Shown here: piece by piece, positions 1-64,000 of the stretch | Layout: each line of letters starts with the position of its first letter | How positions within the stretch are numbered: position 1 is the stretch's first letter | Assembly (NCBI GenBank): GCA_964501135.1 | Contig: CAZCRI010000001.1 | Location: 64,393 to 128,392, forward strand | Reading direction: 5' to 3' | DNA length: 64,000 nucleotides | Source of the DNA: an uncultured Candidatus Saccharibacteria bacterium | GTDB lineage: Bacteria > Patescibacteriota > CPR2 > UBA1875 > CAIMLA01 | Notes under the pieces: generated by a model | Seen by the model: the letters and a program-made list of their open reading frames with translations, nothing else | Databases searched by the model: none | What the model was told of the DNA's origin: nothing | Translations under genes and position numbers: made by a program

Positions 1-3000
1 GGCACGAAGACGGTTCGAATCAAGCTCTTTGATAAGGCAGGAAACTCGGTGACAAACATCACTGACACGATTTTTCTTGACCTAACTAGCCCTGACAGTA
101 TAAACCCAGTTGCGGCTTACTCGGACTCAGGAATGGTGACACCGATTTCGGAGACCGGTTATAGCAACGGGTGGTATAACCATGCCAACCCATACTTCAA
201 GTTTATTGCTACTGACCAAATTTCAGGTATAAAAGAGTTTCAATACTGCGTATACGGTGAGGATGGAAGCTGTAATTACGGCTTGAAGGCACCACTAACT
301 GCGAGCAAGATCACCGCCGAGGAGGACCCTGACCATTCATATATCGCAGGGACGAGCGTAGCGATGTCTGAGTACGGTGAGGGTATTTTCACTATCAAGG
401 TTGTGGGCTATGACTTTGCTGGGCGGGCCTCTACTGAAGCCAGCTATGTCTATAGTTACGACACCTCTTTGCCAGGGAATGTCTCCAGTCTCGAGGCGTC
501 ACCATCGGTTAACTTGGCGGTAGCAAACAATTCGATTGCAATAAGGTGGCGCAAGATGAATCCCCAGTCTGATATTGCGCCAGTCGAGAAGTATCGTATC
601 GAGCGTATCGAGGCAAATAGTTTCGTCATAAATCAGGTAGACCACACATCGGTGCCGGCCTACAACGGTGACTGGAGCAGTACGACAGGTTACGGTTCCA
701 TAACCTGCCTTGCCGCCGCCCCATACAGCTGTATAGATAAGGACGGCAGTAATATAGGTAACGCGACTTACGATGGTACCTACTTTACCTATACCGAGTA
801 TGCCAACATGCCAGAAAACTCTTCGAATCCATATACAGATTTATCATTAGATCCCTCTACTCGCTACGTCTTCAGGGTTATGGCGAAGGATTATGCCAAT
901 AGTGCTGGTGGAGGACTAACTGACGAAGGTTTTGGCTCCATACCAAACTCACCAGACTACGCTATATATGGCTATACGAAGGACAATGCAGCCCCCGAGC
1001 TGGCACCAACCAACGTTACGGCAGCAGCCTGTGATACTGGAGATGCTACCAACTGCCTAGATGGCGATATTGCTACTTATCGTGGTCATGAGGTGAAAGT
1101 AAGCTGGGACAAGGCGCAGGATAATGTTTCTGGTATTGGTTTTTATTACATATACCGTCACACGGGTGCTAGTACCGAGATGACGGGTTGGTCGATTGTC
1201 GGCAAGGTTGCTGAAGGAGAGAGCTACTACAATGTTTACAAAGCGGCTGATGACACCGTGATTGCAAATGACTATGATGACCCAGCTTCTTGGGTTTTGG
1301 TTGGCGATTTTGACGACCCGAGTAACGACGTCACGAACAGCAGACGGATTTTCTGGGACACCACAGTTACGGATGCCACCAGATATTCCTATCGCATCGT
1401 TGCCTACGACCAGGCAGAGCCAGGAGTACCGAATCATACAGCTATTGCTGCTGATATTTTTTATCTCGACACTACCAATGCCTATCCAGCGGTAGTACCA
1501 AATACTGGAATCCTGGTTCCGGATGTTACGGCGCCAATACTACCTAGTGACTTTAGTGCTAGAAATGGTGGCATTGAATATTCGAAGTCTGGTTGTTTGC
1601 CCTATGTGGACGGTACAGAGTGTCAACAAGCCTCGATAAGCTGGACTCAAACAAATGATAATACTGTTGGCACAGGGATAACCTACAAGCTTTTCCAGTC
1701 TGTTGCTGACACTAGTAGCTTTGTGGAGTTAACAGATGAGGAACAACACTCGACCTCATATGACCCAGAAGATCCTTCGGCACCAAGTCAAGAAGAACTT
1801 CTAGTTTACAACTTTAAGGTTTCTGGGCTGTATGACTTGACCAATTATTACTTTAAGATTCAGGTCTCTGATGGCTTTGGAAACATTGTTGAAAGTGGGC
1901 CGGTAATGATGACGACTGGTAATAGCGCGGCACCAACGGCGCCGGCGAATGTAAATGTGAATAATAACAACTCAAATGTAACTGATGCTGCCCATCAGCT
2001 TTATGTGTTGTTTTCGGGTAGCTATGCACCGAAGTTCAATCAGGCAACAAAGGCGAATGGAATAGTCCGCTACGATGTCTATATGACCCGAACGAACAAA
2101 AACCCCGACGTTGATGGTTCTATCACCCCCGCTGATAACAGCGATGACTGTACTACGGACGAGCTCACTGACGATTGCTGGATTCGTATCAACAATGCGG
2201 GTAGCCCAATTCGAACGGAAAGCTTGGCAACTCCTATCGGTGATGATTTATTAAATCAGTATGGCTTTTTGGCCACAAATTTGCAGGAGGCCTCGGAATA
2301 TTATTTCCGCGTTAGAGCAACTGACAACACAACCCCCGATGCGCTGACAGGGCCGCTCTCAGATATACCAGTGATTTCTGCTAGCACAATACATAATTCG
2401 GGCTGGGACATCACACGTGACTTGACGGCACCGGAGCTGCCTCAGAATGGCTTGGAAGTTCAAGTGAAGGACACCTATCCCAACTCGACAACAATGAGAA
2501 ACATCGTTAACTGGAAGATTCTTGCAGAACAACCCCTGAGACCAAAGCTAGGTTATGAGGAAAGTACAACCGATGGTGGCACCTGTAGCCTGGTTGTAAT
2601 TGACGGGACGAGCTACTGCAATGATTTTTACGCTTACGAAATATATCGTCAAATAAAAGATGCTAACGGTAACATCATCGAGGCATCAACTACCCTTGTT
2701 AGGACAGAGACAGATTCTGAAGCGAACTACTTTATTGATGAAATCAGCAATACAGAGCTGATAGATGGCATGGGAGAAGGGGCCTTGCTTACTGATCAGA
2801 AGATAACCTACTATGTTCAGGTGGTAGATGCTAGTTATGTAAACTTTGGTTATCCTGGCGGAACCCATATCAATGCGAGTGAAAATAAGTCAGCGAAACA
2901 ATATTCAGGGAATACTATCATTCCATCGAAAGCGACCCCGAGTGTAGAAGGAGCCGTTACAATTAGTAATGTTGGAGTAGCTAGCGCCAGCATCAGCTGG

Positions 3001-4572
3001 AATACAGATCAAGACACGGATGCCTTGGTAGAGTTCCGTGAGAAGTATCTGCGAAACGGTGATGGTAGCGTCAATCGGAGCCAGTTAAATACAAACGGTT
3101 CATATATGGTTATCGGGGCAAATACGAATCCTGGTGAGTCTACGGATGTCCAGCAGCACACGGTAAATCTCTTTGGCCTAAGGCCAAATACCCCATACGA
3201 CTATCGGATAGTCTCGCACAACTATCTGGGCAATAATGTTGATACCACAGGTATAACAATGCCAGGGCTAGAAACTATAGGTTTTACAGTAACTCCTGGC
3301 AGTGTGGTGACAACGACAACTGGTGCAACTATTAACTGGACAACAAATCTGGATGCTGACTCTGCCTTTGTAGAGTATCAGATGAACCTCGAGGGGAATG
3401 ATGAACCGCAAGGTAAGACAGTTGGAGTGAATCCGAGTGAAATTGTTAGTAGCCCAAGAGAACACACCGTTGTTATCTCCGGCCTCAAGTCGAATCGCAG
3501 CTATAGCTATAAGATAAAGTCTATCTCTAAGGACGGCTTTGTGGCTGAAGCTGGCTCGACAACCTTTGAAACCAAGACATTTGACACAGCTGCCTTTACC
3601 TTGGCACCTTCATCGTCAAACGTGGATGAGCGAAATATCACAGCAACATCGGCACAAATAGTGTGGCAGACTGCAGTCCCAACGACAAACTGGGTACGCT
3701 ACGGTACCGAAAGTGGCAATTATGCTTACGCAGCTGGAGATAACGGGCTTTCTACTTCTCACGCAGTTAAGATAGATGGACTTATCCCCGGGACAAGCTA
3801 CTTTTATATTATTGACGTCAAGGATGCTAATGATACCCCTTACACTTCTCAGGAGTATACCTTCACAGCAGTCTTAAAGCCAAAGATTAGCAACTTTAAG
3901 GTGGAAGAAACAACCCCTTACGCCTTTACTATAACTTGGGATACCAACATTGATACCGAGACTATGATTAACCTCGGTAAAGATACCGCTTATGGCCAGA
4001 AACGAGGCACCTCGGGGTGGACGAAAGTGCACAAACTTGTCGTTGATGGGCTCGACGACAATACTGAATATCATTTCCAGATAATAGCGAAAGACGAGAC
4101 TGGCTACGAGGTTGCGGACGAAGATAAAATTGTGCGTACTCCGATGGATAGGATTGGGCCAAGGATAACAAGCGTCAAGGTCGATGTCTTGCCTATGGCC
4201 GAAAACGACGCCAATTCCTCGGTTATAATCTCTTGGCAGACTGATAAGCCAGCTACTACCTTGGTCGAATACGACCCCGGTATCATCGGCGGTACCTATA
4301 ATAGTCGTTCGGTAGAAGACAGCGCCTTGAGTGGCTCCCATACTGTTATTGTAAAGGGTCTTACTCCAGCGTCCTCTTACCACTATCGTTTGGTGTCTAG
4401 AGACAAACGGGGGAACGAAACAATCTCTCAGGATTATACTTTTGTGACGCCGAGTAAGGAGAAATCCATATTACAGCTCATTCTGAAGTCGCTTGAGGAA
4501 ACTTTTGCTTGGACCAAGAATCTAAACCAATTTTTCGCTAATATCGGTAAACGCCTGACTGGTAAGAGTTAA
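1..4572 (+). CDS. Giant secreted/surface protein with tandem fibronectin type III-like (PAP N-terminal-like) repeats; 5' end runs off the window
   Basis: The reading frame is open from base 1, with no in-frame stop upstream of the GTG at 49. The ORF is >1500 aa and rich in Thr, Ser, Asn and Tyr. Repeating ~100-aa modules carry W..T / SW.T and Y.YRIVS / YHYRLVS motifs typical of FN3 beta-sandwich repeats. There is no C-terminal anchor. Confidence 0.7.
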   Translation, partial: GTKTVRIKLFDKAGNSVTNITDTIFLDLTSPDSINPVAAYSDSGMVTPISETGYSNGWYNHANPYFKFIATDQISGIKEFQYCVYGEDGSCNYGLKAPLTASKITAEEDPDHSYIAGTSVAMSEYGEGIFTIKVVGYDFAGRASTEASYVYSYDTSLPGNVSSLEASPSVNLAVANNSIAIRWRKMNPQSDIAPVEKYRIERIEANSFVINQVDHTSVPAYNGDWSSTTGYGSITCLAAAPYSCIDKDGSNIGNATYDGTYFTYTEYANMPENSSNPYTDLSLDPSTRYVFRVMAKDYANSAGGGLTDEGFGSIPNSPDYAIYGYTKDNAAPELAPTNVTAAACDTGDATNCLDGDIATYRGHEVKVSWDKAQDNVSGIGFYYIYRHTGASTEMTGWSIVGKVAEGESYYNVYKAADDTVIANDYDDPASWVLVGDFDDPSNDVTNSRRIFWDTTVTDATRYSYRIVAYDQAEPGVPNHTAIAADIFYLDTTNAYPAVVPNTGILVPDVTAPILPSDFSARNGGIEYSKSGCLPYVDGTECQQASISWTQTNDNTVGTGITYKLFQSVADTSSFVELTDEEQHSTSYDPEDPSAPSQEELLVYNFKVSGLYDLTNYYFKIQVSDGFGNIVESGPVMMTTGNSAAPTAPANVNVNNNNSNVTDAAHQLYVLFSGSYAPKFNQATKANGIVRYDVYMTRTNKNPDVDGSITPADNSDDCTTDELTDDCWIRINNAGSPIRTESLATPIGDDLLNQYGFLATNLQEASEYYFRVRATDNTTPDALTGPLSDIPVISASTIHNSGWDITRDLTAPELPQNGLEVQVKDTYPNSTTMRNIVNWKILAEQPLRPKLGYEESTTDGGTCSLVVIDGTSYCNDFYAYEIYRQIKDANGNIIEASTTLVRTETDSEANYFIDEISNTELIDGMGEGALLTDQKITYYVQVVDASYVNFGYPGGTHINASENKSAKQYSGNTIIPSKATPSVEGAVTISNVGVASASISWNTDQDTDALVEFREKYLRNGDGSVNRSQLNTNGSYMVIGANTNPGESTDVQQHTVNLFGLRPNTPYDYRIVSHNYLGNNVDTTGITMPGLETIGFTVTPGSVVTTTTGATINWTTNLDADSAFVEYQMNLEGNDEPQGKTVGVNPSEIVSSPREHTVVISGLKSNRSYSYKIKSISKDGFVAEAGSTTFETKTFDTAAFTLAPSSSNVDERNITATSAQIVWQTAVPTTNWVRYGTESGNYAYAAGDNGLSTSHAVKIDGLIPGTSYFYIIDVKDANDTPYTSQEYTFTAVLKPKISNFKVEETTPYAFTITWDTNIDTETMINLGKDTAYGQKRGTSGWTKVHKLVVDGLDDNTEYHFQIIAKDETGYEVADEDKIVRTPMDRIGPRITSVKVDVLPMAENDANSSVIISWQTDKPATTLVEYDPGIIGGTYNSRSVEDSALSGSHTVIVKGLTPASSYHYRLVSRDKRGNETISQDYTFVTPSKEKSILQLILKSLEETFAWTKNLNQFFANIGKRLTGKS

Positions 4573-4606
4573 GGGCTAGAATGCAGAGCATGACTGCTTT
4601 ATACTA

Positions 4607-5056
4607 GTGCTTATGCGAATCACTAAACAAGAAATAAAAAATAACGAGATTTCGGCGCGGAAATACCTGGAAGAGTATGGGATCAACGACGACTTGGTCT
4701 TTGACCATTTCGGTCTGCAATCGCTCAGCAGCGACGAATACTGGGAGCTCAAGAATTACTTTATCATTCGAGGTAAGTTCGAGGGCGAGATTCACTTCCA
4801 TGATAGACGTTTAGGTAGATTCACTCTCGGCGAAGATAAAGACAAAATGGAACTCATCGAGCCGCATCCGGGGCAAGTGTTTATGCAGTATGACTGTTTT
4901 GTCGAGCATGTGGCCTTTCGCGTCAAGGATATCGATGCTATAGCCAAGCAGTTTAAGGATAAAATACTCTCTACCTTTAATATAGAAGGGACCCGTGGAT
5001 TTAAGATCCAGGGCCCCGGAATTCTACTGATTGAGTTTCGGAATAACGAATTCTAG
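4607..5056 (+). CDS. Hypothetical protein, possibly a VOC/glyoxalase-fold (YecM-like) domain
   Basis: 149-aa ORF. The motif HVAFRVKDIDAI resembles VOC-family metal-binding strands. The assignment is weak. Confidence 0.3.
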   Translation: MLMRITKQEIKNNEISARKYLEEYGINDDLVFDHFGLQSLSSDEYWELKNYFIIRGKFEGEIHFHDRRLGRFTLGEDKDKMELIEPHPGQVFMQYDCFVEHVAFRVKDIDAIAKQFKDKILSTFNIEGTRGFKIQGPGILLIEFRNNEF

Positions 5057-6136
5057 CTAAACGTTGAACTTAAATATCATTACATCGCCATCGGTAGCTA
5101 TGTATTCTTTGCCCTCGAGGCGTACTTTACCGGCGGCTTTGGCGCCAGTCCAGCCCTTGTTCGCTACTAGGTCTTTGTAATTTACGACTTCTGCCTTGAT
5201 AAAACCACGTTCAAAGTCACCATGAATGACACCTGCTGCCTGTGGTGCAGTGGAGCCTTTCTTGATGGTCCAAGCGCGCGTTTCCTTTTCACCCGCAGTG
5301 AAGTAGGTCTGAAGACCCAGGAGATCAAACCCCTTTTTTACCAAGGTATCTAATCCTGGTTCATCTTGGCCTAACTCTGCTAGGTATTCTTGTTTTTCTT
5401 CATCCGAAAGCTCATTGAGCTCAGATTCAATCTTGGCAGAAATAAAGACGACGCTTTTTTCATCCAATCCAGTCTGCTTGATAATTTCAGCGGTATTCGC
5501 AAGGTGTTTTTCGTCGCCGTTTAGAATGTAGAGATGAGGTTTGGCACTGAGTAAGTTTAGGTCCTTTATGGCCTCCTGCTCTTTCTCGGTAAGGGTAAGG
5601 TCACGAACTGGCGTACCAGCATCAAGTGCGGCAGCAACCTTCTTGACTGCGGCTGCCACATCGCTCATTTTGGGATTTGCACGGACCTCCTTCTCGAGTT
5701 TTTGCATTCGCTTGATTACTGTTTCAATGTCAGCGAGAATCAGCTCCATTTTGATGGTTTCAATATCGGAGACTGGATTAATTTCTCCTGCAACGTGAAG
5801 AACATTAGTATCTTCAAAAACCCTGACCACCTCGGCGACGGCGTCACACTCGCGAATGTTAGAGAGGAACTTGTTTCCTAGTCCCTCGCCCTCAGAGGCG
5901 CCCTTTACGATACCCGCTATGTCTATGAATTCTACGATAGCTGGAACAATTACCTTTGTCGGGATGGAGTCTGCAATTAATTTTAGGCGCGCATCTGGAA
6001 CTGGCACAATCCCCACATTGGGATCAATCGTACAGAAAGGATAATTCTGTGCCTCTACCTGGTTTTTTGTAATGGCATTGAAAAGCGTACTTTTGCCGAC
6101 ATTCGGTAGGCCGACGATTCCGATAGATAGTCCCAT
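5057..6136 (-). CDS. ychF: Ribosome-binding ATPase YchF (Obg-family GTPase)
   Basis: N-terminal G1 motif GxxxxGKST, a C-terminal TGS domain, and the conserved sequence [23 protein letters not shown]. Confidence 0.9.
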
Positions 6137-6268
6137 GTTACTCCTGTCATCCTGAGGAGCCAGGCTAGAGCCTGACGACGTGAGGATCTTCTAATAAACA
6201 AGCTGTATTTTAGCATCTAGATAAGGAAAATGGTAGAGTGGGGAGTATCATAGAGCTGTTCAATCTGA

Positions 6269-6278
6269 TGCGGCCGCA
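6269..6278. promoter_or_regulatory. Perfect 10-bp palindrome TGCGGCCGCA ~65 bp upstream of the promoter, a candidate operator
   Basis: The identical palindrome is present upstream of both paralogous promoters (here and at 9661-9670). Confidence 0.35.
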
Positions 6279-6339
6279 CAAGATTAGACTGTTTTGTTCG
6301 TAATGTTTGTAGATTATCTCCAATATTCAGCATAAGCTA

Positions 6340-6367
6340 TTGGCAAAGCACCCCCACAGTGTACAAT
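6340..6367 (+). promoter_or_regulatory. Sigma70-like promoter TTGGCA-16 nt-TACAAT
   Basis: -35 and -10 hexamers with a 16-nt spacer ~30 nt upstream of the ATG at 6398. The same architecture is duplicated at 9734-9761. Confidence 0.5.
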
Positions 6368-6397
6368 AATAGTAGATTAATATTTGGCGGGGGGTAT

Positions 6398-9307
6398 ATG
6401 GCTAATGAAAACGGACCTATAGGCGGTTTCGCCGCTTTTGGGGGTAAGTACTCGAAGATTGTAACAAGCGTTTTGGGGGTCATTGTATTCACCGCGATTT
6501 TTATTGGACTGTATCTTTATCTTTTCAGTCCAATAGCAACGGTTAACGGTGAGCAAATTACTAAAAATCAGTTTACCAAAGAAACTGAAAACTATAACAA
6601 AATGGCTGCATTTATGGGGAACAGCGATTATTCAAAGTTTTCCACTATACGCGATTCTTTAGTAGAGCGAAAGCTAATCGATATTGCAGCCAGTAAATAT
6701 GGAATAAGTGTTTCTGAGGAAGATATTGCTGAGGAAGTAAAAAGCCAGGAAGACTCTTTTAAGAATGATAAGGTTGATTATAAGGATGCTTACGCGACCG
6801 CATATGGCCTTGACGGCGATGAGCTTACGACCGTTCTCAAATATAAACTCTTAAAAGAGAGGCTGGTTGATAAAGTTATCAAGCGCAAAGAAGGCAGACT
6901 GATTTATGCGAGGTTTAATCCTAATAATGGCGTCGAACAACTGCTTGGTGTCAAGGCTGCAGACCTAGATTCGAACGCTAAATCAATCATCACTAAATGG
7001 AAAAGCGAGCTAGACACTGGTGTTAGTTTTGATGAACTGTATAATCAAATCCAAAAGGATAATAAATACCCGGCGTATTACGGTGATACTTTTACATATG
7101 ATATACAGAGAGACAAAGTACCAGGTGAAGATGAAGCAATACTGGCGACCTCAGTTGGAGAATATAGTGATATTGCCAAAACAAAGACTTACTATGCTAT
7201 TTATTTTATAGATCAGGGCAGCAATGGAGAATACGATAAGTGGGAAGATTTTATTAAAGATTACTCGGCCAAGTATGTCAAATATCCCCTTATAAGCTAC
7301 AAGAAGTCATCGGCAATAAAAGTAGGTATTAATGCCGTTAAAAGTGAGATGCAGATACTTGCTCATGAGTTATTTGGTCTAAATATTGCATTTGCTGGGT
7401 GTGATGATTGTGCTGGATGTACTGGTGCAAAGGTAAAGGGGACGGTAAAGGATACACTTGGCAATGCACTAAGTGGTGTTTCTATGAGCGGCACATCAAA
7501 TAGTAGTGATTTTTGTTCAGGATCCACTTCTAGCTCAAAGGTCGCTTATTGTGGGTATAGAACCGACTCGGATTCTACGAGCAGTACGGGCGGCTATAGC
7601 ATGGGTAATAATGATGGGAAAAGCTGCCGATTTAATTGTGCTGGGGGAACTGTTGCAGTAAAGGCTTCTGTTTCTAAATACACTGATGATACGAAAACTG
7701 TTACTGTAACGAACGGTAGTACGAAGGATGTCGATTTTGAGTTGACCCCTGCATCATACACCTTAACAGTCATAGTTAAGGGCACCGGTACTGGTCCAGT
7801 AAAGTCACCTAGTGGCGGTATAGTTTGCAAAAAGGGAGATTCTTCCACTTCTGATGGCTGTACTGCAAAATATACTTATAACATTGCATCGGACAATGTA
7901 TATACAACCCTTACGGCATATCCAGATTCTGGTTCGGTGTTTGTTAGTTGGAGTGGAGGTGGTTGTAGTGGTAATGGTACCTGTCAACCGAATGTAGATA
8001 ATAATGTTACGGTTACGGCTACGATTGACCTTGCATCTTACACTATCACTCCATATGCCGAAACAGGCTGCTCTTTCGTCTCGAATACAAATGCCGCAGA
8101 ATCTGTCAGCTACGGAGGTTCGTCGAGTTGGTACTGGGGCCAGTCTGATGCAGGTCATAAGTTTATGGGATTCTCGGTTGACGGTGGACCCATCGTCGCA
8201 GGAAATGTAGCAGGTCAGTCTACAGTCTACCAGTTTACGTCTGTGATTACTTCTCATACCCTTCTGATTAAATGCACACCAATCACCTACGGCGTCACCG
8301 TTTCGAAGGCTGGCACTGGTACTGGTAGTATCTCGTTGAGCACTGGAACTTTGATTTCGGGAAGCCTTACAGGCTCTACCTTCCCACGCTCTGGAGTAGT
8401 AGGACATGGAACTACCTTGGGGATTTCGGCAATTCCAAACGCCACGTCGAGGGCTAGCTGGTCGGGCAACTGTAGTGGTTCTTCGACGGTTGCCGGGGCT
8501 ACAGTGGTAACCTCGCTCGCAAATATTATAGCTAACAAGACGTGTGTAATTACATTTGATCTGGTTGGAACGGTGAGTCCTGTGGTAGAGCTGATTTCTC
8601 CAAGTCCAACCGAGAACCCAGTGGATACCAATGGCGCAGTAATCCTTGCTACAAACTACACGAAGCTTGAAGCTAGACTCAGGATTCCTGGATATGTGTC
8701 AGCTAGCGGAGGAACTGCGAAGCTTGGGATTACTTATGCCGAGAATAAAGTAGGTGGTATCGCCAAGACAGTACAGGGGAGCGTAACAGGTCTCTCTTCG
8801 GAAGGTGCGATTAGCTTGATAGTTGACGCCAGCGATTTAGTAGCTGGACAGGTATATATCTGGGACGCATTTGGTCAGGTTGTTGACGGAAGTCCTCAGG
8901 GTACCAACGGATTTAGCGTTTCGAAAGATGAAGTAGAGAGCGCAGAACAATGGAAATTCATCTATCGAGTAGGAGGCACCGAAGGTGGCGGTGGCGGGGA
9001 AGTCGAAAACTTCTCATGCAAGGTAGTTCCTAGCAGCGGTACCACAGGGCTACCAGTAGGAATCTCAATCAATGGAGCCCCGGTTGAAACTACCACATAC
9101 GTAGTGACTACTGGCGACGGTAATACATTCGATGTCTTAGGGAAAGACTTGCCGTACTACTACAGCTATGACACAGTCGGATCATACACTGTTGGGGTGG
9201 CTCTCAAGACTGGGACTGCCTCTGGCTTGCCTTGTTCCACGACCATTCAGGTTAACGCGGGCACCGATGGGGGTGGCGGCAGCGAAGTATTAACGAACCA
9301 GAATTGA
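6398..9307 (+). CDS. Fused surface protein: N-terminal signal anchor plus SurA_N/PrsA-like chaperone module (degenerate parvulin), then a Cys-containing divergent InlB B-repeat region and a shared C-terminal module
   Basis: The start is the ATG at 6398, after a G-rich RBS. The N-terminal TM segment and the ATVNGEQITKNQF motif are typical of SurA/PrsA/PpiD N-domains. Later YTLTVIVKGTGTGPV...C repeats have the pattern W.G.C.G. The last ~310 aa are identical to the C-terminus of the 10780-12897 protein. Confidence 0.7.
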   Translation: MANENGPIGGFAAFGGKYSKIVTSVLGVIVFTAIFIGLYLYLFSPIATVNGEQITKNQFTKETENYNKMAAFMGNSDYSKFSTIRDSLVERKLIDIAASKYGISVSEEDIAEEVKSQEDSFKNDKVDYKDAYATAYGLDGDELTTVLKYKLLKERLVDKVIKRKEGRLIYARFNPNNGVEQLLGVKAADLDSNAKSIITKWKSELDTGVSFDELYNQIQKDNKYPAYYGDTFTYDIQRDKVPGEDEAILATSVGEYSDIAKTKTYYAIYFIDQGSNGEYDKWEDFIKDYSAKYVKYPLISYKKSSAIKVGINAVKSEMQILAHELFGLNIAFAGCDDCAGCTGAKVKGTVKDTLGNALSGVSMSGTSNSSDFCSGSTSSSKVAYCGYRTDSDSTSSTGGYSMGNNDGKSCRFNCAGGTVAVKASVSKYTDDTKTVTVTNGSTKDVDFELTPASYTLTVIVKGTGTGPVKSPSGGIVCKKGDSSTSDGCTAKYTYNIASDNVYTTLTAYPDSGSVFVSWSGGGCSGNGTCQPNVDNNVTVTATIDLASYTITPYAETGCSFVSNTNAAESVSYGGSSSWYWGQSDAGHKFMGFSVDGGPIVAGNVAGQSTVYQFTSVITSHTLLIKCTPITYGVTVSKAGTGTGSISLSTGTLISGSLTGSTFPRSGVVGHGTTLGISAIPNATSRASWSGNCSGSSTVAGATVVTSLANIIANKTCVITFDLVGTVSPVVELISPSPTENPVDTNGAVILATNYTKLEARLRIPGYVSASGGTAKLGITYAENKVGGIAKTVQGSVTGLSSEGAISLIVDASDLVAGQVYIWDAFGQVVDGSPQGTNGFSVSKDEVESAEQWKFIYRVGGTEGGGGGEVENFSCKVVPSSGTTGLPVGISINGAPVETTTYVVTTGDGNTFDVLGKDLPYYYSYDTVGSYTVGVALKTGTASGLPCSTTIQVNAGTDGGGGSEVLTNQN

Positions 9308-9587
9308 TTATTCCAAAGGAGATAGTAGGCATGAAGAATATATCGTTAAAATGGGTAATTATTGGGAGCTTGGTACTTTTGGTTATTGCCGCCGCTGGGG
9401 TAGCGACCTATGTTTGGACAAATGGCGAGCTGAAAGCGAAAAATACAACCACCACGACCACCAAGGCAACCACGAAGAAACTGAAAACAAATACTTCAAA
9501 GGTGGAGTCAACGAATACAGTAACAGTACCAGCAACTGCAGTGGATGCCAGTGGTGACGTCGACCTTTCAAAACTAAGGTAGGCAGC
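8381..9587 (+). repeat. 1.2-kb direct repeat, copy 1, 100% identical to 11971-13177
   Basis: Direct sequence comparison shows identity starting at TTCCCACGCTCTGGAGTAGTAGG and ending at AAACTAAGGTAGGCAGC. The flanks diverge to ~75% identity on the 5' side and are unrelated on the 3' side. Confidence 0.85.
9331..9582 (+). CDS. Small single-pass membrane protein with a Thr/Lys-rich tail (copy 1)
   Basis: AAGGAG RBS 8 nt upstream of the ATG at 9331. Hydrophobic helix IIGSLVLLVIAAAGVATYVW. Identical to 12921-13172. Confidence 0.45.
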   Translation: MKNISLKWVIIGSLVLLVIAAAGVATYVWTNGELKAKNTTTTTTKATTKKLKTNTSKVESTNTVTVPATAVDASGDVDLSKLR

Positions 9588-9651
9588 TTGTGGTCAAGTG
9601 TCTTAATGTAGATGCAGTATTTGTCTATAGATTTAAGGTTTTGGATTACGC

Positions 9652-9679
9652 CTAATCCTATGCGGCCGCACAGGATTAG
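9652..9679. promoter_or_regulatory. Hairpin/palindrome CTAATCCT-aTGCGGCCGCAc-AGGATTAG upstream of the promoter
   Basis: The TGCGGCCGCA palindrome is nested in an 8-bp inverted repeat. Copy A has a shorter flanking inverted repeat (AATCT/AGATT). Confidence 0.35.
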
Positions 9680-9733
9680 ACTGTTTTATTCGTAAGGTTA
9701 GTAGATTATCCCCAATATTCAGCTAAAAAGCTA

Positions 9734-9761
9734 TTGTCAAAGCATCTTGTCAGTGTACAAT
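9734..9761 (+). promoter_or_regulatory. Sigma70-like promoter TTGTCA-16 nt-TACAAT
   Basis: Paralogous to 6340-6367. Confidence 0.5.
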
Positions 9762-9790
9762 ATTAGTAGATTAATATTGGCGGGGGGTAT

Positions 9791-10780
9791 ATGGCTAATG
9801 AAAACGAACCAATAGGCGGTTTCGCCGCTTTTTGGAGTAAGTACTCGAAAAAAATTGAAGTAAGCGTAATGGTGTTACTGGGAGTTGTATTACTAGCGGT
9901 TGGCGGTTACTGGTTGTATCAGACACAAGTAGGTCCCGTGAAGAGAGATTACATTGCGACCTTTGATGGCAAAAAAATTACCGACAAGGATCTGAACAAG
10001 TTTATTTACAGTATTACCATGGGTGGGACTCCAGAGAGCCCCGATCTTGCAGACTATAAAGACGTGCCTAAGAGCCAGTTTCTCGACATGTACCTAGAGA
10101 GTTTGGTTCTTGAGCAGGAGAGCAAGAAACTGGGGGTTACAGTAGCGGATAGTGAGCTAGACGCTATGGTTAGCGAGAAATTCCCTTGGATGGAAAAGTC
10201 CAACATTCTCTTGCCAGACGTAAAAAATTATCAGTTGTATCTCGCTCGTAAAGACAAGTTGATGTCCAAAGTGCTAGGCGATAAGTCTGGGTACTGGATT
10301 ATGGCAAGAAACGACCTATATTTGCCAGATACAGGCAAAGAGATTACCCCAGAGAATAAGCAGAAAACAGACGAGCTGAAGACCTATACGGAGAGCTTTA
10401 TAAAAGATGTTTATGCCAAGCTAAGAGCTCGTACTCTCACTATTCAACAAGCAGTGGAGCTGGAAGTGGCTGACGCCAAGATTGGAAAGAACGCTCCCTC
10501 CGAAAACTCCGGTTTGCATAGCTTGTATTTCGATAGCGAAATGTTCAAGGAAAGAGCTGGACTGCTGAGTGACGCCAAGATTTTAGGTTCTATATCTGCG
10601 CTCAAGGCAGGCGAGTACACTGAGCCAGTGCACCTAGTGAATGAAGAGGGCACCGATATTGGTTGGTATATCATCTATATTGAAAAGTCAGACGCTAATC
10701 CTACGGGACAATCTTACGACGAGTGGCTCACAACAAAAAACACGGCTTATGGCGTGAAGACCTATTTGGAGGCAAAATAA
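9791..10780 (+). CDS. SurA_N/PrsA-like chaperone with degenerate parvulin-like C-terminus and an N-terminal signal anchor
   Basis: MANENEPIGGFAAF... N-terminus paralogous to 6398-9307 residues 1-~300. TM segment. The stop TAA overlaps the next ATG (TAATG). Confidence 0.65.
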   Translation: MANENEPIGGFAAFWSKYSKKIEVSVMVLLGVVLLAVGGYWLYQTQVGPVKRDYIATFDGKKITDKDLNKFIYSITMGGTPESPDLADYKDVPKSQFLDMYLESLVLEQESKKLGVTVADSELDAMVSEKFPWMEKSNILLPDVKNYQLYLARKDKLMSKVLGDKSGYWIMARNDLYLPDTGKEITPENKQKTDELKTYTESFIKDVYAKLRARTLTIQQAVELEVADAKIGKNAPSENSGLHSLYFDSEMFKERAGLLSDAKILGSISALKAGEYTEPVHLVNEEGTDIGWYIIYIEKSDANPTGQSYDEWLTTKNTAYGVKTYLEAK

Positions 10781-12897
10781 TGAAGAGTAAATTGTTATCT
10801 AAGGCTTCAATTATAGCGGCGACACTAGTTGTGGCTGCATTTTCGGTGGCAGTTGCATATGCCGCTTGCCCCTCTAGCGCTTCTCAGTCGGACGGAATTA
10901 ATACTCACTCCTCATCATCCCTCGCCGGGCTAATTGTTCAGATAAAGCACAATGATGTTTGGTACAACGACAGCATCACAGTCGCTCAAAAAGCCGGCTA
11001 TAGCGGAGAGTACATCGACTTAGTGAATTCCAGCGGCCAGGTGACCGGAACTACTACCTCAAAGACTTGGGACGCGGGCAGTACCTTCTATATCGCTGGC
11101 CAGAGCACGGCTTGTAAGCTAGATGGAGTTATCTGGATGGGCTATGGATTCTCGAACGCATATGGCAATAAATACGGCCTTGACTGCAAGAGTAGTAGCG
11201 GAACTCACCCAGAATTTAACATCAAAGACAATATTACCACTAGCAGTACTGGATGGTGGAAGTATTATGTCGACTCCAGCGGTGCAGATTTCGTGGAGGC
11301 TTTTAGAGCGTATACCTCAAGACCAAGTGATTCGCTTCTAGACGGTGCCGATAACGATAATCCAGTGGTTCGGTTTACGGTCGTTAACGGTTACACAGCA
11401 CGGGTAGTGCTCAACTATCAGCCTGTTCCTAAGTATACTTTATCTTACAACGCCAACGGTGGGACAGGGGCTCCAGCCAGTCAGAGCGTATTTTCAGGTT
11501 CGTCGACACCAGTGTCTGAGTCTGAGCCTAGCTATACAGGGCATACTTTTACTGGGTGGAAGGATAGCGCGGGTGTTAGTTATGCAAAAAAACAAAGTGT
11601 AACCCTAACTGCTAACAAGACTCTCTATGCCCAGTGGTCAACAGACACCTTCCCCATTACTCCAAGTGTTACGACCGGATGTAACATCAACCCTAACACA
11701 GTCCAGAACGTTAGTTACGGGACAAATTCAGTTGCCTTTACGGGCTCTGCCAACTCTGGTTACAGGTTCGATGGATTATCTGTCGACGGGATTACGACCG
11801 TCTTGGCGACCTCTCCATACATCTTTACAACTGTAACTGCACCTCATACTATAAGGGCCATGTGCACGCCATTAACCTACACTGTAACAATCTCCAAGGC
11901 GGGTACCGGTACTGGTAGCATTTCTCTTACCAGCGGTGCCTTGGTTTCTGGTAGTCTCACTGGGGCAACCTTCCCACGCTCTGGAGTAGTAGGACATGGA
12001 ACTACCTTGGGGATTTCGGCAATTCCAAACGCCACGTCGAGGGCTAGCTGGTCGGGCAACTGTAGTGGTTCTTCGACGGTTGCCGGGGCTACAGTGGTAA
12101 CCTCGCTCGCAAATATTATAGCTAACAAGACGTGTGTAATTACATTTGATCTGGTTGGAACGGTGAGTCCTGTGGTAGAGCTGATTTCTCCAAGTCCAAC
12201 CGAGAACCCAGTGGATACCAATGGCGCAGTAATCCTTGCTACAAACTACACGAAGCTTGAAGCTAGACTCAGGATTCCTGGATATGTGTCAGCTAGCGGA
12301 GGAACTGCGAAGCTTGGGATTACTTATGCCGAGAATAAAGTAGGTGGTATCGCCAAGACAGTACAGGGGAGCGTAACAGGTCTCTCTTCGGAAGGTGCGA
12401 TTAGCTTGATAGTTGACGCCAGCGATTTAGTAGCTGGACAGGTATATATCTGGGACGCATTTGGTCAGGTTGTTGACGGAAGTCCTCAGGGTACCAACGG
12501 ATTTAGCGTTTCGAAAGATGAAGTAGAGAGCGCAGAACAATGGAAATTCATCTATCGAGTAGGAGGCACCGAAGGTGGCGGTGGCGGGGAAGTCGAAAAC
12601 TTCTCATGCAAGGTAGTTCCTAGCAGCGGTACCACAGGGCTACCAGTAGGAATCTCAATCAATGGAGCCCCGGTTGAAACTACCACATACGTAGTGACTA
12701 CTGGCGACGGTAATACATTCGATGTCTTAGGGAAAGACTTGCCGTACTACTACAGCTATGACACAGTCGGATCATACACTGTTGGGGTGGCTCTCAAGAC
12801 TGGGACTGCCTCTGGCTTGCCTTGTTCCACGACCATTCAGGTTAACGCGGGCACCGATGGGGGTGGCGGCAGCGAAGTATTAACGAACCAGAATTGA
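10780..12897 (+). CDS. Secreted surface protein with a signal peptide, a Flg_new (Listeria-Bacteroides) repeat, divergent InlB B-repeats and the shared C-terminal module
   Basis: GGAGG RBS. Signal peptide MKSKLLSKASIIAATLVVAAFSVAVAYA. YTLSYNANGG...YTGHTFTGWKD...TLYAQW matches the Flg_new pattern. YTVTISKAGTGTGSIS...WSGNCSG matches the InlB B-repeat pattern. The C-terminal ~310 aa are identical to 6398-9307. Confidence 0.7.
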   Translation: MKSKLLSKASIIAATLVVAAFSVAVAYAACPSSASQSDGINTHSSSSLAGLIVQIKHNDVWYNDSITVAQKAGYSGEYIDLVNSSGQVTGTTTSKTWDAGSTFYIAGQSTACKLDGVIWMGYGFSNAYGNKYGLDCKSSSGTHPEFNIKDNITTSSTGWWKYYVDSSGADFVEAFRAYTSRPSDSLLDGADNDNPVVRFTVVNGYTARVVLNYQPVPKYTLSYNANGGTGAPASQSVFSGSSTPVSESEPSYTGHTFTGWKDSAGVSYAKKQSVTLTANKTLYAQWSTDTFPITPSVTTGCNINPNTVQNVSYGTNSVAFTGSANSGYRFDGLSVDGITTVLATSPYIFTTVTAPHTIRAMCTPLTYTVTISKAGTGTGSISLTSGALVSGSLTGATFPRSGVVGHGTTLGISAIPNATSRASWSGNCSGSSTVAGATVVTSLANIIANKTCVITFDLVGTVSPVVELISPSPTENPVDTNGAVILATNYTKLEARLRIPGYVSASGGTAKLGITYAENKVGGIAKTVQGSVTGLSSEGAISLIVDASDLVAGQVYIWDAFGQVVDGSPQGTNGFSVSKDEVESAEQWKFIYRVGGTEGGGGGEVENFSCKVVPSSGTTGLPVGISINGAPVETTTYVVTTGDGNTFDVLGKDLPYYYSYDTVGSYTVGVALKTGTASGLPCSTTIQVNAGTDGGGGSEVLTNQN

Positions 12898-13177
12898 TTA
12901 TTCCAAAGGAGATAGTAGGCATGAAGAATATATCGTTAAAATGGGTAATTATTGGGAGCTTGGTACTTTTGGTTATTGCCGCCGCTGGGGTAGCGACCTA
13001 TGTTTGGACAAATGGCGAGCTGAAAGCGAAAAATACAACCACCACGACCACCAAGGCAACCACGAAGAAACTGAAAACAAATACTTCAAAGGTGGAGTCA
13101 ACGAATACAGTAACAGTACCAGCAACTGCAGTGGATGCCAGTGGTGACGTCGACCTTTCAAAACTAAGGTAGGCAGC
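11971..13177 (+). repeat. 1.2-kb direct repeat, copy 2
   Basis: 100% identical to 8381-9587. Confidence 0.85.
12921..13172 (+). CDS. Small single-pass membrane protein with a Thr/Lys-rich tail (copy 2)
   Basis: Identical to 9331-9582. Confidence 0.45.
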   Translation: MKNISLKWVIIGSLVLLVIAAAGVATYVWTNGELKAKNTTTTTTKATTKKLKTNTSKVESTNTVTVPATAVDASGDVDLSKLR

Positions 13178-13239
13178 CCGGTAACAGTTAACAAGACCCG
13201 GTATTTGTAATAAAATAGATTGAGGAAGAGGAATAGAAC

Positions 13240-14271
13240 TTGGGATTATTTGGAGGCGAAACAGATTTTATAGGAGTTGACATTGGGAGCACGGCTGTGC
13301 GCCTGGTTCAGCTTAGAAAGACCATGGGTAAATACAACCTAGTGGCTTTTGGTAGTGCTCAGTTGCCACCAAGCATCTCTCAGAGTGATTCCAAGCTGGA
13401 TATGCAGGCTCTGGCTCAGGTAATTAAGAAGTTGGTAAAGACCTCAAAGATATCGACCAAGAATGTAGTTGCTTCGCTTTCTGGCTCATCCATTTTTACT
13501 ACCGTAGTGAAGTTGCCACCAATGGAAAAGAGCGAGATTGCCAAGGCGATAAAATATCAGGCGGAGCAAAATATTCCTCTGAAGGCGGAAGATGCGCAGT
13601 ATGACTGGCAAGTGGTGCGAGAGAATCCTACCACCAAAGAGGTAGCCGTGATGATTGTAGCTGCCCCGAAGGTGAAAACTGACCGTACGATAGAACTCTT
13701 TGAGATGGCAGATATGGATGTGATTTACCTGGAGACCAACGGAATTGCTGTGGCGCGTTCCCTAATCTCTGGCTCCGAACCACTAGTAATGGTAGTTGAC
13801 ATGGGGGCCACCACTACCGAACTTACTATTGTAGAGAACGGCGTTGTTTCTCATGTTCGTACCGTAAACTCAGCTGGGTATGCCCTGACTCGCGTGATTG
13901 CCCAAAACTTAGGTCTAGACAACACTCAGTCCGAGCAATTCAAGCGCAAATTTGGTCTTTCTCAGGATAAACTCGAGGGTCAGGTGTTCCGTACAATGCA
14001 ACCAATTCTTTCTACAATTACCGAAGAGATTGAGCGCTCGGTAAAGTTTTACGCTGAACAGTATGGCAGTAGTGTTACCAAGATTATACTGACCGGTGGC
14101 ACAGCCCGTATGCCTGAACTGGGCAACTATATCAAGGCCACCCTAGGGCTAGAGGTTTCTTATGGTAACCCCTGGGTAAATGTTATTGCAAATGCCGATG
14201 TAACAGAAAAGCTAAACCAGAATGCACCAGAGTTTGCGGTTGCTGTTGGCTTGGCAATGAGGGAGAACTAG
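13240..14271 (+). CDS. pilM: Type IV pilus assembly protein PilM (actin-like ATPase fold)
   Basis: 343 aa. IGVDIGSTAVRLVQL is an actin-like phosphate-1 motif. First gene of the pilMNO block. Confidence 0.85.
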   Translation: MGLFGGETDFIGVDIGSTAVRLVQLRKTMGKYNLVAFGSAQLPPSISQSDSKLDMQALAQVIKKLVKTSKISTKNVVASLSGSSIFTTVVKLPPMEKSEIAKAIKYQAEQNIPLKAEDAQYDWQVVRENPTTKEVAVMIVAAPKVKTDRTIELFEMADMDVIYLETNGIAVARSLISGSEPLVMVVDMGATTTELTIVENGVVSHVRTVNSAGYALTRVIAQNLGLDNTQSEQFKRKFGLSQDKLEGQVFRTMQPILSTITEEIERSVKFYAEQYGSSVTKIILTGGTARMPELGNYIKATLGLEVSYGNPWVNVIANADVTEKLNQNAPEFAVAVGLAMREN

Positions 14272-14829
14272 ATGAGTAAGATTAACCTGATCCCAGAGGT
14301 TCGCCAAAAGAAGATTAAGATTGCGCAGACCAATAAGATGGTTACTTCGGCCGCGATTGTGCTCGGTATTGCAACTGTTGCGGCGGTGATGTCTCTGGCC
14401 GCATATGCTGCAGTACTGACAACCCAAAAAAGCCTGATTGAAAAGGATATTACTAAAGTCCAGGATAGCCTTGATACCATGAAGGACCTTGAAACTACAG
14501 TTTCGAATCTCGAGAACGGTCTATCAAACATAAAAGGGATTATTAATGGCGGCAAGGATTGGAACAACCTGCTGGGACATTTTGAAAAATTCACACCTTC
14601 CGATATTCAGATCACAAACTTCGCGGTTGATGGCGGTCGGGTTTCGTTATCTCTAAAAGGTAAAGAAGTTAAATCGATCGATCGCTTTATTACTTCTTTT
14701 TCTAACGCTAAGGATCCAGACAATCAAAATTACTTTACCGACGTAGTGGTCAGCGGCTACAGCAAGGACGAGACTATCGGAGTAACATTTTCAGCGAAAT
14801 TTAATTTGAACGAGGCGGTGGTATGGTAA
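14272..14829 (+). CDS. pilN: Type IV pilus assembly protein PilN
   Basis: Starts MSKINLIPEV..., has a single N-terminal TM helix, and follows pilM. Confidence 0.7.
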   Translation: MSKINLIPEVRQKKIKIAQTNKMVTSAAIVLGIATVAAVMSLAAYAAVLTTQKSLIEKDITKVQDSLDTMKDLETTVSNLENGLSNIKGIINGGKDWNNLLGHFEKFTPSDIQITNFAVDGGRVSLSLKGKEVKSIDRFITSFSNAKDPDNQNYFTDVVVSGYSKDETIGVTFSAKFNLNEAVVW

Positions 14830-15380
14830 AAGATCAAGTAATTAAGTACAACTACGCCGTTATAGTTGCTTCAGGTGCCGCCGTAGCATTACTACTAGCT
14901 GGTATTTTTATCGTAAAGCCACTTCTTGAGACGGTTGGTAAAATGGACAAGGAAAAGCAGGCAAAGTCGGCGACACTAGCTGAAATGAAGAAACGAGAGA
15001 GTGTTCTCTTGGGGCTCAAGGATCAGGAAGACCAGCTGACAAAAGATTCCGAAACTATTACGAATGCTTTGCCTACTCAGGCAGACATTGGGAGGCTATT
15101 TATTCAGCTCGATACTCTCGCCAAAGATAGTGGGGGCACCCTAAAGTCGGTATCTCAAACCAATACACAGGCGCCGGCAAAAAGCACCTTTAGTGGTGTT
15201 GCCGAGAATACATATTCTATTCCAGTGGAAATGCCGACTTACTTTGCGCTTAAGCAGTTTATAGCTAACTCCAAAGATGCTCTGAGGTTACTTTCTATCG
15301 AAAATTTGAAGATTAGCTCTACTGAGGCCGGGCAACTTTCGGTAAGTATTACCGCTAAATCTTATGCGAGGACAAAGTGA
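14823..15380 (+). CDS. pilO: Type IV pilus assembly protein PilO-like
   Basis: N-terminal TM, a coiled-coil region and a C-terminal globular region. Synteny between pilN and pilB. Confidence 0.6.
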   Translation: MVKDQVIKYNYAVIVASGAAVALLLAGIFIVKPLLETVGKMDKEKQAKSATLAEMKKRESVLLGLKDQEDQLTKDSETITNALPTQADIGRLFIQLDTLAKDSGGTLKSVSQTNTQAPAKSTFSGVAENTYSIPVEMPTYFALKQFIANSKDALRLLSIENLKISSTEAGQLSVSITAKSYARTK

Positions 15381-15640
15381 TGACGAAAAAAGAGATAGGT
15401 CTAGCCGCAGTTTCTGGCGTGGTGCTAATAGCAGCCGTTTACTTTATGTATACTATGCTCTTTCCTAAAGCAACGTCTGTAAAGAGCACTAAAAAAACTA
15501 CAGGTACACAGAGTGAAACAAACACGATTACCGGGAACTTCGATGAAGAGACGCTAAGTAAAATTAAGAAATACAAGGACTACGGGGAGGCATCGCTTGA
15601 CAATATAGGTCGAGTAAATCCATTTGGTCCCCTGAACTAG
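15377..15640 (+). CDS. Small membrane-anchored protein (PilP-like position); hypothetical
   Basis: 87 aa with an N-terminal TM. The gene is translationally coupled within the pilus operon. Confidence 0.35.
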   Translation: MMTKKEIGLAAVSGVVLIAAVYFMYTMLFPKATSVKSTKKTTGTQSETNTITGNFDEETLSKIKKYKDYGEASLDNIGRVNPFGPLN

Positions 15641-15642
15641 AA

Positions 15643-17412
15643 GTGTATACCAAAGACGAGCAAAAATTTGAGGATGTACTAGCACAACTCAAGTTGATTA
15701 CGCCTGAGCAGATTGATTTGGTCAAAATAGAAAGCGCACGTTCGGGGAAAACCTTCGAAGATGTGCTCTCTGATATGAAAATCATCTCCTTGGAGAATAT
15801 TGTGAAGGCCTCTGCGGTCAGCCGCGGTCTTGCTTATGTTGATCTTACTAAGTTCAAGGTAGACAGCGCGGTTCTGAAATATATCCCAAAGGATCTGTCA
15901 GAAAAATTTCAGGCAGTACCTTTTGGTATCTCTGATAATAAGATCAACGTCGCCATGATTGATCCGAATAACGTACAAGCGATAGATTTTATCGAAAAGA
16001 AGAGCAAGATGACGGCCGCAGCATATATGGCTTCTGCAGAGAGTATTCGCAACGTTCTTGATCAATATCAAGACATCAGCTCTGAAGTAAGTAGAGATTT
16101 AGGTGGAAGCCAATCGGATACCGCAGCCGACAAAAACGCAGGCTCTGCCGACAATGAAAACAACTTGATTCAAGACGCACCAGTAACTAGGGCGGTAAAC
16201 ACAATCCTAGATTATGCGGCACGTTCCAAGGCTTCTGATATCCACATTGAGCCTCGAGAGAAAACGGTGAAAGTTCGGTATCGAGTGGACGGTATTTTGC
16301 ATGATGAGATGAACCTGCCCCTCCATATACACCCTGCTCTAGTATCTCGCATCAAGATTCTTTCGAACATGAAGATAGACGAACACCGAGTCCCACAGGA
16401 TGGTAGATTCGACTTAAAAAGCGCCGGCAAGGACATTGACCTTCGTGTTTCAATTTCTCCCACAATTTATGGCGAGAAAATCGTAATTCGTTTACTTGAT
16501 AAGAGTGGTGGACTAATAACACTGGATGACCTCGGTATTTATGGACGAGCGTTCAAGATTATTTCGGCCGGCGCCAAGCGACCACACGGAATGGTCCTCT
16601 CTACTGGTCCTACCGGCTCTGGTAAAACTACTACCTTGTACGCCCTCCTCAATAAAATGAATAGACCAGAGGTAAATATCGTTACCCTCGAGGACCCGGT
16701 TGAGTACCAGGTAGATGGTGTAAATCAAATACAGATAAATAATGGTGTGGGCCTCACCTTTGCTTCAGGTCTCAGGTCTATCCTGCGTCAGGATCCAAAT
16801 ATCATAATGGTTGGTGAAATTCGTGATGCGGAAACGGCTAATTTGGCCGTTCAATCGGCCCTTACTGGACATACTGTGCTATCTACGCTCCATACCAACA
16901 GTGCGTCTGGGGTACTACCTCGTCTACTTGATATGGAAATTGAGCCCTTCTTGATTGCTAGTACAGTCAGTACTGTTATTGGGCAGAGACTAGTGCGTAA
17001 GATTTGTCCATCTTGTAAGGAAGCGTACGAAGCTCCGGAGAACCTGGCTCAGGCTATTAGAAAGACGGTTGGTAAGTATCTACCGAGCAAAGTCCATCCA
17101 GATAAGGCAAAGGAGGATATGGTTGGATATACAGGGCTACCATTTGCTGAAGACACAAAGATAACTCTTTACAGAGGTAAGGGGTGTGATCAATGTATGA
17201 ATACTGGTTATCTCGGTCGAATCGGTATCTTTGAGGTTTTTGCGATGTCTCCGGTGATGGAGAAGCTACTCCAGCAGCATGCAACGACGCTAGATATCCA
17301 AAATCAAGCAATTTCCGAAGGAATGGTAACGATGAGAGAAGATGGTTTTCTGAAGGCTCTCACCGGTGTTACCAGTATTGAAGAAGTTGTTGCGAAAGCC
17401 GCCGAAAATTAG
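15643..17412 (+). CDS. pilB: Type IV pilus assembly ATPase PilB (GspE family)
   Basis: GTG start. T2SSE_N-like N-domain. Walker A motif GPTGSGKTTT. Tetracysteine motif CPSCK...CDQC. Confidence 0.9.
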   Translation: MYTKDEQKFEDVLAQLKLITPEQIDLVKIESARSGKTFEDVLSDMKIISLENIVKASAVSRGLAYVDLTKFKVDSAVLKYIPKDLSEKFQAVPFGISDNKINVAMIDPNNVQAIDFIEKKSKMTAAAYMASAESIRNVLDQYQDISSEVSRDLGGSQSDTAADKNAGSADNENNLIQDAPVTRAVNTILDYAARSKASDIHIEPREKTVKVRYRVDGILHDEMNLPLHIHPALVSRIKILSNMKIDEHRVPQDGRFDLKSAGKDIDLRVSISPTIYGEKIVIRLLDKSGGLITLDDLGIYGRAFKIISAGAKRPHGMVLSTGPTGSGKTTTLYALLNKMNRPEVNIVTLEDPVEYQVDGVNQIQINNGVGLTFASGLRSILRQDPNIIMVGEIRDAETANLAVQSALTGHTVLSTLHTNSASGVLPRLLDMEIEPFLIASTVSTVIGQRLVRKICPSCKEAYEAPENLAQAIRKTVGKYLPSKVHPDKAKEDMVGYTGLPFAEDTKITLYRGKGCDQCMNTGYLGRIGIFEVFAMSPVMEKLLQQHATTLDIQNQAISEGMVTMREDGFLKALTGVTSIEEVVAKAAEN

Positions 17413-17475
17413 GACCTATTTCCTAGATAGTAATCATATATTCTGTTATGATAATAGCAGAATGCAGGAGGGAAG

Positions 17476-18540
17476 ATGCCGGAACTAAAAATTGAAACTC
17501 TACTAGAAGAAGTAGTAAAAAAGAATGCCTCGGACTTACACCTGACAGTTGGTGCTAGTCCAATATTGCGTATTGATGGTGCTATTTCCCCAATGACTCA
17601 GTTTCCGGCCCTTGACGAGAAAGACATTGAACAGCTGATTTTTTCGGTAGTTGACGATATACAGAAAGATATTCTTCTGAAAGACAAGGAAGTGGACTTC
17701 TCTTTTGCCTTTGGTGACATTGCTCGTTTTCGTGCAAATGCTTACCACCAGAAAGGTAACGTTGGGTTAGCGCTCCGCTTAATTCCAGCAAAGATCAAAA
17801 GTACCGAAGAGTTGGGGCTTCCTCAGATTATAAATAATTTTACAGATATTCCACGAGGATTGGTCCTAGTCACCGGTCCTACCGGCTCTGGTAAATCTAC
17901 CACCCTGGCCGCAATGATTGACCGAATCAATATAGGCAAAGGGATGCACATCATCACAATCGAAGACCCAATCGAGTACACTCATAGTCATAAGAAATCT
18001 ATTATTGAGCAACGTGAAGTTCATTATGATACTAGATCGTTCTCGGCAGCGCTTCGTAGTGCTCTTCGCGAAGATCCAGACGTTGTTCTTATCGGAGAGA
18101 TGCGTGACCTGGAGACTATTTCGGCGGCGATTACTATCGCTGAAACGGGACACTTGGTCCTAGCTACTCTACACACAAATAATGCAGCACAGTCTATTGA
18201 TCGTATGATTGATGTCTTTCCTCCTTACCAACAGCAGCAAGTCCGTGTACAGCTCTCCAATATTCTGCAGGGTGTGGTTTCTCAACGTCTAGTACCAACG
18301 ATTGGTGGCGGACGCCAAGCTGTGGCGGAAATTATGGTAAGTACGCCTGCCGTGCGTAATATCATTCGTGAAGGTAAGACACATCAGCTTGATGCGGTAA
18401 TCCAGACAAGCGCAGATCAGGGTATGATCTCTATGGATAAGGCTCTGGTTTCTGCGGTTAAGTCAGGTACTATTACCTCGGAGGAGGCGCGCGGTTATTG
18501 TATCGACCCTTCTGAGTTTGAGCGATTGATGCACGGTTAA
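17476..18540 (+). CDS. pilT: Twitching motility (retraction) ATPase PilT
   Basis: Walker A motif GPTGSGKSTT, the ~350-aa length typical of PilT, and the AIRNLIREGK motif. Confidence 0.9.
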   Translation: MPELKIETLLEEVVKKNASDLHLTVGASPILRIDGAISPMTQFPALDEKDIEQLIFSVVDDIQKDILLKDKEVDFSFAFGDIARFRANAYHQKGNVGLALRLIPAKIKSTEELGLPQIINNFTDIPRGLVLVTGPTGSGKSTTLAAMIDRINIGKGMHIITIEDPIEYTHSHKKSIIEQREVHYDTRSFSAALRSALREDPDVVLIGEMRDLETISAAITIAETGHLVLATLHTNNAAQSIDRMIDVFPPYQQQQVRVQLSNILQGVVSQRLVPTIGGGRQAVAEIMVSTPAVRNIIREGKTHQLDAVIQTSADQGMISMDKALVSAVKSGTITSEEARGYCIDPSEFERLMHG

Positions 18541-18551
18541 GTGAGTGAAAA

Positions 18552-19745
18552 ATGATTACATTTAGTTATAAAGCGAAAAATAGTGACGGCGAGTTTGTCA
18601 AAGGGCAGATAGAGGCGCAGAACGAGTCGGCAGCAGCGAAGGTTCTCAGCGGCAAGAAGCTATACCCGATTGAAATCTCTATGCAGCAAGAGGCCGGACT
18701 CACGATTTTCAACCGTGTGAGCATGAAGGAGAAGCTGCTCTTTACTAGGCAGCTTTCGGCGACGCTTTCGGCCGGCCTCCCGATTACTCAGGCTCTCGAG
18801 ACCATAGCGGAACAAACTAGGGCAAAGGCTCTGCAGCAGATTATTGCTAAAATTGTAGGTGACGTCGAAGGTGGTATGTCGCTATCATCATCCTTTTCTC
18901 GCTTCCCACAGGTATTTACTCGCATCGACATTGCTCTTGTAGAGTCAGGAGAGGCTAGCGGTACTTTGGATAAGGTGCTGATTCGGCTCGCTGATAGTAT
19001 TGAAAAAGACTACAAAATGCTCAAGAAGGTTCGTAGTGCACTAGCGTACCCACTTTTTATCCTTGGAGTGGTAGCAATCGTTGTGACTCTGATGACCGTG
19101 TATGTAATGCCACAAATGGAGAAGCTGTACAAGGACTTTAACTCTGACCTACCGGCAATTACTCGGTCACTTTTGGCGACGAGTCATTTCCTGGCGAATT
19201 ATGGGGTATTTGTCATTTTCGCAATTGTAATGGCTGCAGTATTTTTGCGTTTTTACCTTACTACAAAACCAGGGCGATACATTTGGGATAACGTACGTTT
19301 GAAGCTTCCGATCTTGGCGCCATTCCTTAGAAGTCTTTATGCAGCAAGGTTTTCGCGAACCATGGCAGGGCTCGTAGGCTCGGGTGTCTCCTTGCTGGAC
19401 TCTCTTAACATTACCGCTAGTGCAGTCGGTAATGTGGTCGTAGCCGAGGCAATTTATGAAGCGGCAAAAGAGGTTAAAGGAGGCAAGCCCCTATCAAAGC
19501 CGCTCCGTGATAGCGGTGTCTTTTCGCCAATTGTGCCGCAGATGGTCAGTGTGGGAGAACAGACTGGAGAGATGGATGCGATGTTTAGTAATCTCGCTGA
19601 TTACTTTGACGACGAGGTAGACAACTTTATCCGTAGTATCACCAGCATCCTGGAGCCATTTATTATTGTAATCATGGGTAGTATCGTTGCGGTTATCCTG
19701 GTCGCCGTGATGATGCCAGTTTATAACATCGGTAAGATTTTCTAG
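18552..19745 (+). CDS. pilC: Type IV pilus inner-membrane platform protein PilC (GspF family)
   Basis: 397 aa with duplicated GspF domains and 3-4 TM helices. Confidence 0.9.
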   Translation: MITFSYKAKNSDGEFVKGQIEAQNESAAAKVLSGKKLYPIEISMQQEAGLTIFNRVSMKEKLLFTRQLSATLSAGLPITQALETIAEQTRAKALQQIIAKIVGDVEGGMSLSSSFSRFPQVFTRIDIALVESGEASGTLDKVLIRLADSIEKDYKMLKKVRSALAYPLFILGVVAIVVTLMTVYVMPQMEKLYKDFNSDLPAITRSLLATSHFLANYGVFVIFAIVMAAVFLRFYLTTKPGRYIWDNVRLKLPILAPFLRSLYAARFSRTMAGLVGSGVSLLDSLNITASAVGNVVVAEAIYEAAKEVKGGKPLSKPLRDSGVFSPIVPQMVSVGEQTGEMDAMFSNLADYFDDEVDNFIRSITSILEPFIIVIMGSIVAVILVAVMMPVYNIGKIF

Positions 19746-19799
19746 CTTGACACTCGGGTAGTTAGTTTTATACTTATAAGTAATAACAACGGAGGGAAA

Positions 19800-20330
19800 A
19801 TGACACTAAGAAAAGAAGTAAAAGGTTTTACCCTGATAGAGCTGATGGTAGTAATGGCAATTATTGCCGTACTAGCAACTCTTATCATTGGAGCTATCCA
19901 GCTTGCTAGAACAACAGCAACTGAAACGGCACATCGTTCAAATGCCAAGACAGTTCAGACGGCACTTGAGAGTACTTTTGCCAAGAACCGTCGCTACTGT
20001 GATGCGACATCAGAAGCTGCAGCTGCAGGGACAAAGGTTGTTTGCGGTTCCTATAGTTTGAGTGCCATTACTGCTAATGATCTTTTGAAGACAAGCCTAT
20101 CTACGGGGGTTAGCACAGACGCACCTTGTAATAGCGGTGGAATAAGAGAAGGCGGCGGTGCAGTACGTGTACAGCAGTCTGCTTACGCAATACTAACAGC
20201 AAACGCTGCTTGTAACGCTTGGACTTCCTTCGAGGATGTTATCCAGGTAAACGGTGACGTCACTTCAGCCAATATGCAGTCAGGGGACTATGCATTTAGT
20301 AATACCGATTTAGGCGTTGCAGCAGAGTAA
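19800..20330 (+). CDS. pilA: Type IV (major) pilin with class III signal peptide
   Basis: KGFTLIELMVVMAII prepilin motif: cleavage after Gly, Glu at +5. The C-terminal region carries Cys pairs. Confidence 0.8.
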   Translation: MTLRKEVKGFTLIELMVVMAIIAVLATLIIGAIQLARTTATETAHRSNAKTVQTALESTFAKNRRYCDATSEAAAAGTKVVCGSYSLSAITANDLLKTSLSTGVSTDAPCNSGGIREGGGAVRVQQSAYAILTANAACNAWTSFEDVIQVNGDVTSANMQSGDYAFSNTDLGVAAE

Positions 20331-20343
20331 TACAATCTAACAT

Positions 20344-20371
20344 AAAGAGGTTGCTTCGGTAGCCTCTTTTT
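20344..20371 (+). terminator. Rho-independent terminator after the pilin gene
   Basis: AAGAGG...CCTCTT hairpin followed by a T5 run. Confidence 0.55.
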
Positions 20372-20466
20372 ATATTTCTACTATTATCAGGGCTAATCTC
20401 GCTAGGTCGTAACAAAAGGGCGTGGCAGAGCTATCCTATTTATCAGTTTCCGATTATAATTAAGTA

Positions 20467-21294
20467 ATGCTATATATGTTATATCTATTTATATTTATTT
20501 TAGGTCTAGTACTTGGTTCTTTTGTAAATGCCCTAGAGTATCGGGTAGAAAAAAATATTTCTATTGGAGGTCGGTCATTTTGTCCAAAGTGTAAGCATCT
20601 GCTTGCGTGGTATGACTTGGTTCCGGTATTTTCTTGGATTGGGCTTGGTGGCAAATGTAGGTATTGTAAAGAACCTATCTCTGCTCAATATCCGATCGTA
20701 GAAGTTATTAGCGGTTTTTCTTTGGTTATTATGGCCTTTTCTTATGGGATAGCAGGACGAATACAATCGTTATTGATTGGAACTCCTGTGGGAATATATT
20801 ATGCCTTTTTGTTGTTGCTTGGGGCTGCAATAGTTTCTACTGTTCTTATTTTGGTCGCCTTACACGACTATAAGACAGGATATGTATTATCGGGATATGT
20901 TTATCTGGCTGCAGCAGTGGCACTTGTTTTGGCGGTTTACACCGTGGATGGGTTCGCGGGGTGGCAGGTGTTACAGCTATATATCTATACGGCTCTCGGG
21001 GCAGCACTGCCCTTTGGACTAATCTGGGCGGTTTCGCGCGGCAAGTGGATGGGGGCTGGGGATATCGAGCTGGCCTTCTTGATCGGCCTGCTACTAGGAT
21101 GGCCAGGTACCATAATCTCGATGTACTTTTCGTTTATCGTCGGTTCTGTCGTGGGACTTCTGCTCGTTCTCAACAAGCGCACAAAGCTAAAGTCAGAAAT
21201 TTCTTTCGGCCCCTTTCTGATAGCTGGGGTCTACTTTGCCCTACTTTTTTCACAGCAAATAGCTGATGGTTATGTTAGAATATTCCTAGGCTAG
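20467..21294 (+). CDS. pilD: Prepilin peptidase PilD (A24 family) / N-methyltransferase
   Basis: N-terminal CPKC...CRYC zinc motifs. A polytopic membrane protein directly downstream of the pilin gene. Confidence 0.85.
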   Translation: MLYMLYLFIFILGLVLGSFVNALEYRVEKNISIGGRSFCPKCKHLLAWYDLVPVFSWIGLGGKCRYCKEPISAQYPIVEVISGFSLVIMAFSYGIAGRIQSLLIGTPVGIYYAFLLLLGAAIVSTVLILVALHDYKTGYVLSGYVYLAAAVALVLAVYTVDGFAGWQVLQLYIYTALGAALPFGLIWAVSRGKWMGAGDIELAFLIGLLLGWPGTIISMYFSFIVGSVVGLLLVLNKRTKLKSEISFGPFLIAGVYFALLFSQQIADGYVRIFLG

Positions 21295-21300
21295 GAGGGC

Positions 21301-21963
21301 ATGATTACAATACTAAAAAGCAAGAAAAGTGGTTTCACAATCGTTGAGATCATGGTTGTGATGGCGATAATGGCGATGATGTCCGTACTCGGTATTTTGG
21401 CTATGGTCGGCATTAACAATGGCGTTATCGCGGATCGTGCGGCAGAGAGTATCCTGAACCAGATCAGAGAGGCACAAAACAAAGCATTCTCTGTGGCTTC
21501 GGTAAAAGACGCAACTACTGGCCAGACCATCTATCCAGTTGCTTGGGGTGTAACGGTGACTAAGTCACAGGACGGTCAGGGAGTTTCTTCGTTTTATATT
21601 CAGGAAATCGGCAAGACGGATAAATTTGTCTTAACTAAGATGGCTGGAGAGACAGCAATCGCAAGTTATTCTGTGGATAGCTTGATACCGGAGGATACAG
21701 GGACAAACCCAGATTCGGTCTCTTTGATTTATACGGCACCATTTGGTGGATATTTTGCCTCTACCAAGGATCAGACGAATTTATGTCAAACTGACGATGC
21801 TGCCTATTGTTCTACTTTAGACGTGATACCTTATGATTTTCGATATGCAAGTGCAGGGAATGCAAATAGCATAAAGGCAAAGATAGACATAAACATATCT
21901 TTTCGTGGCTCCACGAAGGCGATAACGGTAGAGAATAACGGACAGGCGGGGATTAGTGAGTAG
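21301..21963 (+). CDS. Minor pilin / pseudopilin
   Basis: SGFTIVEIMVV prepilin motif with Glu at +5. Confidence 0.7.
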   Translation: MITILKSKKSGFTIVEIMVVMAIMAMMSVLGILAMVGINNGVIADRAAESILNQIREAQNKAFSVASVKDATTGQTIYPVAWGVTVTKSQDGQGVSSFYIQEIGKTDKFVLTKMAGETAIASYSVDSLIPEDTGTNPDSVSLIYTAPFGGYFASTKDQTNLCQTDDAAYCSTLDVIPYDFRYASAGNANSIKAKIDINISFRGSTKAITVENNGQAGISE

Positions 21964-22456
21964 AAAAGGCGAAAGTATAGTCGAGGTTGTGGTGGCTTGT
22001 GGCATCTTGTCACTTCTCTTTGCGGGTGTAGTCACTATGATTGTCTCGTCGGTTGCCCTGAATAATGACGCTAGACTTCGCATGGAGGCCGTATCTCTGG
22101 CCCAGAGCAAGCTAAACACATATGTAGTTGGCGGAGCTGGAGAACTTCAGAGTGGCAGTTGTTTGATTGGTATTACCGTTGGAGATGTTGCAACACCTGT
22201 GAGCGGAGATATTGTCCCCGACGGAGGTTGCAAACAAGTTAGTGACGGCAATCTTAAAGAATATTTAGATAAAATAGCCGTAGATCCTACAAAGTGTGAT
22301 TATATTTCTGTTCGCAAACCAAGCGCAGCAGAGGAGGCAAGTATTGGACTACTCGGAGATAATGCATTTGTGGTTGTTGAGTCTCATGTCCGATGGGTTT
22401 CAAGGGGGTTAGGCCCTGAGAGTTATGTAATCAGTAAATTGCAGGCTGCAAGATGA
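21956..22456 (+). CDS. Minor pilin (PilV-like)
   Basis: KGESIVEVVVA prepilin-like motif with Glu at +5. Confidence 0.6.
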   Translation: MSRKGESIVEVVVACGILSLLFAGVVTMIVSSVALNNDARLRMEAVSLAQSKLNTYVVGGAGELQSGSCLIGITVGDVATPVSGDIVPDGGCKQVSDGNLKEYLDKIAVDPTKCDYISVRKPSAAEEASIGLLGDNAFVVVESHVRWVSRGLGPESYVISKLQAAR

Positions 22457-23025
22457 TAGTACAAAAGAGAGGTATGACCATTATTGAGCTCGTAATCGCA
22501 GTAACGCTATTTACCGTGGTGGTGACTTTGGCAATTGGTGGTTTTACTGCCGTAGCTCGGATGAAGACATTGATGGTAGATATGAAGAATACTCAGCAGA
22601 AAGCGCGCCTAATCTACGAGACAGTCTATCGCTTTGCAAAGGAAGCGGATGTGGTCACGGTTTCCTCGGATCACAATAAGCTAGTACTAGATTATTTCGA
22701 TGATGCTGGAAGCAGGGAGGTTCAGAAGATTTTTGTTCTAGAAGACGAACAATCGGCGAGTTTCATGTACTATTCGTGTCTAGGTACAGATAATTATGCA
22801 GAGGGGGAATATGATACCAACATTGCTTGCAATAAAGAAGAGCTCCTAACCGGGACTAGAACTAGTACTTATGAGATAACCAAAGTAAATGGCGAAGGAT
22901 TTTTTACTTACGAGAAGAGTATTCCACCTACCCTGAGTCTACGTATGGTGATCAAAAATACCCGCTCGGATAATGATCCCGAGATTAAGCTAGACAATGT
23001 AATCATTCTGGAGAATGTAAAATGA
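22453..23025 (+). CDS. Minor pilin (PilW-like)
   Basis: RGMTIIELVIAV prepilin motif. Confidence 0.65.
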   Translation: MIVQKRGMTIIELVIAVTLFTVVVTLAIGGFTAVARMKTLMVDMKNTQQKARLIYETVYRFAKEADVVTVSSDHNKLVLDYFDDAGSREVQKIFVLEDEQSASFMYYSCLGTDNYAEGEYDTNIACNKEELLTGTRTSTYEITKVNGEGFFTYEKSIPPTLSLRMVIKNTRSDNDPEIKLDNVIILENVK

Positions 23026-24530
23026 GACAGAGGGGAGCATCCTTAGTTTGGACTGTAATTGTTTGTGGGGTTCTTATGATTGTGGCGACTACAATGTCGA
23101 CAGCAATCGTTAAGGAGTCTCAGATGAGTGTCCGCATGGATGATTCAGCGAGGGCTTATGCAGCTGCAGAGTCGGGTGTAACGTGGGCAAAGTGGTGTCT
23201 GGCCTCCAGGGGTGTGTCCGGTGGCTGTTTCACAACCACGAATATGGCAGAAGCACTTTGGGACTCGTCTGGTAATATCCTAGGACCATATGAAAGCGGT
23301 ACTTTCAAGATAACGGACACCAAAAATGAGGTAAGCTACAAGGTGACGATTACGGCCGGTTGCTCTCTGGACCAAATTACAGCAAAAACCTGTGCTGGTG
23401 CAGATTATATTATTTTGAGCCGGGGGAGCTCTGGTACAGTAAATCGCAGCATCGAGTATTCGCTCGGCAAGAGTACTTCCGAGGTTGCTTATAATAACGA
23501 TACAGTAACTTCGAGCCAAAATCGGCTTGAAGATAAGTTGACAATAAACGGCAGCTTTTCAGCGGAGTTCTATTATTGGCAACCAGAGCCTGCAAACCCC
23601 TTAGATACGAAAATATTAAAATTTAAAAATATTGTTAACGACTCTTACGTTGGTGTAGAGCTACTCGCGAATGGCTTTGATATTGCGTCTTCGAATGGCA
23701 CAAAAACGACGAATACAACGATTCCTGTCGATACTACTACTCTGAGTAGGCCATTTGGCACTAGAATCTCGCTTCAATATATCAAGGGGGTTGCCTTCAA
23801 GATGGATGTTTATTCGCTTTCGGAAACCTCTGGGAAATACGTGTGCAGTGGTACCAAAACGGTTCGTTTTGATCCAGACGCACCGAACCTAATGGGTGCA
23901 GAAAATGCCAAACTTACTATCGAGGGAGGCAGCGTGAGCGTAAGTGATGAAAAAATTAGCACGATATATTATCACAAGTATAACGTTGATTCAAAATATG
24001 GTGCTATAGCCAACTTTAGGTGGTCCGGGATTACAACAACAGCAGCGATTGCCGCGCCTCCGGCCGAAGTTGTTAGTGATCCGACCGGTGATGTGAATAT
24101 TACTCGTTTCATTTCTTACCCGGGAAATACTACTATGCCGACAATTACGGCTACATTAAATCGAAGTAATGATGCAGGTGATCCCGTGGGGACACTGGTT
24201 CTCACAGCTTCTGGTAGCGGTCAAAGTACATATTCTGTGGTTCAATCACTGACCGGCCTAGATCCTTGGGTTGACTTACTGGGTTCGGGGAATCCCGCAG
24301 TAACCGGTACAATCTCGGCGGGACAGACATTTACCTTTAATCTGTACTCAATTCACCATACCTACACCGGAAACAACAGCTATTATACTTTCCCAGCCGT
24401 GAAAATTACTGGTTCGGCGATAAAGAGTGAAATAAAGTTTGACCGCTTCTGCCTAGACGTGGATGAGGCAGGTAATGGAGCTGTTGCTGACGCAGATTCT
24501 GAGAATCCCCAGTGCAACTATACTCCTTAG
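23022..24530 (+). CDS. Large PilX-like minor pilin / candidate pilus tip adhesin
   Basis: N-terminal QRGASLVWTVIV hydrophobic segment (PilX_N-like, no Glu at +5). 502 aa with a Thr/Ser/Asn-rich globular region. Last gene of the pilus operon. Confidence 0.55.
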   Translation: MRQRGASLVWTVIVCGVLMIVATTMSTAIVKESQMSVRMDDSARAYAAAESGVTWAKWCLASRGVSGGCFTTTNMAEALWDSSGNILGPYESGTFKITDTKNEVSYKVTITAGCSLDQITAKTCAGADYIILSRGSSGTVNRSIEYSLGKSTSEVAYNNDTVTSSQNRLEDKLTINGSFSAEFYYWQPEPANPLDTKILKFKNIVNDSYVGVELLANGFDIASSNGTKTTNTTIPVDTTTLSRPFGTRISLQYIKGVAFKMDVYSLSETSGKYVCSGTKTVRFDPDAPNLMGAENAKLTIEGGSVSVSDEKISTIYYHKYNVDSKYGAIANFRWSGITTTAAIAAPPAEVVSDPTGDVNITRFISYPGNTTMPTITATLNRSNDAGDPVGTLVLTASGSGQSTYSVVQSLTGLDPWVDLLGSGNPAVTGTISAGQTFTFNLYSIHHTYTGNNSYYTFPAVKITGSAIKSEIKFDRFCLDVDEAGNGAVADADSENPQCNYTP

Positions 24531-24532
24531 AA

Positions 24533-25471
24533 CTATTTGCTGTGAAAAGCCTTGTGGACTTCTCGTAGTTGCTTGTTGGTGACATGAGTATATATTTGCG
24601 TTGTTGTGATGCTGGAGTGGCCGAGCATTTCCTGAACGCTTCGTAGATCAGCCCCGTTTATTAAAAGGTCGGTGGCGAAACTGTGGCGCATAACGTGCGG
24701 AGTAACATCCTTGATGATACCGGCTAGTTTCGTGTACTTTTTGATAATTCGCTGAACACTGCGGGGAGTAAGGCGCATATACTCACCGTTTTCTTCACTG
24801 TCTTTGAGTCCACCAACGTGAGTGAATAGGGGTTTCTCATCTCTGGATCGGATCTTGAGATAGTCAGAAATGGCGTCTTTGGCTGCGTCGGAGAGAAAGA
24901 CAATCCGTTCCTTGTCTCCCTTGCCCCGGACCATAAATTCGCCACGTTCGAGATTGATGTCATCGATGTCGAGGGCAGTAAGTTCACTAACCCGGAGCCC
25001 AGTGGAAAAGAGGGTCTGGATGATAGCTTTATCTCTCAGCGTAATCTCGTTATTTTTATTTGGGTTTTTCTCGGGTGCCCTTAGAAGTTCCTCGACCTCG
25101 GTGATTTCTAGAAAGGTAAAAGACTTCTTACTAGCCCCAGAGAGCTCCAATTTCTCCGCAGCCAGACAAGGTATGTCACGCTTCGCGAGATACTTTAGAA
25201 AGGCACGCAGGGCTATTACATGGTAATTCTGGGTTATCTTCTCCAGACTTTCCCCGCGGCCACTGTCCAGTCGGTTTAGGTACAACCGATATTTACGAAC
25301 GAGATTTGCCGTAACATCGCCAGGGCGAATATTCTCTCGACGTTTTTCTTTTTGGGCAAACGCGAGAAATCTGCCAAGATAGTGCTCATAATTGCGTATA
25401 GTAAGTTCACTGTGCCCACGCTCGATTTCACAGTATTCTAGAAACTCATTGATTAGGTCTTCTAGATCCAT
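24533..25471 (-). CDS. xerC: Tyrosine recombinase XerC/XerD family
   Basis: Catalytic signature R...HxxR...Y in ...HVMRHSFATDLLINGADLRSVQEMLGHSSITTTQIYTHV. Confidence 0.85.
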   Translation of the reverse strand: MDLEDLINEFLEYCEIERGHSELTIRNYEHYLGRFLAFAQKEKRRENIRPGDVTANLVRKYRLYLNRLDSGRGESLEKITQNYHVIALRAFLKYLAKRDIPCLAAEKLELSGASKKSFTFLEITEVEELLRAPEKNPNKNNEITLRDKAIIQTLFSTGLRVSELTALDIDDINLERGEFMVRGKGDKERIVFLSDAAKDAISDYLKIRSRDEKPLFTHVGGLKDSEENGEYMRLTPRSVQRIIKKYTKLAGIIKDVTPHVMRHSFATDLLINGADLRSVQEMLGHSSITTTQIYTHVTNKQLREVHKAFHSK

Positions 25472-25611
25472 AATACTAATATACTCGTTTGGAACATATT
25501 GTGCGACACAAAGTGCAGTGTTTTCGTTCGTGCGTTGACAAAGTATCCTCTTGGCACCATAATAATTTTATTGATTGCAGTGAAGGATATGGCTGCTTAA
25601 CGTGGAGGGGT

Positions 25612-27441
25612 ATGATTCGACGCACTAGGAGTCGCAAGGGTTTATCAATAACCTACTATAGCTCCAGAATAAACAACGAACTTTTTGAAAGAGGCTTTCA
25701 GAAGAGATTTGCCCTTTTTCTTTTGTTATTTTTCGTATTTCAGGCCCTTAGTCCCTTTCTAAGTGTGGTGCGTAAGGGTTTTGTTCGAGCGGCTTCGCCA
25801 ACCCTAAGTCGCGTTGTACCGATCGCCGACACTGGTACTACAGTAAGCAATTCTCTGGTTGTGGTTCAATCGAATGTTGACCTAAACTCAGCTACCATAA
25901 GCCACACTACGGCTAGGATCGTGCAATATAGCAATTCCGTATGGGCTGATAAGGCTAGTTTTGCAACCGCCACTTATGAAGCGACCTCAAAAACCATTAT
26001 CTTTGATCCCGGTGAAACAATTGCCAACTACTTCACTACGAACGGCAAGTACTCGATAGTATTAGAGGGAGTAATTGATGCTAATGGTAATACGGTAACC
26101 GGGTGGACAAGCACTGACGTCGACAGTCACGATTTTACTTTTGGTACAGTGGCTACAGATAGCTCTGCTCCGGTAATTTCAGCAGTAAATTATTCCAGCG
26201 TTACTGATTCGGCAGCAACTTTTACATGGCATACAGATGAAGCAGCTACTTATAGTGTTTCAGCGGCAACTCACACGTACTTCACAGCTCATCCTGACAC
26301 CTACGATATCTGGTCACCAGTGACAAGGGTGTATACAGATTCTGGGAATAACCATACACTGACTTTGTCAGGGTTATTGGCAAATACCATCTACCACTTT
26401 CGTGTGATTTCCACAGATACGGCTGGTAATGCGGTTCAATCCGCTGATGCAACCTTTGTAACAGCTGCAGATGCTACCGCGCCGACGTTAACTCTGACGG
26501 CGCCAAGTGGAGTGTCGGGCAACGTTATCCTGACTGCGAATGAAGCCCTTGATCCGACAACGGTTTCGGCTGCAAACGTAAAGGTTTGGAAATGCGTTAC
26601 GGACAGTTATGCAGTCTGTCCGCTGCCTCCTGTGGCAGTTACCCTCGCCACCCCAGCACTTTCAAATGGTGACAAGACCATAACCTTGAATCCAAGTGGG
26701 AGCCTACAGTATTCCACAAGGTATTTTGTAACCGCAGAGAATGTAAAGGACACATCCGGGAACTTACTTACAGGTTGGACTTGGACGACAAATGAGCAGG
26801 CAGGTCATTACTTCGACACTGTCAACGAGTTAGGACAGGCCTATGACGTCACGAATACTGAACAGACTTATGTAATCGGAGGAGTGAGTTTTCGCTTTCA
26901 CGATGCAGATACAGGGAATGCTGGGGGAAACCTCAGCACTGATGATACCATCACGGGCCTAGACCTAAATGTAGTTTCAGTGACGAGTGGAAATACTGCC
27001 CCAAGCGGCAAGAAGGTACTATCGGCATATGACATCACGGCTTACGACCAGGCAAAGCAGCCGTTTAGTTCTGGTTTTAAATTGAGCCTGACGATTCCTT
27101 ACCCTAGTGGCTATTCTTATCAATCCGGAGATGTCGTTGCTTATTGGACTGGTAGTCAGTGGAGTACAGTAGAGGAGCTGTCGCACACTACTAGCGCGAT
27201 TACAGTTGATACTACTCATTTCTCTGAATATGCTATCTTACAGGCGGCGTCAACTACGAGCACAGGCACAAATACTACGGGGACAAATGGTGATACCGTC
27301 TCGGAGAGTGGTGCTACTACTCTGCCGGCAACGGGGGCAAGCCTGCTTAATATCTTACTCAATATGCTGCTTGCCGTCTCGTGTGTACTGGTTCTCTCGA
27401 TGGTAACTCGAAGAACAAGACTCTCATTCATTCTAGAATAA
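25612..27441 (+). CDS. LPXTG-anchored cell-surface protein with FN3-like and SbsA-Ig/Big-like domains
   Basis: GGAGGGG RBS followed by an ATG, and an N-terminal signal/TM segment. The C-terminus LPATG is followed by a hydrophobic stretch and an RRTR tail, which is a sortase sorting signal. Internal W.T.....Y.V motifs. Confidence 0.65.
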   Translation: MIRRTRSRKGLSITYYSSRINNELFERGFQKRFALFLLLFFVFQALSPFLSVVRKGFVRAASPTLSRVVPIADTGTTVSNSLVVVQSNVDLNSATISHTTARIVQYSNSVWADKASFATATYEATSKTIIFDPGETIANYFTTNGKYSIVLEGVIDANGNTVTGWTSTDVDSHDFTFGTVATDSSAPVISAVNYSSVTDSAATFTWHTDEAATYSVSAATHTYFTAHPDTYDIWSPVTRVYTDSGNNHTLTLSGLLANTIYHFRVISTDTAGNAVQSADATFVTAADATAPTLTLTAPSGVSGNVILTANEALDPTTVSAANVKVWKCVTDSYAVCPLPPVAVTLATPALSNGDKTITLNPSGSLQYSTRYFVTAENVKDTSGNLLTGWTWTTNEQAGHYFDTVNELGQAYDVTNTEQTYVIGGVSFRFHDADTGNAGGNLSTDDTITGLDLNVVSVTSGNTAPSGKKVLSAYDITAYDQAKQPFSSGFKLSLTIPYPSGYSYQSGDVVAYWTGSQWSTVEELSHTTSAITVDTTHFSEYAILQAASTTSTGTNTTGTNGDTVSESGATTLPATGASLLNILLNMLLAVSCVLVLSMVTRRTRLSFILE

Positions 27442-27509
27442 GGTGCGAATCTTTGGCAGATATTCCTCGGTCGTGGCTTTTCTAGTTCAAACTTGCTAAA
27501 ATACATAAG

Positions 27510-28313
27510 ATGAATATACCTACAGCTATTATTTTTGGACTGATACAGGGTTTTGGGGAGATGTTGCCAATATCGAGCTCAGCCCACCTAGTTCTTTTCC
27601 CATATCTATTTGGATTTACCGACCCGGGACTTGCCTTTGACGTTGCCTTACATCTGGGCACCCTAGCGGCCATTCTAGGCTACTTTTGGCGTGATTGGGC
27701 AGATATGGCGGCAGTGCTCCTAAAACTTGCCAGGGAGCGTAAGGTGACCTCACAGAGCCAAAAGCTTGCAGGCTTGTTGTTTGTAGCTAGTGTCCCTGGG
27801 GCAATCTTTGGTTTTCTCCTGGGGGATTTGGCCGAGAGTACATTTCGGAACCCACTTTTAATTGCCTTTACCCTGGTCGTGGCGGGTGTTTTACTTTACT
27901 TTGCGGATCATACCGATAAAGGCGGACGCACGCTCAAGGAGCTTCGGGTTCGTGACGCTGTAGTCATTGGATTAGCGCAAGCGGTGGCGATAATCCCGGG
28001 TGTTTCTAGGTCTGGAGCCACTATTACTGCAGGGCTCTTCTCTGGAATTAAGCGTGAGGAAGCAGCACGCTTTTCCTTCCTGATGTCGGCGCCGATTATC
28101 GCTGGTGCCGCTCTGGTAAAGGTAACGAAGCTTGATGCTTCCATGGTGGCATCGTTCCCGTTCTGGGTTGCGATGTTCGCTGCGGTAATCTCCTCGATAC
28201 TAGCTATCCGTCTGCTGCTGAGCCTGGTGCGTAAACAGCATTTCGACGTCTTTGTTTGGTATCGTTTCGCCTTGGCGGCGGTTGTTTTGATAGTTTATTT
28301 ATTGAAAGGATAG
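27510..28313 (+). CDS. uppP: Undecaprenyl-diphosphatase UppP/BacA
   Basis: Conserved GFGEMLPISSSAHL and SRSGATI motifs. Polytopic membrane protein. Confidence 0.9.
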   Translation: MNIPTAIIFGLIQGFGEMLPISSSAHLVLFPYLFGFTDPGLAFDVALHLGTLAAILGYFWRDWADMAAVLLKLARERKVTSQSQKLAGLLFVASVPGAIFGFLLGDLAESTFRNPLLIAFTLVVAGVLLYFADHTDKGGRTLKELRVRDAVVIGLAQAVAIIPGVSRSGATITAGLFSGIKREEAARFSFLMSAPIIAGAALVKVTKLDASMVASFPFWVAMFAAVISSILAIRLLLSLVRKQHFDVFVWYRFALAAVVLIVYLLKG

Positions 28314-28314
28314 C

Positions 28315-28779
28315 ATGTTACTAAATTCCCTGATTGTTTTTGTTTTGGCGGCGATGCCAATAATCGAGCTTCGTGGCGCACTCCCAATCGCAATTTTCTC
28401 TTATGGAATGTCACCTTGGTTTGCCTACGTCCTCTGTGTCATTGGCTCATTTGCTCCGACTATCGTGATTGTGTATCTTTTGGGGCCAGTTTCGGACTTT
28501 TTGCGTAAACATATCCGCTTCTTTGAATGGTTCTTTGCTAAGCTTTTTCACTATGCCCGAGATAAGCATAGTAAGAAGATAGAGACTCTGAAGGATGCAA
28601 CAGTATTTATCATTGCGGCTTTGCCAATTCCGCTAGCTGGTGCTTGGAGTGCCGCTCTTGCAGCTTTCGTCTTTAATGTACCACCGAAGAAGTCATTGCC
28701 TTTGATGTTTGCCGGAACAATGGTTGCAGGGGCTGCTGTGCTGATTATCACTCTCGGTTTCAAGGCGGTGGTGAAATGA
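28315..28779 (+). CDS. Small membrane protein, putative small multidrug-export (COG2426/Sm_multidrug_ex) family
   Basis: 154 aa with 4 TM helices and the characteristic IELRGALPIAI motif. Confidence 0.45.
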   Translation: MLLNSLIVFVLAAMPIIELRGALPIAIFSYGMSPWFAYVLCVIGSFAPTIVIVYLLGPVSDFLRKHIRFFEWFFAKLFHYARDKHSKKIETLKDATVFIIAALPIPLAGAWSAALAAFVFNVPPKKSLPLMFAGTMVAGAAVLIITLGFKAVVK

Positions 28780-30041
28780 GTATCGTAACGACAAAACTAA
28801 AGAACGGCATTCGAGTTATTACCGACGAAGTTCCAGCGGCCGAATCGTTTACCTTGCTGGTCCTCATTCGCACCGGTTCCCGTAACGAAACTCCCGACAT
28901 CTGGGGGATATCACACTTTTTGGAGCATATGGCCTTCAAGGGAATCCCGAGTTTCCCAACTGCAGAGTTGTTAAACAAAGAACTGGATTCACTTGGCGCT
29001 ATGTATAATGCCTTTACTTCCAAGGAGTATACGGGATATTACGTGAAGGGAAGCAAGTACATCTTTGATCGAGCCCTCTCGATTATAAGTGAGATGACAA
29101 CAAGCCCGATTATTCTCGACGAAGAGGTTGATCGCGAACGCGGAACAATCGTCGAAGAAATAAACATGTATGAGGATGATCCAAGACGCAAGATTATGGA
29201 TAACTTCGAGGAGTCACTCTATACCAACTTGCAGGTGGCGCAGAATGTGACTGGGACCAAGCAGTCGCTCGCTGGAATTCATGCCAAGGAAATTCACGAA
29301 TATCGGGACAAGCATTATGTCGCCGAGAACTTATATATTTCGATTGCGGGTGCTGTGCCCTCAGGAATCGTTGAGCAGCTGGAGAAATTATTTGCAGCCG
29401 TTCCGGCCCAGAAGACAGCTTTCCTTCCCGAGATAGAGCATGCAGTAAAAAAAGTAAACATTGAATACAAGGACACCCAGCAGACTCATATGGCGATCGG
29501 TTTCCCGGGGGTGGCTATGAACGATGGGGAGATGGAAGTTGCAAAGTTACTCTCGATTATTCTGGGTGGCAATATGAGCTCTAGGATGTTCAGCGAAGTG
29601 AGGGAGCGCCGAGGGCTTGCTTACTATATTCGCACTTATAGCGACAATATGTACGATACCGGCGCGTTTGCAACGTTTGCCAGCGTCAATAACGAGAAAG
29701 CGGTGGAGGCTGCTAGCGTAATGGCGGATGTGTATCAGGGAGTACTGGGGAATGTTTCTCCAGAAGAACTGCGTAGAGCCAAGGATTTTGCCACCGGGAT
29801 GCTTACCCTCCAATACGAAGATAGTGAGTATCGAAGTGAGGTAAATGCCATGATGTCCTTGTATGAGATTACTCTCGCAAATCTGCAAGAGAGAATTGCC
29901 ACGATTGAAGCGATAACCTTAGAACAAGTCCACGCAGTGGCGGAAAAATTGCTCAATTTCGACCGGGTTTGCCTTTCGCTCATCGGACCCTTTAAAAACG
30001 AAGCAGAATTTGCTAAAATACTGGAGTTAAAAAGTAAATAA
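28776..30041 (+). CDS. M16-family zinc peptidase (insulinase/pitrilysin-like)
   Basis: Inverted zinc motif HFLEHMAFKG (HxxEH) near the N-terminus. 421 aa. Confidence 0.85.
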   Translation: MSIVTTKLKNGIRVITDEVPAAESFTLLVLIRTGSRNETPDIWGISHFLEHMAFKGIPSFPTAELLNKELDSLGAMYNAFTSKEYTGYYVKGSKYIFDRALSIISEMTTSPIILDEEVDRERGTIVEEINMYEDDPRRKIMDNFEESLYTNLQVAQNVTGTKQSLAGIHAKEIHEYRDKHYVAENLYISIAGAVPSGIVEQLEKLFAAVPAQKTAFLPEIEHAVKKVNIEYKDTQQTHMAIGFPGVAMNDGEMEVAKLLSIILGGNMSSRMFSEVRERRGLAYYIRTYSDNMYDTGAFATFASVNNEKAVEAASVMADVYQGVLGNVSPEELRRAKDFATGMLTLQYEDSEYRSEVNAMMSLYEITLANLQERIATIEAITLEQVHAVAEKLLNFDRVCLSLIGPFKNEAEFAKILELKSK

Positions 30042-30046
30042 AGTCC

Positions 30047-30667
30047 TTGCGGCAGAAAAGGAAAGAGATGACAAAGGAACAGACATTTATTGCGATTAAG
30101 GCTGAGGGGATTCAGCGTCATTTAATCGGTGAGATTATCACTAGATTTGAAAGGCGTGGTCTCAAGCTCGCAGCAATGAAGATGATGGTAGCCACCGCTG
30201 ACATAGTAGGTCAGCATTATCCAGATAGTGATGATTGGTACATCCCAACAGGCACTAAAGCGATCGAAGGTGCAGCTAGTCGCGGGATAACCATGAAGGA
30301 AACTCCAAAGGAGGTAGCGACTGTAATCCGCAACAACCTCGTCGATCACTTTTTAAATCGCCCAATCATTTGTATGATCTGGGAAGGGGCACACGCAGTA
30401 CAGATCGGACGCAAGACTGTTGGCGCCACAAATCCACTAGATGCTGCTCCTGGCACTATCCGTGGTGACCTTACGGTAGATTCTTATGAGCTGGCCGACA
30501 AGGCAGGACGTGTAGTACGCACCATCGTACACGCATCGGGTAGCGTTGAGGAAGCCAAGACCGAGATTGCCCTTTGGTTTAAGCCTGAGGAAATCATCGA
30601 ATACGACATGATCACTGCAGAGGTAATGTACGGTAACGACTGGGGTCGCGTAAAAAACGTCAAATAG
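30047..30667 (+). CDS. ndk: Nucleoside-diphosphate kinase with a ~55-aa internal insertion
   Basis: N-terminus EQTFIAIKAEGIQRHLIGEIITRFERRG matches NDK. Catalytic His is retained in TIVHASGS. The protein is 206 aa, against ~140-150 aa for canonical NDK. Confidence 0.75.
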   Translation: MRQKRKEMTKEQTFIAIKAEGIQRHLIGEIITRFERRGLKLAAMKMMVATADIVGQHYPDSDDWYIPTGTKAIEGAASRGITMKETPKEVATVIRNNLVDHFLNRPIICMIWEGAHAVQIGRKTVGATNPLDAAPGTIRGDLTVDSYELADKAGRVVRTIVHASGSVEEAKTEIALWFKPEEIIEYDMITAEVMYGNDWGRVKNVK

Positions 30668-30674
30668 TATTATA

Positions 30675-30703
30675 AAAAAGCGGCCCCAGGGGCCGCTTTT
30701 AGA
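30675..30703. terminator. Bidirectional rho-independent terminator
   Basis: AAAAAGCGGCCCCAGGGGCCGCTTTT: a perfect GC-rich hairpin with an A-run and a T-run on opposite sides, between convergent genes. Confidence 0.8.
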
Positions 30704-31291
30704 TTATAAATTTGCTAGGATTCGTTTGTATTCTTCGAAGCTAGAGTAGAGGAATGCCCGCATACCATAGGCACTTGCCGCATCAACGATTTTAGGGTCG
30801 CTGTCAAAAAAGATGATTTCCTCGGGTAACATCTGTAGCTTGTTGGTAACGTAGTCAAAGTATTGAGTGCTGGGCTTTTTGGCGCCTATTTCATATGAAG
30901 CAAAAATTCCATCAAAGTAATTACTGAGTCCAGCGTCTTCCCAGAGATACTCGGCACGGTTTATTTCTTGGTTGGTAGCGATATAGCATTTGGTATCTTG
31001 GTCTCGTAGTTTGACTACCGAATCGATAAGTTCCTTGTTCAGGTTTGGGAGAATGTCAGAAAACCAGTATTCGATCAGTTCACTTGTATCCCCTGGGTAG
31101 CCCCAATCATCCTTTACTTTGTCGAGCTCTGTATAAAGGTCGGCTTTCCCGAGCTGGCAATCGCCATAAACAACCTTAAAAAAGGGTAATAGCCTCTCGA
31201 TTGGTGTTTGGTATTCCTTGGCAAATCTTTCCGAAAAGAAACCCGTACTAACAATAACGCCATCAACGTCATATAGAATCGCTCTAATCAT
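30704..31291 (-). CDS. HAD-superfamily hydrolase (subfamily IA-like)
   Basis: Motif I YDVDGVI near the N-terminus and C-terminal Asp motifs. Confidence 0.75.
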   Translation of the reverse strand: MIRAILYDVDGVIVSTGFFSERFAKEYQTPIERLLPFFKVVYGDCQLGKADLYTELDKVKDDWGYPGDTSELIEYWFSDILPNLNKELIDSVVKLRDQDTKCYIATNQEINRAEYLWEDAGLSNYFDGIFASYEIGAKKPSTQYFDYVTNKLQMLPEEIIFFDSDPKIVDAASAYGMRAFLYSSFEEYKRILANL

Positions 31292-31312
31292 AATTTCTCC
31301 CTGATAAAAATT

Positions 31313-31389
31313 TGGTGCGCCCGAGAGGAATTGAACCTCTGGCCTAGACGTTAGGAGTGTCTCGCTCTATCCAACTGAGCTACGGGCGC
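31313..31389 (-). tRNA. tRNA-Arg (anticodon CCT), 3' CCA encoded
   Basis: The reverse complement folds as a cloverleaf: GCGCCCG acceptor stem, GCTC/GAGC D-stem, anticodon loop CU-CCU-AA, AGAGG/CCTCT T-stem, TTCAATT T-loop, discriminator A, then CCA. Confidence 0.8.
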
Positions 31390-31461
31390 GCGTCGGAGGC
31401 TGCTCTAGAGGTTGGATGCTCATCAATAGATGGCGTCTGCACCCTTTCGCAGTTCCTCCTT

Positions 31462-31489
31462 TTCCGACAAAAATTTCTTTTTTGTCGGT
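31462..31489. terminator. Hairpin CCGACAAAAA-ttt-cTTTTTTGTCGG upstream of tRNA-Arg
   Basis: 10-bp stem with an internal T-run. Terminator-like on either strand. Confidence 0.4.
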
Positions 31490-31597
31490 TACGAAGGCAG
31501 GCTATATCTTAGCATTTTACGAGTAATTTCGGAAGAGTGACAATTTAAGACTATCATTCTCGATGAATATTTTAAGGATTTCATTTATACTTAATTT

Positions 31598-32080
31598 ATG
31601 TCCCGAGGAATAGTGCCTCTTGAAGGCGAAAAGATATTACTAGTAGCGCATAAGTCCCCAGTAGCTATTTGGAAGCAATTGCTTATTGCTGTTTGCTTAC
31701 TATTTGTAGCTTCCTTGAGCTTGTTTTTTGGAGCAAACGAATATTTATTTCTTTTTGCTCTTGGGTTATATATAGCCTTGGTGTTATATGCTTTTGCACT
31801 ATTTCGAATCTGGTTTTATGACATTTATGTGGTTACTAATATGAGAGTTGTGATCTCGGAACAGATGGGCTTGTTTCATCATGAAAATTCCGAGATAGAT
31901 GCCAGGGACATTGTGGAGGTTAGAAGCGTGCGTAAGGGTATAGCGTCTACAATACTGAGGCACGGCGCAGTTGTGGTTGTTACCAGACAGTCTAGGGAGA
32001 TGATGCTTTCCCCTGTTTTTGATCCAGATTACATAGCTCAAACTATTCGCACCCTAGGTTCTGCTACACAGCGGCGGTAA
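31598..32080 (+). CDS. Membrane protein with a bacterial PH (bPH_2/YdbS-like) domain
   Basis: Two TM helices followed by a ~90-aa PH-like domain, matching the DUF304 architecture. Confidence 0.45.
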   Translation: MSRGIVPLEGEKILLVAHKSPVAIWKQLLIAVCLLFVASLSLFFGANEYLFLFALGLYIALVLYAFALFRIWFYDIYVVTNMRVVISEQMGLFHHENSEIDARDIVEVRSVRKGIASTILRHGAVVVVTRQSREMMLSPVFDPDYIAQTIRTLGSATQRR

Positions 32081-32143
32081 CGAAAATGTGGTTGTACTCT
32101 TTTCGATAAATCTGTAAAATTATAAGCAAGTAAGCTTAAAGGA

Positions 32144-33178
32144 GTGGTTATGGCTTTTAAGTCAAAAAAGTCGACTGTTGACGTCGCTGGAAATCCTGTT
32201 TCGGCAGGAAACGCCCTGTCTGGTAAGGTAAAGAAACTTTTTCCGAAGCGTCATTCAGAGGGGTCAAGTACTAAGAAAAGTAAAGTAATGAATTTTGCCA
32301 ATCCGAAGGGGATTGCCATGATTGCGGGTAGTGCAGTAGCCCTATTTCTTATTGTTATGGGCGTTGGTATTTATGCCTTTGCTTGGGATGATAGCTTTAC
32401 GAAAGCGGTTTCGGTGGTTCCTTATCCTGCTGCTTATGTAAACGGCCGTTTTGTCATGTATCGCGACTATTTAGAGCAACTCGATGTGATTAAGAATTAC
32501 GATAAGGAATTTAAAAAAGTAGATTTCAAGACTGCGGATGGTAAAAAGGTTCTTGCTCAGGCGAAGAAAGATACCATGAATCGTCTTATAGAGGATGCAC
32601 TGGTTTCAAATGAAGCAGTTCGACTCAAAGTAAAACTGGCCACCAAGGACTTGAACGACAAGTTTGATGCGCTTGTAAAGAGCAACGGTGGGACGAAAAG
32701 TTTTGCAGATGTCTTGAAGCAGTATTACAAGCTCACACCAAACGAATTTAAGGAAGAGATTTATCGACCACGATTGCTCAGACAAATGTTAGCCGATAAA
32801 TATGCTTCGGATGACAGTGTTAATGCAGATGCAAAGAAAAAAGCCGAGGACGTACTTTCCAAGGTAAAAGCTGGTGCCGACTTTGCCGAAACTGCAAAGA
32901 AATACTCTCAGGACACTAGCGCCTCAAACGGCGGCGATCTTGGTTACTTTGGTAAGGGTAAGATGGTTCCTGAATTCGAGAAGGCAGCCTTTGCTCTAAA
33001 ATCAGGGGAAGTTAGTGGCGTTGTAAAGACTGTATATGGATATCACATCATTAAGATAACAGATGTTAAGGGCGACGAAATCAAGGCCTCACACATCCTA
33101 ATCAAGACGAAAGACTTCAATACTTGGCTTGCAGATTCAGTAAAGAGTGCCAAGAAAACAATCTACATCAAACAATAA
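32144..33178 (+). CDS. prsA: PrsA/SurA-like foldase with an intact parvulin-type PPIase domain
   Basis: N-terminal TM. The C-terminal sequence [43 protein letters not shown] is a classic PpiC rotamase signature. Confidence 0.85.
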
Positions 33179-33186
33179 TTACCTAT

Positions 33187-33210
33187 AAAACCCCGCTCCG
33201 GCGGGGTTTT
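33187..33210 (+). terminator. Rho-independent terminator
   Basis: AAAACCCCGCTCCGGCGGGGTTTT hairpin followed by a T-run. Confidence 0.8.
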
Positions 33211-33219
33211 ATAAAAAAA

Positions 33220-33248
33220 GAAAACCCGCAAAGTGCACGGGTTTTCCG
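33220..33248 (-). terminator. Rho-independent terminator for the convergent minus-strand gene
   Basis: GAAAACCCGcaaagtgcaCGGGTTTTCC hairpin. Confidence 0.6.
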
Positions 33249-33270
33249 GTGCCATTTGCGGGGCAATGCC

Positions 33271-33648
33271 TTAGCGGCGAGTGTTCTGGAGCGGGAGCTT
33301 GTATCCCTTGTACTCCTCGATGGAGATGTATCCGGGGTGTTCGGCGCCAGGTCCAGTTGTTGCCACCAGACTCCCTGCCGGCAGCTGTAGGTCTCTCTGG
33401 GGCATAACAAGCTCTGCAGCCCCCTTGTTGGGGTAGAGGTTGTGTCCCAGTGAAACTGCCATCTGGAAGCGATTCCCTGTTGCGGTGACAAGAGTCATTA
33501 CTCTCTCGCCACCCTCAAAGGTGGTTCGTACGATTCTCGAAACTCCCCAGTAGCGGATGTTTCCCTTCTGGTTGAGTACGATGGCGTAACTCTTCCTCGG
33601 TGCGTTGGCAGGGACCTTCATTTTCTTGCCGTTGCGCCGTTTCGTCAT
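33271..33648 (-). CDS. Hypothetical protein (high-GC orphan)
   Basis: 125-aa ORF with a basic N-terminus and no recognisable motifs. G+C is visibly elevated against the flanks. Confidence 0.4.
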   Translation of the reverse strand: MTKRRNGKKMKVPANAPRKSYAIVLNQKGNIRYWGVSRIVRTTFEGGERVMTLVTATGNRFQMAVSLGHNLYPNKGAAELVMPQRDLQLPAGSLVATTGPGAEHPGYISIEEYKGYKLPLQNTRR

Positions 33649-33753
33649 GATGTCCCTCCTTCGGGACGAGGTTGGAATGAGCTGAGATATTGTATAACAA
33701 AAATAGACTTTTGTAAAGTCTATTTAAGTAAGTTCTTATTGATTTAGGGTTAC

Positions 33754-35079
33754 TTAGTTTAGTTCAGTTGAGACAACGGATACAATATTCGAAACAGCAG
33801 CTTCTGCTGCTTCTTTGGTAGCGGCCTCGGCCATCACGCGGACCAATGGTTCGGTTCCGGAAGGGCGAACGAGGATACGTCCCTCATTGGCGAGCCTAGC
33901 CTCTTCCTGGTGGATAACATCCTGTACAGCTGTGTTTGTAGACAGCTCTGATTTTTTTGCGGCCGGTACATTAATTAAAACTTGCGGATATTTACGCATT
34001 ATTTTCGTAAGCTCACTCATTTTTTTGCCACTTTCTTTTAGTGCTGCAGCGAGTTGCAGAGCTGTGACGAGTCCATCTCCTGTGGTGTTGTGTTCAAAAA
34101 AGACAATGTGCCCAGATTGTTCGCCTCCAAAGGTAGCGCCTGTTTTTTTCATTTCCGTAAGCACATAGCGATCACCAACGTCGGTTTTAACTAGTTGGAT
34201 TCCTTGCTTGGCCATTGCCTTGTCCAGCCCCATGTTAGCCATAACTGTAGTAACGACGGTATCGTTTGCGAGTTTACCTTGATCTTTCAGGTGACGGGCA
34301 CAAATCGCCATGATGTAGTCGCCGTCGATATTTTCCCCATTCTCATCAACTGCGAGTACGCGGTCTGCATCACCGTCGTGAGCAAAGCCAAAGTCGGCAT
34401 TGGTCTTGCGCACTAGCTCAGAGATGGGCCCTAAATTTGTCGAGCCGCAATTCACGTTTATGTCGTCTCCAGTGAAGCTTTCGTTGATAGCGTGTACATC
34501 TGCCCCAAGCACACGAAAAGCCTCGGGAGTGGCTCTATATGCCGCACCATGGCCACAATCTATCGCTACCGTGAGGCCAGAAAGATCTCCATGGATGGTA
34601 CTGACCGCATGGCTGGTGTAATGTTTAGTGGCTTTGGCCATCTGGGTCGCTTTGGCTGTGTTTGTAGGAATATCCTTTGGATTTAGGTTTAAGACAAAAT
34701 CTTCGATTTTTGCCTCTTCAACATCAGAAAGTTTTCCTCCAGCGGAGTTGAAAAATTTGATCCCGTTATACTGTGGTGGGTTATGGGAGGCGGAGATTAC
34801 GATACCGCCGGAAGCCCCGGTTTCTTTTAGTAGAAAAGCGATAGCTGGTGTTGGGATAACTCCGCAACTTACAACCTCTATTCCTTGGGCGCAAAGGCCT
34901 GCAGTGACAGCCTGTTCTAGGTCTTCGCCACTTCCTCTGGTATCGCGTCCAATAATTATAGTTCCTTTACTATTGGCCAGGAATTTGCCAGCTGCAAATC
35001 CAAGTTTAGTGGCTAGCTCTAGGGTGAGCTCGGAATAGGCAATACCACGGACCCCATCTGTACCAAAAAGATTACCCAC
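33754..35079 (-). CDS. glmM: Phosphoglucosamine mutase GlmM
   Basis: The active-site Ser motif GIVISASHNP and the N-terminus MGNLFGTDGVRG are typical of GlmM. Confidence 0.9.
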   Translation of the reverse strand: MGNLFGTDGVRGIAYSELTLELATKLGFAAGKFLANSKGTIIIGRDTRGSGEDLEQAVTAGLCAQGIEVVSCGVIPTPAIAFLLKETGASGGIVISASHNPPQYNGIKFFNSAGGKLSDVEEAKIEDFVLNLNPKDIPTNTAKATQMAKATKHYTSHAVSTIHGDLSGLTVAIDCGHGAAYRATPEAFRVLGADVHAINESFTGDDINVNCGSTNLGPISELVRKTNADFGFAHDGDADRVLAVDENGENIDGDYIMAICARHLKDQGKLANDTVVTTVMANMGLDKAMAKQGIQLVKTDVGDRYVLTEMKKTGATFGGEQSGHIVFFEHNTTGDGLVTALQLAAALKESGKKMSELTKIMRKYPQVLINVPAAKKSELSTNTAVQDVIHQEEARLANEGRILVRPSGTEPLVRVMAEAATKEAAEAAVSNIVSVVSTELN

Positions 35080-35584
35080 GTCTTTCTCCCAGTAGTTCGC
35101 GGGCCTTCTCGATGAAGAGGAGGTCTCTTTCGTGGATAAAAATACTTCTTGGACCTGTAGGATGCTCTTTTTCGATTGTATTTACGGCATCAGAAAGCGG
35201 CATCCACTCAAGGGAGAAATCCTCGGCGATTTCCTTTTCGGTAAATTCTGGTTCGCATACTTTGTTTGTTAACTCTGCAAGATAGCAGTAACTAAGCTGA
35301 AGGAATTCAAATTCATCGCGATATTCAATGATTAAGCCAATTTCGTCAGTAACCTTGATTTCGCAGCCTGTTTCTTCCAGCACTTCTCGTTCGAGGGCCT
35401 CCATAATTGACTCGCCAGGATCGATGCCCCCGCCGGGGAGTTTGTGCATGCTGTATTTACCAACAAGAAGAAGAGCGATCTCGCCTTTGTCGTTTAAGAC
35501 TACCGCCCTTGCTGCTCTTCGTATTTTGTAAGATTGTCTTTTCTCTTCGTGATTTCCGGGATAAATTTCTTTGATTAGTTCCAT
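35072..35584 (-). CDS. NUDIX hydrolase
   Basis: NUDIX box GGGIDPGESIMEALEREVLEETG. The ATG at 35584 is preceded by TATAAT only ~8 nt upstream, suggesting a leaderless transcript. Confidence 0.8.
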   Translation of the reverse strand: MELIKEIYPGNHEEKRQSYKIRRAARAVVLNDKGEIALLLVGKYSMHKLPGGGIDPGESIMEALEREVLEETGCEIKVTDEIGLIIEYRDEFEFLQLSYCYLAELTNKVCEPEFTEKEIAEDFSLEWMPLSDAVNTIEKEHPTGPRSIFIHERDLLFIEKARELLGERRG

Positions 35585-35632
35585 GTGATGATTATAACAT
35601 ATGAAATATTGAATTATTTCAGATAAAGAAAG

Positions 35633-35650
35633 CGCCCCGATTCCGGGGCA
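35633..35650 (-). terminator. GC hairpin GCCCCGgaatcGGGGC downstream of the GreA-like gene
   Basis: 6-bp GC stem. Confidence 0.4.
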
Positions 35651-35686
35651 CATTCTTCGTGCTTCGAAATTGGGGCGTGGTGGCTG

Positions 35687-36196
35687 CTATTGCAGCCAGT
35701 CTACCGTGTAGGTCGTGTTGACGATACGGACAGTGTCGCCAGCTCGCTTGCCCATGAGAGCTTCTGCGAGCGGAGTCTCCTGCGCGAGAACCGTGATGGT
35801 AACCGGATCTGTCCCCGGGATCGGGACGTAGTCGATCGTCTTCCCGGTCTTGCCAGGAACAATGAAGGCCAGCACGTCTTTCTCTCGGCCAGTACTTGCA
35901 CTGAGCATAGCCAACGTATAGAACTGGACGGTATCGTGCTTGTTCTTGTGCCACCCTTCAGGCATGAGCGACATCTCGCCGAGCCCAGCCTGGAACTTGG
36001 CAACGGTGTCGCGTGCCGCCTGAGCCATAGCTTGCTGCTGGCTCCGGTTTGTGTCGCTTGCGGACTCCATCTTGCTGGGGTAGCCGGCGGCCTCCTTTTC
36101 GAAATAGCGGACCTGATCCTCTGCTTCTGCGACGAGCTCCTTGATCGCAACGAGTGCGAGATCAAAGATTGCTGCCTTGTCGAATTCCGGAGTCAT
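35687..36196 (-). CDS. GreA/GreB-family transcription elongation factor-like protein
   Basis: The C-terminal sequence PGTDPVTITVLAQETPLAEALMGKRAGDTVRI resembles the Gre FKBP-like C-domain. AGGAGG RBS before the ATG at 36196. The ORF is high-GC. Confidence 0.55.
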   Translation of the reverse strand: MTPEFDKAAIFDLALVAIKELVAEAEDQVRYFEKEAAGYPSKMESASDTNRSQQQAMAQAARDTVAKFQAGLGEMSLMPEGWHKNKHDTVQFYTLAMLSASTGREKDVLAFIVPGKTGKTIDYVPIPGTDPVTITVLAQETPLAEALMGKRAGDTVRIVNTTYTVDWLQ

Positions 36197-36370
36197 CTCC
36201 GAAACCTCCTGTCGGCTAGGTGATGGAAACAATGAACGATAAGCATTTTCACATAGATTTGAGTTTTTGTCAATGTTTATTTTTCTTCAGTTTTATTCCT
36301 TATACACTTTCTTTATATTCCCGTAGAATGCTTTCATGCTGAAGTAATAAGACTGAAGCTGCTCCTTGAA

Positions 36371-36378
36371 GGGGGGGG
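36371..36378. repeat. G8 homopolymer tract at the 5' end of the radical SAM gene
   Basis: GGGGGGGG immediately upstream of the candidate GTG start at 36387, inside the alternative TTG-initiated frame. Confidence 0.5.
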
Positions 36379-36386
36379 AAGTTAAG

Positions 36387-37349
36387 GTGAACACTGCCAA
36401 TGATTCACTCCGAGTTCGTGTTACACCGTATTGCAACCTGAATTGTGGTTTTTGCCACGAGGAAGGCGGCGATGCATCCTGCCAGGTCAGTCTCGACCAG
36501 ATTGTCGCGGCAACCGAGTTCGCTTGCAAGCACGGCTTCTGCAAGTTCCACCTGACAGGTGGAGAACCCACACTGCATCCTGGCATCATCGATATCGTTC
36601 GTATCATTACCGGTGCCGGGTACCCTTGTGGTATCACCACGAACGGGCAGTTCCAGCCGAAGCTCCTCTCGGAGCTGAGGGAGGCTGGAGTTACTAGCCT
36701 CAACTTCTCTGTTCATACAGTCGACGCTTCTGCCTGGGCTCAGGTCCAGCAGAGTACTGACATCAAGAAGGCGGAAATCCAGATAGCTCGTGCAATCACG
36801 AATATCCGGGAGTCTGTCGCACTTGGAATCAGGACGAAGGTCAATATCGTGGTCGGCGACGACCCCGAAATGGCCATCGGCGTCATTGAAGAACTGCGAG
36901 AGTCTGGCGTAGAATACAGACTTCTCAACGTTCTCGGCTCGAATAACTCGCTCATCAGCATCACCGACGTTCTCGGCCATTACGATGCCGAGATGGTCGA
37001 AGAGACGCGAGTTATGGGTTCGAGCCAGTACAGGGCAACCTATACCAGCACGGTCGGTAACCTTGTGGTGAAAGAAATCCACCAGCACAGGGAACTGACT
37101 GTCTGCAAGGGTTGTAAGGAGAACTGCCAGGAGGGCTTCTACGGTATCCGGATTATCCCGATGGATGACTTGCTTCACGCACGTCTTTGCGTTCATCGTA
37201 CTTCCGAGACTACCCTGATGCCCTTGGAGCAGTTCGAGACCAGCCCGCAGCTCGATGCCATCAAGGCAAGTGGCGGTCTCAACAACGAGCACAAGGAGGT
37301 GTACCATGGTAGCACCTACTTCTCCAGAGCATCCATTTGTGGTGCTTGA
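36387..37349 (+). CDS. Radical SAM enzyme of the MoaA/viperin superfamily, with a C-terminal Cys cluster
   Basis: CNLNCGFC (CxxxCxxC) motif. FHLTGGEPTLHP and ITTNGQ...SLNFSVHTVD are MoaA-like. The C-terminal sequence CKGCKENC...ARLC suggests an auxiliary Fe-S cluster. The start could be the TTG at 36366 or the GTG at 36387. Confidence 0.8.
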   Translation: MNTANDSLRVRVTPYCNLNCGFCHEEGGDASCQVSLDQIVAATEFACKHGFCKFHLTGGEPTLHPGIIDIVRIITGAGYPCGITTNGQFQPKLLSELREAGVTSLNFSVHTVDASAWAQVQQSTDIKKAEIQIARAITNIRESVALGIRTKVNIVVGDDPEMAIGVIEELRESGVEYRLLNVLGSNNSLISITDVLGHYDAEMVEETRVMGSSQYRATYTSTVGNLVVKEIHQHRELTVCKGCKENCQEGFYGIRIIPMDDLLHARLCVHRTSETTLMPLEQFETSPQLDAIKASGGLNNEHKEVYHGSTYFSRASICGA

Positions 37350-37866
37350 GTCGAGGGACTACTGCGGCAAGACAACGGTCAGCACAGAGCTGACTGCACT
37401 CCTCAGGGCTACCTTGGTCAAGACTCCAATGGAGCCCGTCGCACAGTTCAGGGAAACTTACGACTGTTGCGAGAACTACGACGCTCGGTTCCTGTACTAC
37501 TTGAGCACTCTCTGCTTGGCTTCCAAGGCCATCGCGGAGGCCCTCAAGGTTGGACCGGTCGTCTGCGACCGGTACATCCACTCGGCCGTGGTCTACCACC
37601 ACGTTCTCGGAGTGGACACCTCGATGGTCGATATCGAGAAACTGGGGTTGGTTGTCCCTACCCTCACGGTTTGCCTCACCGCTAACAACGAAGTTCTTGC
37701 AAAAAGGAAGCGGGAGCGGGGCGAGGTCAGGCGAGACAACATCGAGGGTACGGTTGGCTTGCTTGACCGCGTCGACCAGATGATGCTGTCTGAGATACCA
37801 ACCCATATCGACACCAGCTATACAACGCCCCTCGAGGCAGCTCGGCTCATCGCCGCCATGCTCTAG
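37306..37866 (+). CDS. Thymidylate-kinase-family (d)NMP kinase
   Basis: GGAGGTG RBS followed by an ATG. P-loop FVVLESRDYCGKTTV. The sequence VCDRYIHSAVVYHH is a DRY-type motif of the Tmk family. Confidence 0.6.
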   Translation: MVAPTSPEHPFVVLESRDYCGKTTVSTELTALLRATLVKTPMEPVAQFRETYDCCENYDARFLYYLSTLCLASKAIAEALKVGPVVCDRYIHSAVVYHHVLGVDTSMVDIEKLGLVVPTLTVCLTANNEVLAKRKRERGEVRRDNIEGTVGLLDRVDQMMLSEIPTHIDTSYTTPLEAARLIAAML

Positions 37867-37873
37867 GGCACAC

Positions 37874-37909
37874 AGGGCTTCGCCCGGAGAAGGACTCCGG
37901 TCGGAGCCC
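37874..37909 (+). terminator. GC-rich hairpin at the 3' edge of the high-GC island
   Basis: CCGGAGaaggaCTCCGG sits within the sequence GGGCTTCGCCCGGAG...CGGAGCCC. Confidence 0.4.
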
Positions 37910-37952
37910 TTCTTCATTTTACAAAGAAGTTTGTTTGTGGTAACTTTTCATT

Positions 37953-38465
37953 ATGAATATTGAAGTAGAAAAGAAGTTCGAAATATCAGATTACAACACC
38001 GTGAAAGGGGAGATAGAGGCTCTCGGTGCCAATAAGGTGTCTACTACTAACGATGTCGATGTTTATTTTGTTGTTCCTCAGATAGTGCCGAACACCAGAT
38101 ATCTCAGAGTTAGAACAAAAAATAGTAAAGCGACCATGGCATACCATGAGGTAATAAATGACGTCGAGACCAAAGAGTGGGAGTCTGATGTCACGGATGG
38201 GGATATTGTCAAAACTATTATTGGCAAACTTGGGTTCGAAGAAGATGTTACTGTGAACAAAACTAGAGAGAAATATATTCTTGGTGGTTCAGAGATTCTT
38301 GTTGATCATATAGAGGGACTTGGATATTTTCTAGAGATTGAATCTCCAGACGAAGAACAACTAGACAGTATCGCAAATAAAATCACTTTGGGTTCTCAGG
38401 TATCTGGACAGGGGTACCCCGATATGGTCAGAACCAAGAAGAATCATGAGACAAGCACTAAATAG
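37953..38465 (+). CDS. CYTH-domain protein (triphosphate tunnel metalloenzyme; class IV adenylate cyclase/triphosphatase family)
   Basis: The N-terminal sequence EVEKKFEI matches the ExExK signature. Confidence 0.6.
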   Translation: MNIEVEKKFEISDYNTVKGEIEALGANKVSTTNDVDVYFVVPQIVPNTRYLRVRTKNSKATMAYHEVINDVETKEWESDVTDGDIVKTIIGKLGFEEDVTVNKTREKYILGGSEILVDHIEGLGYFLEIESPDEEQLDSIANKITLGSQVSGQGYPDMVRTKKNHETSTK

Positions 38466-40164
38466 CAACTCTTTAAGATGTAATGACAAAACTCTTTACC
38501 GGAGTTTTTTTGCAAACTATTCTTTTGTAGTCTCATCCCCAGGAGGCGCAATACTAGCTGGAACCTTCACGGATCATGTGGGCGGCCCAGGGCTCCATCA
38601 AAAGGTTCCGCTAAGGAACTATCTCGGTTTAACCCTTATCGACAAAGAGGAGATAGTCTTTGAGAACTTTGGAACCTATGATAGTTTCTCGGGCTCCTTT
38701 GTCCTTTTTGATGTTAAGCAGGAACATATTGATAAACTAAAGACTTTACAGACAATGATTTCTGATACCCTCGGAAAGAAGATAGGCCTAAAGGTAGGGA
38801 TATTAAATGAGTTACCTAGAAGGACGGGCCTGAACAACCCAGGTACAAACGCCGCTAATTTATCGGTAGCCTATTTGCTGCTAACAGGCCAGATAGAGCT
38901 TTCTGATCTTAAAGACTTTCAGAATATCTCTGCTACGTTAGAAACGGATAAGAGGGATTTGTTAGTATCGGTTGCTAAGCGCTTCCATTCCATTTGGTTA
39001 GGAAGAAAAAGTGCGGGATTTGGGGTTTTGGCAAACATGGTTTCTTTTCCGGACATACTTGTTTACAATCCAAGAGCTAATTACCCAGTACTGCCCTTGA
39101 GAAATATATTTAAGCCAGAGGTCGCGGGGGAGTTGCCTTTTGATATTGTGATAATTGGTACTTCCGATAGATACGATATTGATTTTTCCTTGAGAAGATA
39201 TGACGAGGTCGGCGATTTATTTTCCATTTCTGACAGCGACGTAAAACAATTTGAAGAAGCATTTAAAATTGATGAGCCTAGAGCAAAAAACTTCTCTGTC
39301 GAGTTACGAAAAAGTTACTTTCAGGCGGTAAGCGAAACCGGCCTTGCGGCAGCAATTGTTGCGGGTAAATTTATTGAGAACCCAAATATCGAGAATCAAA
39401 AGCTCTGTTTGCAGGTTTTTAATAGCTCTTACGATATGATCAATTTATTTGGTCAGAACTTTTCCAGGAAAGAGAAAGTCCATTCTTTTATCAGGAAATA
39501 TTTCCATGAAGTTCAGCCGGACATACCTTTTGCACTTACAACTGGTATTACAAATAATCTAATATTAGTTACCCCCAAGGATTCAACAAGGGAATACCTC
39601 GATAAACTTATTGAATACGTGAACAGTAAAATTAGTTTTGAAATTTCGTTGCCTTTTATTTCTTGGCTTGACGAAAACGATGAGGAAGGGGTGGTGGTTG
39701 AAAAGTGGGACAAGATTCGTCTCCAACCCACATATTTACCAAGTGGTTGTTTGTACCTTTATAGCTTAGCGGTTATGGAGACGAACGTTTCCTTGGTTGC
39801 AATAGACAACAGAGAGACACTTGAGACTGAGTACGACATCTTGTTGGATGAAGACGATAAACGTATATATGTAAATGGCAAACGAGTTACATCGAGGGAA
39901 TTGCCAACCGTTGCGGCCACAATTAACCTATTTACGTGTTTGTTTTCAGCTTCTGACCTTACCGTTTCATCTTTTGATTTGCCTGACCAATCATACTTTA
40001 TTGATCGAAACGAACTTCAGAGCAAGATTGTAAGTCCACTCAAAATATATGTGGAAAAAACGCTGGGGAAACACCTAAACCTAAAAATTAGCGGTAATAT
40101 TGCTGACTACAAAGTTACTTTGTTTTCTTCTGATCTAAAAATTGGTCTTATAAAAAGAATTTAA
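38446..40164 (+). CDS. GHMP-kinase-like N-terminal domain protein with a long C-terminal extension
   Basis: SSPGGAILAGTFTDHVGG resembles GHMP motif I (APGKVILFGEHAVV). LPRRTGLNNPGTNAANLSVA resembles the ATP-binding motif PxGSGLGSSAA. 572 aa. Confidence 0.5.
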   Translation: MRQALNSNSLRCNDKTLYRSFFANYSFVVSSPGGAILAGTFTDHVGGPGLHQKVPLRNYLGLTLIDKEEIVFENFGTYDSFSGSFVLFDVKQEHIDKLKTLQTMISDTLGKKIGLKVGILNELPRRTGLNNPGTNAANLSVAYLLLTGQIELSDLKDFQNISATLETDKRDLLVSVAKRFHSIWLGRKSAGFGVLANMVSFPDILVYNPRANYPVLPLRNIFKPEVAGELPFDIVIIGTSDRYDIDFSLRRYDEVGDLFSISDSDVKQFEEAFKIDEPRAKNFSVELRKSYFQAVSETGLAAAIVAGKFIENPNIENQKLCLQVFNSSYDMINLFGQNFSRKEKVHSFIRKYFHEVQPDIPFALTTGITNNLILVTPKDSTREYLDKLIEYVNSKISFEISLPFISWLDENDEEGVVVEKWDKIRLQPTYLPSGCLYLYSLAVMETNVSLVAIDNRETLETEYDILLDEDDKRIYVNGKRVTSRELPTVAATINLFTCLFSASDLTVSSFDLPDQSYFIDRNELQSKIVSPLKIYVEKTLGKHLNLKISGNIADYKVTLFSSDLKIGLIKRI

Positions 40165-40178
40165 TTTCCTGAATGGCA

Positions 40179-40754
40179 CTAAATCTTTGGGGGTTTCTCG
40201 GAGAAGTTAATCTGTTGCCAGCTGCAAACTTCTTCTTCGGTAACATCGTAGTATTTTGTGTAGACATTCTCGACACTACCGTGAAGTCCCTCTTTCCAGT
40301 CGAAACCTAAGTCAGCAGCCGCTTTGCGTACAGCTTCTTCACTTGGTCCTTCAATCTCGGCAAGTGGTGGAATCCAGGGCCAGGTGTCTATGGTTATTTC
40401 GCACTCATGATATTGCCATTTTTCACGGAGGGTTTTTTGCTGCGATTTTGTTTTGAGCCCAATCGCGTGAAGGAGCTCTAGAGTCTTATCGTAATCATTA
40501 ACCTCGACCATGATTTCCTTTGTCCCGTGGAGAGATCGGTCTAGTAGTTGCTTGTAACTCAGGGTGATGGCCTTGCCTTCATCTCGAACGCGAACCCAGC
40601 CACCGTCTTTGCCAAGCGATTTGTCTGAAAAGTCTAAAGCCTCTCTTTTCATTAAGATTTCTGGGTGGACCTGAGTGGCCCCTAGCTTGGCCAGAGTTTT
40701 CTGCACCGCAATTTTGTCGATATCACAAAATTTAATTTCAATTTCTGTTTCCAT
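40179..40754 (-). CDS. CYTH-domain protein (second copy, convergent)
   Basis: METEIEIKF N-terminal ExExK signature. Confidence 0.55.
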   Translation of the reverse strand: METEIEIKFCDIDKIAVQKTLAKLGATQVHPEILMKREALDFSDKSLGKDGGWVRVRDEGKAITLSYKQLLDRSLHGTKEIMVEVNDYDKTLELLHAIGLKTKSQQKTLREKWQYHECEITIDTWPWIPPLAEIEGPSEEAVRKAAADLGFDWKEGLHGSVENVYTKYYDVTEEEVCSWQQINFSEKPPKI

Positions 40755-40854
40755 GTGCAAATTATATCATGAGAGTACAATACCCGTGCAGAAAGGCTAT
40801 ATTTAGGCTATAATACCGTCCAGTGACTGCAAGACGCAGTGAGAAAAGGAAGAG

Positions 40855-42441
40855 ATGATAAGCGTAAAAAACCTGACTTATACCGTCAGTACCAGAAATA
40901 TCCTTGATGACATCACCCTGACGATAGCCGATGGCGACAGGGTGGCTATTGTTGGTCCCAACGGTGCGGGAAAAAGTACCTTTCTGAAGGTGGTTCTTGG
41001 AAAGATAGAGCCCAGCGAAGGGAAGATATTTGTTTCGGGTGGTACTGGAGAAGTTGGCTATATGCCTCAGCACCTTGCTGACCTAGGCGAGCTACCTGAG
41101 ATAAGTGTGCTCAATTTTATGCTCTCGGGACGCAAACTAGATACGCTAATGGCGACGATCGAAGCCAAGCTTGCCGAGATGAATCAACCAGGACTCTCTG
41201 AGGATGAGTCGATGCGCCTCGCGCATGAATACTCAGAGGCTTTTGAGCAGTTCATGACCGGTGGTGGCTATGATGCCGAGGGTGAACTCCTCGAGGTTCT
41301 AGTGGGGATGGGTCTTTCCGGACTTGATCTCGATCAGGATATAAATACTCTTAGTGGTGGCCAGAAGACGAAACTTGCGTTTGCACGTGTCCTATTTGCC
41401 CGTTCTCGCGTCATGATTCTCGATGAACCAACTAATCACCTCGATGAGAAAACTATCGATTTCGTCGTAGATTATCTGCTGAATTTTGACGGAACGCTGA
41501 TTATGGTTTCTCATGTGCCAAGCATCCTGGATCAGTTGGTAACGAAGATAATCTCTCTAGATGGTAGAGGAGGAGCGGTGATATATCGCGGCAATTTTAC
41601 GGAATTCCAAAAGAAGAAGAGCCAGCGGGATACTGATATGGCAAAGCTACGCCACGAGCAAGAAAAAGAAGAAGAGAAACTAATTGCCTTTATTGATCGT
41701 TGGCGGAGCCAGAAACCGAAACAGGTACATGATAGGGAGCGAAAACTTGAGAAATTACGAAGCGAAATGGTGGAGGCTCCGATAGCTCAGGCTCAGATTT
41801 CTGTGAAATTTCCAATCACTGTTGAGCCCGTGCAAAAGGTTCTGACAGCACGCGGAATCGCGAAGTCTTACGGTAATAAACGAGTTCTATACGATGTTGT
41901 TTTGGATTTTCAGCGTGGGGAGCGTGTGGCTATCATGGGTCCAAATGGAGCTGGTAAGAGTACTTTAATGAAGATAATTGCTGGTCGTCTTGAACAAGAT
42001 GCGGGTACCGTGGAGTTTGGTGACCGCGTGGATTTGGGGTATTACGCCCAAGAACATGAGTCCTTAACCCTTACAAATTCAGTGCTGGACGAAATGCTGA
42101 GCGTTCCACAAATGACCCAGGCCAGAGGACGATCGATACTAGCGCACTTTCTTTTCCAGGGGGACAGGGTTGCGACCAAGGTTGGTTCACTGAGTCTGGG
42201 TGAGCGTAGTAGACTCGCGATGGCAAAGCTCGTGGCGTCGGGGCACAATCTATTGTTGCTCGATGAACCGACAAACCATCTTGACGTTTTTGCTCGTGAA
42301 CAAGTAAAGACAGCTCTCGCGAATTATGAAGGCACAGTACTAATTATTTCTCATGATCGCGACTTTGTAGAAGGAATTGGAGTCGATAAGATACTATTGC
42401 TTCCCGAAAACAAATTTGGATTTGTAGGACAGGTCGGCTAG
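40855..42441 (+). CDS. ABC-F family ATPase (two ABC domains, no TMD; EttA/Uup-like translation factor)
   Basis: Two Walker A sites (GPNGAGKST twice), LSGGQ signatures and a Lys/Glu-rich inter-domain linker. Confidence 0.9.
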   Translation: MISVKNLTYTVSTRNILDDITLTIADGDRVAIVGPNGAGKSTFLKVVLGKIEPSEGKIFVSGGTGEVGYMPQHLADLGELPEISVLNFMLSGRKLDTLMATIEAKLAEMNQPGLSEDESMRLAHEYSEAFEQFMTGGGYDAEGELLEVLVGMGLSGLDLDQDINTLSGGQKTKLAFARVLFARSRVMILDEPTNHLDEKTIDFVVDYLLNFDGTLIMVSHVPSILDQLVTKIISLDGRGGAVIYRGNFTEFQKKKSQRDTDMAKLRHEQEKEEEKLIAFIDRWRSQKPKQVHDRERKLEKLRSEMVEAPIAQAQISVKFPITVEPVQKVLTARGIAKSYGNKRVLYDVVLDFQRGERVAIMGPNGAGKSTLMKIIAGRLEQDAGTVEFGDRVDLGYYAQEHESLTLTNSVLDEMLSVPQMTQARGRSILAHFLFQGDRVATKVGSLSLGERSRLAMAKLVASGHNLLLLDEPTNHLDVFAREQVKTALANYEGTVLIISHDRDFVEGIGVDKILLLPENKFGFVGQVG

Positions 42442-43205
42442 AAATGTTTGCTTTTGCTTCCTGCTAGGAATCGTGTGAGCAAAAGGAGCACAATTAGTAC
42501 GCCAGCTTCAAACAACATTAGCAGCGTGATCCCTTGGAAGATAGGGGCGAGAATATCGATAAAGAATTGTAAAGTCTTGCCAATACCTTTCCACAGAAAG
42601 AAATCTTTTGTGTAGTAAAAGAGCCCACCAATTAGAATGGCTAAAAATACCAGGATTGGCATTGAGCTGAGGTCTGCCTCCGAAGGGTCTCCCGCTAGAG
42701 CGCAAGAGACTGCTATGTAGTAAAAAAGGTAGTTTTGCCAATGAGTAGGGTTTAGAAGGAGCCATTCCAAACTTTGCAGAAAGGTTTCTGGTGTTAGTGG
42801 CGTTAGGATAGTAATATTTGGAAGCGCCCATACATATGCAAGATAGGTAGCAAGCCCACAGCCCAGGATAGGGGCAATACCTATAACCAGTGTTCGTATC
42901 GGCCCAACCTTTCTGTGTTCTACATAGCCAAGCCGATAACCGCCACCCTCAACTTTTTTGGGTGAGAAGAGCGATAATTTGGATATTGGTACCCAAAGCA
43001 AAAGGCAAAGCAGGGCGTGGCTGAGCTCATGAATCACGGTTCCGATAAAGAATAGATAGTTTACAAATACCGACGAGCGAAACCAGCGTTGGCTGATTTG
43101 CGAAAGGTTAGCGCCGATTAGTTTGTAGAAAAAGTTGAGAATAATAAGCAGGGAGACAAAACCTAGAAACCACATGGTAGAATCGGGAAGAGTGATCGGC
43201 CTCAT
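42438..43205 (-). CDS. Polytopic membrane protein with an HExxH motif (putative membrane metalloprotease-like)
   Basis: IHELSHAL sits within a TM region. At least 6 TM helices. Confidence 0.4.
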   Translation of the reverse strand: MRPITLPDSTMWFLGFVSLLIILNFFYKLIGANLSQISQRWFRSSVFVNYLFFIGTVIHELSHALLCLLLWVPISKLSLFSPKKVEGGGYRLGYVEHRKVGPIRTLVIGIAPILGCGLATYLAYVWALPNITILTPLTPETFLQSLEWLLLNPTHWQNYLFYYIAVSCALAGDPSEADLSSMPILVFLAILIGGLFYYTKDFFLWKGIGKTLQFFIDILAPIFQGITLLMLFEAGVLIVLLLLTRFLAGSKSKHF

Positions 43206-43561
43206 TAGCGACCTTGCTCACGAGAATGTATGCGATTCTCGATAATTGTTTTCAGTAGAGGTTTTGTTAGTGGCTTGTCTTGGGTGAAGTGAATGGTCGT
43301 TCCGGATATTTTAAAATTAGAGAGCTCTGGTATTTCTGCCGCAATATTCTTGTCCTGTGAAACCAGACTATAGTGGTCCTTGAAAGCTGCTATAGAAAAC
43401 AAAGCCTTGCCTTGGTATTTGTACGCTGGGATGTTGTAAGCGAAAACTTCCTCGCCTTCAGGAAATAATTCATGAACCCAAGCACGAATCTCGGTAAGAG
43501 GTACTTTGAAAGTTTCTGGAATTTCCCGGTAATATTTATCAACGGTTTGGTCTGTGTTCAT
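43205..43561 (-). CDS. DUF1801 (YdhG-like) family protein
   Basis: ~118 aa with the pattern typical of DUF1801. Two paralogues lie in the window, at 46087 and 50504. Confidence 0.4.
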   Translation of the reverse strand: MNTDQTVDKYYREIPETFKVPLTEIRAWVHELFPEGEEVFAYNIPAYKYQGKALFSIAAFKDHYSLVSQDKNIAAEIPELSNFKISGTTIHFTQDKPLTKPLLKTIIENRIHSREQGR

Positions 43562-43642
43562 GACTATATTCTAGCACAAATAAGGGCTGTTCCTTAGAAC
43601 AGCCCAGTAAATAGGGAGGGTTTAGATTTGAGGGGTGCTAGA

Positions 43643-44110
43643 TTATGCTTTTGGGCCTTTGCCTCGACCTTCGCCGTGACCGCCAAGGTGTAATAGGCTC
43701 ATATCGATGCCATTATCTTTGGCCCACTGCTCTAGTGCAGTTCTAGAGGCCTCCATCTTGGCATGATGTTCTGTTTCGGTTAGAGTTTGATCCCGGTTCT
43801 CCTCTCGTTCAGCTTCGATTTCCTTGAGTTTGTTTTCGATAAGGGTCTTTTGTGCTGCGGTAATAGTACCGGCATCAACTTTAGCCTGAAGTTCTGCAGA
43901 GCGCTCAGTAGCTCTGTTTGCTGCTTCTTCGGTGTGAAGTTCGTCCACAACTTTTTGGACTTCCGTTTGGTTTAGGTTGAACTTTGTGGCAATTCGAGCG
44001 GCAAGTGTCTCGCCGCTGGCATTTGCGGAAGCCATGTTGGCTCCAAGTAGGGTCATCGAGCTAATGGCGGCAATAGCGACGCCAAGAGCTATCTTTTGTT
44101 TTCTTTTCAT
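43643..44110 (-). CDS. Secreted hypothetical protein with a signal peptide and a coiled-coil
   Basis: MKRKQKIALGVAIAAISSMTLLGANMASA signal peptide. Ala/Glu-rich coiled-coil. GHGEGRGKGPKA tail. Confidence 0.4.
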   Translation of the reverse strand: MKRKQKIALGVAIAAISSMTLLGANMASANASGETLAARIATKFNLNQTEVQKVVDELHTEEAANRATERSAELQAKVDAGTITAAQKTLIENKLKEIEAEREENRDQTLTETEHHAKMEASRTALEQWAKDNGIDMSLLHLGGHGEGRGKGPKA

Positions 44111-44207
44111 TTCATACTCCTTTTTAGTACCAGAGATTTTCGACCAGGCCCTCACTGGGACTATTCTGCTGGTATAGTCAGTCTAGAGAGTGAAACTGTG
44201 AAAGAGC

Positions 44208-45230
44208 TTAGAGTGATTCAAAGAGTAGTTTTGTAATGTCGACAGATTTTTCTGATGAGATTTCAATTATTTCTAGTTTGTTACTATTGGCAATCTCTCG
44301 GCTTTGCTCTAGGTTGGGAATCAAATCACTAAGCGACTGAAGATAAGTTTTGTGCAGGGTAGCAAGACGCTCAGCTCGGATTTCGTCTTCGCAATCTATG
44401 AAAATGATCTTCCCTCCAAGATATCTGTACAGTTCCTTTCCTGGAGTCAGTCCGTAACCAACCTCAACGAAGACATTGGCGGCACCTTTGGTTCTTGCAA
44501 GCTCTGCAGAAAGTAGTCTAAGCCATGGTTCGGCAATCACCTTTGTAATTTTGTCCGGTGTTTCCGCTGCTATTTTTACCAAATCCTGCCCCTTGAAGTG
44601 GGTTTTCAGCAAGGGTCTTAGCTGTTTGGAGAGGGAATCGGTTTCTATCCAGACATTTTGGGATTCCGGTGTACAGATATCCTTAAGCAGGGTGGATTTG
44701 CCAGACCCAGGTTTGCCCACCACCAGAAAAAAGTTTTTTATTCCGAGAGTTTTCTCGAGAAGAGCCGTTACCACCATTGGACTTACCATTTGTGAGAGGG
44801 CAATGAGATCAAGGTTCTCGGCGGCTGCACGAGCTCCAGTCGCGGAGATGGTTTCCATTCCTTCATTGGCTAGTAGGTATTGGTAGTCTCGGATTCTGAA
44901 ATCGGCATAATTTTGTTCCATCACCGCTTTTTCGTGCTTAAAATCAGCTTCGGAGCGCATGCCACGAATCATGATTAACTCTTCGCCTTTGATACCGCCG
45001 GCACTAAACTCGTCAAAAGTAAGAACCTGAACCTCTTTTGGAAGGTCATAGCTCAGCCAGAGTTTTTTGCATTCTTCTGGAGTAAACAGGTATTCTTTAT
45101 TGCCATCTCGAGAACAGATGATTGTAGTAGGACCGAGAATGTTGCACGCTCGTTTTACAATTTCTAGGTGTCCGTAGGTTGGCGGGCAAAAAGAACCAGG
45201 AAAAACCGCTTTTTGCTTTGTGACCTGCAT
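44208..45230 (-). CDS. coaD: Bifunctional protein: phosphopantetheine adenylyltransferase (CoaD)-like N-domain fused to a P-loop kinase domain
   Basis: FPGSFCPPTYGHLEIV matches the T/HxGH motif. IRGMRSEADFKHEKAVMEQN matches the CoaD motif IRGLRAVADFEYE. The C-terminal domain has the Walker A motif GKPGSGKST. Confidence 0.6.
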   Translation of the reverse strand: MQVTKQKAVFPGSFCPPTYGHLEIVKRACNILGPTTIICSRDGNKEYLFTPEECKKLWLSYDLPKEVQVLTFDEFSAGGIKGEELIMIRGMRSEADFKHEKAVMEQNYADFRIRDYQYLLANEGMETISATGARAAAENLDLIALSQMVSPMVVTALLEKTLGIKNFFLVVGKPGSGKSTLLKDICTPESQNVWIETDSLSKQLRPLLKTHFKGQDLVKIAAETPDKITKVIAEPWLRLLSAELARTKGAANVFVEVGYGLTPGKELYRYLGGKIIFIDCEDEIRAERLATLHKTYLQSLSDLIPNLEQSREIANSNKLEIIEISSEKSVDITKLLFESL

Positions 45231-46037
45231 TTATTTTGGAAGTAGCGACTTCATCTGTTTTGCAATCAGGTTGGTTGCAAATACTGGGTTTAGACGATAA
45301 AGCATGTTCATCATATTACTGTCTTTGCCTGTAAATATTTGAAGTTTATTCTTTTCCATTCCAGCGATGATAATCTTGGCAGCATCACTAGCAGAAAGCA
45401 TAGGGAAGTTCTGGGCCTTGTCGTCTGCGCCAGCTGGTACCTTCATTCCGGAATTCTCAGCGATATTTGTGGCGGTAGCACCCGGGAAAACTACTGAAAC
45501 GTTTACACCAGTGTCATGAAGCTCAGCATAGAGCCCCTCGGTCATCAGCTTTACAGCGGCTTTGCTGGCGCCATAAACTGCTTGACCAGGAACAGGTAAG
45601 AACCCACCCATGCTGGAAACATTAACAATATAACCTTCGGGACGCTTTAGTAGCTCTGGTAAGAATGACTTCACCATGTAGAGTGTTCCGTAGAAATTCA
45701 CATTCATGACGCGCTCAACGGCATCGTACTGTAGATCATTGATGCGGACAAAAGGCTGAATGATGCCAGCGACATTCATGATACCATCAACGGCACCATG
45801 TGCAGCAATTACGCTCTTTGGAAGAGCTTCTACCACGGCTTTATCAGAAATATTTGCAACGTGAGTCGAAATATCAGTGGCTTTTTTACCGACGGCTTCT
45901 TTTAGTTCAGCTAGAGCTTGTTCGTGCATATCAACGGCGGCAACTTTGGCCCCCTTGGCGAGTAGTGCAAGTACAATTTCTTTACCAATTCCACTGCCAG
46001 CACCGGTAACAACGATCACTTTGTTTTCTAATTTCAT
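45231..46037 (-). CDS. Short-chain dehydrogenase/reductase (SDR)
   Basis: Rossmann-fold motif VTGAGSGIGKEI. Catalytic YGASKAA (YxxxK) motif. AAGGAG RBS before the ATG at 46037. Confidence 0.85.
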   Translation of the reverse strand: MKLENKVIVVTGAGSGIGKEIVLALLAKGAKVAAVDMHEQALAELKEAVGKKATDISTHVANISDKAVVEALPKSVIAAHGAVDGIMNVAGIIQPFVRINDLQYDAVERVMNVNFYGTLYMVKSFLPELLKRPEGYIVNVSSMGGFLPVPGQAVYGASKAAVKLMTEGLYAELHDTGVNVSVVFPGATATNIAENSGMKVPAGADDKAQNFPMLSASDAAKIIIAGMEKNKLQIFTGKDSNMMNMLYRLNPVFATNLIAKQMKSLLPK

Positions 46038-46086
46038 AATTTCTCCTTTACTCAATTTTAGCACAGACGAGAGCCGGAGAGGAGCC

Positions 46087-46452
46087 TTACTTTGCTTCGT
46101 TTTCTTCGGCCTTTGCTAGCAGAATCTCGCTGATTTCTGCCCTAGGTATTTCTTGGTCAAATCGAATTTGCACAGTTTTGCTTCCGGTTTTATACCCCTT
46201 GTCTTCTAGCGCCTTGCGGATGGCGGGATCGAGGACAAAAGCCAGCCCAAAGCTGACGTGGTTTGTGAATACCGAAAATCCGCCAAGCAGACCATGGTAC
46301 TTGTAAAACGGCACACCCCAGCTAATGCTTTCTGTGGCTTCTGGAATCGTAGTTTGTACGAGTTCCCGTAGCTCTAGAAGATGAGGTCTGGCTTCTGGTT
46401 CCGCGCTAGCGATATATGCGTCTACATTTTCTGCAACATAATTTCTCATCAT
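46087..46452 (-). CDS. DUF1801 (YdhG-like) family protein
   Basis: 121 aa, paralogous in pattern to 43205-43561. Confidence 0.4.
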   Translation of the reverse strand: MMRNYVAENVDAYIASAEPEARPHLLELRELVQTTIPEATESISWGVPFYKYHGLLGGFSVFTNHVSFGLAFVLDPAIRKALEDKGYKTGSKTVQIRFDQEIPRAEISEILLAKAEENEAK

Positions 46453-46463
46453 GTTCTCCTGAA

Positions 46464-46967
46464 TTACATTTTACGGCTGTCATAAGCCCAATGGAGAAGG
46501 GCTTGGCGCTGTCGTTTGCGACACGAAAGGTCTCCGGGGTGGCTGTTCATCTGTAGCTGGGTAATGTGCCTCTGCATCGCTTGCCAGCGACGAATCTGTC
46601 GGTCGTCTTCTTCAGGGATTCTGCGACCTAGATAATACCGGCAATACCACTGAAACCAACCCCTGGGGTCCTCTGGAAATATCCAGCCCTTAGCTCGCCA
46701 GACCGAGAGTGGCTGCGAGGCATTCACTCCAAAACAATTTAGTTCGGGATTGTGATATTCGTGGCAAAGTTTGGCACTATCGAACCACTCAGTGGGAAAC
46801 TCGGCTCTACAGTCGGTCATATATTTGCCGCCGAAAACACCTAGAGTAAGCATCTCCTGCGGGGTTAGTTCTGGCCGAAAACGGGGATCAAAGTTCTCAC
46901 CCACAGGTTCGTTGAGTTCATATTCGTATTTTTGCTGCATCGTATCACTGACGCTAATCCTGGTCAT
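46464..46967 (-). CDS. Hypothetical protein
   Basis: 167-aa ORF rich in Trp, Arg and Cys. No motif recognised. Confidence 0.35.
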   Translation of the reverse strand: MTRISVSDTMQQKYEYELNEPVGENFDPRFRPELTPQEMLTLGVFGGKYMTDCRAEFPTEWFDSAKLCHEYHNPELNCFGVNASQPLSVWRAKGWIFPEDPRGWFQWYCRYYLGRRIPEEDDRQIRRWQAMQRHITQLQMNSHPGDLSCRKRQRQALLHWAYDSRKM

Positions 46968-46970
46968 TAT

Positions 46971-47747
46971 TTAACCTTTCGGGAACCAAGGGATTAGAGG
47001 GCTGGTTCTTCGTTTATACTCATCCCAGAGAGGAGCACCGGCAAAGTGTTTTTCGGTAAGGGGAATACCAGAGACAAAGACGATGAGAAGGGTGATGGTA
47101 ATTGGGGTGATTATGCTCCATGTCAGGCCGGTAAGTAGTAGAGTGTAGAGAAATATTCCCCACCACATAGTAACTTCGCCAAAGTAGTTTGGATGGCGAG
47201 AGTATTTCCAGAGCCCCTGATTCATTATTTTTCCTTTGTTGTCAGGATTAGAAACGAATAGCCGTAATTGTTTATCAGCAACCGCCTCGAAAATATAGCC
47301 AAATGCCCAGATTCCAATCCCGATTAATGAAAGATAGTTCCAGGTGGTGGGTGTATAAACTAGCAGCATTGAGGCTGCACCAAGGAGAAACATAAGTCCT
47401 CCCTGAAGCACAAAGACGTAAACATAAGCCTGCAGCTTAGGGAATCTTTTCCAGTTGGCTCTCATTTCGGCATAGCGGAGGTCCTCTGTCTTACTTGCTG
47501 CATGGCGTTTGTGAAGGTGACTGAATAGTCGATATCCCCAAAATAGTGTTATGGCAAAGAGGATGGTAGTACTTGGTGAGTAGTTTCCGGTAACTAATAG
47601 TGCTACGAGCACGATGAACGGCTGTGCAAGTCCCCAAGCCTCGTCGGCAACATCGAGGCGATTGAGCCGGAGGCCGTAAATATACCATAGAGTGACATAT
47701 ACAAGTAAAGCCCCCGTGATGATTGCTAGGTAGAGAAGAGGCCCCAT
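46971..47747 (-). CDS. DUF1295/ICMT-like membrane protein (isoprenylcysteine carboxyl methyltransferase / steroid reductase-like fold)
   Basis: The C-terminal sequence GLWKYSRHPNYFGEVTMWWGIFL is characteristic of this family. Multiple TM helices. Confidence 0.5.
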   Translation of the reverse strand: MGPLLYLAIITGALLVYVTLWYIYGLRLNRLDVADEAWGLAQPFIVLVALLVTGNYSPSTTILFAITLFWGYRLFSHLHKRHAASKTEDLRYAEMRANWKRFPKLQAYVYVFVLQGGLMFLLGAASMLLVYTPTTWNYLSLIGIGIWAFGYIFEAVADKQLRLFVSNPDNKGKIMNQGLWKYSRHPNYFGEVTMWWGIFLYTLLLTGLTWSIITPITITLLIVFVSGIPLTEKHFAGAPLWDEYKRRTSPLIPWFPKG

Positions 47748-48139
47748 TACATTATCTTCTTACCGATAAAGTACGAAGCAGTGGCGACAACTCCGGTGAT
47801 TGTAGTTCCCCAAGCTAGGTCGATAAGGGTAATCGAGAGTGGCCATGATTTCATCACGGCATAGTTCGTAAGGTCATAGGTGGCGTAAGCAAAGAAGCCA
47901 AAGAGGGCGCCGTAGAGAAGCGCTTGCTGCCAGCCTTTGTCTAAGTTTGGCAGTACAGCGAAGATTAGGATTCCGATAATGTATATCAGGTAGAAGATAA
48001 TGGCCGCAAACCAATTTGGTTGTGGGCTCAGTCCCGGGATAGTCTTGAAGTAAAGGTCTTTGGCGATAACTCCAATCCAGAGCATATCGATTACAAAGAA
48101 GATTGGTACAGTAGCGAGGTAAAGCAATAATTCTTTCAT
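47747..48139 (-). CDS. Small polytopic membrane protein (DUF2177-like)
   Basis: 130 aa with 4 TM helices. Confidence 0.35.
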   Translation of the reverse strand: MKELLLYLATVPIFFVIDMLWIGVIAKDLYFKTIPGLSPQPNWFAAIIFYLIYIIGILIFAVLPNLDKGWQQALLYGALFGFFAYATYDLTNYAVMKSWPLSITLIDLAWGTTITGVVATASYFIGKKIM

Positions 48140-48148
48140 ATCCAGCTC

Positions 48149-48583
48149 CTATTTAATCTCTAATTGATACTTGAAACGGTTTGCCTTTACCATGCCGAGA
48201 CTCTCGTACAATTTCTGGGCGTCGGTTGCAGTTTCAAGACAGGTAAGGAATATAGATTTGTATTCATTATTTCTTGCAAAATCTTGTAGATAGCCGAAGA
48301 GTTTTTTGGCTACACCTTGTCCTCGGTATTTCTCACTAACGCAGACATTAAAGACCTCGATTGCCGGCTGGAAAGAAAAGGTGAAAAGGTCAATCCGGTA
48401 AAGAGTAAGGCTACCAACTACTTTGCCGTCGTGTTTCGCTACGATTATTTGGTAATTTTGGCTCCCGGGGTCGTAATGATGGTCGTAGTTTATCTGGTTG
48501 TTACTCTCATCGAAGCACTCATCAATCAGTGATTTGTAGGCTGCAAGGTCTGTTTTTTGTAATTGTTCAATAATGGTATCCAT
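48149..48583 (-). CDS. GNAT family N-acetyltransferase
   Basis: Acetyl-CoA-binding motif RGQGVAKKLF. Confidence 0.8.
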   Translation of the reverse strand: MDTIIEQLQKTDLAAYKSLIDECFDESNNQINYDHHYDPGSQNYQIIVAKHDGKVVGSLTLYRIDLFTFSFQPAIEVFNVCVSEKYRGQGVAKKLFGYLQDFARNNEYKSIFLTCLETATDAQKLYESLGMVKANRFKYQLEIK

Positions 48584-48662
48584 AACCTCATTTTAACATA
48601 TAAACGAAAGAGACCCACCAGCGGGGAGTGGGTCTCCTCGTAGTGGGCCTTGATGGTTGAGC

Positions 48663-49394
48663 TTAGCTCGAAGGTGCCGGCTGCTTCTGCTCGCTCGCGA
48701 GCTTCTCGACATCAGTGACCAATCCCATGGCCACGAGATCGCGGAGAATTCGCTTGTGACCGCAGATCACTCCTTCGGGATTTACGATCCAGTCTTCACC
48801 GCGGTTGAAGAAGCCCCCGTTGATGTACTGGGGCATGTAGCGCCAGATAGGATCGTCCGGGAAGTACCGTGACATGTTCCGTGCGTGAGGAATGACCCGA
48901 TCAATGACGCCCTGGAGAGAGCCAGGGTACTTGACAGGAATCCACATCACGGCCAGGATCAGGGTGTGAGCTGCAATCCTGCGCCGCAGAGCGGCAGGCG
49001 GTTCCGCGCCGTTCTCGTCCAGAGGCGTGTTCAGGTATGCGGTGGACCGAACGGCGTGAAGGCCGGCTCGGTACAGATCTCCGTCGCCGTACTCATCATT
49101 GAGTCCTGAAACCGCGAGATATCGGCGCCAAGGCTCCCGGATAAGCCGGTCTTGCTTGATGGCTTCGAGACCAATCCGAATCTGTTCCGGATCTTCCTGG
49201 CAGTTGATCTCGAACCTGTTGCCAACCTCGGGGAACTCTGCGAAGAGTTCATCGACTTGGCCTCCTGAGAAGAGGCCGTTGACCGAGATTGCGATTGCTT
49301 TGGCGGCAATCTCCGCGGCCTTCTTGTCCGGTACGATATGCGGGTACGTGTGGAAGAAACGCTTCACGTTTCCTACTGCGTACAAAGTACTCAC
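48663..49394 (-). CDS. Hypothetical protein (high-GC island)
   Basis: 243-aa ORF with no recognised motif and strongly elevated G+C. Confidence 0.4.
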   Translation of the reverse strand: MSTLYAVGNVKRFFHTYPHIVPDKKAAEIAAKAIAISVNGLFSGGQVDELFAEFPEVGNRFEINCQEDPEQIRIGLEAIKQDRLIREPWRRYLAVSGLNDEYGDGDLYRAGLHAVRSTAYLNTPLDENGAEPPAALRRRIAAHTLILAVMWIPVKYPGSLQGVIDRVIPHARNMSRYFPDDPIWRYMPQYINGGFFNRGEDWIVNPEGVICGHKRILRDLVAMGLVTDVEKLASEQKQPAPSS

Positions 49395-49534
49395 CTCCTG
49401 GTGCCAAGTTGGGATTCACTAGTGAATCGCCTACATTATGGCGGTATTTTACCAGAAGATGCCGTATTTTTCAAGCTTGGAGAAAGGAAATAGGCAATAA
49501 AAAAGAAGCACCGACTGATGCTTCTTCTTAGGTT

Positions 49535-49717
49535 CTAGAATACTTGAGCAAGTATCCAGACGGCGACGGCCAGCAGGATGAAGAACAATCCTAAGCCGAC
49601 AGGGGAACCCCAGCTGAACCAAGACCCCCAGGCGCGCCAATGTTTCATCGAGGATTCATCGGCATCCTTCCAGGCCTTGTACTCCGCAAGCTGTTCTTCC
49701 AGAGATTTTTTAGCCAT
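49535..49717 (-). CDS. Small membrane protein (hypothetical)
   Basis: 60 aa with a Trp-rich C-terminal TM helix (WRAWGSWFSWGSPVGLGLFFILLAVAVWILAQVF). Confidence 0.3.
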   Translation of the reverse strand: MAKKSLEEQLAEYKAWKDADESSMKHWRAWGSWFSWGSPVGLGLFFILLAVAVWILAQVF

Positions 49718-49892
49718 AGTAGACTCCTTATTAAATTAATAATACGAGCCTCTATACGGGGTGTATGCCAGTGACAATTTATTCTCGAGGCGAAGATTGC
49801 CGTGAATCTGGGCTTACTAACAGGTTGATTATATCATATTTTTTTGCTGTTAGTGACACACATGAAGAAAATATTTGAGATAATACTATTGA

Positions 49893-49922
49893 CAGCTAGT
49901 GATTTTTTGGTACTATTGCTCT
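49893..49922 (+). promoter_or_regulatory. Sigma70-like promoter TTGACA-16/17 nt-TACTAT
   Basis: A consensus -35 and a near-consensus -10 in an AT-rich spacer upstream of the acidic micro-protein pair. Confidence 0.45.
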
Positions 49923-50006
49923 AATAATTCGCCTTCGCATAAAGACTGCTTGTGTGTCAGTCAGATTGTGAGCCACGAATTTGTACCAGAAAAGGAGGTG
50001 AGTCAA

Positions 50007-50120
50007 GTGGTTACTGATGGACCGACGACTGGCTGGGATCAAGACGACGACCGTGGGGAACCTCGTCCCGAACCGACGCCTACCGCTCCTGGACCCGATG
50101 AATTCTCCGACGAGGGCTAG
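50007..50120 (+). CDS. Highly acidic 37-aa micro-protein
   Basis: AAGGAGGTG RBS 7 nt before the GTG. Peptide VVTDGPTTGWDQDDDRGEPRPEPTPTAPGPDEFSDEG. Confidence 0.45.
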   Translation: MVTDGPTTGWDQDDDRGEPRPEPTPTAPGPDEFSDEG

Positions 50121-50177
50121 GTAGCCCTCCGTCCTGATGTACGAAGTCAATCCACTACCACTGTACAGGGAGGAGGT

Positions 50178-50312
50178 ATGATCATGGCCCCTGACGAGCC
50201 CTATGACGATGGTAGTCTGTCTGGTGACGTCGATGTTCTCGATCTCGTGACCGAGACCATCGAGCCCGACACCAGCGGAGCCGACGACTACAGCGCTGAC
50301 TCCCAGCCGTAG
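50178..50312 (+). CDS. Highly acidic 44-aa micro-protein
   Basis: GGGAGGAGG RBS. Peptide MIMAPDEPYDDGSLSGDVDVLDLVTETIEPDTSGADDYSADSQP. Confidence 0.45.
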   Translation: MIMAPDEPYDDGSLSGDVDVLDLVTETIEPDTSGADDYSADSQP

Positions 50313-50337
50313 ACCACGGCTTCAGCCTCAAGCCCAT

Positions 50338-50376
50338 AAGGCCCGGTAACCCGAGAAGGGGTGCCGGGCCTTTCGG
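50338..50376 (+). terminator. GC-rich hairpin terminator
   Basis: GGCCCGGtaacccgagaaggggtgCCGGGCC followed by TTTCGG. Confidence 0.55.
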
Positions 50377-50503
50377 ATTTATTTAACAATAGCTGAGTTC
50401 GATGCTTTCCGTTTTATCGTCGTTAGAAGGATAGTTAACGTGTCTAAGACTAGTTATATAAAGGGTCTAAAGCGGAGAGTCACGGTATTATTTGAAAAAA
50501 TAG

Positions 50504-50893
50504 TTATTCGTTATGTTTTTTCATAGCCTGGATGCTGTCTTTTACTAATTTTTTGACTAGACCCGCCGGGATCTCGCCGTTTGCAGGGAAGCTAAGAATC
50601 GCTTTGGTAGTTTTGTACTCTTTGAGAATATTTGCAAGGTTTTCCAGTGCTGGTGGTCGCACATGAAGGCGGATGTGTGGTGCTTTGTAGCTAAACCACG
50701 CAAACATTCCGTTGTAATCATATCCCTCGTAGGAGTATCCGGGCATCTCAAAATATTGCATGGTTTCGATTGATCCAGGAGCAGCTTCACTTATGGCGGC
50801 TCGAATCTCCTCTAGCTTGTCCCGAATTTCTGTGGGGCAGCTCGCAATATATTCATCTACGGTCTTAATCGTTCTTTCCATGTCTCTCTCCAT
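50504..50893 (-). CDS. DUF1801 (YdhG-like) family protein
   Basis: Start at MERDMERTIK, preceded on the coding strand by TATAAT 4 nt upstream (leaderless). Confidence 0.45.
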   Translation of the reverse strand: MERDMERTIKTVDEYIASCPTEIRDKLEEIRAAISEAAPGSIETMQYFEMPGYSYEGYDYNGMFAWFSYKAPHIRLHVRPPALENLANILKEYKTTKAILSFPANGEIPAGLVKKLVKDSIQAMKKHNE

Positions 50894-51023
50894 TTGTATT
50901 ATAGCCCCGACAAAATACAGACCTGAAGGATAAACTACCGAATGGTAAATTATATGGCGTCTTCTATTTGGCGAAGCGCTTAGTACAGAGTTTATGGAAG
51001 TGTAAACAGGTCTAGAGCAAAGA

Positions 51024-52115
51024 CTATCTAGTATTATCAATTTCTTTCTTGGCTGTTTTTAGAAACTTTCCGAACTGTCGATCTTTCTCCCTTTTTTCTA
51101 CTTCGTTCATCTCATAGTACTCAGACTCCTTCTTTAGGGTAATGTAGTTGTTGTACTGCTCCGGGTTAATTTCTCCTTTTCCGAGTGCAGACAGTATTGT
51201 GCATCCTGGCTCATGCATATGAGTACAATTTCCAAATTTACACTCTTTCGATAGGGCGGTTATCACGGCAAAGGAATCATCTATGCCACTGCTTAGATCC
51301 GTGATTCCGACCTCTCGCATACCTGGATTGTCTATCACGATACCGCCGTTATCTAGTAAATACAGCTGTCTGTTTGTGGTGACGTGTTTCCCTCTGCCTG
51401 CCGCATCACTGATGGCGCCAGTCTTGATTTCGCTACTACCCAGAAGTTGGTTTATAATCGTGGACTTACCAACTCCGGATGAGCCAAGAAAACAATAGGT
51501 CTTCCCTCTGACGATATATTTCGTCAGTGCCTCGAGCCCCTCGTCCGAGACGGTGTTGGTTGCGATTATGTCGATATCACCGAGCCTATCCCGTATTTCC
51601 GCTAGTTTCTCTCCTAGCTCTTCGCTGGGGATTAAATCTACTTTGTTCAAGATTATTACCGGCTTTATCTTATGGTCTCTTACAATCGCGAGATATCTTT
51701 CAAAACGATTTAGGTTGTAGTCCCGATCAACTGATTCGACGATGAGTGCGACGTCAATGTTTGTCGCGATTATCTGGACAATATTCTTTTCGCCGGGTCT
51801 GTTCCTATCACTTCGTTTTCGCTCGATCGTAGTTGCTCTTGGCAAAAAGTTGTGGATTATCGCCCGTCCTTCCTCAAGCTCGGTGATAGCTACCCAGTCA
51901 CCGACAGCGGGGAAGTCTTTCCTAGAGGCAGCTTGTTGGATCTGTTTCCCCGTGACTCTAGCGAGAAATTCACCATTTTCACCAAGAACTTTATATAAGC
52001 CAGAATACTCAGATGTAACTCGGGCGATAGAGAAAGTATCAAGGCCTAATCTCTTGCGATTAGTCTCAAAGGAATCATTATATCCCAGGTCTTTTAGTTT
52101 TATCGTCATTTCCAT
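51024..52115 (-). CDS. rsgA: Ribosome small-subunit-dependent GTPase A
   Basis: Circularly permuted GTPase motifs, GSSGVGKSTIINQL, and the C-terminal zinc motif CKFGNCTHMHEPGC. Confidence 0.85.
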   Translation of the reverse strand: MEMTIKLKDLGYNDSFETNRKRLGLDTFSIARVTSEYSGLYKVLGENGEFLARVTGKQIQQAASRKDFPAVGDWVAITELEEGRAIIHNFLPRATTIERKRSDRNRPGEKNIVQIIATNIDVALIVESVDRDYNLNRFERYLAIVRDHKIKPVIILNKVDLIPSEELGEKLAEIRDRLGDIDIIATNTVSDEGLEALTKYIVRGKTYCFLGSSGVGKSTIINQLLGSSEIKTGAISDAAGRGKHVTTNRQLYLLDNGGIVIDNPGMREVGITDLSSGIDDSFAVITALSKECKFGNCTHMHEPGCTILSALGKGEINPEQYNNYITLKKESEYYEMNEVEKREKDRQFGKFLKTAKKEIDNTR

Positions 52116-52149
52116 ATCATTTCTCCGAAACTATTATACCCTAGTATTA

Positions 52150-52221
52150 ATCGTCAAAAACATAAGCTACCTTGCGGTAGCTTATAAACTGTTCTATTCG
52201 GCGAAGCAAAAGGCGCGGAGG
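52150..52221 (-). repeat. Intergenic module copy A (partial: hairpin plus the GTTCTATTCGGCGAAGC motif)
   Basis: AAGCTACCttgcGGTAGCTT hairpin and the conserved motif abutting the stop codon of the gene at 52222. Confidence 0.6.
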
Positions 52222-52590
52222 TTATATGTAGCGCTTTTTGTCGTGGACGCATAAAGTACCTTCTTCGTTGACCCACTTCTTCTCTTCCTTCTCTAGAAAT
52301 GCCTCGATTCCGTTGTCTCTGATAAACTCCAGGTTCTCTATTTCGCTCATTCCATATCTCTCTTGGTATCGTTCGTCCAGCTTTCGAATGCTTTCACAGG
52401 GGAATTTTTCACACTGAAAGCAGTATTCGCCGGTTCTTTTGGTGCACAGTTTTCGGCTACATTTTAAACACCTGCCGTTTACTTTTCTTCCAGAGAAGCA
52501 CCCAGGGCACTTGTTTTCAGCTCTCAAATGTAGCTGGCATAGACCGCAGTTCATGCCACAAGGAGCGATAAGCTCTTTTTTCATCTTCAT
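52222..52590 (-). CDS. DUF3795-like Cys-rich protein
   Basis: At least 12 Cys in CxxC-type pairs near the N-terminus (CGMNCGLC..CPGC..C..C). Confidence 0.45.
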   Translation of the reverse strand: MKMKKELIAPCGMNCGLCQLHLRAENKCPGCFSGRKVNGRCLKCSRKLCTKRTGEYCFQCEKFPCESIRKLDERYQERYGMSEIENLEFIRDNGIEAFLEKEEKKWVNEEGTLCVHDKKRYI

Positions 52591-52650
52591 GATTATATTA
52601 TAGCAAAACAGAATAGTGCTGTCGTAATTGCGAAACCATTTCTGGTTCTA

Positions 52651-52686
52651 GTGTTCTATTTGGCGAAGAAGTACTCTGCGCAGGAG
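52651..52686 (-). repeat. Intergenic module copy B (partial: GTTCTATTTGGCGAAG motif)
   Basis: Conserved motif immediately after the stop codon of the gene at 52687. Confidence 0.5.
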
Positions 52687-53082
52687 TCAGAGTGAGGTAA
52701 TTTGATTTATCAACCTCTTGTATTCATCTCTCATGTTCAGTTTTGAAATTTCGCAATCACCAAACCATCCGAAATCTGTCGATTCGTGATCAAGTTCAAT
52801 CTCTTCTAGTTGTGCCGAACAGCTATAAACCAGAACGATAAAGTGATACTCGGCAATATCGGTTTTCGAGACAAAAGAAAAGGTGCTTATTGGATTGCCG
52901 ACCGATACTTTTTCCGCTCCCAGTTCTTCCTTTAGCTCACGTTTCAAAGCTTCCTCTGGACTTTCCCCAAATTCTATCCTGCCGCCCGGTAGTTCCCAAA
53001 CATTATTATTGTCTTTGACTAATAATACCTTGCTGCCATTTCTGATAATCGCTTTAGTCGTAGTTCTCTGTAATTTTTTCAT
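52687..53082 (-). CDS. NUDIX hydrolase
   Basis: NUDIX box GGRIEFGESPEEALKRELKEELG. Confidence 0.8.
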   Translation of the reverse strand: MKKLQRTTTKAIIRNGSKVLLVKDNNNVWELPGGRIEFGESPEEALKRELKEELGAEKVSVGNPISTFSFVSKTDIAEYHFIVLVYSCSAQLEEIELDHESTDFGWFGDCEISKLNMRDEYKRLINQITSL

Positions 53083-53103
53083 AAATATTATTATATCAAA
53101 AAA

Positions 53104-53203
53104 CGTCTTAGCAGATAAAGTTTTCTACGTCATTAATAGAAATAAGCTACCTTGCGGCAGCTTATTTAGTAGGTTCTATTTGGCGAAGCGGGAGGCGCTG
53201 GAG
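53104..53203 (-). repeat. Intergenic module copy C (full length)
   Basis: GCTTAGCAG...TTTTCTACGTCATTAATAGAAATAAGCT-hairpin-AGCTTATTTAGTAGGTTCTATTTGGCGAAGCGGGAGGCGC. An extended -10 TGATATAAT lies 7 nt before the ATG of 52687-53082. Confidence 0.7.
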
Positions 53204-53692
53204 CTATTTTTTATTATTCATAATTTCTAAAAGCTCGGCTGCAGTTTCTTTTGGATTTTGTTCCGAATTATCAATAACGGTGCCGTATCCGGGATTGTTA
53301 ATCTTAATTTTATAGTGGTAATGGATTCTATCCACCTCTTTACTGTCAAGCTCTCGATTCCCCCTGTTTGTTATTACCTTTTCGAGTTTTGGGCTAAGAG
53401 TGAAGGCATGTATTTCCGTTCCTAAATTATCCAATTCAGATACAATTTTTTTATAGCTCTCCTTCGTCAGAGGATAGGGAATAATAACATTATAATTATT
53501 TTTTGCGAAAGATTTAATCACTTCAGCGCCGACCTTGTGCACCATCGGTATTGCCTTATCAATTGGTAGCCAATCAATAAAGTGTCTGATGCTATCAAAT
53601 TCAACGAGAGCAGTATCTGGAATCATTTTTTGAAGAATTTCAGATACAGTAGACTTGCCTGCATTTATTGATCCGTTTATAAAAATAATCAT
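53204..53692 (-). CDS. P-loop NTPase / small-molecule kinase-like protein (AAA_33-like)
   Basis: The N-terminal Walker A motif IFINGSINAGKSTV. 162 aa. Confidence 0.5.
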   Translation of the reverse strand: MIIFINGSINAGKSTVSEILQKMIPDTALVEFDSIRHFIDWLPIDKAIPMVHKVGAEVIKSFAKNNYNVIIPYPLTKESYKKIVSELDNLGTEIHAFTLSPKLEKVITNRGNRELDSKEVDRIHYHYKIKINNPGYGTVIDNSEQNPKETAAELLEIMNNKK

Positions 53693-53712
53693 ACGCTTAT
53701 TTTATCACAAAA

Positions 53713-53813
53713 AGCGCTTAGCAGGTTAACTGTTTTGCGTCATTAATAGAAATAAGCTACCCCAAGGTAGCTTATTTAGTATGTTCCATTTGGCGAGGCA
53801 CTCAGCGCGGGAA
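53713..53813 (-). repeat. Intergenic module copy D (full length)
   Basis: Hairpin variant AAGCTACCccaaGGTAGCTT, a perfect stem. Extended -10 TGATAAAAT. Confidence 0.7.
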
Positions 53814-54296
53814 CTAATTAACTTTAGATAAATATTTTTTTAATGCAGCAATCTTTTGATTATCAGCATCGCCCTTTCTCTCTTTTCGATAGTTATCTTT
53901 CAACGATGCTTCATACGCCCTTAAATATTGCGATGCATCTAAAACATAGAATCTTGCCCCTTGCTTGTCTACAGGGGTTAATTTTTCAATTGTCAGTCCT
54001 GAATGTTGTTTGGATTCTTCAAGAGAACCGAAAGCAATCCAGCCCTCAATTTCTTTATGAGAGAATTCATGCTCATGCTCATCATCCATTCTAAACCCCA
54101 TTGACTCGAGATACCCCTTAAAATCTAACCACCTATCTTTTAAATAAGTTTCGGGTATTAAATAATCTATGTCGTCTACAGGATTTAACGGCTCGATTAT
54201 TTGGTACAAACCCAAGGAGCCATATAGGACTGGGGTAATTCCCCATTTATTTAGGATCTTTGTAACTCTAATAAAATCATTGAACTTTTTTTGCAT
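53814..54296 (-). CDS. Nucleotidyltransferase-fold protein (Lnu/ANT-like minimal NTase)
   Basis: PVLYGSLGLY...DDIDYLIP matches the hG[GS]...DxD NTase motif. 160 aa. Confidence 0.45.
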   Translation of the reverse strand: MQKKFNDFIRVTKILNKWGITPVLYGSLGLYQIIEPLNPVDDIDYLIPETYLKDRWLDFKGYLESMGFRMDDEHEHEFSHKEIEGWIAFGSLEESKQHSGLTIEKLTPVDKQGARFYVLDASQYLRAYEASLKDNYRKERKGDADNQKIAALKKYLSKVN

Positions 54297-54316
54297 GTGT
54301 AAATCTTATCAAAAAA

Positions 54317-54420
54317 TGTGCTTAGCAGATAGCTAAAATTGCGTCATTAATATAAATAAACTACCTTGCGGCAGCTTATTAGACTTGTTCCATTTGGCGA
54401 ACCACTCAGCGCAGGAACCA
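54317..54420 (-). repeat. Intergenic module copy E (full length)
   Basis: Hairpin variant AAACTACCttgcGGCAGCTT. Extended -10 TGATAAGAT. Confidence 0.7.
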
Positions 54421-54585
54421 ACTATGAATATGAAAATATTATGAAAAGCGCCCCAACCAACTTGTGGGTGGAGCGCAGCCAGGACCAGGATGAAATCCTG
54501 CTCGAACTGACTTTGTACCATGTGAATTTAGGACCTTGGTACGAGATCCTGTCCGCTCAAATTTGAGCGCTTCTTGCTGCCCGAA

Positions 54586-54687
54586 CTATTTCTTCGGTTC
54601 GGGCGTCTTCGTGCCCGGCTCGGGCTTCTCCTTGACGGTGATCGCGGACACCTTCTGGGCGTCCAAGACCGCTTTGCACTTAGACAT
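54586..54687 (-). CDS. 33-aa Lys-rich peptide with a single Cys (candidate precursor peptide)
   Basis: GGAAGGAGGTG RBS 3 nt upstream of the ATG, which overlaps the stop of the YkgJ-like gene. Peptide MSKCKAVLDAQKVSAITVKEKPEPGTKTPEPKK. Confidence 0.35.
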   Translation of the reverse strand: MSKCKAVLDAQKVSAITVKEKPEPGTKTPEPKK

Positions 54688-55258
54688 GGTTGTCACCTCC
54701 TTCCCCAACTAGGATATCGATTGAGGCGATCGCCTCGAATGAGTTGGGACCGTCGGGGAAAGACGATATCTCGTCGATTTCCGCGTACTCATCGGTGAGA
54801 CTCCGGATCGTTCCCGGGGAAACGGAACGAAGAATCTCGATGACTGTGCGGAAGAAGGACATCCTCTTTTCGCCTTGAAGCTCTCGGGAGAACTGGCAGT
54901 CCTCGTGCAATACGAGCTGCACTATGCCTTCGTACATGGCGAACCCGACAGGGTACATCCGGCATACGAGAGGCCGAGAGTTGTAGATTGTACACAAGCC
55001 TTCGGCTCGTAGTCTGCAAGGTGGCTTTGGCTTGTCGATCAGGATGTGACCGTCGACTTCTTCGAAGGAGTGCAGGAAGTGCAGTCCTTTGTTGATCTCG
55101 ACTATCGGTACACCCAGCTCGTATAGAGATTCGGCTTCCTCTCCTAGAAGCCAGACGTAGCCTTCACAGTCGTGGTCTTTGCAGTCGGCACAAATCATGC
55201 CGATTGTCTCGTAGATACGCCCAAACGCGTCGTATAGCGTTCTTAAGTCCTTGTTCAA
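54680..55258 (-). CDS. YkgJ-family (UPF0153, CxxCxxCC-type) putative Fe-S/zinc cluster protein
   Basis: CADCKDHDC near the N-terminus. PPCRLRAEGLCTIYNSRPLVCRMYP matches the family signature C.IY..RP..CR.YP. AGGAGG RBS before the TTG start. Confidence 0.6.
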   Translation of the reverse strand: MNKDLRTLYDAFGRIYETIGMICADCKDHDCEGYVWLLGEEAESLYELGVPIVEINKGLHFLHSFEEVDGHILIDKPKPPCRLRAEGLCTIYNSRPLVCRMYPVGFAMYEGIVQLVLHEDCQFSRELQGEKRMSFFRTVIEILRSVSPGTIRSLTDEYAEIDEISSFPDGPNSFEAIASIDILVGEGGDNHV

Positions 55259-55260
55259 CT

Positions 55261-56172
55261 TCAGCCTCCTTTCAGAATCGGGCAGCGTGAGGTGTCGTTG
55301 AGGCAGATACTGATTCCCGAGGCGTTGTATACCGCGTAGCGGCAGGACCGGGGTATCTGCTGTGTAGTGTGGTAGAGCGTGTGGTCGTTCATAAAATCCT
55401 CATCGAGTAGCGCCCCGATCAAAGACTCGGGACTGTGCAGAGCAAGCTCTGCACAGGGGTATACCACCCCTCTGTAATCGATGTAGGCAGAACGGGTCGA
55501 GATCTCGCAGGAGCAATCGAGGGGACTGCTACCGAGCTCGAGGGTCGGATCCAACTGAGAGCGAATGATTCTCAGCTTTTCAGCTAGGTCCATTCCACCA
55601 AGTCCGAGGTAGCTATTCTTACTGGCCCTGCCTTCGCAGTTGATCTCATTGAAGTGGAAACTACCAACGCCCAACCCGATCAGCTCCAGGACTATTTCGT
55701 CCAGGCTTCTAAGGTTGAGTGAGTTGATAGTCAGATAGACGGTAACAGGTTTTCCGGTTTCGACTATCTTTGACAGGGTTGCAACAGTCTTGCGGAACGA
55801 TCCCGTTCCTCGAATCAGATCGTGAATACGTTCGGTTCCTTCGACACTGACTCCAATCTGGTCGATGAGACCTTCGTTGATGACTGAAGTCGTTGCCTCT
55901 TGGTAGGTCCCGTTGGTGATGATGCTGGTCGAGATACCGAGCGTTTTCGCTTGCCGTAGCAGGAGGTGAAGGTCCTTCCGGGTGAAAGGTTCCCCGCCCG
56001 TGATAAACACCCTCTGACATCCCAGCGAAGCAATCTTCCTCAGGATCTGAACAGACGCTTCGGTGCTTGTCTCACCGGTTTCTAGATCACCGATGATGCA
56101 GTGGGTGCATTGCAGGTTGCAGTTGCGGGTGATCTCCCAGTGCCAGTCTCGGAGTGTCGGGGGGTTATCCAT
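55261..56172 (-). CDS. Radical SAM / SPASM-domain enzyme (second of a pair)
   Basis: CNLQCTHC (CxxxCxxC), GGEP, and a C-terminal Cys-rich region (C..C..C...C) consistent with SPASM/twitch auxiliary clusters. Confidence 0.8.
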   Translation of the reverse strand: MDNPPTLRDWHWEITRNCNLQCTHCIIGDLETGETSTEASVQILRKIASLGCQRVFITGGEPFTRKDLHLLLRQAKTLGISTSIITNGTYQEATTSVINEGLIDQIGVSVEGTERIHDLIRGTGSFRKTVATLSKIVETGKPVTVYLTINSLNLRSLDEIVLELIGLGVGSFHFNEINCEGRASKNSYLGLGGMDLAEKLRIIRSQLDPTLELGSSPLDCSCEISTRSAYIDYRGVVYPCAELALHSPESLIGALLDEDFMNDHTLYHTTQQIPRSCRYAVYNASGISICLNDTSRCPILKGG

Positions 56173-57469
56173 GATCCGGCCCTGCGAAGTCGATCGCACC
56201 AACTTGTGCGAGCAGGGAGACGAGTCTCCTCATCTCGTTGGTTTCGACCCGTTTGGCGTTCAGCTCGATGAGCTCAGCCTCAGAGGTGATGCCGCCGAGA
56301 ATCTGTTTGAGGATGTGGATGCACAGGGCATCAATCTCGATCGTTTGATACCGGGTGACCAGGTAGGCTTCCTTATGGGCCGTGTTAATCCTGGCGTACG
56401 AGTTGGGTCGGAAAGACCGCATCTCGGACAGAAAGTCCGGCGATGTGGTCTTAGTGGGCAGCTCGGCGTTATTCGTGATAGTCAGCGCTTCGTTGCCCCT
56501 TACAGCGTAGTCTACGCTGTAGGTTTGCGCCGAGTTCGCGTCGACCTTGCACCCGCAAAGGCATTCGGTCAGGACGTCGCAACCGACGCACGGTCTCTCA
56601 ATCCATCCAAGATCTCTGAACTCCGAGAGTTCCGGATTGCTCCAGATGGTTTCGAAGTCCTCGGTCAGGATGTTGCCGTATACCCGTTCTGATTGGTTGC
56701 AGGTACGGACGTTGCCGTTGGGGTTGACGGCGGCGAAGGTGACTCCAGCGCCGCAGTCCGCGGTCATCTGCTCGGGGATCAGGCGATCGTCGAGACAGAA
56801 GGGAATTGCAGTACCCCAACCGACGGGGATGTTGAAGTCGTCGCGACCCTGGATCATCTGACCCAGCGCAATGCGGAACTGCTCGGTCGAGGGCTTCATC
56901 TGCGTAGAGCTTTGGCTTCCTAAGCCACCGTCTTCGTATCTGTCTACAAAGACGCTTTCCATGCCCATCTCCTTGGCCAGACGGATCAGATCGTACATCT
57001 GGTCGAAGTTCTGGGCCGTGAGGACCGGGATGCAGCGAACGTCGAATCCTCGCTCGACGTATTTCATGATCGAGCTCGTGGCCTGCTTGAAGCTCCCGGC
57101 CTTGTTCGTAAGGTAGTCGTGAGTATTCTCCATGCCATGGAGCGGTACGCCGATGCACGCGAGCTTGGTCGAGAGGCCATCGAGGTACACTTGGCCGTTC
57201 GTAACGATGGTCACGGATGACTGTGTAGACAGCAGCTCGATGTACTCGTTGAGCTTTACTGTCCCTAGGAGACTGGGTTCACCTCCGATGAGGTAGACGT
57301 GGGGGATCTTCGATGCGTGAACCCTGGCGACGATCTGGTCTATGATGGCCGGGTCGATCCTGCTGTTGCGGTTGGGGTTGTAGCAGAACTTGCACTGCTG
57401 GTTACACGCGTAGGTGGTTTCGATGTGAACGAGATGCGGAACACTCGGTGCGATAATCTGGCAGGGCAT
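56165..57469 (-). CDS. Radical SAM / SPASM-domain enzyme (first of a pair) with a ~100-aa C-terminal extension
   Basis: CNQQCKFC, GGEP, and the SPASM cysteines CGAG...C...PCVGCDVLTECLCGCK. The extra C-terminal alpha-helical-looking region could be an RRE-like domain. Confidence 0.8.
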   Translation of the reverse strand: MPCQIIAPSVPHLVHIETTYACNQQCKFCYNPNRNSRIDPAIIDQIVARVHASKIPHVYLIGGEPSLLGTVKLNEYIELLSTQSSVTIVTNGQVYLDGLSTKLACIGVPLHGMENTHDYLTNKAGSFKQATSSIMKYVERGFDVRCIPVLTAQNFDQMYDLIRLAKEMGMESVFVDRYEDGGLGSQSSTQMKPSTEQFRIALGQMIQGRDDFNIPVGWGTAIPFCLDDRLIPEQMTADCGAGVTFAAVNPNGNVRTCNQSERVYGNILTEDFETIWSNPELSEFRDLGWIERPCVGCDVLTECLCGCKVDANSAQTYSVDYAVRGNEALTITNNAELPTKTTSPDFLSEMRSFRPNSYARINTAHKEAYLVTRYQTIEIDALCIHILKQILGGITSEAELIELNAKRVETNEMRRLVSLLAQVGAIDFAGPDHG

Positions 57470-57474
57470 CGCGG

Positions 57475-57780
57475 TTACCTCCCGTTTCTCTTCATGACTT
57501 CAAGGATGGTGTCGAAGTTGTCGTTCTCCGCGGACTTACACCGCTTCACGGCACCACACTTGGTGCATTTGAAGGTAATGATGTAGCCCAGTCCTTTCGT
57601 CTCGATCGAGATGGGCTCCATGAGCCCCTGGCATTCTGACTGTCGATCTCCAGGATTGATATCCACGTGTTTGCTGTGAAGACACTCGGGGCAGTGGTTA
57701 GTATAACCATTGCCGACGGTTGTGTGTCCACAGTGTTCGCAGATAAAATCCTCGATGTTACGAGTAAATCGCTTACTCAT
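57475..57780 (-). CDS. RNHCP-domain zinc-ribbon protein
   Basis: CEHCGHTTVGNGYTNHCPEC matches the xNHCP motif between two CxxC pairs. A second knuckle is CTKCGAVKRC. AAAGGGAG RBS before the ATG at 57780. Confidence 0.55.
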   Translation of the reverse strand: MSKRFTRNIEDFICEHCGHTTVGNGYTNHCPECLHSKHVDINPGDRQSECQGLMEPISIETKGLGYIITFKCTKCGAVKRCKSAENDNFDTILEVMKRNGR

Positions 57781-57949
57781 CGAAGACACTCCCTTTCTGG
57801 GGTTTGGATAGTTTTCAAGGAACCGTTCTGTTAACAGGTTCTCTATGATATAGAGCACCAGTTAACCATGATTTATACCACTTACAGAGCGTTATGTCAA
57901 TCTAAATCAGGCAGTAAGCGCTGACGGAGATCGTTTGCTACAAGGTAAA

Positions 57950-57977
57950 AAAGACGGTATCTTTGATACCGTCTAGA
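57950..57977 (-). terminator. Rho-independent terminator after the GNAT gene
   Basis: GACGGTATCaaagaTACCGTC hairpin followed by a T-run on the minus strand. Confidence 0.6.
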
Positions 57978-57985
57978 AAGTCATA

Positions 57986-58444
57986 TTATCGACATTTGAT
58001 ATTTTTTACATACACCGCACAGGGATTTCCGGGACTCCATCCAGGGTAGGGTTCTATCACGTCTACTTTTACAAATCCATTCTTTTCATAAAAAGATCTA
58101 GTGCTTACATAGGGTTCATATTCAGCGCTCTCGTCGAGCGTTTTTACTTCGATATAGATTTTTTCTGAATATTCTTTTTCGATGTGCTCGAGTAGTTTAG
58201 TCCCAAGTCCGGAGCGTTGGCGGTCTCTTAATACTGCGAAGTGCTTAATCTCCACAGTTTCAGAGGACTTGTCTTCTAGGATCACGAAGGCTTGGACTCC
58301 GGCATCCTCTACCAAGTACGTCGGTAAACTTAATATATGTTTAGAAATCTCTGACAATTCTTTTACATCAAACCATTCCGGCAGTTCTTTTGCGATAGCA
58401 ATGCAGGAGTCGAAATCTTCTTTTCTTGCCTTTCTAATTTCCAT
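57986..58444 (-). CDS. GNAT family N-acetyltransferase
   Basis: QRSGLGTKLL acetyl-CoA-binding motif. Confidence 0.8.
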   Translation of the reverse strand: MEIRKARKEDFDSCIAIAKELPEWFDVKELSEISKHILSLPTYLVEDAGVQAFVILEDKSSETVEIKHFAVLRDRQRSGLGTKLLEHIEKEYSEKIYIEVKTLDESAEYEPYVSTRSFYEKNGFVKVDVIEPYPGWSPGNPCAVYVKNIKCR

Positions 58445-58465
58445 GTCTAAATGATACCACGAAAA

Positions 58466-58565
58466 TACTTAGCAGATTAATCGAATTGCGTCATTAATAT
58501 AATAAGCTGACCGAAGTCAGCTTATTAAGTATGTTCCATTTGGCGAGCCGGAGGGCGCCAAGGCC
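58466..58565 (-). repeat. Intergenic module copy F (full length)
   Basis: Hairpin variant AAGCTGACcgaaGTCAGCTT, with compensatory changes against copies C-E. Extended -10 TGGTATCAT. Confidence 0.7.
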
Positions 58566-58622
58566 ATAGTTTGAACTTAAATGAGACAAATGAGACACCT
58601 AGCAGGTAGTCTTTTAGTTGTT

Positions 58623-59162
58623 CTAAATGATACCCTGACTGGACAAGACGCCAAGTAGGCTCATGATAAATATCAAACAAATGCCAATGATTGCCAAGAC
58701 ATTCCATACTTTCTTTGGCTTCTTATACCAACAGAAGATTCCCGTAGAGAATAATGCTGAATAGATTAGCATTTCTGGAAGCCCAATTAGGTGAGCATGC
58801 CATGGGATTATAGTATAGAGAACCCCTTCAAATGAGCCAGGCCCAGGTAGTTGTGGCGCAAAGAGCGTAAACCCAACTATCAGCATAAATAAATACAGCC
58901 AACCGTTCTTCTTTTCTAGGAAAATAGAACGAAATGGGAAAAGAAATACTGACATAAATAATCCAAGTATAATTTGTAATGACGGCCCCATAGCCACAAT
59001 TGCGGAGTCAATGGGTCGCATTAGCGATGAGAGTACATCAGAAGAAAATAACTCTTTGTAGCCCATAAAGATAAGAGCAAAGATTCCTGCTACAAAATAC
59101 GTTATTGTATGCAGAGCAACGATACGCCAACTGAACTCTAGAAATTCCTTTTTATTTTTCAT
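58623..59162 (-). CDS. Polytopic membrane protein (hypothetical)
   Basis: 179 aa with 5-6 TM helices. AAGGAGG RBS. Confidence 0.4.
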   Translation of the reverse strand: MKNKKEFLEFSWRIVALHTITYFVAGIFALIFMGYKELFSSDVLSSLMRPIDSAIVAMGPSLQIILGLFMSVFLFPFRSIFLEKKNGWLYLFMLIVGFTLFAPQLPGPGSFEGVLYTIIPWHAHLIGLPEMLIYSALFSTGIFCWYKKPKKVWNVLAIIGICLIFIMSLLGVLSSQGII

Positions 59163-59197
59163 TGTTTCCTCCTTGTCAAGATAATCATAACATAAAG

Positions 59198-59300
59198 TGC
59201 TTAGCAGCTAGAGTATTTTGCGTCATTAATAGAAATAAGCTGACCGAAGTCAGCTTATTAAGTATGTTCTATTTAGCGAAGCGGGAGACGTCAAGACTGC
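59198..59300 (-). repeat. Intergenic module copy G (full length)
   Basis: Same hairpin variant as copy F. GCTTAGCAG and GCGTCATTAATAGAAATAAGCT are conserved. Confidence 0.7.
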
Positions 59301-59304
59301 CCAG

Positions 59305-60078
59305 TTAAGCTGCTTTCTTCAATTTTGTCATATCTAATAAACAGTCAATATCCCATCCAAAGATAGTTGGAAGTGCAACGTTCTCGAAACTGCCAAAGTC
59401 TGTGTGTGGCAAGTCCCTCCAGTTGCTAAGCCTGTTATTCGCTACCGCGTATAGTTGTATGCCAAGCATAGTCGGAACTACTTTTGTATATGGAAATGTT
59501 CGTTTGTCTTCAAGGGCTTGGTGATCTGCGGAGTAATGATTAGTGATTAGGCCTTTGTTATAGAGTGCAACTAAGTCTTTATCTATATCGATACCTAGTG
59601 ATTCAAGTTCATTTGTAGAAAAACATAAATCACGTTTTTGAACGTCAGTAGCCGATCCAGCATTAATAGCTTTTGCTTCATCGCCAAGCTTCAACCATAG
59701 GCTATTTAATGTGTGGTAGATAACATAGTGAAATAATAACTGTTGTGAAGATAGCGACTTAATAATATCGGTATAGTAGATTCCGCGATCGTCTTTTCCA
59801 TCACTTGAGCGTGATGATGCCAAAATACCACCAAAATATTCAGCACAAACGTAGTCATCAGAATATGCACCGTTCCAGAATACATCTCTTGCAATCCTTA
59901 AGTTCGCTATTTTACCGTCATTTATGTTATTAATCTTTTTTTGAGCGGCTACAATAATTTTGTCCCTGCCAGCGGCATAAACATTTGCCAAATCAGCAGC
60001 TATAGTCTCAGCAGTTTTACCAAGAAGTTTATTTGCTACAGTAAGAGCTGCTCCTGTTGTCACAATATCTACCACCAT
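59305..60078 (-). CDS. Hypothetical protein
   Basis: 257-aa ORF with an AAGGAG RBS. No motif recognised. Confidence 0.35.
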   Translation of the reverse strand: MVVDIVTTGAALTVANKLLGKTAETIAADLANVYAAGRDKIIVAAQKKINNINDGKIANLRIARDVFWNGAYSDDYVCAEYFGGILASSRSSDGKDDRGIYYTDIIKSLSSQQLLFHYVIYHTLNSLWLKLGDEAKAINAGSATDVQKRDLCFSTNELESLGIDIDKDLVALYNKGLITNHYSADHQALEDKRTFPYTKVVPTMLGIQLYAVANNRLSNWRDLPHTDFGSFENVALPTIFGWDIDCLLDMTKLKKAA

Positions 60079-60082
60079 GAAT

Positions 60083-60119
60083 CTCCTTTACAAAAGCTGC
60101 AAACCCATCGGCTTGCAGC
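60083..60119 (-). terminator. Long hairpin terminator downstream of tRNA-Asp
   Basis: ACAAAAGCTGCAAacccatcggcTTGCAGCTTTTGT: a 13-bp perfect stem followed by a T-run. Confidence 0.6.
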
Positions 60120-60190
60120 TTTTGTAAGTCGACCGGTATTAGCGGCCCCCATGTTATTTATTTGGAACATTAGTTCCATCTTGCTTACTT

Positions 60191-60267
60191 TGGCGATCCA
60201 GATGGGACTCGAACCCACGACCTCCGCCGTGACAGGGCGGCGCTCTAACCAGCTGAGCTACTGGACC
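60191..60267 (-). tRNA. tRNA-Asp (anticodon GTC), 3' CCA encoded
   Basis: The reverse complement is GGTCCAGTAGCTCAGCTGGTTAGAGCGCCGCCCTGTCACGGCGGAGGTCGTGGGTTCGAGTCCCATCTGGATCGCCA. Anticodon stem CCGCC/GGCGG, anticodon loop CU-GUC-AC, GTTCGAGTC T-loop. Confidence 0.8.
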
Positions 60268-60312
60268 GAATGAGCGAAATGCTTATTTCGCGAATAAATT
60301 GTGAAGCTGGTT

Positions 60313-60373
60313 CCAGCTGCCCCGACGATAAACCAAGTTTATGTCGGGATCCCGATTTAGCATCGGGGAGCTA
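60313..60373. repeat. Structured direct repeat (two hairpins), left copy flanking the GIY-YIG gene
   Basis: GCTGCCCCGACgataaaccaagtttatGTCGGGATCCCGATttagcATCGGGG shares GCTGCCCCGACG, GTCGGGATCCCGATTT and CATCGGGG with the copy at 60704-60760. Confidence 0.65.
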
Positions 60374-60378
60374 CCGGG

Positions 60379-60642
60379 CTACGCCGACTTGATAATACCG
60401 TCGCGTATTATCTTCTCGATGTAGTCTTTTCTTTTCCAGCTTTTCACCTTTAGTTCGACAGTTCTAGCCGTGCTAGTTGAGTCGAATTCTTGGGTGAAAA
60501 CCAGTTTGTAGGGTACGTTTCTCTTTGTGTATGTTGATCTACCAGAGTTGTGTTCCTGGAGTCTCCCCTCGGGGTTATTTGTACTCCCGACGTAAAAAGA
60601 ACCATTCTTTTCGCTCTGTAATATATAAACAAAACAACTCAT
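60379..60642 (-). CDS. GIY-YIG nuclease-family protein (small, standalone)
   Basis: FYVGSTNNPEGRLQEHNSG is the GIY-YIG core (Y..G.T.N...R..EH). 87 aa counted from the ATG at 60642. Confidence 0.65.
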   Translation of the reverse strand: MSCFVYILQSEKNGSFYVGSTNNPEGRLQEHNSGRSTYTKRNVPYKLVFTQEFDSTSTARTVELKVKSWKRKDYIEKIIRDGIIKSA

Positions 60643-60703
60643 CCCATCATCCTGTTTGTCTGGATGCAGTACGATTTGCTTATACCGATAAAGCACTTTC
60701 GTC

Positions 60704-60760
60704 GCTGCCCCGACGTTACAGTCGGGATCCCGATTTCATTTATGAACATCGGGGTCACCG
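60704..60760. repeat. Structured direct repeat, right copy flanking the GIY-YIG gene
   Basis: GCTGCCCCGACgttacaGTCGGGATCCCGATttcatttatgaacATCGGGG. Confidence 0.65.
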
Positions 60761-60914
60761 CTATATATCGAGAAGAATTATAACAAATAATTGGGAGTAT
60801 TTCAAGGGTTTGTATGAGCAAAGCTAAATTATTAGAATAGCTGAGCTTAGGGTTGCAGAAAGTAGATAATTGTGTTAATATATCGGTTCGTGTCCACCTA
60901 GGGGAAGGAATCAC

Positions 60915-61283
60915 GTGAGTTATCACCTGGAGATCGAGAGTCATGTCAGTGAGTCGGGGACGATTCATGAGGTGTGTCTCGCCGGGCTGTACAACAGCGC
61001 GGATATCGAGGACCTCCTACGGCTTCGGGATCGCTTGAACATGAGAGCCTCTGGTGACGTCATCATCGACGTTACGAAGGCCTACATTGACACTACCGCT
61101 GAGGGCGCTTTTGCCTCCATCGGTCGCGATCTCGCAAAGCACGGAAGGATGCTCCACCTGGTAGTCGGGGAGCGTGGCCGGCCCAACATGGCCGACATCA
61201 ACGCCCGCTTTCAGGGCATTTCGTTTCACAAGGACATGCGCTCGGCCATGGAATCGGCCGGCGCGGTCACGGTCGCGGCCTAG
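60915..61283 (+). CDS. STAS-domain-like protein (anti-sigma-factor antagonist-like); hypothetical
   Basis: ~120 aa with a pattern of alternating hydrophobic residues and the sequence DVTKAYIDTTAEGAF. The call is weak. High G+C. Confidence 0.35.
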   Translation: MSYHLEIESHVSESGTIHEVCLAGLYNSADIEDLLRLRDRLNMRASGDVIIDVTKAYIDTTAEGAFASIGRDLAKHGRMLHLVVGERGRPNMADINARFQGISFHKDMRSAMESAGAVTVAA

Positions 61284-61405
61284 CCGTGAAGACGAGCCAC
61301 CTGCGTTTAGCAGGTGGCTCGCGTCCATTTATGGTATATTTGCATATATTTTCAGCTTCTTCTCAGTTAACTATCCTAAAGTATGGAAAATAACGAGGAG
61401 ATATC

Positions 61406-61861
61406 ATGGCTGAAGAAACTAAGAAACAAGAAAAAGTAACCCCGGAAACCAAACAGATGGCGACATTAGCAGCTGCTTTTGTGCTGGTATTTGTGCTTGG
61501 CGGAGGCCTAGGTTATGTAGGTGCCACTGCACTCAAGGGACAGAACGGAATTGCCCGAAGAAATCAGATTACTGCAAATGCATTCGGCAGTGAAGATAGT
61601 ACTTTTGGCCGAGGTATGATGGGCGGCCGGGGCGGCATGGGACTTGGTAGACGCCAGTCTGGTGAAGTGACCGCGATTGATGGCAACAAAATTACCATTA
61701 AGCTACCAAATGGTAATACGGAAACCATCACAGTAAGCGATAGCACCGCCTATAAAACGGTAACGACGGGCACCAGGGATAGTGTAAAAGTTGGTAGCAC
61801 CATTGCCGTAACAGGCGTGGACACTAGTAGTAGCGCAGTGACGCAGATTACTGTTCAGTAA
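61406..61861 (+). CDS. Membrane-anchored/secreted hypothetical protein (DUF5666-like beta-rich C-domain)
   Basis: N-terminal TM, a Gly/Arg/Met-rich linker, and the C-terminal sequence GEVTAIDGNKITIKLPNGNTETITV. Confidence 0.4.
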   Translation: MAEETKKQEKVTPETKQMATLAAAFVLVFVLGGGLGYVGATALKGQNGIARRNQITANAFGSEDSTFGRGMMGGRGGMGLGRRQSGEVTAIDGNKITIKLPNGNTETITVSDSTAYKTVTTGTRDSVKVGSTIAVTGVDTSSSAVTQITVQ

Positions 61862-61877
61862 TTAACTAGTTTCTTCT

Positions 61878-61905
61878 TTATGACAAGCTCGGCACCGCCG
61901 AGCTT
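61878..61905 (+). terminator. Rho-independent terminator
   Basis: CAAGCTCGGCaccgCCGAGCTTG followed by TTTTGTT. Confidence 0.7.
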
Positions 61906-61916
61906 GTTTTGTTATA

Positions 61917-61958
61917 AAAAAGAAGCAGCCCCCATCGCAAGTAGCAATGGGGGCTGCG
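61917..61958 (-). terminator. Rho-independent terminator for the convergent minus-strand gene
   Basis: GCAGCCCCCAtcgcaagtagcaaTGGGGGCTGC hairpin, flanked by an A-run on the plus strand. Confidence 0.6.
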
Positions 61959-61976
61959 CGTTTCTGTCCGCGGGAG

Positions 61977-62831
61977 TTACGGGGTGGGCGTTGTAGCCAC
62001 CGACCAGTGGTTCTGGTACTTCACCGGTATCTGGTAGGCCGCCTCGGGATAGTCGACTTGGATATGGAAGTCCGTTTCGCTTGCTTTCGCAGCCTCGCTG
62101 TTGTAGATCTCAGCGTTCAGGTCACGCTCCACGGCGAGCGAATGGACTTTGCTCCACACCAGTCTCCGCTGTTCGGCAATCAGCGCCGCCGGGATGGTAC
62201 TGCTGTAGGTCGAACCCTTGTCGAGGTCTGCAATCTCGCCATCCAGGTCGGACACCTTACGACGCATCTCGTTGAACCAGATGGCATCCTTGTCAAGCGC
62301 CGGGACGTAGATGGTTGTGAAGATATCTTGATCCATCTCGTCCATCCAGAAGAGTTTGTCTATAGCTCGCAGACGCGTCTTCGAGACCTCGATGCGAGGA
62401 TTGCGCTCGTCTTTGGAGTAGTAGACGGATGGCGAACCGCTGACTTCGACCGATCTGCCGTTGATATTGATAGTCGCCCACCGTTTATCCTCACTCACGC
62501 GCGAGGCCACGTAGTAGGGCTTTCCGTGGAGAGGCAGGAGTTTCTGGGTCGTTTTGATGTTTGGTATCGTGCATACGACCACGATGGCTGTGACAAACAG
62601 GGCGAGCATCAGAAAGATGGCAGAGCCACTCGCAGCCAGGATGACGTCTGACTTCAAGGTAGCTCGCGTCCAGTCAGGGTCACCCCTGTGCACGAAGTAT
62701 GCACGAGCCCCGCCAATAGCCGTGAGTAGTACCCAGAGAGCAAGCGCGACGTGAAGAGCGGTGATATGGATGCCAAGAATGTACACGGTGTATCCTTCCG
62801 CCGATGGATTTTGGGAAACGCGCACCAGCAT
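61977..62831 (-). CDS. Membrane protein (hypothetical, high-GC)
   Basis: 284-aa ORF with two TM helices near the N-terminus. Confidence 0.35.
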   Translation of the reverse strand: MLVRVSQNPSAEGYTVYILGIHITALHVALALWVLLTAIGGARAYFVHRGDPDWTRATLKSDVILAASGSAIFLMLALFVTAIVVVCTIPNIKTTQKLLPLHGKPYYVASRVSEDKRWATININGRSVEVSGSPSVYYSKDERNPRIEVSKTRLRAIDKLFWMDEMDQDIFTTIYVPALDKDAIWFNEMRRKVSDLDGEIADLDKGSTYSSTIPAALIAEQRRLVWSKVHSLAVERDLNAEIYNSEAAKASETDFHIQVDYPEAAYQIPVKYQNHWSVATTPTP

Positions 62832-62913
62832 TTTACTACTACAGAGCGATTCTGTCCATATTTGCTCGCTATTTTCTCAGCAAAAACTCAGCTTTCGGAG
62901 TAAAATAGAGAGT

Positions 62914-63591
62914 ATGAGAATATTAGTAGTAGAAGATGAACATAAAATTGCAGCTGCAATCAAAAAGGGGCTGACCCAGGAGTCGTTTGCAGTCGATACT
63001 GTTTTTGATGGCGATGACGGTATGGATAACGCCCTCTCTGAAGAGTATGACTTGGTAATTTTGGATCGGATGTTGCCTGGTACCTATGATGGAATCAGCA
63101 TCATCAAAGAAATGCGCAAGCAGGGCGTCCATACACCGGTACTTTTTGTAACCGCCAAGGATAGTGTGGGAGATCGAGTGGACGGACTTGATGCCGGAGC
63201 CGACGATTACCTAGTGAAGCCATTTGCCTTTGAGGAGCTCCTAGCTCGGGTACGAGCCTTACTGCGTCGCCCTCAAGACAATCTAAATCCTGTGCTCAAA
63301 TATGCTGATCTAGAGCTCGACCCGGCTAATTTTTCGGTAAAACGAGCCGGTAAACTGATAGAGCTCACTAGTAAGGAGTTCGCGCTCCTCGAATACTTGA
63401 TTCGCAACCCGGAGCGGGTAGTGACCAAAGAGGGCATCATTACCCATGTTTGGGACTATGATGCTGACATTTTGCCCAATACGGTTGAGGTATACATCGG
63501 ATATCTTCGCAATAAAATTGATACCAAGGAGCTAAAGTCGCTAATTCAGACGAGGCGCGGCTTTGGTTATATGCTCAAGGAAGGAAAGTAA
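62914..63591 (+). CDS. OmpR/PhoB-family response regulator
   Basis: Receiver domain MRILVVEDEHKIA...LILDRMLPG with the phospho-Asp context. C-terminal winged-helix motif (GYMLKEGK). Confidence 0.85.
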   Translation: MRILVVEDEHKIAAAIKKGLTQESFAVDTVFDGDDGMDNALSEEYDLVILDRMLPGTYDGISIIKEMRKQGVHTPVLFVTAKDSVGDRVDGLDAGADDYLVKPFAFEELLARVRALLRRPQDNLNPVLKYADLELDPANFSVKRAGKLIELTSKEFALLEYLIRNPERVVTKEGIITHVWDYDADILPNTVEVYIGYLRNKIDTKELKSLIQTRRGFGYMLKEGK

Positions 63592-64000
63592 TGTTTCGTT
63601 CAGCGGTTCTAAAACTAACAATTCAGTACATGGTAGTGATCATGGTGATCAGTGCTTTCTTTAGTGTAAACCTTTATCGAATCTCTACAGATGAGCTGGA
63701 TCGAAGCCTCAACAAGCAACAGCAACTCTTCCAAGGCCGTGCGGGCAATATGATGCGTCCACTTATTGATGACAGTAACTTTCAGGATGCGAGGCGCGCT
63801 CAGCTTACCGATGCGAAACAGAACGTTTTATATCAACTTCTTTATACAAACATCGTGATTCTGTTTATTTCTGGGGGTCTCAGCTACGTTTTTGCTAGAC
63901 TTACCATTCAGCCGATAGAGGAGGCGCATGAAAAACAGAAACGTTTTACCTCTGACGCCTCCCATGAACTTCGCACGCCTCTGGCTGCAATGCGCGCCGA
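63591..64000 (+). CDS. Sensor histidine kinase (3' end truncated by the window edge)
   Basis: Start codon overlaps the response-regulator stop (TAATG). TM helices, then the H-box SDASHELRTPLAAMRA. Confidence 0.7.
   Translation, partial: MFRSAVLKLTIQYMVVIMVISAFFSVNLYRISTDELDRSLNKQQQLFQGRAGNMMRPLIDDSNFQDARRAQLTDAKQNVLYQLLYTNIVILFISGGLSYVFARLTIQPIEEAHEKQKRFTSDASHELRTPLAAMRA

Follow-up and report, generated by a model that had tools for sequence, protein, structure and literature searches.

The locus considered here raises the question of why a row of unrelated genes, all lying on one strand, should be separated by the same structured sequence. The window, a 64-kb stretch of a contig from an uncultured Candidatus Saccharibacteria bacterium, contains eight matches to TTCGCCAAATRGAA when up to two mismatches are allowed. 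All of them are on the minus strand within 50,962-59,280, and the rest of the window has none at this threshold; sequence shuffles gave a mean of 1.1 matches, and 0/100 attained eight. A direct-repeat finder and alignment delimit five canonical modules of about 97 nt (53105-53201, 53715-53811, 54319-54415, 58466-58561 and 59198-59294), with 84% mean column identity and covariance model scores of 99-111 bits, together with three diverged copies. The count given by the sequence-only reading, at least eight modules of which five are full and three partial, is thus borne out by motif matches, alignment and model. Exact CTGCTAAG and exact TTAATGACGCAA are, within the window, confined to these elements. 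The element is 71-82% conserved between genomes whose genes have otherwise diverged beyond the reach of blastn; it is the only such DNA and is therefore under selection.

Each junction opens with a degenerate pseudo-tRNA tail, which is followed by Box 1 (CGCCAAATRGAAC) and then by a covarying hairpin and Box 2 (TATTAATGACGCAA); last comes a promoter-like module of the form CTGCTAAGCA-CTTTTT-TGnTAnnAT-N6-ATG. The pseudo-tRNA tail is a degenerate tRNA 3′ part, from the T-loop to the CCA, with a near-invariant pattern GG(T/C)TCC.GCGC at fixed spacing. The unit is accordingly larger than first described, as its real start lies about 25 nt farther upstream, at the GG(T/C)TC T-loop-like motif, and it extends up to the ATG. 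The box sequences of 12-14 nt are near-invariant, and Box 2 in part repeats the Box 1 core CGC(C/A)AAA, a short likeness with a mean identity of 0.54 over 12 nt in the aligned register.

The hairpin behaves like an RNA structure. In 45 distinct copies, 97.7% of cells in its stem of 10-12 bp are paired, and both sides have changed in 6/10 pairs. There are 27 G-T cells and only 3 A-C cells, which implies that selection acts on the fold of the gene-sense strand. The loops include UUCG and GCAA, the folding energy is -13 to -16 kcal/mol, and UUAUUU.UAUU lies 3′ of the hairpin, so that the stable stem followed by this tract resembles an intrinsic terminator. The claim of a selected, structured family at gene boundaries is confirmed by this covariation, which supports the inner hairpin only; the longer bulged fold is unsupported, and so are the outer helices, with pairs 30-108 and 15-119 broken in 26/45 and 21/45 copies, respectively. 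Downstream, the TG at -15/-14 and TAnnAT at -12..-7, with 6 nt from the -10 hexamer to the ATG, have the geometry of an extended -10 leaderless promoter. The start codon lies exactly 22 nt past the model end in 18/44 distinct copies, and by its spacing the extended -10 would put the transcription start at or next to the ATG, in agreement with the earlier proposal. A generic terminator scan flagged copy F alone, and a sigma-70 scan flagged none of the canonical promoter modules. Ordinary terminators and promoters, unlike the modules described here, are not 75-95% identical between unrelated genes and divergent genomes.

The origin of the module is found at the head of the array, where a tRNA-Asp(GTC) gene (60191..60267, minus strand) is supported by an Rfam tRNA match of 69 bits, an ARAGORN call and sequence reading. 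Its 3′ end, ...GGTTCGAGTCCCATCTGGATCGCCA, is the template for the 5′ part of every junction module. The motif abutting the stop codons, to which no known function had been attached, is real, and GCTTCGCCAAATAGAAC is recognisable by sequence as the tRNA-Asp(GTC) 3′ end with its trailer. The derivation of the repeat from this tRNA end follows from three observations. In loci L003, L006 and L021, the first module begins with ~20 nt that are the tRNA-Asp 3′ end itself; tRNA-Asp likewise heads the arrays of the window, L009 and L022; and G[TC]TC[CAG] occurs exactly 21 nt before CCA in 21/39 distinct non-tRNA copies, matching GTTCG of the true tRNA. In the window, the tRNA is followed by a non-canonical, "type 2" trailer (60079..60190, minus strand, by sequence reading), consisting of TCGCCAAA and then GTAAGCAAGATGGAAC-TAAT-GTTCCAAATAAATAAC, after which come a hairpin of its own, resembling a terminator, and a Shine-Dalgarno sequence for the first gene. 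Such a trailer is also present 3′ of tRNA-Asp in L009 and L022. The tRNA anchoring is not universal: the array shared by L001 and L019 begins after an aminoacyl-tRNA synthetase gene, and its first gene is preceded by the promoter module alone.

From the tRNA, the array of the window continues along the minus strand. The first unit (59305..60078) holds a 257-aa ORF with no family match and is bounded by CGCCAAA of the tRNA end and CGCTAAA in Box 1 of junction E; in L022, a different gene occupies this position within the same flanks. In junction E (59163..59304, model match 59198-59294, 111 bits), the hairpin is GCTGAC/GTCAGC and the -10 box TGtTATGAT; the pseudo-tRNA tail, both boxes and CTGCTAAGCA are all present. 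The ATG of this junction lies 35 nt past the model end and is preceded by an AAGGAGG leader, so that the leaderless geometry claimed for this copy does not hold. It is followed by a 179-aa hydrophobic cassette ORF without a family match (58623..59162) and by junction D (58445..58622, model match 58466-58561, 101.5 bits), upstream of whose model match an extra motif, GTGTCTCATTTGTCTCATTT, at 58566-58622 is shared with L011, L002 and L021. A GNAT acetyltransferase cassette (57986..58444) then precedes a high-GC multi-gene insert (54416..57985), characterised by Pfam and GC content, with a GC of 0.51-0.57 vs 0.35-0.42 in neighbouring cassette windows. It encodes an RNHCP-domain protein, two radical-SAM proteins (one with a SPASM domain), a CxxCxxCC protein and a small ORF, and its end is a pseudo-tRNA tail, GTTGGTTCCTGCGCTGAGTGGTTCGCCA, running into junction C (54297..54440, model match 54319-54415, 99.4 bits). 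The 160-aa ORF beyond (53814..54296), previously taken for an NTase, has no family match. Junction B (53693..53813, model match 53715-53811, 110 bits) has a promoter part almost the same as the one upstream of an 88%-identical kinase in L044. The CPT-like P-loop kinase cassette downstream of it in the window (53204..53692, by Pfam) has homologues in L003, L042, L044 and L038 at other array positions or in other contexts.

Past junction A (53083..53203, model match 53105-53201, 106 bits) and a NUDIX hydrolase cassette (52687..53082), the junctions are real but diverged. In junction G (52591..52686, copy at ~52654), a pseudo-tRNA tail and Box 1 (TTCGCCAAATAGAAC) are kept, the hairpin is a different one, GAACCA-GAAA-TGGTTTC, and TGcTATAAT-N6-ATG is present; a DUF3795 cassette (52222..52590) follows. 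In the half-decayed junction F (52116..52221, copy at 52131-52219), Box 1, hairpin, TATAAT and leader are present, and Box 2 and CTGCTAAG are lost. The most decayed junction, H (50894..51023, copy at ~50962), retains Box 1 (CTTCGCCAAATAGAAG), a different and weak hairpin, AATTTACC-ATTC-GGTAGTTTA, and GcTATAAT near the ATG of a DUF1801 gene (50504..50893), the last unit with a recognisable upstream junction. Between F and H lies an RsgA-family GTPase (51024..52115), a housekeeping-type gene that is unusual as a cassette. Junctions are more decayed the farther they lie from the tRNA: the five intact ones of the window are followed by 33.9 bits (F), no model match (G) and 9.7 bits (H), and in L003 the scores are, in order, 94, 82, 96, 89, 52 and 41 bits.

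The covariance model detects 48 elements, 45 of them distinct, in 19 non-redundant sources, namely the window and 18 further loci. All 48 are co-oriented with their flanking ORFs, and the median start-to-start period, computed by hand from the coordinates, is ~726 bp. The eight genome-collection matches represent one locus each in eight different assemblies, and wherever the title is informative, in five cases, the assembly belongs to Patescibacteria or Saccharibacteria. Cassette content turns over from genome to genome, with the same genes reappearing beside other neighbours. The window and L003 have GIY-YIG, tRNA-Asp and one kinase in common, and their remaining genes differ. An example of a single step is L021, which compared with L006 carries one added unit, a Fic gene with one junction, between syntenic flanks. 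Near-identical contig pairs (L005/L024, L011/L022, L005/L018 and L013/L026) diverge on one side of a junction only.

The breakpoints of such exchanges occur immediately 5′ of TCGCC, 3′ of TCGCCAA(A) and 3′ of GACGCA, with a further, apparent one 3′ of CTGCTAAG when the more diverged L044 is compared. This spread over several points is what homologous recombination predicts, unlike a single crossover site. Non-canonical inserts, one of them in L013, begin exactly after TCGCCAA(A), and CGC(C/T)AA repeats flank both inserts whose far end was read, the first unit of the window and an AAA_21+RloB insert in L005. No recombinase was found near the arrays: the Xer-like protein of the window, used as a phmmer query, had 0 matches in 27 loci, and Pfam scans of array-flanking ORFs gave none. 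As no recombinase adjoins any array, the recombination mechanism is one that we infer.

The modules are probably, though far from securely, the junction repeats of an integron-like gene-cassette array that starts at tRNA-Asp(GTC) and arises by site-specific seeding and homologous reshuffling. Units, usually of one gene, would be acquired through conservative recombination at the tRNA-derived core, for the most part at the end nearest the tRNA, and older junctions would move distally and then decay. The recombinase would be encoded away from the arrays. Because similarity among all junctions is ~75-95%, units could also be swapped, deleted and homogenised by homologous recombination and gene conversion from one junction to another. 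A junction is predicted to act as an attachment or homology site, as the terminator of the upstream gene and as the promoter of the downstream gene, its hairpin being the putative terminator hairpin that follows the tRNA; with a terminator and a promoter at each junction, every cassette would be an independent transcription unit.

A part of this evidence would suit another history, in which a terminator-plus-promoter block from downstream of tRNA-Asp became portable homology with no dedicated recombination role, exchanged by RecA-type recombination and gene conversion only, for instance after natural transformation. This is possible but doubtful. In addition to the spread of breakpoints across the module and the arrays without a nearby recombinase, the central Box 1-hairpin-Box 2 block forms its own linkage unit, with distance-matrix correlations of 0.48 and 0.39 inside vs 0.09 and 0.12 across its edges, and L001 and L003 have 96.9% identity over this block although their flanks are unrelated. 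Array-specific variants, such as TTCATGACG in two L003 junctions, suggest concerted evolution, and the L001 array demonstrates that the promoter module can stand alone. PilM and a T2SSE ATPase are among the proteins encoded in the window, and natural transformability is part of the known biology of Saccharibacteria. However, the inserts that join exactly after TCGCCAA(A) have no left-end likeness to the canonical module, and their core repeats of 6-8 nt are far below the length for RecA-type exchange. Terminator or promoter function also leaves the near-invariant boxes and the conserved pseudo-tRNA pattern unexplained, and exchange by homology gives no account of how unrelated genes first gain modules at both sides.

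The sense-strand selection of the hairpin, its RNA-type tetraloops and the fixed spacing to the ATG could instead reflect a cis-regulatory RNA or operator family only, whose boxes bind a regulator or RNA-processing factor co-controlling a fixed gene cluster, with no role in mobility. CTGCTAAG and TTAATGACGCAA are indeed specific to the arrays and do not belong to the general promoter elements of the genome. This explanation is improbable, as the genes between modules are nearly all different among genomes sharing the tRNA-Asp anchor, the gain or loss of a unit goes together with one junction, and there is no evident regulatory reason for a pseudo-tRNA tail. Regulation and mobility are compatible, so that only the word "only" is at stake.

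The resemblance to integron arrays, whether sedentary chromosomal integrons or integrase-less CALINs, had been called superficial, and it was underrated. The units are compact, co-oriented and mostly single-gene (~0.5-1 kb), with content varying between genomes and a similar accessory repertoire (GNAT, NUDIX, Fic, kinase, deaminase). Insertion is apparently polar, and the separating repeat is a structured element of ~100 nt, homogeneous within an array, with two conserved boxes around a hairpin of kept structure and variable sequence. The array is nevertheless not a canonical integron, and it is very improbable that the modules are attC sites of a CALIN. There is no IntI and no attI; the RYYYAAC / GTTRRRY (R''/R') boxes are absent from the alignment of canonical copies, and the outer helices fail as described above. 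The attC site recombines as a folded bottom strand, in contrast to the module, whose fold is favoured on the gene-sense strand. The repeat is of tRNA 3′-end origin, and each cassette is preceded by a promoter-like module of leaderless geometry instead of sharing a common Pc promoter. Against the integron-integrase model, the only tyrosine recombinase of the window, a generic Xer-type protein 25 kb away, reaches 126 bits where the cutoff is 265. A selfish repeat of the MITE or REP kind, the former likeness having been noted earlier, would likewise be short, structured and multi-copy, but its insertion into intergenic regions that already existed is rejected as hardly credible: there is one locus per assembly in a single, gene-co-oriented direction, terminal inverted repeats and target duplications are missing, stop and start codons lie at exact distances from the copies, copies are gained and lost along with a gene, and the first copy is fused to a tRNA.

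For the proposed integron-like, tRNA-seeded array, the nearest parallels belong to the general class of tyrosine-integrase islands in tRNA genes, catalogued in Islander (PMC4383910). Islands seeded at tRNAs by serial site-specific integration, such as the tycheposon islands of Prochlorococcus (bioRxiv 10.1101/2020.12.28.424599), share a full tRNA at the head, partial-tRNA direct repeats delimiting successive units, newer units tRNA-proximal with older, decayed ones distal, and a cargo of accessory and defence genes. They differ in being multi-kb elements, compared with the mostly single genes here, whose units lack an integrase or replication module and form arrays as regular as those of integrons; the repeat here is also a highly conserved module of ~145 nt that reaches far beyond the tRNA part and supplies a predicted terminator and promoter. 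A further likeness is offered by Xer-dependent modules.

These include the pdif modules of Acinetobacter plasmids and the IMEX elements, which are discrete gene modules bounded by short recombination sites and mobilised by a recombinase of housekeeping type whose gene lies elsewhere. The only tyrosine recombinase of the window is likewise of Xer type, and a link between it and the arrays is pure conjecture. No 28-bp dif-like site, with its two 11-bp arms, was recognised in the junctions, whose sites are tRNA-derived. Arrays of the type described here recur in tiny-genome Saccharibacteria, a group with few known routes of gene gain.

The motif TTCGCCAAATRGAA, allowed up to two mismatches, occurs eight times in the 64-kb window, always on the minus strand and within the interval 50,962-59,280, whereas shuffled controls gave a mean of 1.1 matches and none of 100 reached eight. 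These matches mark modules placed between genes, which in full consist of a pseudo-tRNA tail, Box 1, a hairpin, Box 2, and a promoter-like segment reaching to the next ATG. Five modules are canonical copies of about 97 nt, delimited by a repeat finder and by alignment at 53105-53201 (A), 53715-53811 (B), 54319-54415 (C), 58466-58561 (D), and 59198-59294 (E), all on the minus strand. Their mean column identity is 84%, the spacer from TATTAATGACG to CTGCTAAG is a constant 13 nt, and they score 99-111 bits with a covariance model trained on the same five copies. The other three, also on the minus strand, are diverged. Copy F (52131-52219) is recognized by the covariance model at 33.9 bits, and copies G (around 52654) and H (around 50962) retain Box 1, a hairpin, and a -10 box, the rest having diverged. 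The repeat family proposed in the sequence-only reading is therefore borne out, both by the excess of matches over the shuffles and by the alignment of the canonical copies. The Pfam matches of the open reading frames (ORFs) around the copies are DUF1801, RsgA, DUF3795, NUDIX, a CPT-like kinase, GNAT, and a radical-SAM/SPASM block, all on the minus strand. The RsgA-family ribosome-biogenesis GTPase (51024-52115, minus strand), located between the decayed junctions F and H, is either a captured housekeeping-type gene or a second copy. The Rfam 15 scan of positions 50,000-60,500, with E-values up to 5, returned only the tRNA and a chance nadA match, and the module matches none of the curated families. 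A dispersed repeat of the MITE or REP type can be dismissed, as neither scattered copies in two orientations nor terminal inverted repeats or target duplications are found.

The origin of the module is indicated by the gene at the head of the array. In the window, this is a tRNA-Asp(GTC) gene (60,191-60,267) on the minus strand, the same as the array, and the arrays of L009 and L022, two of the related loci from other assemblies and metagenomes (L numbers), are likewise headed by tRNA-Asp. In three further loci, the tRNA-Asp gene overlaps the first element: 877-953 and 933-1029 in L003, 2521-2597 and 2577-2674 in L006, and 7743-7819 and 7668-7763 in L021. The first 20 nt or so of these elements are the end of the tRNA, ...GTCCCATCTGGATCGCCA, which is followed by AATAGAAC, the hairpin, TATTAATGACGCAA, CTGCTAAGCA, the -10 box, and the ATG of the next gene. 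The upstream extension of the copies gives the pseudo-tRNA tail consensus GG(T/C)TCC-N-GCGC-N6-8-TCGCCA. In 21 of the 39 distinct non-tRNA copies, G[TC]TC[CAG] starts exactly 21 nt before CCA, which is the offset of GTTCG in the true tRNA. Such a layout, with an intact tRNA at one end and direct repeats of the tRNA 3′ part bounding the units, is a hallmark of tRNA islands. The overlap of the tRNA with the first element and the tail kept at the tRNA offset show that the module duplicates the 3′ part of tRNA-Asp along with the sequence that ordinarily separates it from the following start codon.

Several other features occur around the tRNA and its derivatives. A small hairpin within the pseudo-tRNA tail (AGCG-N5-CGCT), spotted by eye, was set aside, since its paired positions scarcely vary. 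Three genomes share a second type of tRNA-Asp trailer, itself conserved (window 60079-60190, minus strand; L009 5531-5647; L022 around 766-884). Its sequence, AAGTAAGCAAGATGGAAC-YAAG-GTTCCAAATAAAATATTAAC, contains a GGAAC/GTTCC palindrome resembling Box 1 and its inverse, without the inner hairpin. The tandem motif GTGTCTCATTTGTCTCATTT is found just 5′ of some pseudo-tRNA tails in four different genomes (window 58566-58622, minus strand; L011 around 4690-4715; L002 around 745-770; L021 around 6435-6460). Directly upstream of tRNA-Asp, the window (60379-60696, minus strand) and L003 (493-759) encode a small protein with a GIY-YIG nuclease domain, about 54% identical between the two; the gene is absent from the same place in L006, L009, and L021. 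The GIY-YIG protein was rejected as a component of the system. Its homologue P0007, with 50% identity, comes from an unrelated organism, the contigs of which encode LpxC and an alpha-2-macroglobulin-like protein. The position of the GIY-YIG gene next to tRNA-Asp is probably local synteny.

The arrays are not limited to the window. The pattern TATTAATGACG-N13-CTGCTAAG was found in the genome collection at eight loci from eight different assemblies (five have informative titles, all of them Patescibacteria or Saccharibacteria) and at 19 metagenome loci. With the covariance model, 48 elements (45 distinct) were collected from 19 non-redundant sources, namely 18 loci besides the window, and every element shares the strand of its flanking ORFs. 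The model typically starts 2-17 nt after the upstream stop codon, and the next start codon follows 20-24 nt past the model end; in 18 of the 44 distinct copies, this distance is exactly 22 nt. The median start-to-start period within arrays, calculated by hand from the element coordinates, is about 726 bp. As in integrons, the cassettes are co-oriented and compact, mostly contain a single gene, and vary in content. Their genes are accessory: GNATs, the CPT-like kinase, a deaminase, a pyrophosphatase, a CDP-alcohol transferase, an EEP nuclease, Fic proteins, DUF2130, an alanine racemase, queuosine salvage, an AAA_21 and RloB pair, and radical-SAM/SPASM proteins. In blastn comparisons between genomes, the elements align at 71-82% identity, and the only other match is one coding sequence shared with L009. 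The proteins common to these genomes are merely 50-65% identical, and the alignment of the elements alone argues that the element is under purifying selection. No match to the element was found in viral contigs, GenBank phages, or PLSDB plasmids. A 243-aa ORF of the window without a Pfam match (48663-49394, minus strand) is 50% identical to the L009 gene at 7574-8104, which lies directly 3′ of the sole canonical element of that locus. Due to this resemblance, the part of the window that stems from the array may reach as far as about 48.6 kb, the junctions there having decayed past recognition.

The content of the arrays differs even where the surroundings are preserved. The window and L003 both carry the GIY-YIG gene and tRNA-Asp upstream, while their cassette genes differ except for one kinase, which occupies another position. 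L006 carries tRNA-Asp, one element, and then a gene of 337 aa; in L021, the flanks are syntenic and the corresponding gene is 78% identical, with an added Fic gene and a second element in between. Breakpoints are also visible between closely related loci. Downstream of TCGCC, L011 and L022 match at 99.5% identity, and upstream of it they are unrelated; L005 and L024 match at 99% identity as far as AATGACGCA and diverge from there on; and in the pairs L005/L018 and L013/L026 divergence starts immediately after TCGCCAA(A). Individual genes recur among different neighbors, such as the deaminase in L003 and L010, the 189-aa ORF in L010 and L027, and the kinase in the window, L003, L042, L044, and L038. 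A hydrolase is flanked by elements in L027 and lies outside the array in L003. Junctions are more decayed farther from the tRNA. Distal to the five intact junctions of the window, the model scores are 33.9 bits, no match at copy G, and 9.7 bits; the junctions of L003 score, in order away from the tRNA, 94, 82, 96, 89, 52, and 41 bits. Taken as a whole, the reading that can be held with high confidence is a cassette array of variable content, the junctions of which stem from the 3′ end of tRNA-Asp.

Between the GNAT cassette and junction C of the window lies a high-GC block (54416-57985, minus strand), with a GC content of 0.51-0.57 against 0.35-0.42 in the neighboring cassette windows. Its genes are those of an RNHCP-domain protein, two radical-SAM proteins (SPASM in one of them), and a CxxCxxCC protein, with a small ORF ending ...PEPGTKTPEPKK, and it terminates in a pseudo-tRNA tail. 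The block looks like a RiPP-type cluster. A radical-SAM/SPASM gene is also present in the L001 array.

The hairpin of the module had been described as covarying, and this is confirmed in the larger set. Across the 45 distinct copies, 97.7% of the inner 10-bp helix is paired, with changes on both sides in 6 of its 10 pairs and 25 stem variants. The non-Watson-Crick cells comprise 27 G-T and 3 A-C, an imbalance which indicates that the predicted fold is selected on the gene-sense strand. The stem-loop is stable (-13 to -16 kcal/mol), its loop is often UUCG or GCAA, and on the transcribed strand it is followed by the U-rich tail UUAUUU(C/A)UAUU, which together fit a putative intrinsic terminator, originally the tRNA's own. 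The generic terminator scan flagged copy F alone, owing to the overlap of the U-tract with the lower stem. RNAalifold suggested a longer, bulged, attC-like fold, which lacks support, as its middle and outer helices are of invariant sequence, and the pairs 30-108 and 15-119 are broken in 26 and 21 of the 45 copies, respectively.

The 3′ part of the module has the consensus AATCTGCTAAGCA-CTTTTT-(G/A)TG-n-TA(A/G)nAT-N6-ATG. The extended -10 box at a set distance from the ATG, another claim of the sequence-only reading, is upheld in the position table of 18 copies, where T-12, A-11, A-8, and T-7 are occupied in 16-17 copies and G-14 in 17. In this arrangement, TGnTAnnAT lies 6-7 nt before a start codon without a Shine-Dalgarno sequence, copy E being an exception, and such geometry places the predicted transcription start on or beside the ATG. 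A leaderless start for every module had been claimed too broadly, since copy E has a leader with AAGGAGG. The earlier structural and promoter interpretation is largely supported with regard to hairpin covariation and -10 geometry, and it recognized neither the tRNA origin nor the cassette-array nature of the modules. Exact copies of CTGCTAAG and TTAATGACGCAA are restricted to the array within the window, and therefore this is not the general promoter type of the genome; CTGCTAAG as a general -35-like element is rejected on the same ground. In the L001 array, the first gene is preceded by the promoter module by itself. In L044, it is nearly base-for-base the same alongside an 88%-identical kinase, with a different tail, hairpin, and next gene. 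Elsewhere in the window, the same pair of near-matches to CTGCTAAG is repeated 3,590 nt apart (around 8700-9040 and 12300-12630), and the large ORFs at 6359-9307 and 10723-12897 are each followed by a 92-aa ORF, which suggests a duplicated segment unrelated to the array.

Two processes may account for the movement of the units. The first would be a conservative insertion into the core derived from the tRNA. Its signs include three independent inserts of non-canonical type that start exactly after TCGCCAA(A): the first unit of the window, with the "type 2" trailer also seen in L009 and L022; the AAA_21 and RloB pair of L005 (2183-4097, minus strand), after the CCA of a pseudo-tRNA; and the insert of L013, read at its left end. 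The far ends of the window unit and of the L005 insert carry a pseudo-tRNA tail with CGC(C/T)AA, and both are therefore flanked by short direct repeats of the core. The L005 insert, in which an AAA_21 ATPase is combined with an RloB-like protein, a pairing of the kind known from defense systems, has AGGTGTTCGAAA at both ends, which may point to integration of the T-loop type within the array. Further signs of insertion come from Box 2 (GACGCAAAAT..), which partly repeats the core of Box 1 (TCGCCAAAT..), with a mean identity of 0.54 over 12 nt in register 0 and 0.09-0.40 when shifted. Several breakpoints fall at Box 2, together with three small inserts at AATGAC^GCAAAA (L021 7620-7700, minus strand; L027 130-200; L016 3080-3140). 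These inserts of 30-52 nt, located exactly between AATGAC and GCAAAA, end with ..GGCAGGC, and the one in L021 begins with CCTCCTTCGCTAAA, resembling a pseudo-tRNA tail with Box 1; they may be scars of lost units.

The second process would be homologous recombination or gene conversion between modules, alongside insertion. The breakpoints between canonical junctions are scattered over the module, and individual arrays carry private variants. In a linkage analysis, which is suggestive and has low power as most flanking genes are unique, the block from Box 1 through the hairpin to Box 2 behaves as a linkage unit of its own; between L001 and L003 this block is 96.9% identical, and the flanks are unrelated. 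We conclude that conservative site-specific insertion and homologous recombination or gene conversion both act, the site-specific step being inferred. The full mechanism, in which site-specific seeding would be combined with homologous reshuffling and with terminator and promoter roles of the module, is favored by a modest margin over even chances.

A recombinase was sought in and around the arrays. None is encoded in the 59.3-64 kb segment of the window, nor among the Pfam matches of 50 ORFs from the array region and flanks (window and seven loci). The sole tyrosine recombinase of the window (24533-25471, minus strand, 312 aa) is encoded at a distance of 25 kb from the array and is of a generic Xer type, with scores of 246 bits for XerC and 241 bits for XerD, both under the cutoff. 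It passes the archaeal-type XerA model of NCBIfam at 240 bits (cutoff 220). With the integron-integrase model TIGR02249, it reaches 126 bits against a cutoff of 265. The phmmer search with this protein detected no homologue and no tyrosine recombinase in 27 related loci. The Xer-type protein is a candidate trans-acting enzyme for the array, a link which is conjectural. With regard to dif-like sites (about 28 bp, two recombinase-binding arms, 6-8-bp spacer), only an imperfect AGCTTATT / TnTATT / AATGACGC arrangement was noted by eye.

Among the known systems, the closest analogues are tRNA-seeded islands formed by serial integration and integron cassette arrays. Integrons share the regular single-gene architecture. 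However, in integrons IntI adjoins the array, whereas no integrase gene lies next to the array in the window and 27 loci; the R''(RYYYAAC)/R'(GTTRRRY) boxes of attC, with its paired L''/L' stem, are absent as consensus boxes from the aligned copies; and the recombinogenic fold of attC forms on the bottom strand, whereas pairing here is favored on the gene-sense strand. A canonical integron is rejected on these three grounds. The islands of tRNA-targeting tyrosine integrases share the tRNA anchor and the partial-tRNA repeats, but they carry the integrase inside the unit, whereas the units considered here are single accessory genes, and the loci contain no tyrosine recombinase. With regard to the single short crossover segment of such islands, the non-canonical inserts join at CGCCAA(A), and the canonical units break at several points of the module. 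In tycheposon islands, newcomers push older elements deeper into the island (bioRxiv 10.1101/2020.12.28.424599), and the wider class of tRNA-seeded islands is cataloged in Islander (PMC4383910). Beyond both tRNA islands and integrons, the present arrays add a built-in predicted terminator and promoter.

The genomes of Saccharibacteria measure about 1 Mb or less and contain few recognized mobile elements, and the radiation is large and mostly uncultured. No description of cassette arrays or integrons in CPR or Saccharibacteria, or of the motifs, was found in the literature, the coverage of which is incomplete. A tentative proposal, to which we give rather less than an even chance, is that the arrays represent an integron analogue of CPR/Saccharibacteria: a capture locus seeded at tRNA-Asp, with pseudo-tRNA attachment sites, a terminator and leaderless promoter, and a recombinase encoded elsewhere, possibly a single XerA-like enzyme. 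If true, ultra-small genomes would have arrived by convergence at a way of acquiring genes that had not been described before. Cassette arrays would have arisen a second time, from a tRNA attachment site and with the terminator and promoter inside the repeat, which bears on the open question of the origin of cassettes and their recombination sites. For the genetics of Saccharibacteria, an emerging field, the module is also a candidate landing pad and a candidate portable pair of promoter and terminator. A dedicated locus collecting and swapping single accessory genes, among which acetyltransferases, kinases, NUDIX, Fic, restriction or defense genes, and a radical-SAM peptide cluster are seen, would count as a main route by which genes are gained and lost in this CPR radiation.

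Follow-up and report, generated by a model that had tools for sequence, protein, structure and literature searches.

The closest described systems to the cassette analyzed here are the SPASM radical SAM maturases that bear a peptide recognition element (RRE), such as SkfB, SuiB, CteB, ChlB, PapB, and the QhpD-type enzymes, whose peptide substrate is encoded in the same operon, as appears to be the case here. The first radical SAM enzyme of our cassette (rSAM-A) resembles them in its CX3CX2C motif, its seven-Cys SPASM region, and its small RRE-like domain, and its best structural matches fall among them. In the peptide, an invariant Cys followed five residues later by an invariant Asp may recall the Cys-to-Asp thioethers of PapB and QhpD. 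The differences are equally clear: the RRE-like domain of rSAM-A is C-terminal rather than N-terminal, the conserved and presumably modified region lies at the extreme N-terminus of the peptide with the variable part after it, the peptide has a single Cys, the cassette adds an obligate YkgJ-like partner, a second radical SAM enzyme (rSAM-B), and an RNHCP protein, and all scores against curated families are far under their cut-offs.

The mycofactocin (MftA/B/C) and PQQ (PqqA/D/E) systems likewise pair a SPASM radical SAM enzyme and a recognition element of the PqqD type with a small conserved peptide, lack an exporter, and keep their modified residues highly conserved, as we presume for our peptide. 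However, MftC, the top NCBIfam match of rSAM-A, stays at 67.6 bits, where 265 bits would be required, and the 381 bits set for PqqE are not reached either; the peptide has neither the C-terminal Gly-Val-Tyr nor the Glu-X3-Tyr motif, its presumed modified end is N-terminal, and no homologues of MftD/E/F or PqqB/C were found. Paired radical SAM enzymes adjoining a short peptide are also known from the His-Xaa-Ser system (HxsA with HxsB/HxsC) and from SCIFF, but our peptide lacks both the His-Xaa-Ser repeats and the six-Cys motif, and HxsC, among the top NCBIfam matches of rSAM-A, reaches 63.8 bits, under its 268-bit cut-off. Bottromycin shares the arrangement of an N-terminal core with a C-terminal recognition or disposable part (“follower”). 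In its pathways, C-methylation is carried out by B12-dependent radical SAM enzymes, O-methylation by a SAM methyltransferase, and removal of the follower by an amidohydrolase; enzymes of these classes are among the accessory set of other loci of our cassette. The likeness is one of logic only; YcaO is absent, the core enzymes differ, and the cassette studied here does not carry these accessory genes.

Organization of the cassette

The window, the whole stretch of 64,000 nucleotides that was analyzed, contains a cassette of five intact and translationally coupled ORFs, all on the minus strand, as defined from the ORF list and by reading the sequence. They encode an RNHCP zinc-ribbon protein (57475-57780, 101 aa), rSAM-A (56165-57469, 434 aa), rSAM-B (55261-56172, 303 aa from its ATG), a YkgJ-like cysteine-cluster protein (54680-55258, 192 aa, TTG start), and a putative precursor peptide (54586-54687, 33 aa), whose ORF is preceded by the SD sequence GGAAGGAGGTG. 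The tight coupling that an earlier note on this DNA had described is borne out at the successive junctions, which consist of a 5-nt gap, an 8-nt overlap (ATGGATAA), a 2-nt gap, and a second 8-nt overlap (ATGTCTAA). The motifs that it reported can all be read directly in the sequence, as CEHC...TNHCPEC, CNQQCKFC, and CNLQCTHC, and so can the SD.

A candidate promoter on the same strand (57872-57900; TTGACA, 17 nt, TATAAA), also read directly, precedes the cassette; it is missing from the output of the promoter scan because its -10 element ends in A. On the downstream side, a structured 3’ untranslated region (54441-54585, minus strand; fold z-score of -3.05) ends in an intrinsic terminator, with a hairpin at 54448-54476 followed by a U-tract. 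This region is kept in the nearest relative (L067), where the changes in the hairpin look compensatory by eye. As had been noted, the flanks are a copy of an intergenic module (54313-54423, strand unassigned), which forms the downstream boundary of the block, and a GNAT acetyltransferase gene identified by its Pfam matches (57986-58444, minus strand), which has its own terminator at 57952-57974; another module copy (58468-58562, strand unassigned) bounds the block upstream of the GNAT gene. Around the cassette lies a mosaic of accessory genes with repeats between them.

The peptide and its partner proteins

The 33-aa peptide, MSKCKAVLDAQKVSAITVKEKPEPGTKTPEPKK, is conserved over residues 1-19, with the consensus MSKCKAV[LM]D..K[VI]..[IL].[VI]K, and variable in its tail. 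The same peptide is found beside rSAM-A homologues in 50 of the 51 genome loci with enough sequence, the conservation next to the radical SAM genes that the earlier note had proposed to look for. Ser2, Lys3, Cys4, and Asp9 are invariant; the codons of Ser2 are drawn from both the TCN and AGY families, and the entropy of the gene at codon positions 1, 2, and 3 (16.2/11.3/29.3) places most of the variation at the third. By these measures the peptide is under protein-level selection and, judging from sequence conservation that extends to its SD, the 33-aa ORF is a real gene. A reverse search that used the DNA pattern of the peptide alone gave 118 metagenome stretches, and the core genes are present on at least 99 of the 117 contigs analyzed. 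Some loci (L030, L119, L128, L129, and L135) have a second precursor copy. Most tails are cationic; those of L019 (Nanoarchaeota) and L028 (Woesearchaeota) are acidic, and those of the Magasanikbacteria-type loci are rich in Ser, Gln, and Pro.

The hosts of the cassette and its peptide are ultra-small CPR/Patescibacteria and DPANN archaea. In the loci found through rSAM-A, the gene order RNHCP, rSAM-A, rSAM-B, YkgJ-like, peptide recurs in bacteria, and the order peptide, rSAM-A, rSAM-B, YkgJ-like in archaea. An unvarying core of peptide, rSAM-A, and YkgJ-like protein is common to both groups; rSAM-B usually accompanies it, as does RNHCP in bacteria. In-frame fusions tie the cassette genes together: rSAM-B with the YkgJ-like protein in 53 loci, rSAM-A with rSAM-B in 9, rSAM-A with the YkgJ-like protein in 2, and RNHCP with rSAM-A in 2. 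The distribution is patchy and horizontally transferred, and the G+C content of the cassette is often at odds with its flanks.

rSAM-A matches Radical_SAM and SPASM (E=3e-8) in Pfam, contains CNQQCKFC (CX3CX2C) and the seven-Cys SPASM region, and has 413 homologues at E<=1e-10, the best 120 of which are 52-100% identical to it, nearly all over more than 90% of its length. Its AF2 model (pLDDT 87.4) is nearest in fold to SkfB, SuiB, anSME, ChlB, CteB, and PqqE, and the extra C-terminal tail that the earlier note had seen folds in it as a separate domain (about residues 350-430) of four strands followed by three helices. PqqD, tied as the most-matched Pfam family, is weakly matched in 4 of 23 orthologue tails (best E=0.013), and a profile search of solved structures gave no match to this domain. 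The model of rSAM-A is that of a RiPP-type maturase whose C-terminus carries an RRE-like domain, the latter assignment being based on predicted topology and sub-threshold PqqD matches.

rSAM-B (PF04055, E=1.5e-21; motif CNLQCTHC) is not matched by SPASM in the Pfam search. Of 48 orthologues, 47-48 retain its CX3CX2C motif and C222, C240, C277, and C297, a pattern that predicts one four-Cys auxiliary site instead of a full SPASM motif; the description of the pair as two SPASM enzymes therefore applies to rSAM-A and not to rSAM-B. The best NCBIfam match of rSAM-B is StsB, with 104 bits against a cut-off of 625. The YkgJ-like protein is a core partner with seven invariant Cys in 34 orthologues and no relative among solved structures. 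Its similarity to PF03692 (19.5 bits, E=0.0016) is under the Pfam cut-off of 23, so that its earlier placement in the YkgJ family holds as a cysteine-cluster protein of distant, sub-threshold membership.

The identification of the RNHCP protein was correct (PF12647, 91.7 bits against a cut-off of 24). Its ATG start agrees with the N-termini of its homologues, a longer GTG ORF extending to 57858; it has seven invariant Cys and the motif GYTNHCPxCLxSKHVDxNPGDR, and no relative among solved structures. In most bacterial loci it lies upstream of rSAM-A, it is missing from the main DPANN archaeal clade, and copies also stand alone elsewhere. Because the archaeal versions lack it, RNHCP is, judging from gene content, an accessory of the bacterial versions and neither core nor substrate.

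No protein of the cassette reaches a curated equivalog cut-off in NCBIfam, and we found no description of the cassette in the literature. We therefore rate it as an apparently undescribed variant of radical SAM peptide maturation; together with the conservation of the small ORF, these results strongly support the earlier suggestion of a cassette for a RiPP or peptide-derived product with an undescribed set of partners.

Proposed modification of the peptide and rival explanations

We consider it probable that the cassette works as a self-contained operon whose enzymes modify, after translation, the ribosomally made peptide that it encodes, with a chemistry deduced from sequences and models. The amphipathic, strand-like segment K12-K19 (KVxxIxVK) would dock on the RRE-like domain of rSAM-A and so serve as a follower, a recognition sequence downstream of the core. 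rSAM-A would then apply 5’-deoxyadenosyl radical chemistry and its SPASM auxiliary clusters to the core S2-K3-C4-K5-A6-V7-L8-D9, most likely forming a bond between the thiol of Cys4 and a carbon elsewhere in the core, for which Asp9 is the obvious acceptor; such a linkage would resemble those of sactipeptide, ranthipeptide, and QhpD enzymes. A further modification near Ala6/Val7 may be introduced by rSAM-B and the YkgJ-like metal-cluster protein, which are often fused. All 39 loci with rSAM-B keep Ala6, compared with 3 of the 10 that lack rSAM-B (Fisher p=1.4e-6, uncorrected for phylogeny), an association that shared ancestry may inflate; loci of the latter kind are dispersed over the rSAM-A tree. 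RNHCP could be a rubredoxin-like zinc or iron ribbon assisting the bacterial enzymes, for example as electron donor or adaptor, a role that we guess, as we do that of the YkgJ-like protein, and the variable tail would remain outside the product.

Gene order, the near-constant presence of the peptide and the protein-level selection on it, the reverse DNA search, the fusions, the topology of rSAM-A, the Ala6 association, the precursor copies, and the RiPP-type accessory enzymes of other loci all support peptide modification. The latter include a B12-binding radical SAM enzyme nearest ApyD and RiPP C-methyltransferases, a methyltransferase nearest the daptide MTase, Amidohydro_2, and Peptidase_S51. 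Against it count the absence of a protease, transporter, or immunity gene from the operon, the rarity, among known systems, of recognition sequences on the C-terminal side of the core, and a core far more conserved than in typical antimicrobial RiPPs. Since the operon has neither exporter nor leader protease and the core is the same in two domains of life, a conserved intracellular or cell-surface product is likelier than a fast-evolving toxin.

Two rival readings concern what the product does, neither of which we hold more than tentatively. A secreted or surface-acting bioactive RiPP, for instance a bacteriocin or a factor by which episymbionts interact with their host, with a Lys-rich tail aiding membrane targeting and GNAT giving self-protection, is rather unlikely. 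It would agree with the RiPP-maturase fold of rSAM-A, the duplicated precursors, the mostly cationic tails, the patchy, transferred distribution with its discordant G+C content, and the recurrence nearby of Peptidase_S51, Peptidase_S66, and GNAT genes; a cassette-adjacent GNAT of the same family occurs in 9 loci, including the archaeal L019, and is a possible accessory or immunity gene. However, the tails vary in composition, the core is practically the same in Bacteria and Archaea, unlike in diversifying toxins, and no exporter, leader peptidase, or recognized immunity gene is a conserved neighbor in the loci examined. The extreme conservation of the presumed modified region and the missing transporter would also suit a peptide that, as in PQQ and mycofactocin, is the scaffold of a cofactor or small molecule, the peptide being modified N-terminally and the product then released by a hydrolase encoded elsewhere in the genome, as would MftC as best NCBIfam match of both rSAM-A and a third radical SAM enzyme, the metabolically reduced, symbiotic hosts, and the recurrence of Amidohydro_2 (32 loci), Peptidase_S51, and a PLP-fold enzyme as neighbors. 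This is a doubtful reading as well, as the window cassette has no hydrolase, no candidate cofactor-dependent enzyme is conserved nearby, the MftC and PqqE scores are far under the family cut-offs, and a patchy rather than universal distribution is odd for a needed cofactor.

That the radical SAM enzymes act on RNHCP, another protein, RNA, or a metabolite, with the small ORF encoding only a small subunit, a chaperone, or a regulatory peptide conserved alongside them, seems quite improbable to us. Peptide modification is itself deduced from sequence, SPASM enzymes include protein-maturing (anSME) and cofactor-producing members (NirJ, AhbD), families that both enzymes match weakly, and RNHCP is fused to rSAM-A in two loci. 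The earlier note had likewise allowed for a substrate elsewhere or for RNHCP itself, but the peptide is the only partner found everywhere and RNHCP is absent from archaeal cassettes and often stands alone; moreover, the extra RRE-like domain, the duplicated precursors, and the hypervariable tail fit a peptide substrate, and no sulfatase or haem/d1 genes occur near the cassette in the loci examined. A recently acquired, decaying, or non-functional insertion with a chance small ORF would fit the third-position G+C (GC3) of the cassette genes, 1.7 to 3.1 SD above the window mean, and the repeat-separated mosaic around them. Yet all five ORFs are intact with every catalytic Cys conserved, the candidate promoter, SD sequences, and terminator are present, and this explanation, extremely improbable in our estimate, is effectively refuted by the conservation of the peptide over two domains of life and the 80% nucleotide identity of the block in L067.

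Base composition and origin of the block

The G+C content is 0.55 in the cassette and 0.35-0.42 in its immediate neighbors (0.51-0.585 and 0.35-0.42 in 400-nt windows), in agreement with the earlier observation of a block well above its flanking genes. The surrounding genome had also been described as low in G+C, which is inaccurate: the background of the window is 0.44-0.48, about 0.46, and therefore the cassette is about 9 points above it and the immediate neighbors are themselves unusually AT-rich. The GC3 of the cassette genes is 0.62-0.75, while the 61 remaining long ORFs of the window average 0.468 +/- 0.091. The foreign origin proposed earlier is thus plausible from GC3, but the 4-kb block shared with L067, with homology limits at 54441 downstream and 58474 upstream, includes both the cassette and the AT-rich GNAT gene, and therefore the compositional contrast is older than the split of these two genomes.

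An operon core conserved in bacteria and archaea

The cassette consists of five ORFs on the minus strand spanning positions 54586-57780: an RNHCP gene (57475-57780, 101 aa from an ATG that agrees with the N-termini of homologues), rSAM-A, a radical SAM/SPASM enzyme (56165-57469, 434 aa), rSAM-B, a second radical SAM enzyme (55261-56172, 303 aa), a YkgJ-like protein (54680-55258, 192 aa, TTG start) and a 33-aa precursor peptide, MSKCKAVLDAQKVSAITVKEKPEPGTKTPEPKK (54586-54687). Going from RNHCP to the peptide, successive genes lie 5 nt apart, overlap by 8 nt, lie 2 nt apart and overlap by 8 nt; therefore, the genes are translationally coupled. A candidate promoter read from the sequence, with a near-consensus TTGACA-17 nt-TATAAA, lies upstream of RNHCP (57900-57872), and the neighbouring GNAT acetyltransferase gene (57986-58444) has its own terminator at 57952-57974. 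After the peptide gene, a structured 3' region ends in a hairpin and a U-tract (54448-54476).

A scan of one genome per species yielded 58 loci, a figure that, like our other locus counts, derives from pattern-seeded scans and our own ORF clustering and is to be read as a lower bound or an approximation. According to the record titles, the bacterial hosts belong mainly to the CPR/Patescibacteria (Saccharibacteria, Berkel-, Nealson-, Staskawicz-, Dojka-, Magasanik-, Taylor-, Sung-, Gracili- and Gottesmanbacteria, and Microgenomates), and the archaeal hosts to the DPANN (Woese-, Nano- and Pacearchaeota), while a few loci carry other labels, such as Firmicutes bacterium CAG:822 and Caldithrix sp. 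In the Woesearchaeota locus L028 (183-12747), the cassette lies between the split rpoA'/rpoA'' and EF-2, inside a conserved archaeal gene cluster; since genes arranged in this way are a hallmark of archaea, a binning artefact does not account for the occurrence in both domains. The main bacterial order is RNHCP, rSAM-A, rSAM-B, YkgJ-like and peptide, and the archaeal order is peptide, rSAM-A, rSAM-B and YkgJ-like, without RNHCP. The conserved operon core comprises the peptide, rSAM-A and the YkgJ-like protein, with rSAM-B as a usual member and RNHCP as a member in bacteria.

Conservation of the small ORF beside homologues of the radical SAM enzymes, a check for which the earlier note had asked, was borne out: a peptide starting with MSKCK is encoded in 50 of the 51 loci with enough sequence (among the remaining loci, L018 carries a frameshift, the case of L054 is undecided, and truncation affects five contigs). 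The 51 distinct nucleotide versions all keep S2, K3, C4 and D9, position 12 is K in 48 and R in 3, and positions 7, 8, 13, 16 and 18 are nearly always hydrophobic. Both TCN and AGY codons are used for Ser2, and the entropy summed over codon positions 1, 2 and 3 of these versions amounts to 16.2, 11.3 and 29.3 bits, respectively. Beyond approximately residue 20, sequence and length vary freely (21-56 aa in total); most loci have a Lys-rich tail, those of the Magasanikbacteria type one rich in Ser, Gln and Pro, and L028 and the Nanoarchaeota locus L019 an acidic one. Most loci have a AAGGAGGTG-type SD sequence ahead of the peptide start.

As a reverse test, metagenome contigs were searched with the degenerate DNA of MSKCKAVLD alone. 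Of the 118 stretches found, 117 were analysed, and at least 99 of these contigs also encode a radical SAM enzyme, a YkgJ-like protein or RNHCP, the rest being mostly short. The peptide DNA pattern matched no viral contig, so there is no sign of phage carriage, and a peptide search against 1.84 billion representatives returned two matches only, as expected for so short a query. None of the NCBIfam and Pfam peptide models matches the precursor. The possibility that it is a SCIFF, sactipeptide or ranthipeptide precursor was rejected, given that those cores hold several Cys (six in SCIFF, or repeated CxxxD/E-type motifs), whereas the conserved part of every orthologue holds one.

Additional precursor genes were also observed. 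Magasanikbacteria-type clusters (L128, L129 and L135; also L069 and L117) have a second precursor copy beyond RNHCP, which comes after a divergently transcribed B12-binding radical SAM gene, so that two precursor genes flank the cassette. On the 7.9-kb contig L147, which has no radical SAM gene, an orphan precursor gene (872-898, MSKCKAVLDGGKITKITVKK...) adjoins an Amidohydro_2 gene, in the company of aminotransferase, Glu/Leu dehydrogenase, Trp/Tyr-tRNA synthetase and Peptidase_S51 genes.

The radical SAM enzymes and their partners

Members of the radical SAM superfamily carry a CX3CX2C cluster motif in a partial TIM barrel, and both enzymes belong to it according to PF04055 (rSAM-A, E=8.4e-14, CNQQCKFC; rSAM-B, E=1.5e-21, CNLQCTHC), with motifs that are invariant in their orthologues. 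The SPASM domain is a C-terminal seven-Cys motif that binds two auxiliary 4Fe-4S clusters. It is present in rSAM-A (PF13186, E=3e-8, 34.3 bits against a cut-off of 21.5), where C239, C257, C294, C297, C303 and C307 never vary and the conservation of C305 is 90% or more. The earlier note had described two SPASM enzymes, which stands for rSAM-A and not for rSAM-B: the latter has no SPASM match and, beside its CX3CX2C, conserves only C222, C240, C277 and C297 in its C-terminal part, which would be enough for one auxiliary cluster. The note's YkgJ-family protein likewise is a distant resemblance, with a score of 19.5 bits against PF03692 (CxxCxxCC), below the cut-off of 23, that covers the C-terminal motif only. 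Membership in YkgJ/UPF0153 was taken to require a score above the Pfam gathering threshold, an N-terminal CxxCxxCC and a C-terminal C...RPxxCRxYP, and the N-terminal motif here is CxxCxxxxC. Precomputed PF03692 matches exist for 5 of 63 homologues, and a profile search of the PDB gave chance matches only; the protein is best described as a distant relative of YkgJ/UPF0153.

Homologues of rSAM-A number 413 in the databases at E<=1e-10, and for the best 120 of them identity is 52-100% and the alignment nearly always spans more than 90% of the length, C-terminal tail included. In the AF2 model, residues 350-430 form a separate, confidently predicted domain of four short strands (352-378) followed by three helices (381-391, 397-403 and 410-422), with pLDDT above 90. 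The RRE, or PqqD-like element (PF05402), is a winged-helix domain of about 90 aa, built of three strands and three helices, to which the precursor adds itself as a further strand, and we infer from the model that the tail has the topology of such a recognition element. PqqD is, tied with DUF7020, the Pfam family that matches the most orthologue tails (4 of 23, best E=0.013); because it reaches only these four and Pfam has no match to the tail from the window, the assignment is kept as putative. A profile search of the PDB with the tail gave only a chance match to uL23, and NCBIfam gave nothing relevant.

About ten loci lack rSAM-B. Ala6 of the peptide is kept in 39 of 39 loci with rSAM-B against 3 of 10 without it, where P, S, G or T takes its place (Fisher's exact p=1.4e-6, phylogeny not corrected for); the loci without rSAM-B sit on several branches of a rough NJ tree. 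This suggests that rSAM-B acts at, or recognises the peptide by, Ala6/Val7. In-frame fused ORFs join rSAM-B to the YkgJ-like protein in 53 loci, rSAM-A to rSAM-B in 9, rSAM-A to the YkgJ-like protein in 2, and RNHCP to rSAM-A in 2.

The RNHCP protein matches PF12647 (91.7 bits against a cut-off of 24) and contains TNHCPEC, which fits the (R/T)NHCP motif of the domain. Its orthologues all keep N28, H29 and C30 as well as seven Cys, P31 is conserved at 90% or more, and GYTNHCPxCLxSKHVDxNPGDR is a strongly conserved motif; its profile finds only weak matches in the PDB, to the zinc knuckles of Sgf11 and rubrerythrin. RNHCP thus counts as an accessory in bacterial cassettes and not as the substrate or a defining component, because its homologues (>3000) outnumber the cassette and also occur alone or beside a different radical SAM enzyme. 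The suggestion that RNHCP could itself be the substrate fails on this solitary occurrence and on the archaeal cassettes that lack it. In a different operon (L063, 6001-12262), an RNHCP gene preceded by a GNAT gene is followed by genes for a 481-aa rSAM/SPASM enzyme, an MR_MLE enolase-family protein, an M20 peptidase, an ATP-grasp-like protein and an Asp/Glu racemase, so that more than one radical SAM system may have RNHCP as a partner.

Predicted chemistry and relation to known systems

All of the chemistry considered here, that is, the peptide modification, the linkage and the enzyme roles, is predicted from sequence. The alternating hydrophobic and polar stretch K12-K19 of the peptide would bind the RRE-like domain of rSAM-A as a strand, and rSAM-A would then modify the core at the N-terminus, around its only Cys. 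Sacti- and ranthipeptide enzymes and QhpD form thioethers, and by analogy the most economical guess for the product of rSAM-A is a Cys4-to-Asp9 thioether. Near Ala6/Val7, rSAM-B would act together with the YkgJ-like protein, and RNHCP may supply electrons or serve as an adaptor.

Genes of other loci agree with RiPP-type tailoring: Amidohydro_2 (32 loci), a B12-binding radical SAM enzyme nearest to ApyD and RiPP C-methyltransferases (23), a third SPASM radical SAM enzyme (19), a 254-aa methyltransferase nearest to the daptide MTase (18), a PLP-fold protein (18) and Peptidase_S51 (6). None of these six is found in the window. One specific GNAT family adjoins the cassette in nine loci of different lineages, one of them archaeal (the window, L011, L013, L019, L036, L067, L079, L127 and L139), and lies directly upstream of RNHCP in the window, L011, L013 and L067; this recurrent GNAT may be an accessory tailoring or self-protection enzyme.

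The NCBIfam equivalogs for MftC, PqqE, HxsC, anSME, PapB, AlbA, SkfB, StsB, NirJ/AhbD, DynA and WgkB all score far below their curated cut-offs, the best being MftC for rSAM-A (67.6 bits against 265) and StsB for rSAM-B (103.7 against 625). It had been foreseen that the two enzymes might turn out to be anaerobic sulfatase maturases lying beside sulfatases; this reading was rejected, as TIGR03942 gives 36.6 bits against a cut-off of 349 and no sulfatase occurs in any neighbourhood examined, and a haem/d1 maturase reading was likewise rejected on scores and neighbourhoods. The cassette would work like radical SAM/SPASM peptide maturation, but it falls outside the systems from MftC to NirJ in this list and outside the SCIFF precursors, and it is set apart from known systems by where its RRE-like domain lies, by the N-terminal position of the core, by having one Cys only, by its obligate YkgJ-like partner and accessory RNHCP, and by its host range. 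Its peptide shares with the bottromycins a follower layout, in which a conserved N-terminal core precedes a disposable C-terminal part. Literature searches on RNHCP, MSKCK, YkgJ with radical SAM, and CPR/DPANN RiPPs found nothing relevant within an incomplete coverage.

We tentatively propose, as a reading that we hold at somewhat below an even chance, that the cassette represents a new class of radical SAM-modified peptides, with SKCKAVLD as the core at the N-terminus, a follower at the C-terminus and, as an obligate partner, a YkgJ-like metal-cluster protein often fused to rSAM-B, whose single invariant product has spread horizontally among CPR and DPANN organisms and serves a common need of episymbionts. 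If so, the product could be, for example, a peptide-derived cofactor or a conserved host-interaction molecule of these ultra-small episymbionts. The invariance of the core and the lack of any conserved exporter, leader peptidase or recognised immunity gene among the loci incline us to see the product as a conserved molecule, intracellular or at the surface, and not as a diversifying toxin, although this is where the argument is weakest. CPR bacteria and DPANN archaea account for much of microbial diversity and have tiny genomes, and we know of almost no specialised biosynthesis in them. That about 3 kb are devoted to modifying a 20-residue sequence conserved across two domains points to a molecule of general importance to their lifestyle. 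For enzymologists, the cassette offers a radical SAM pair with an uncharacterised partner class and a very simple single-Cys substrate. To our knowledge, neither YkgJ/UPF0153 nor RNHCP has a solved structure or an established function, and a result on the cassette would give these two widespread domains their first functional context.

Base composition, transfer and the surrounding sequence

The G+C content of the cassette genes is 0.51-0.585, compared with 0.35-0.42 for the genes immediately on either side, so the excess of about 15 points reported in the earlier note is correct locally. Its description of a low-GC genome is not, since the rest of the window has a G+C content of 0.44-0.48. 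The excess sits at third codon positions (GC3 of 0.62-0.75, against 0.468 +/- 0.091 for 61 other ORFs), which argues for a foreign origin rather than an unusual amino-acid content and thereby favours the acquisition by horizontal transfer that the note had claimed. In L067, the nearest relative found (rSAM-A 88% identical), an uninterrupted block of about 4.07 kb matches window positions 58474-54441 at 80% nucleotide identity and covers the AT-rich GNAT, the GC-rich cassette and, as far as the terminator, the 3' region. The G+C contrast is alike there (GNAT 0.36, cassette genes 0.48-0.54) and is therefore older than the split of the two genomes. Beyond the common block the neighbours differ, and in the window each of its ends falls at a copy of a 110-nt intergenic module. 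The cassette lies at least 5 G+C points above its flanks in about half of 54 other loci, and below them in some, a recurrent discordance that fits repeated transfer.

Three hairpins of the 3' untranslated region are kept in both genomes (window 54441-54585; L067 ~5230-5396), the last being the terminator, and some changes in their stems look compensatory by eye (CGCTCA/TGAGCG against CACTCA/TGAGTG).

The intergenic module occurs in eight same-orientation copies confined to an 8.4-kb stretch, 50930-59302 (~50930, 52162, 52651, 53099-53209, 53709-53819, 54313-54423, 58468-58562 and 59192-59302). Each copy has a hairpin, AATAAGCTRCC-NNNN-GGYAGCTTATT, and a box, GTTCTATTTGGCGAAG, and most are situated immediately 3' of a gene on the minus strand (DUF1801, RsgA, DUF3795, NUDIX, a CPT-like kinase, an unknown 160-aa protein, the cassette block, a membrane protein and a 257-aa protein). 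Rfam has no match for the module, which is absent from L067 and every other fetched locus. An integron-like reading of the array was not adopted: no integrase is present among the ORFs scanned at 48.7-63.6 kb, and the array includes a housekeeping-type RsgA gene. The module looks like a terminator-bearing intergenic repeat.

A second GC3-rich island (35687-37917, GC3 0.57-0.69) contains another radical SAM gene (36366-37349), whose nearest family is MoaA (108 bits, cut-off 325), and after it a dTMP-kinase-like gene (37255-37866). A radical SAM enzyme next to a nucleotide kinase is reminiscent of viperin loci in prokaryotes, but the viperin model gives no more than 50 bits where 180 are required. 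Three ORFs without a Pfam match (48663-49394, 60915-61283 and 61977-62831) have a GC3 of 0.69-0.75, and the end of the window that contains them looks compositionally mosaic.
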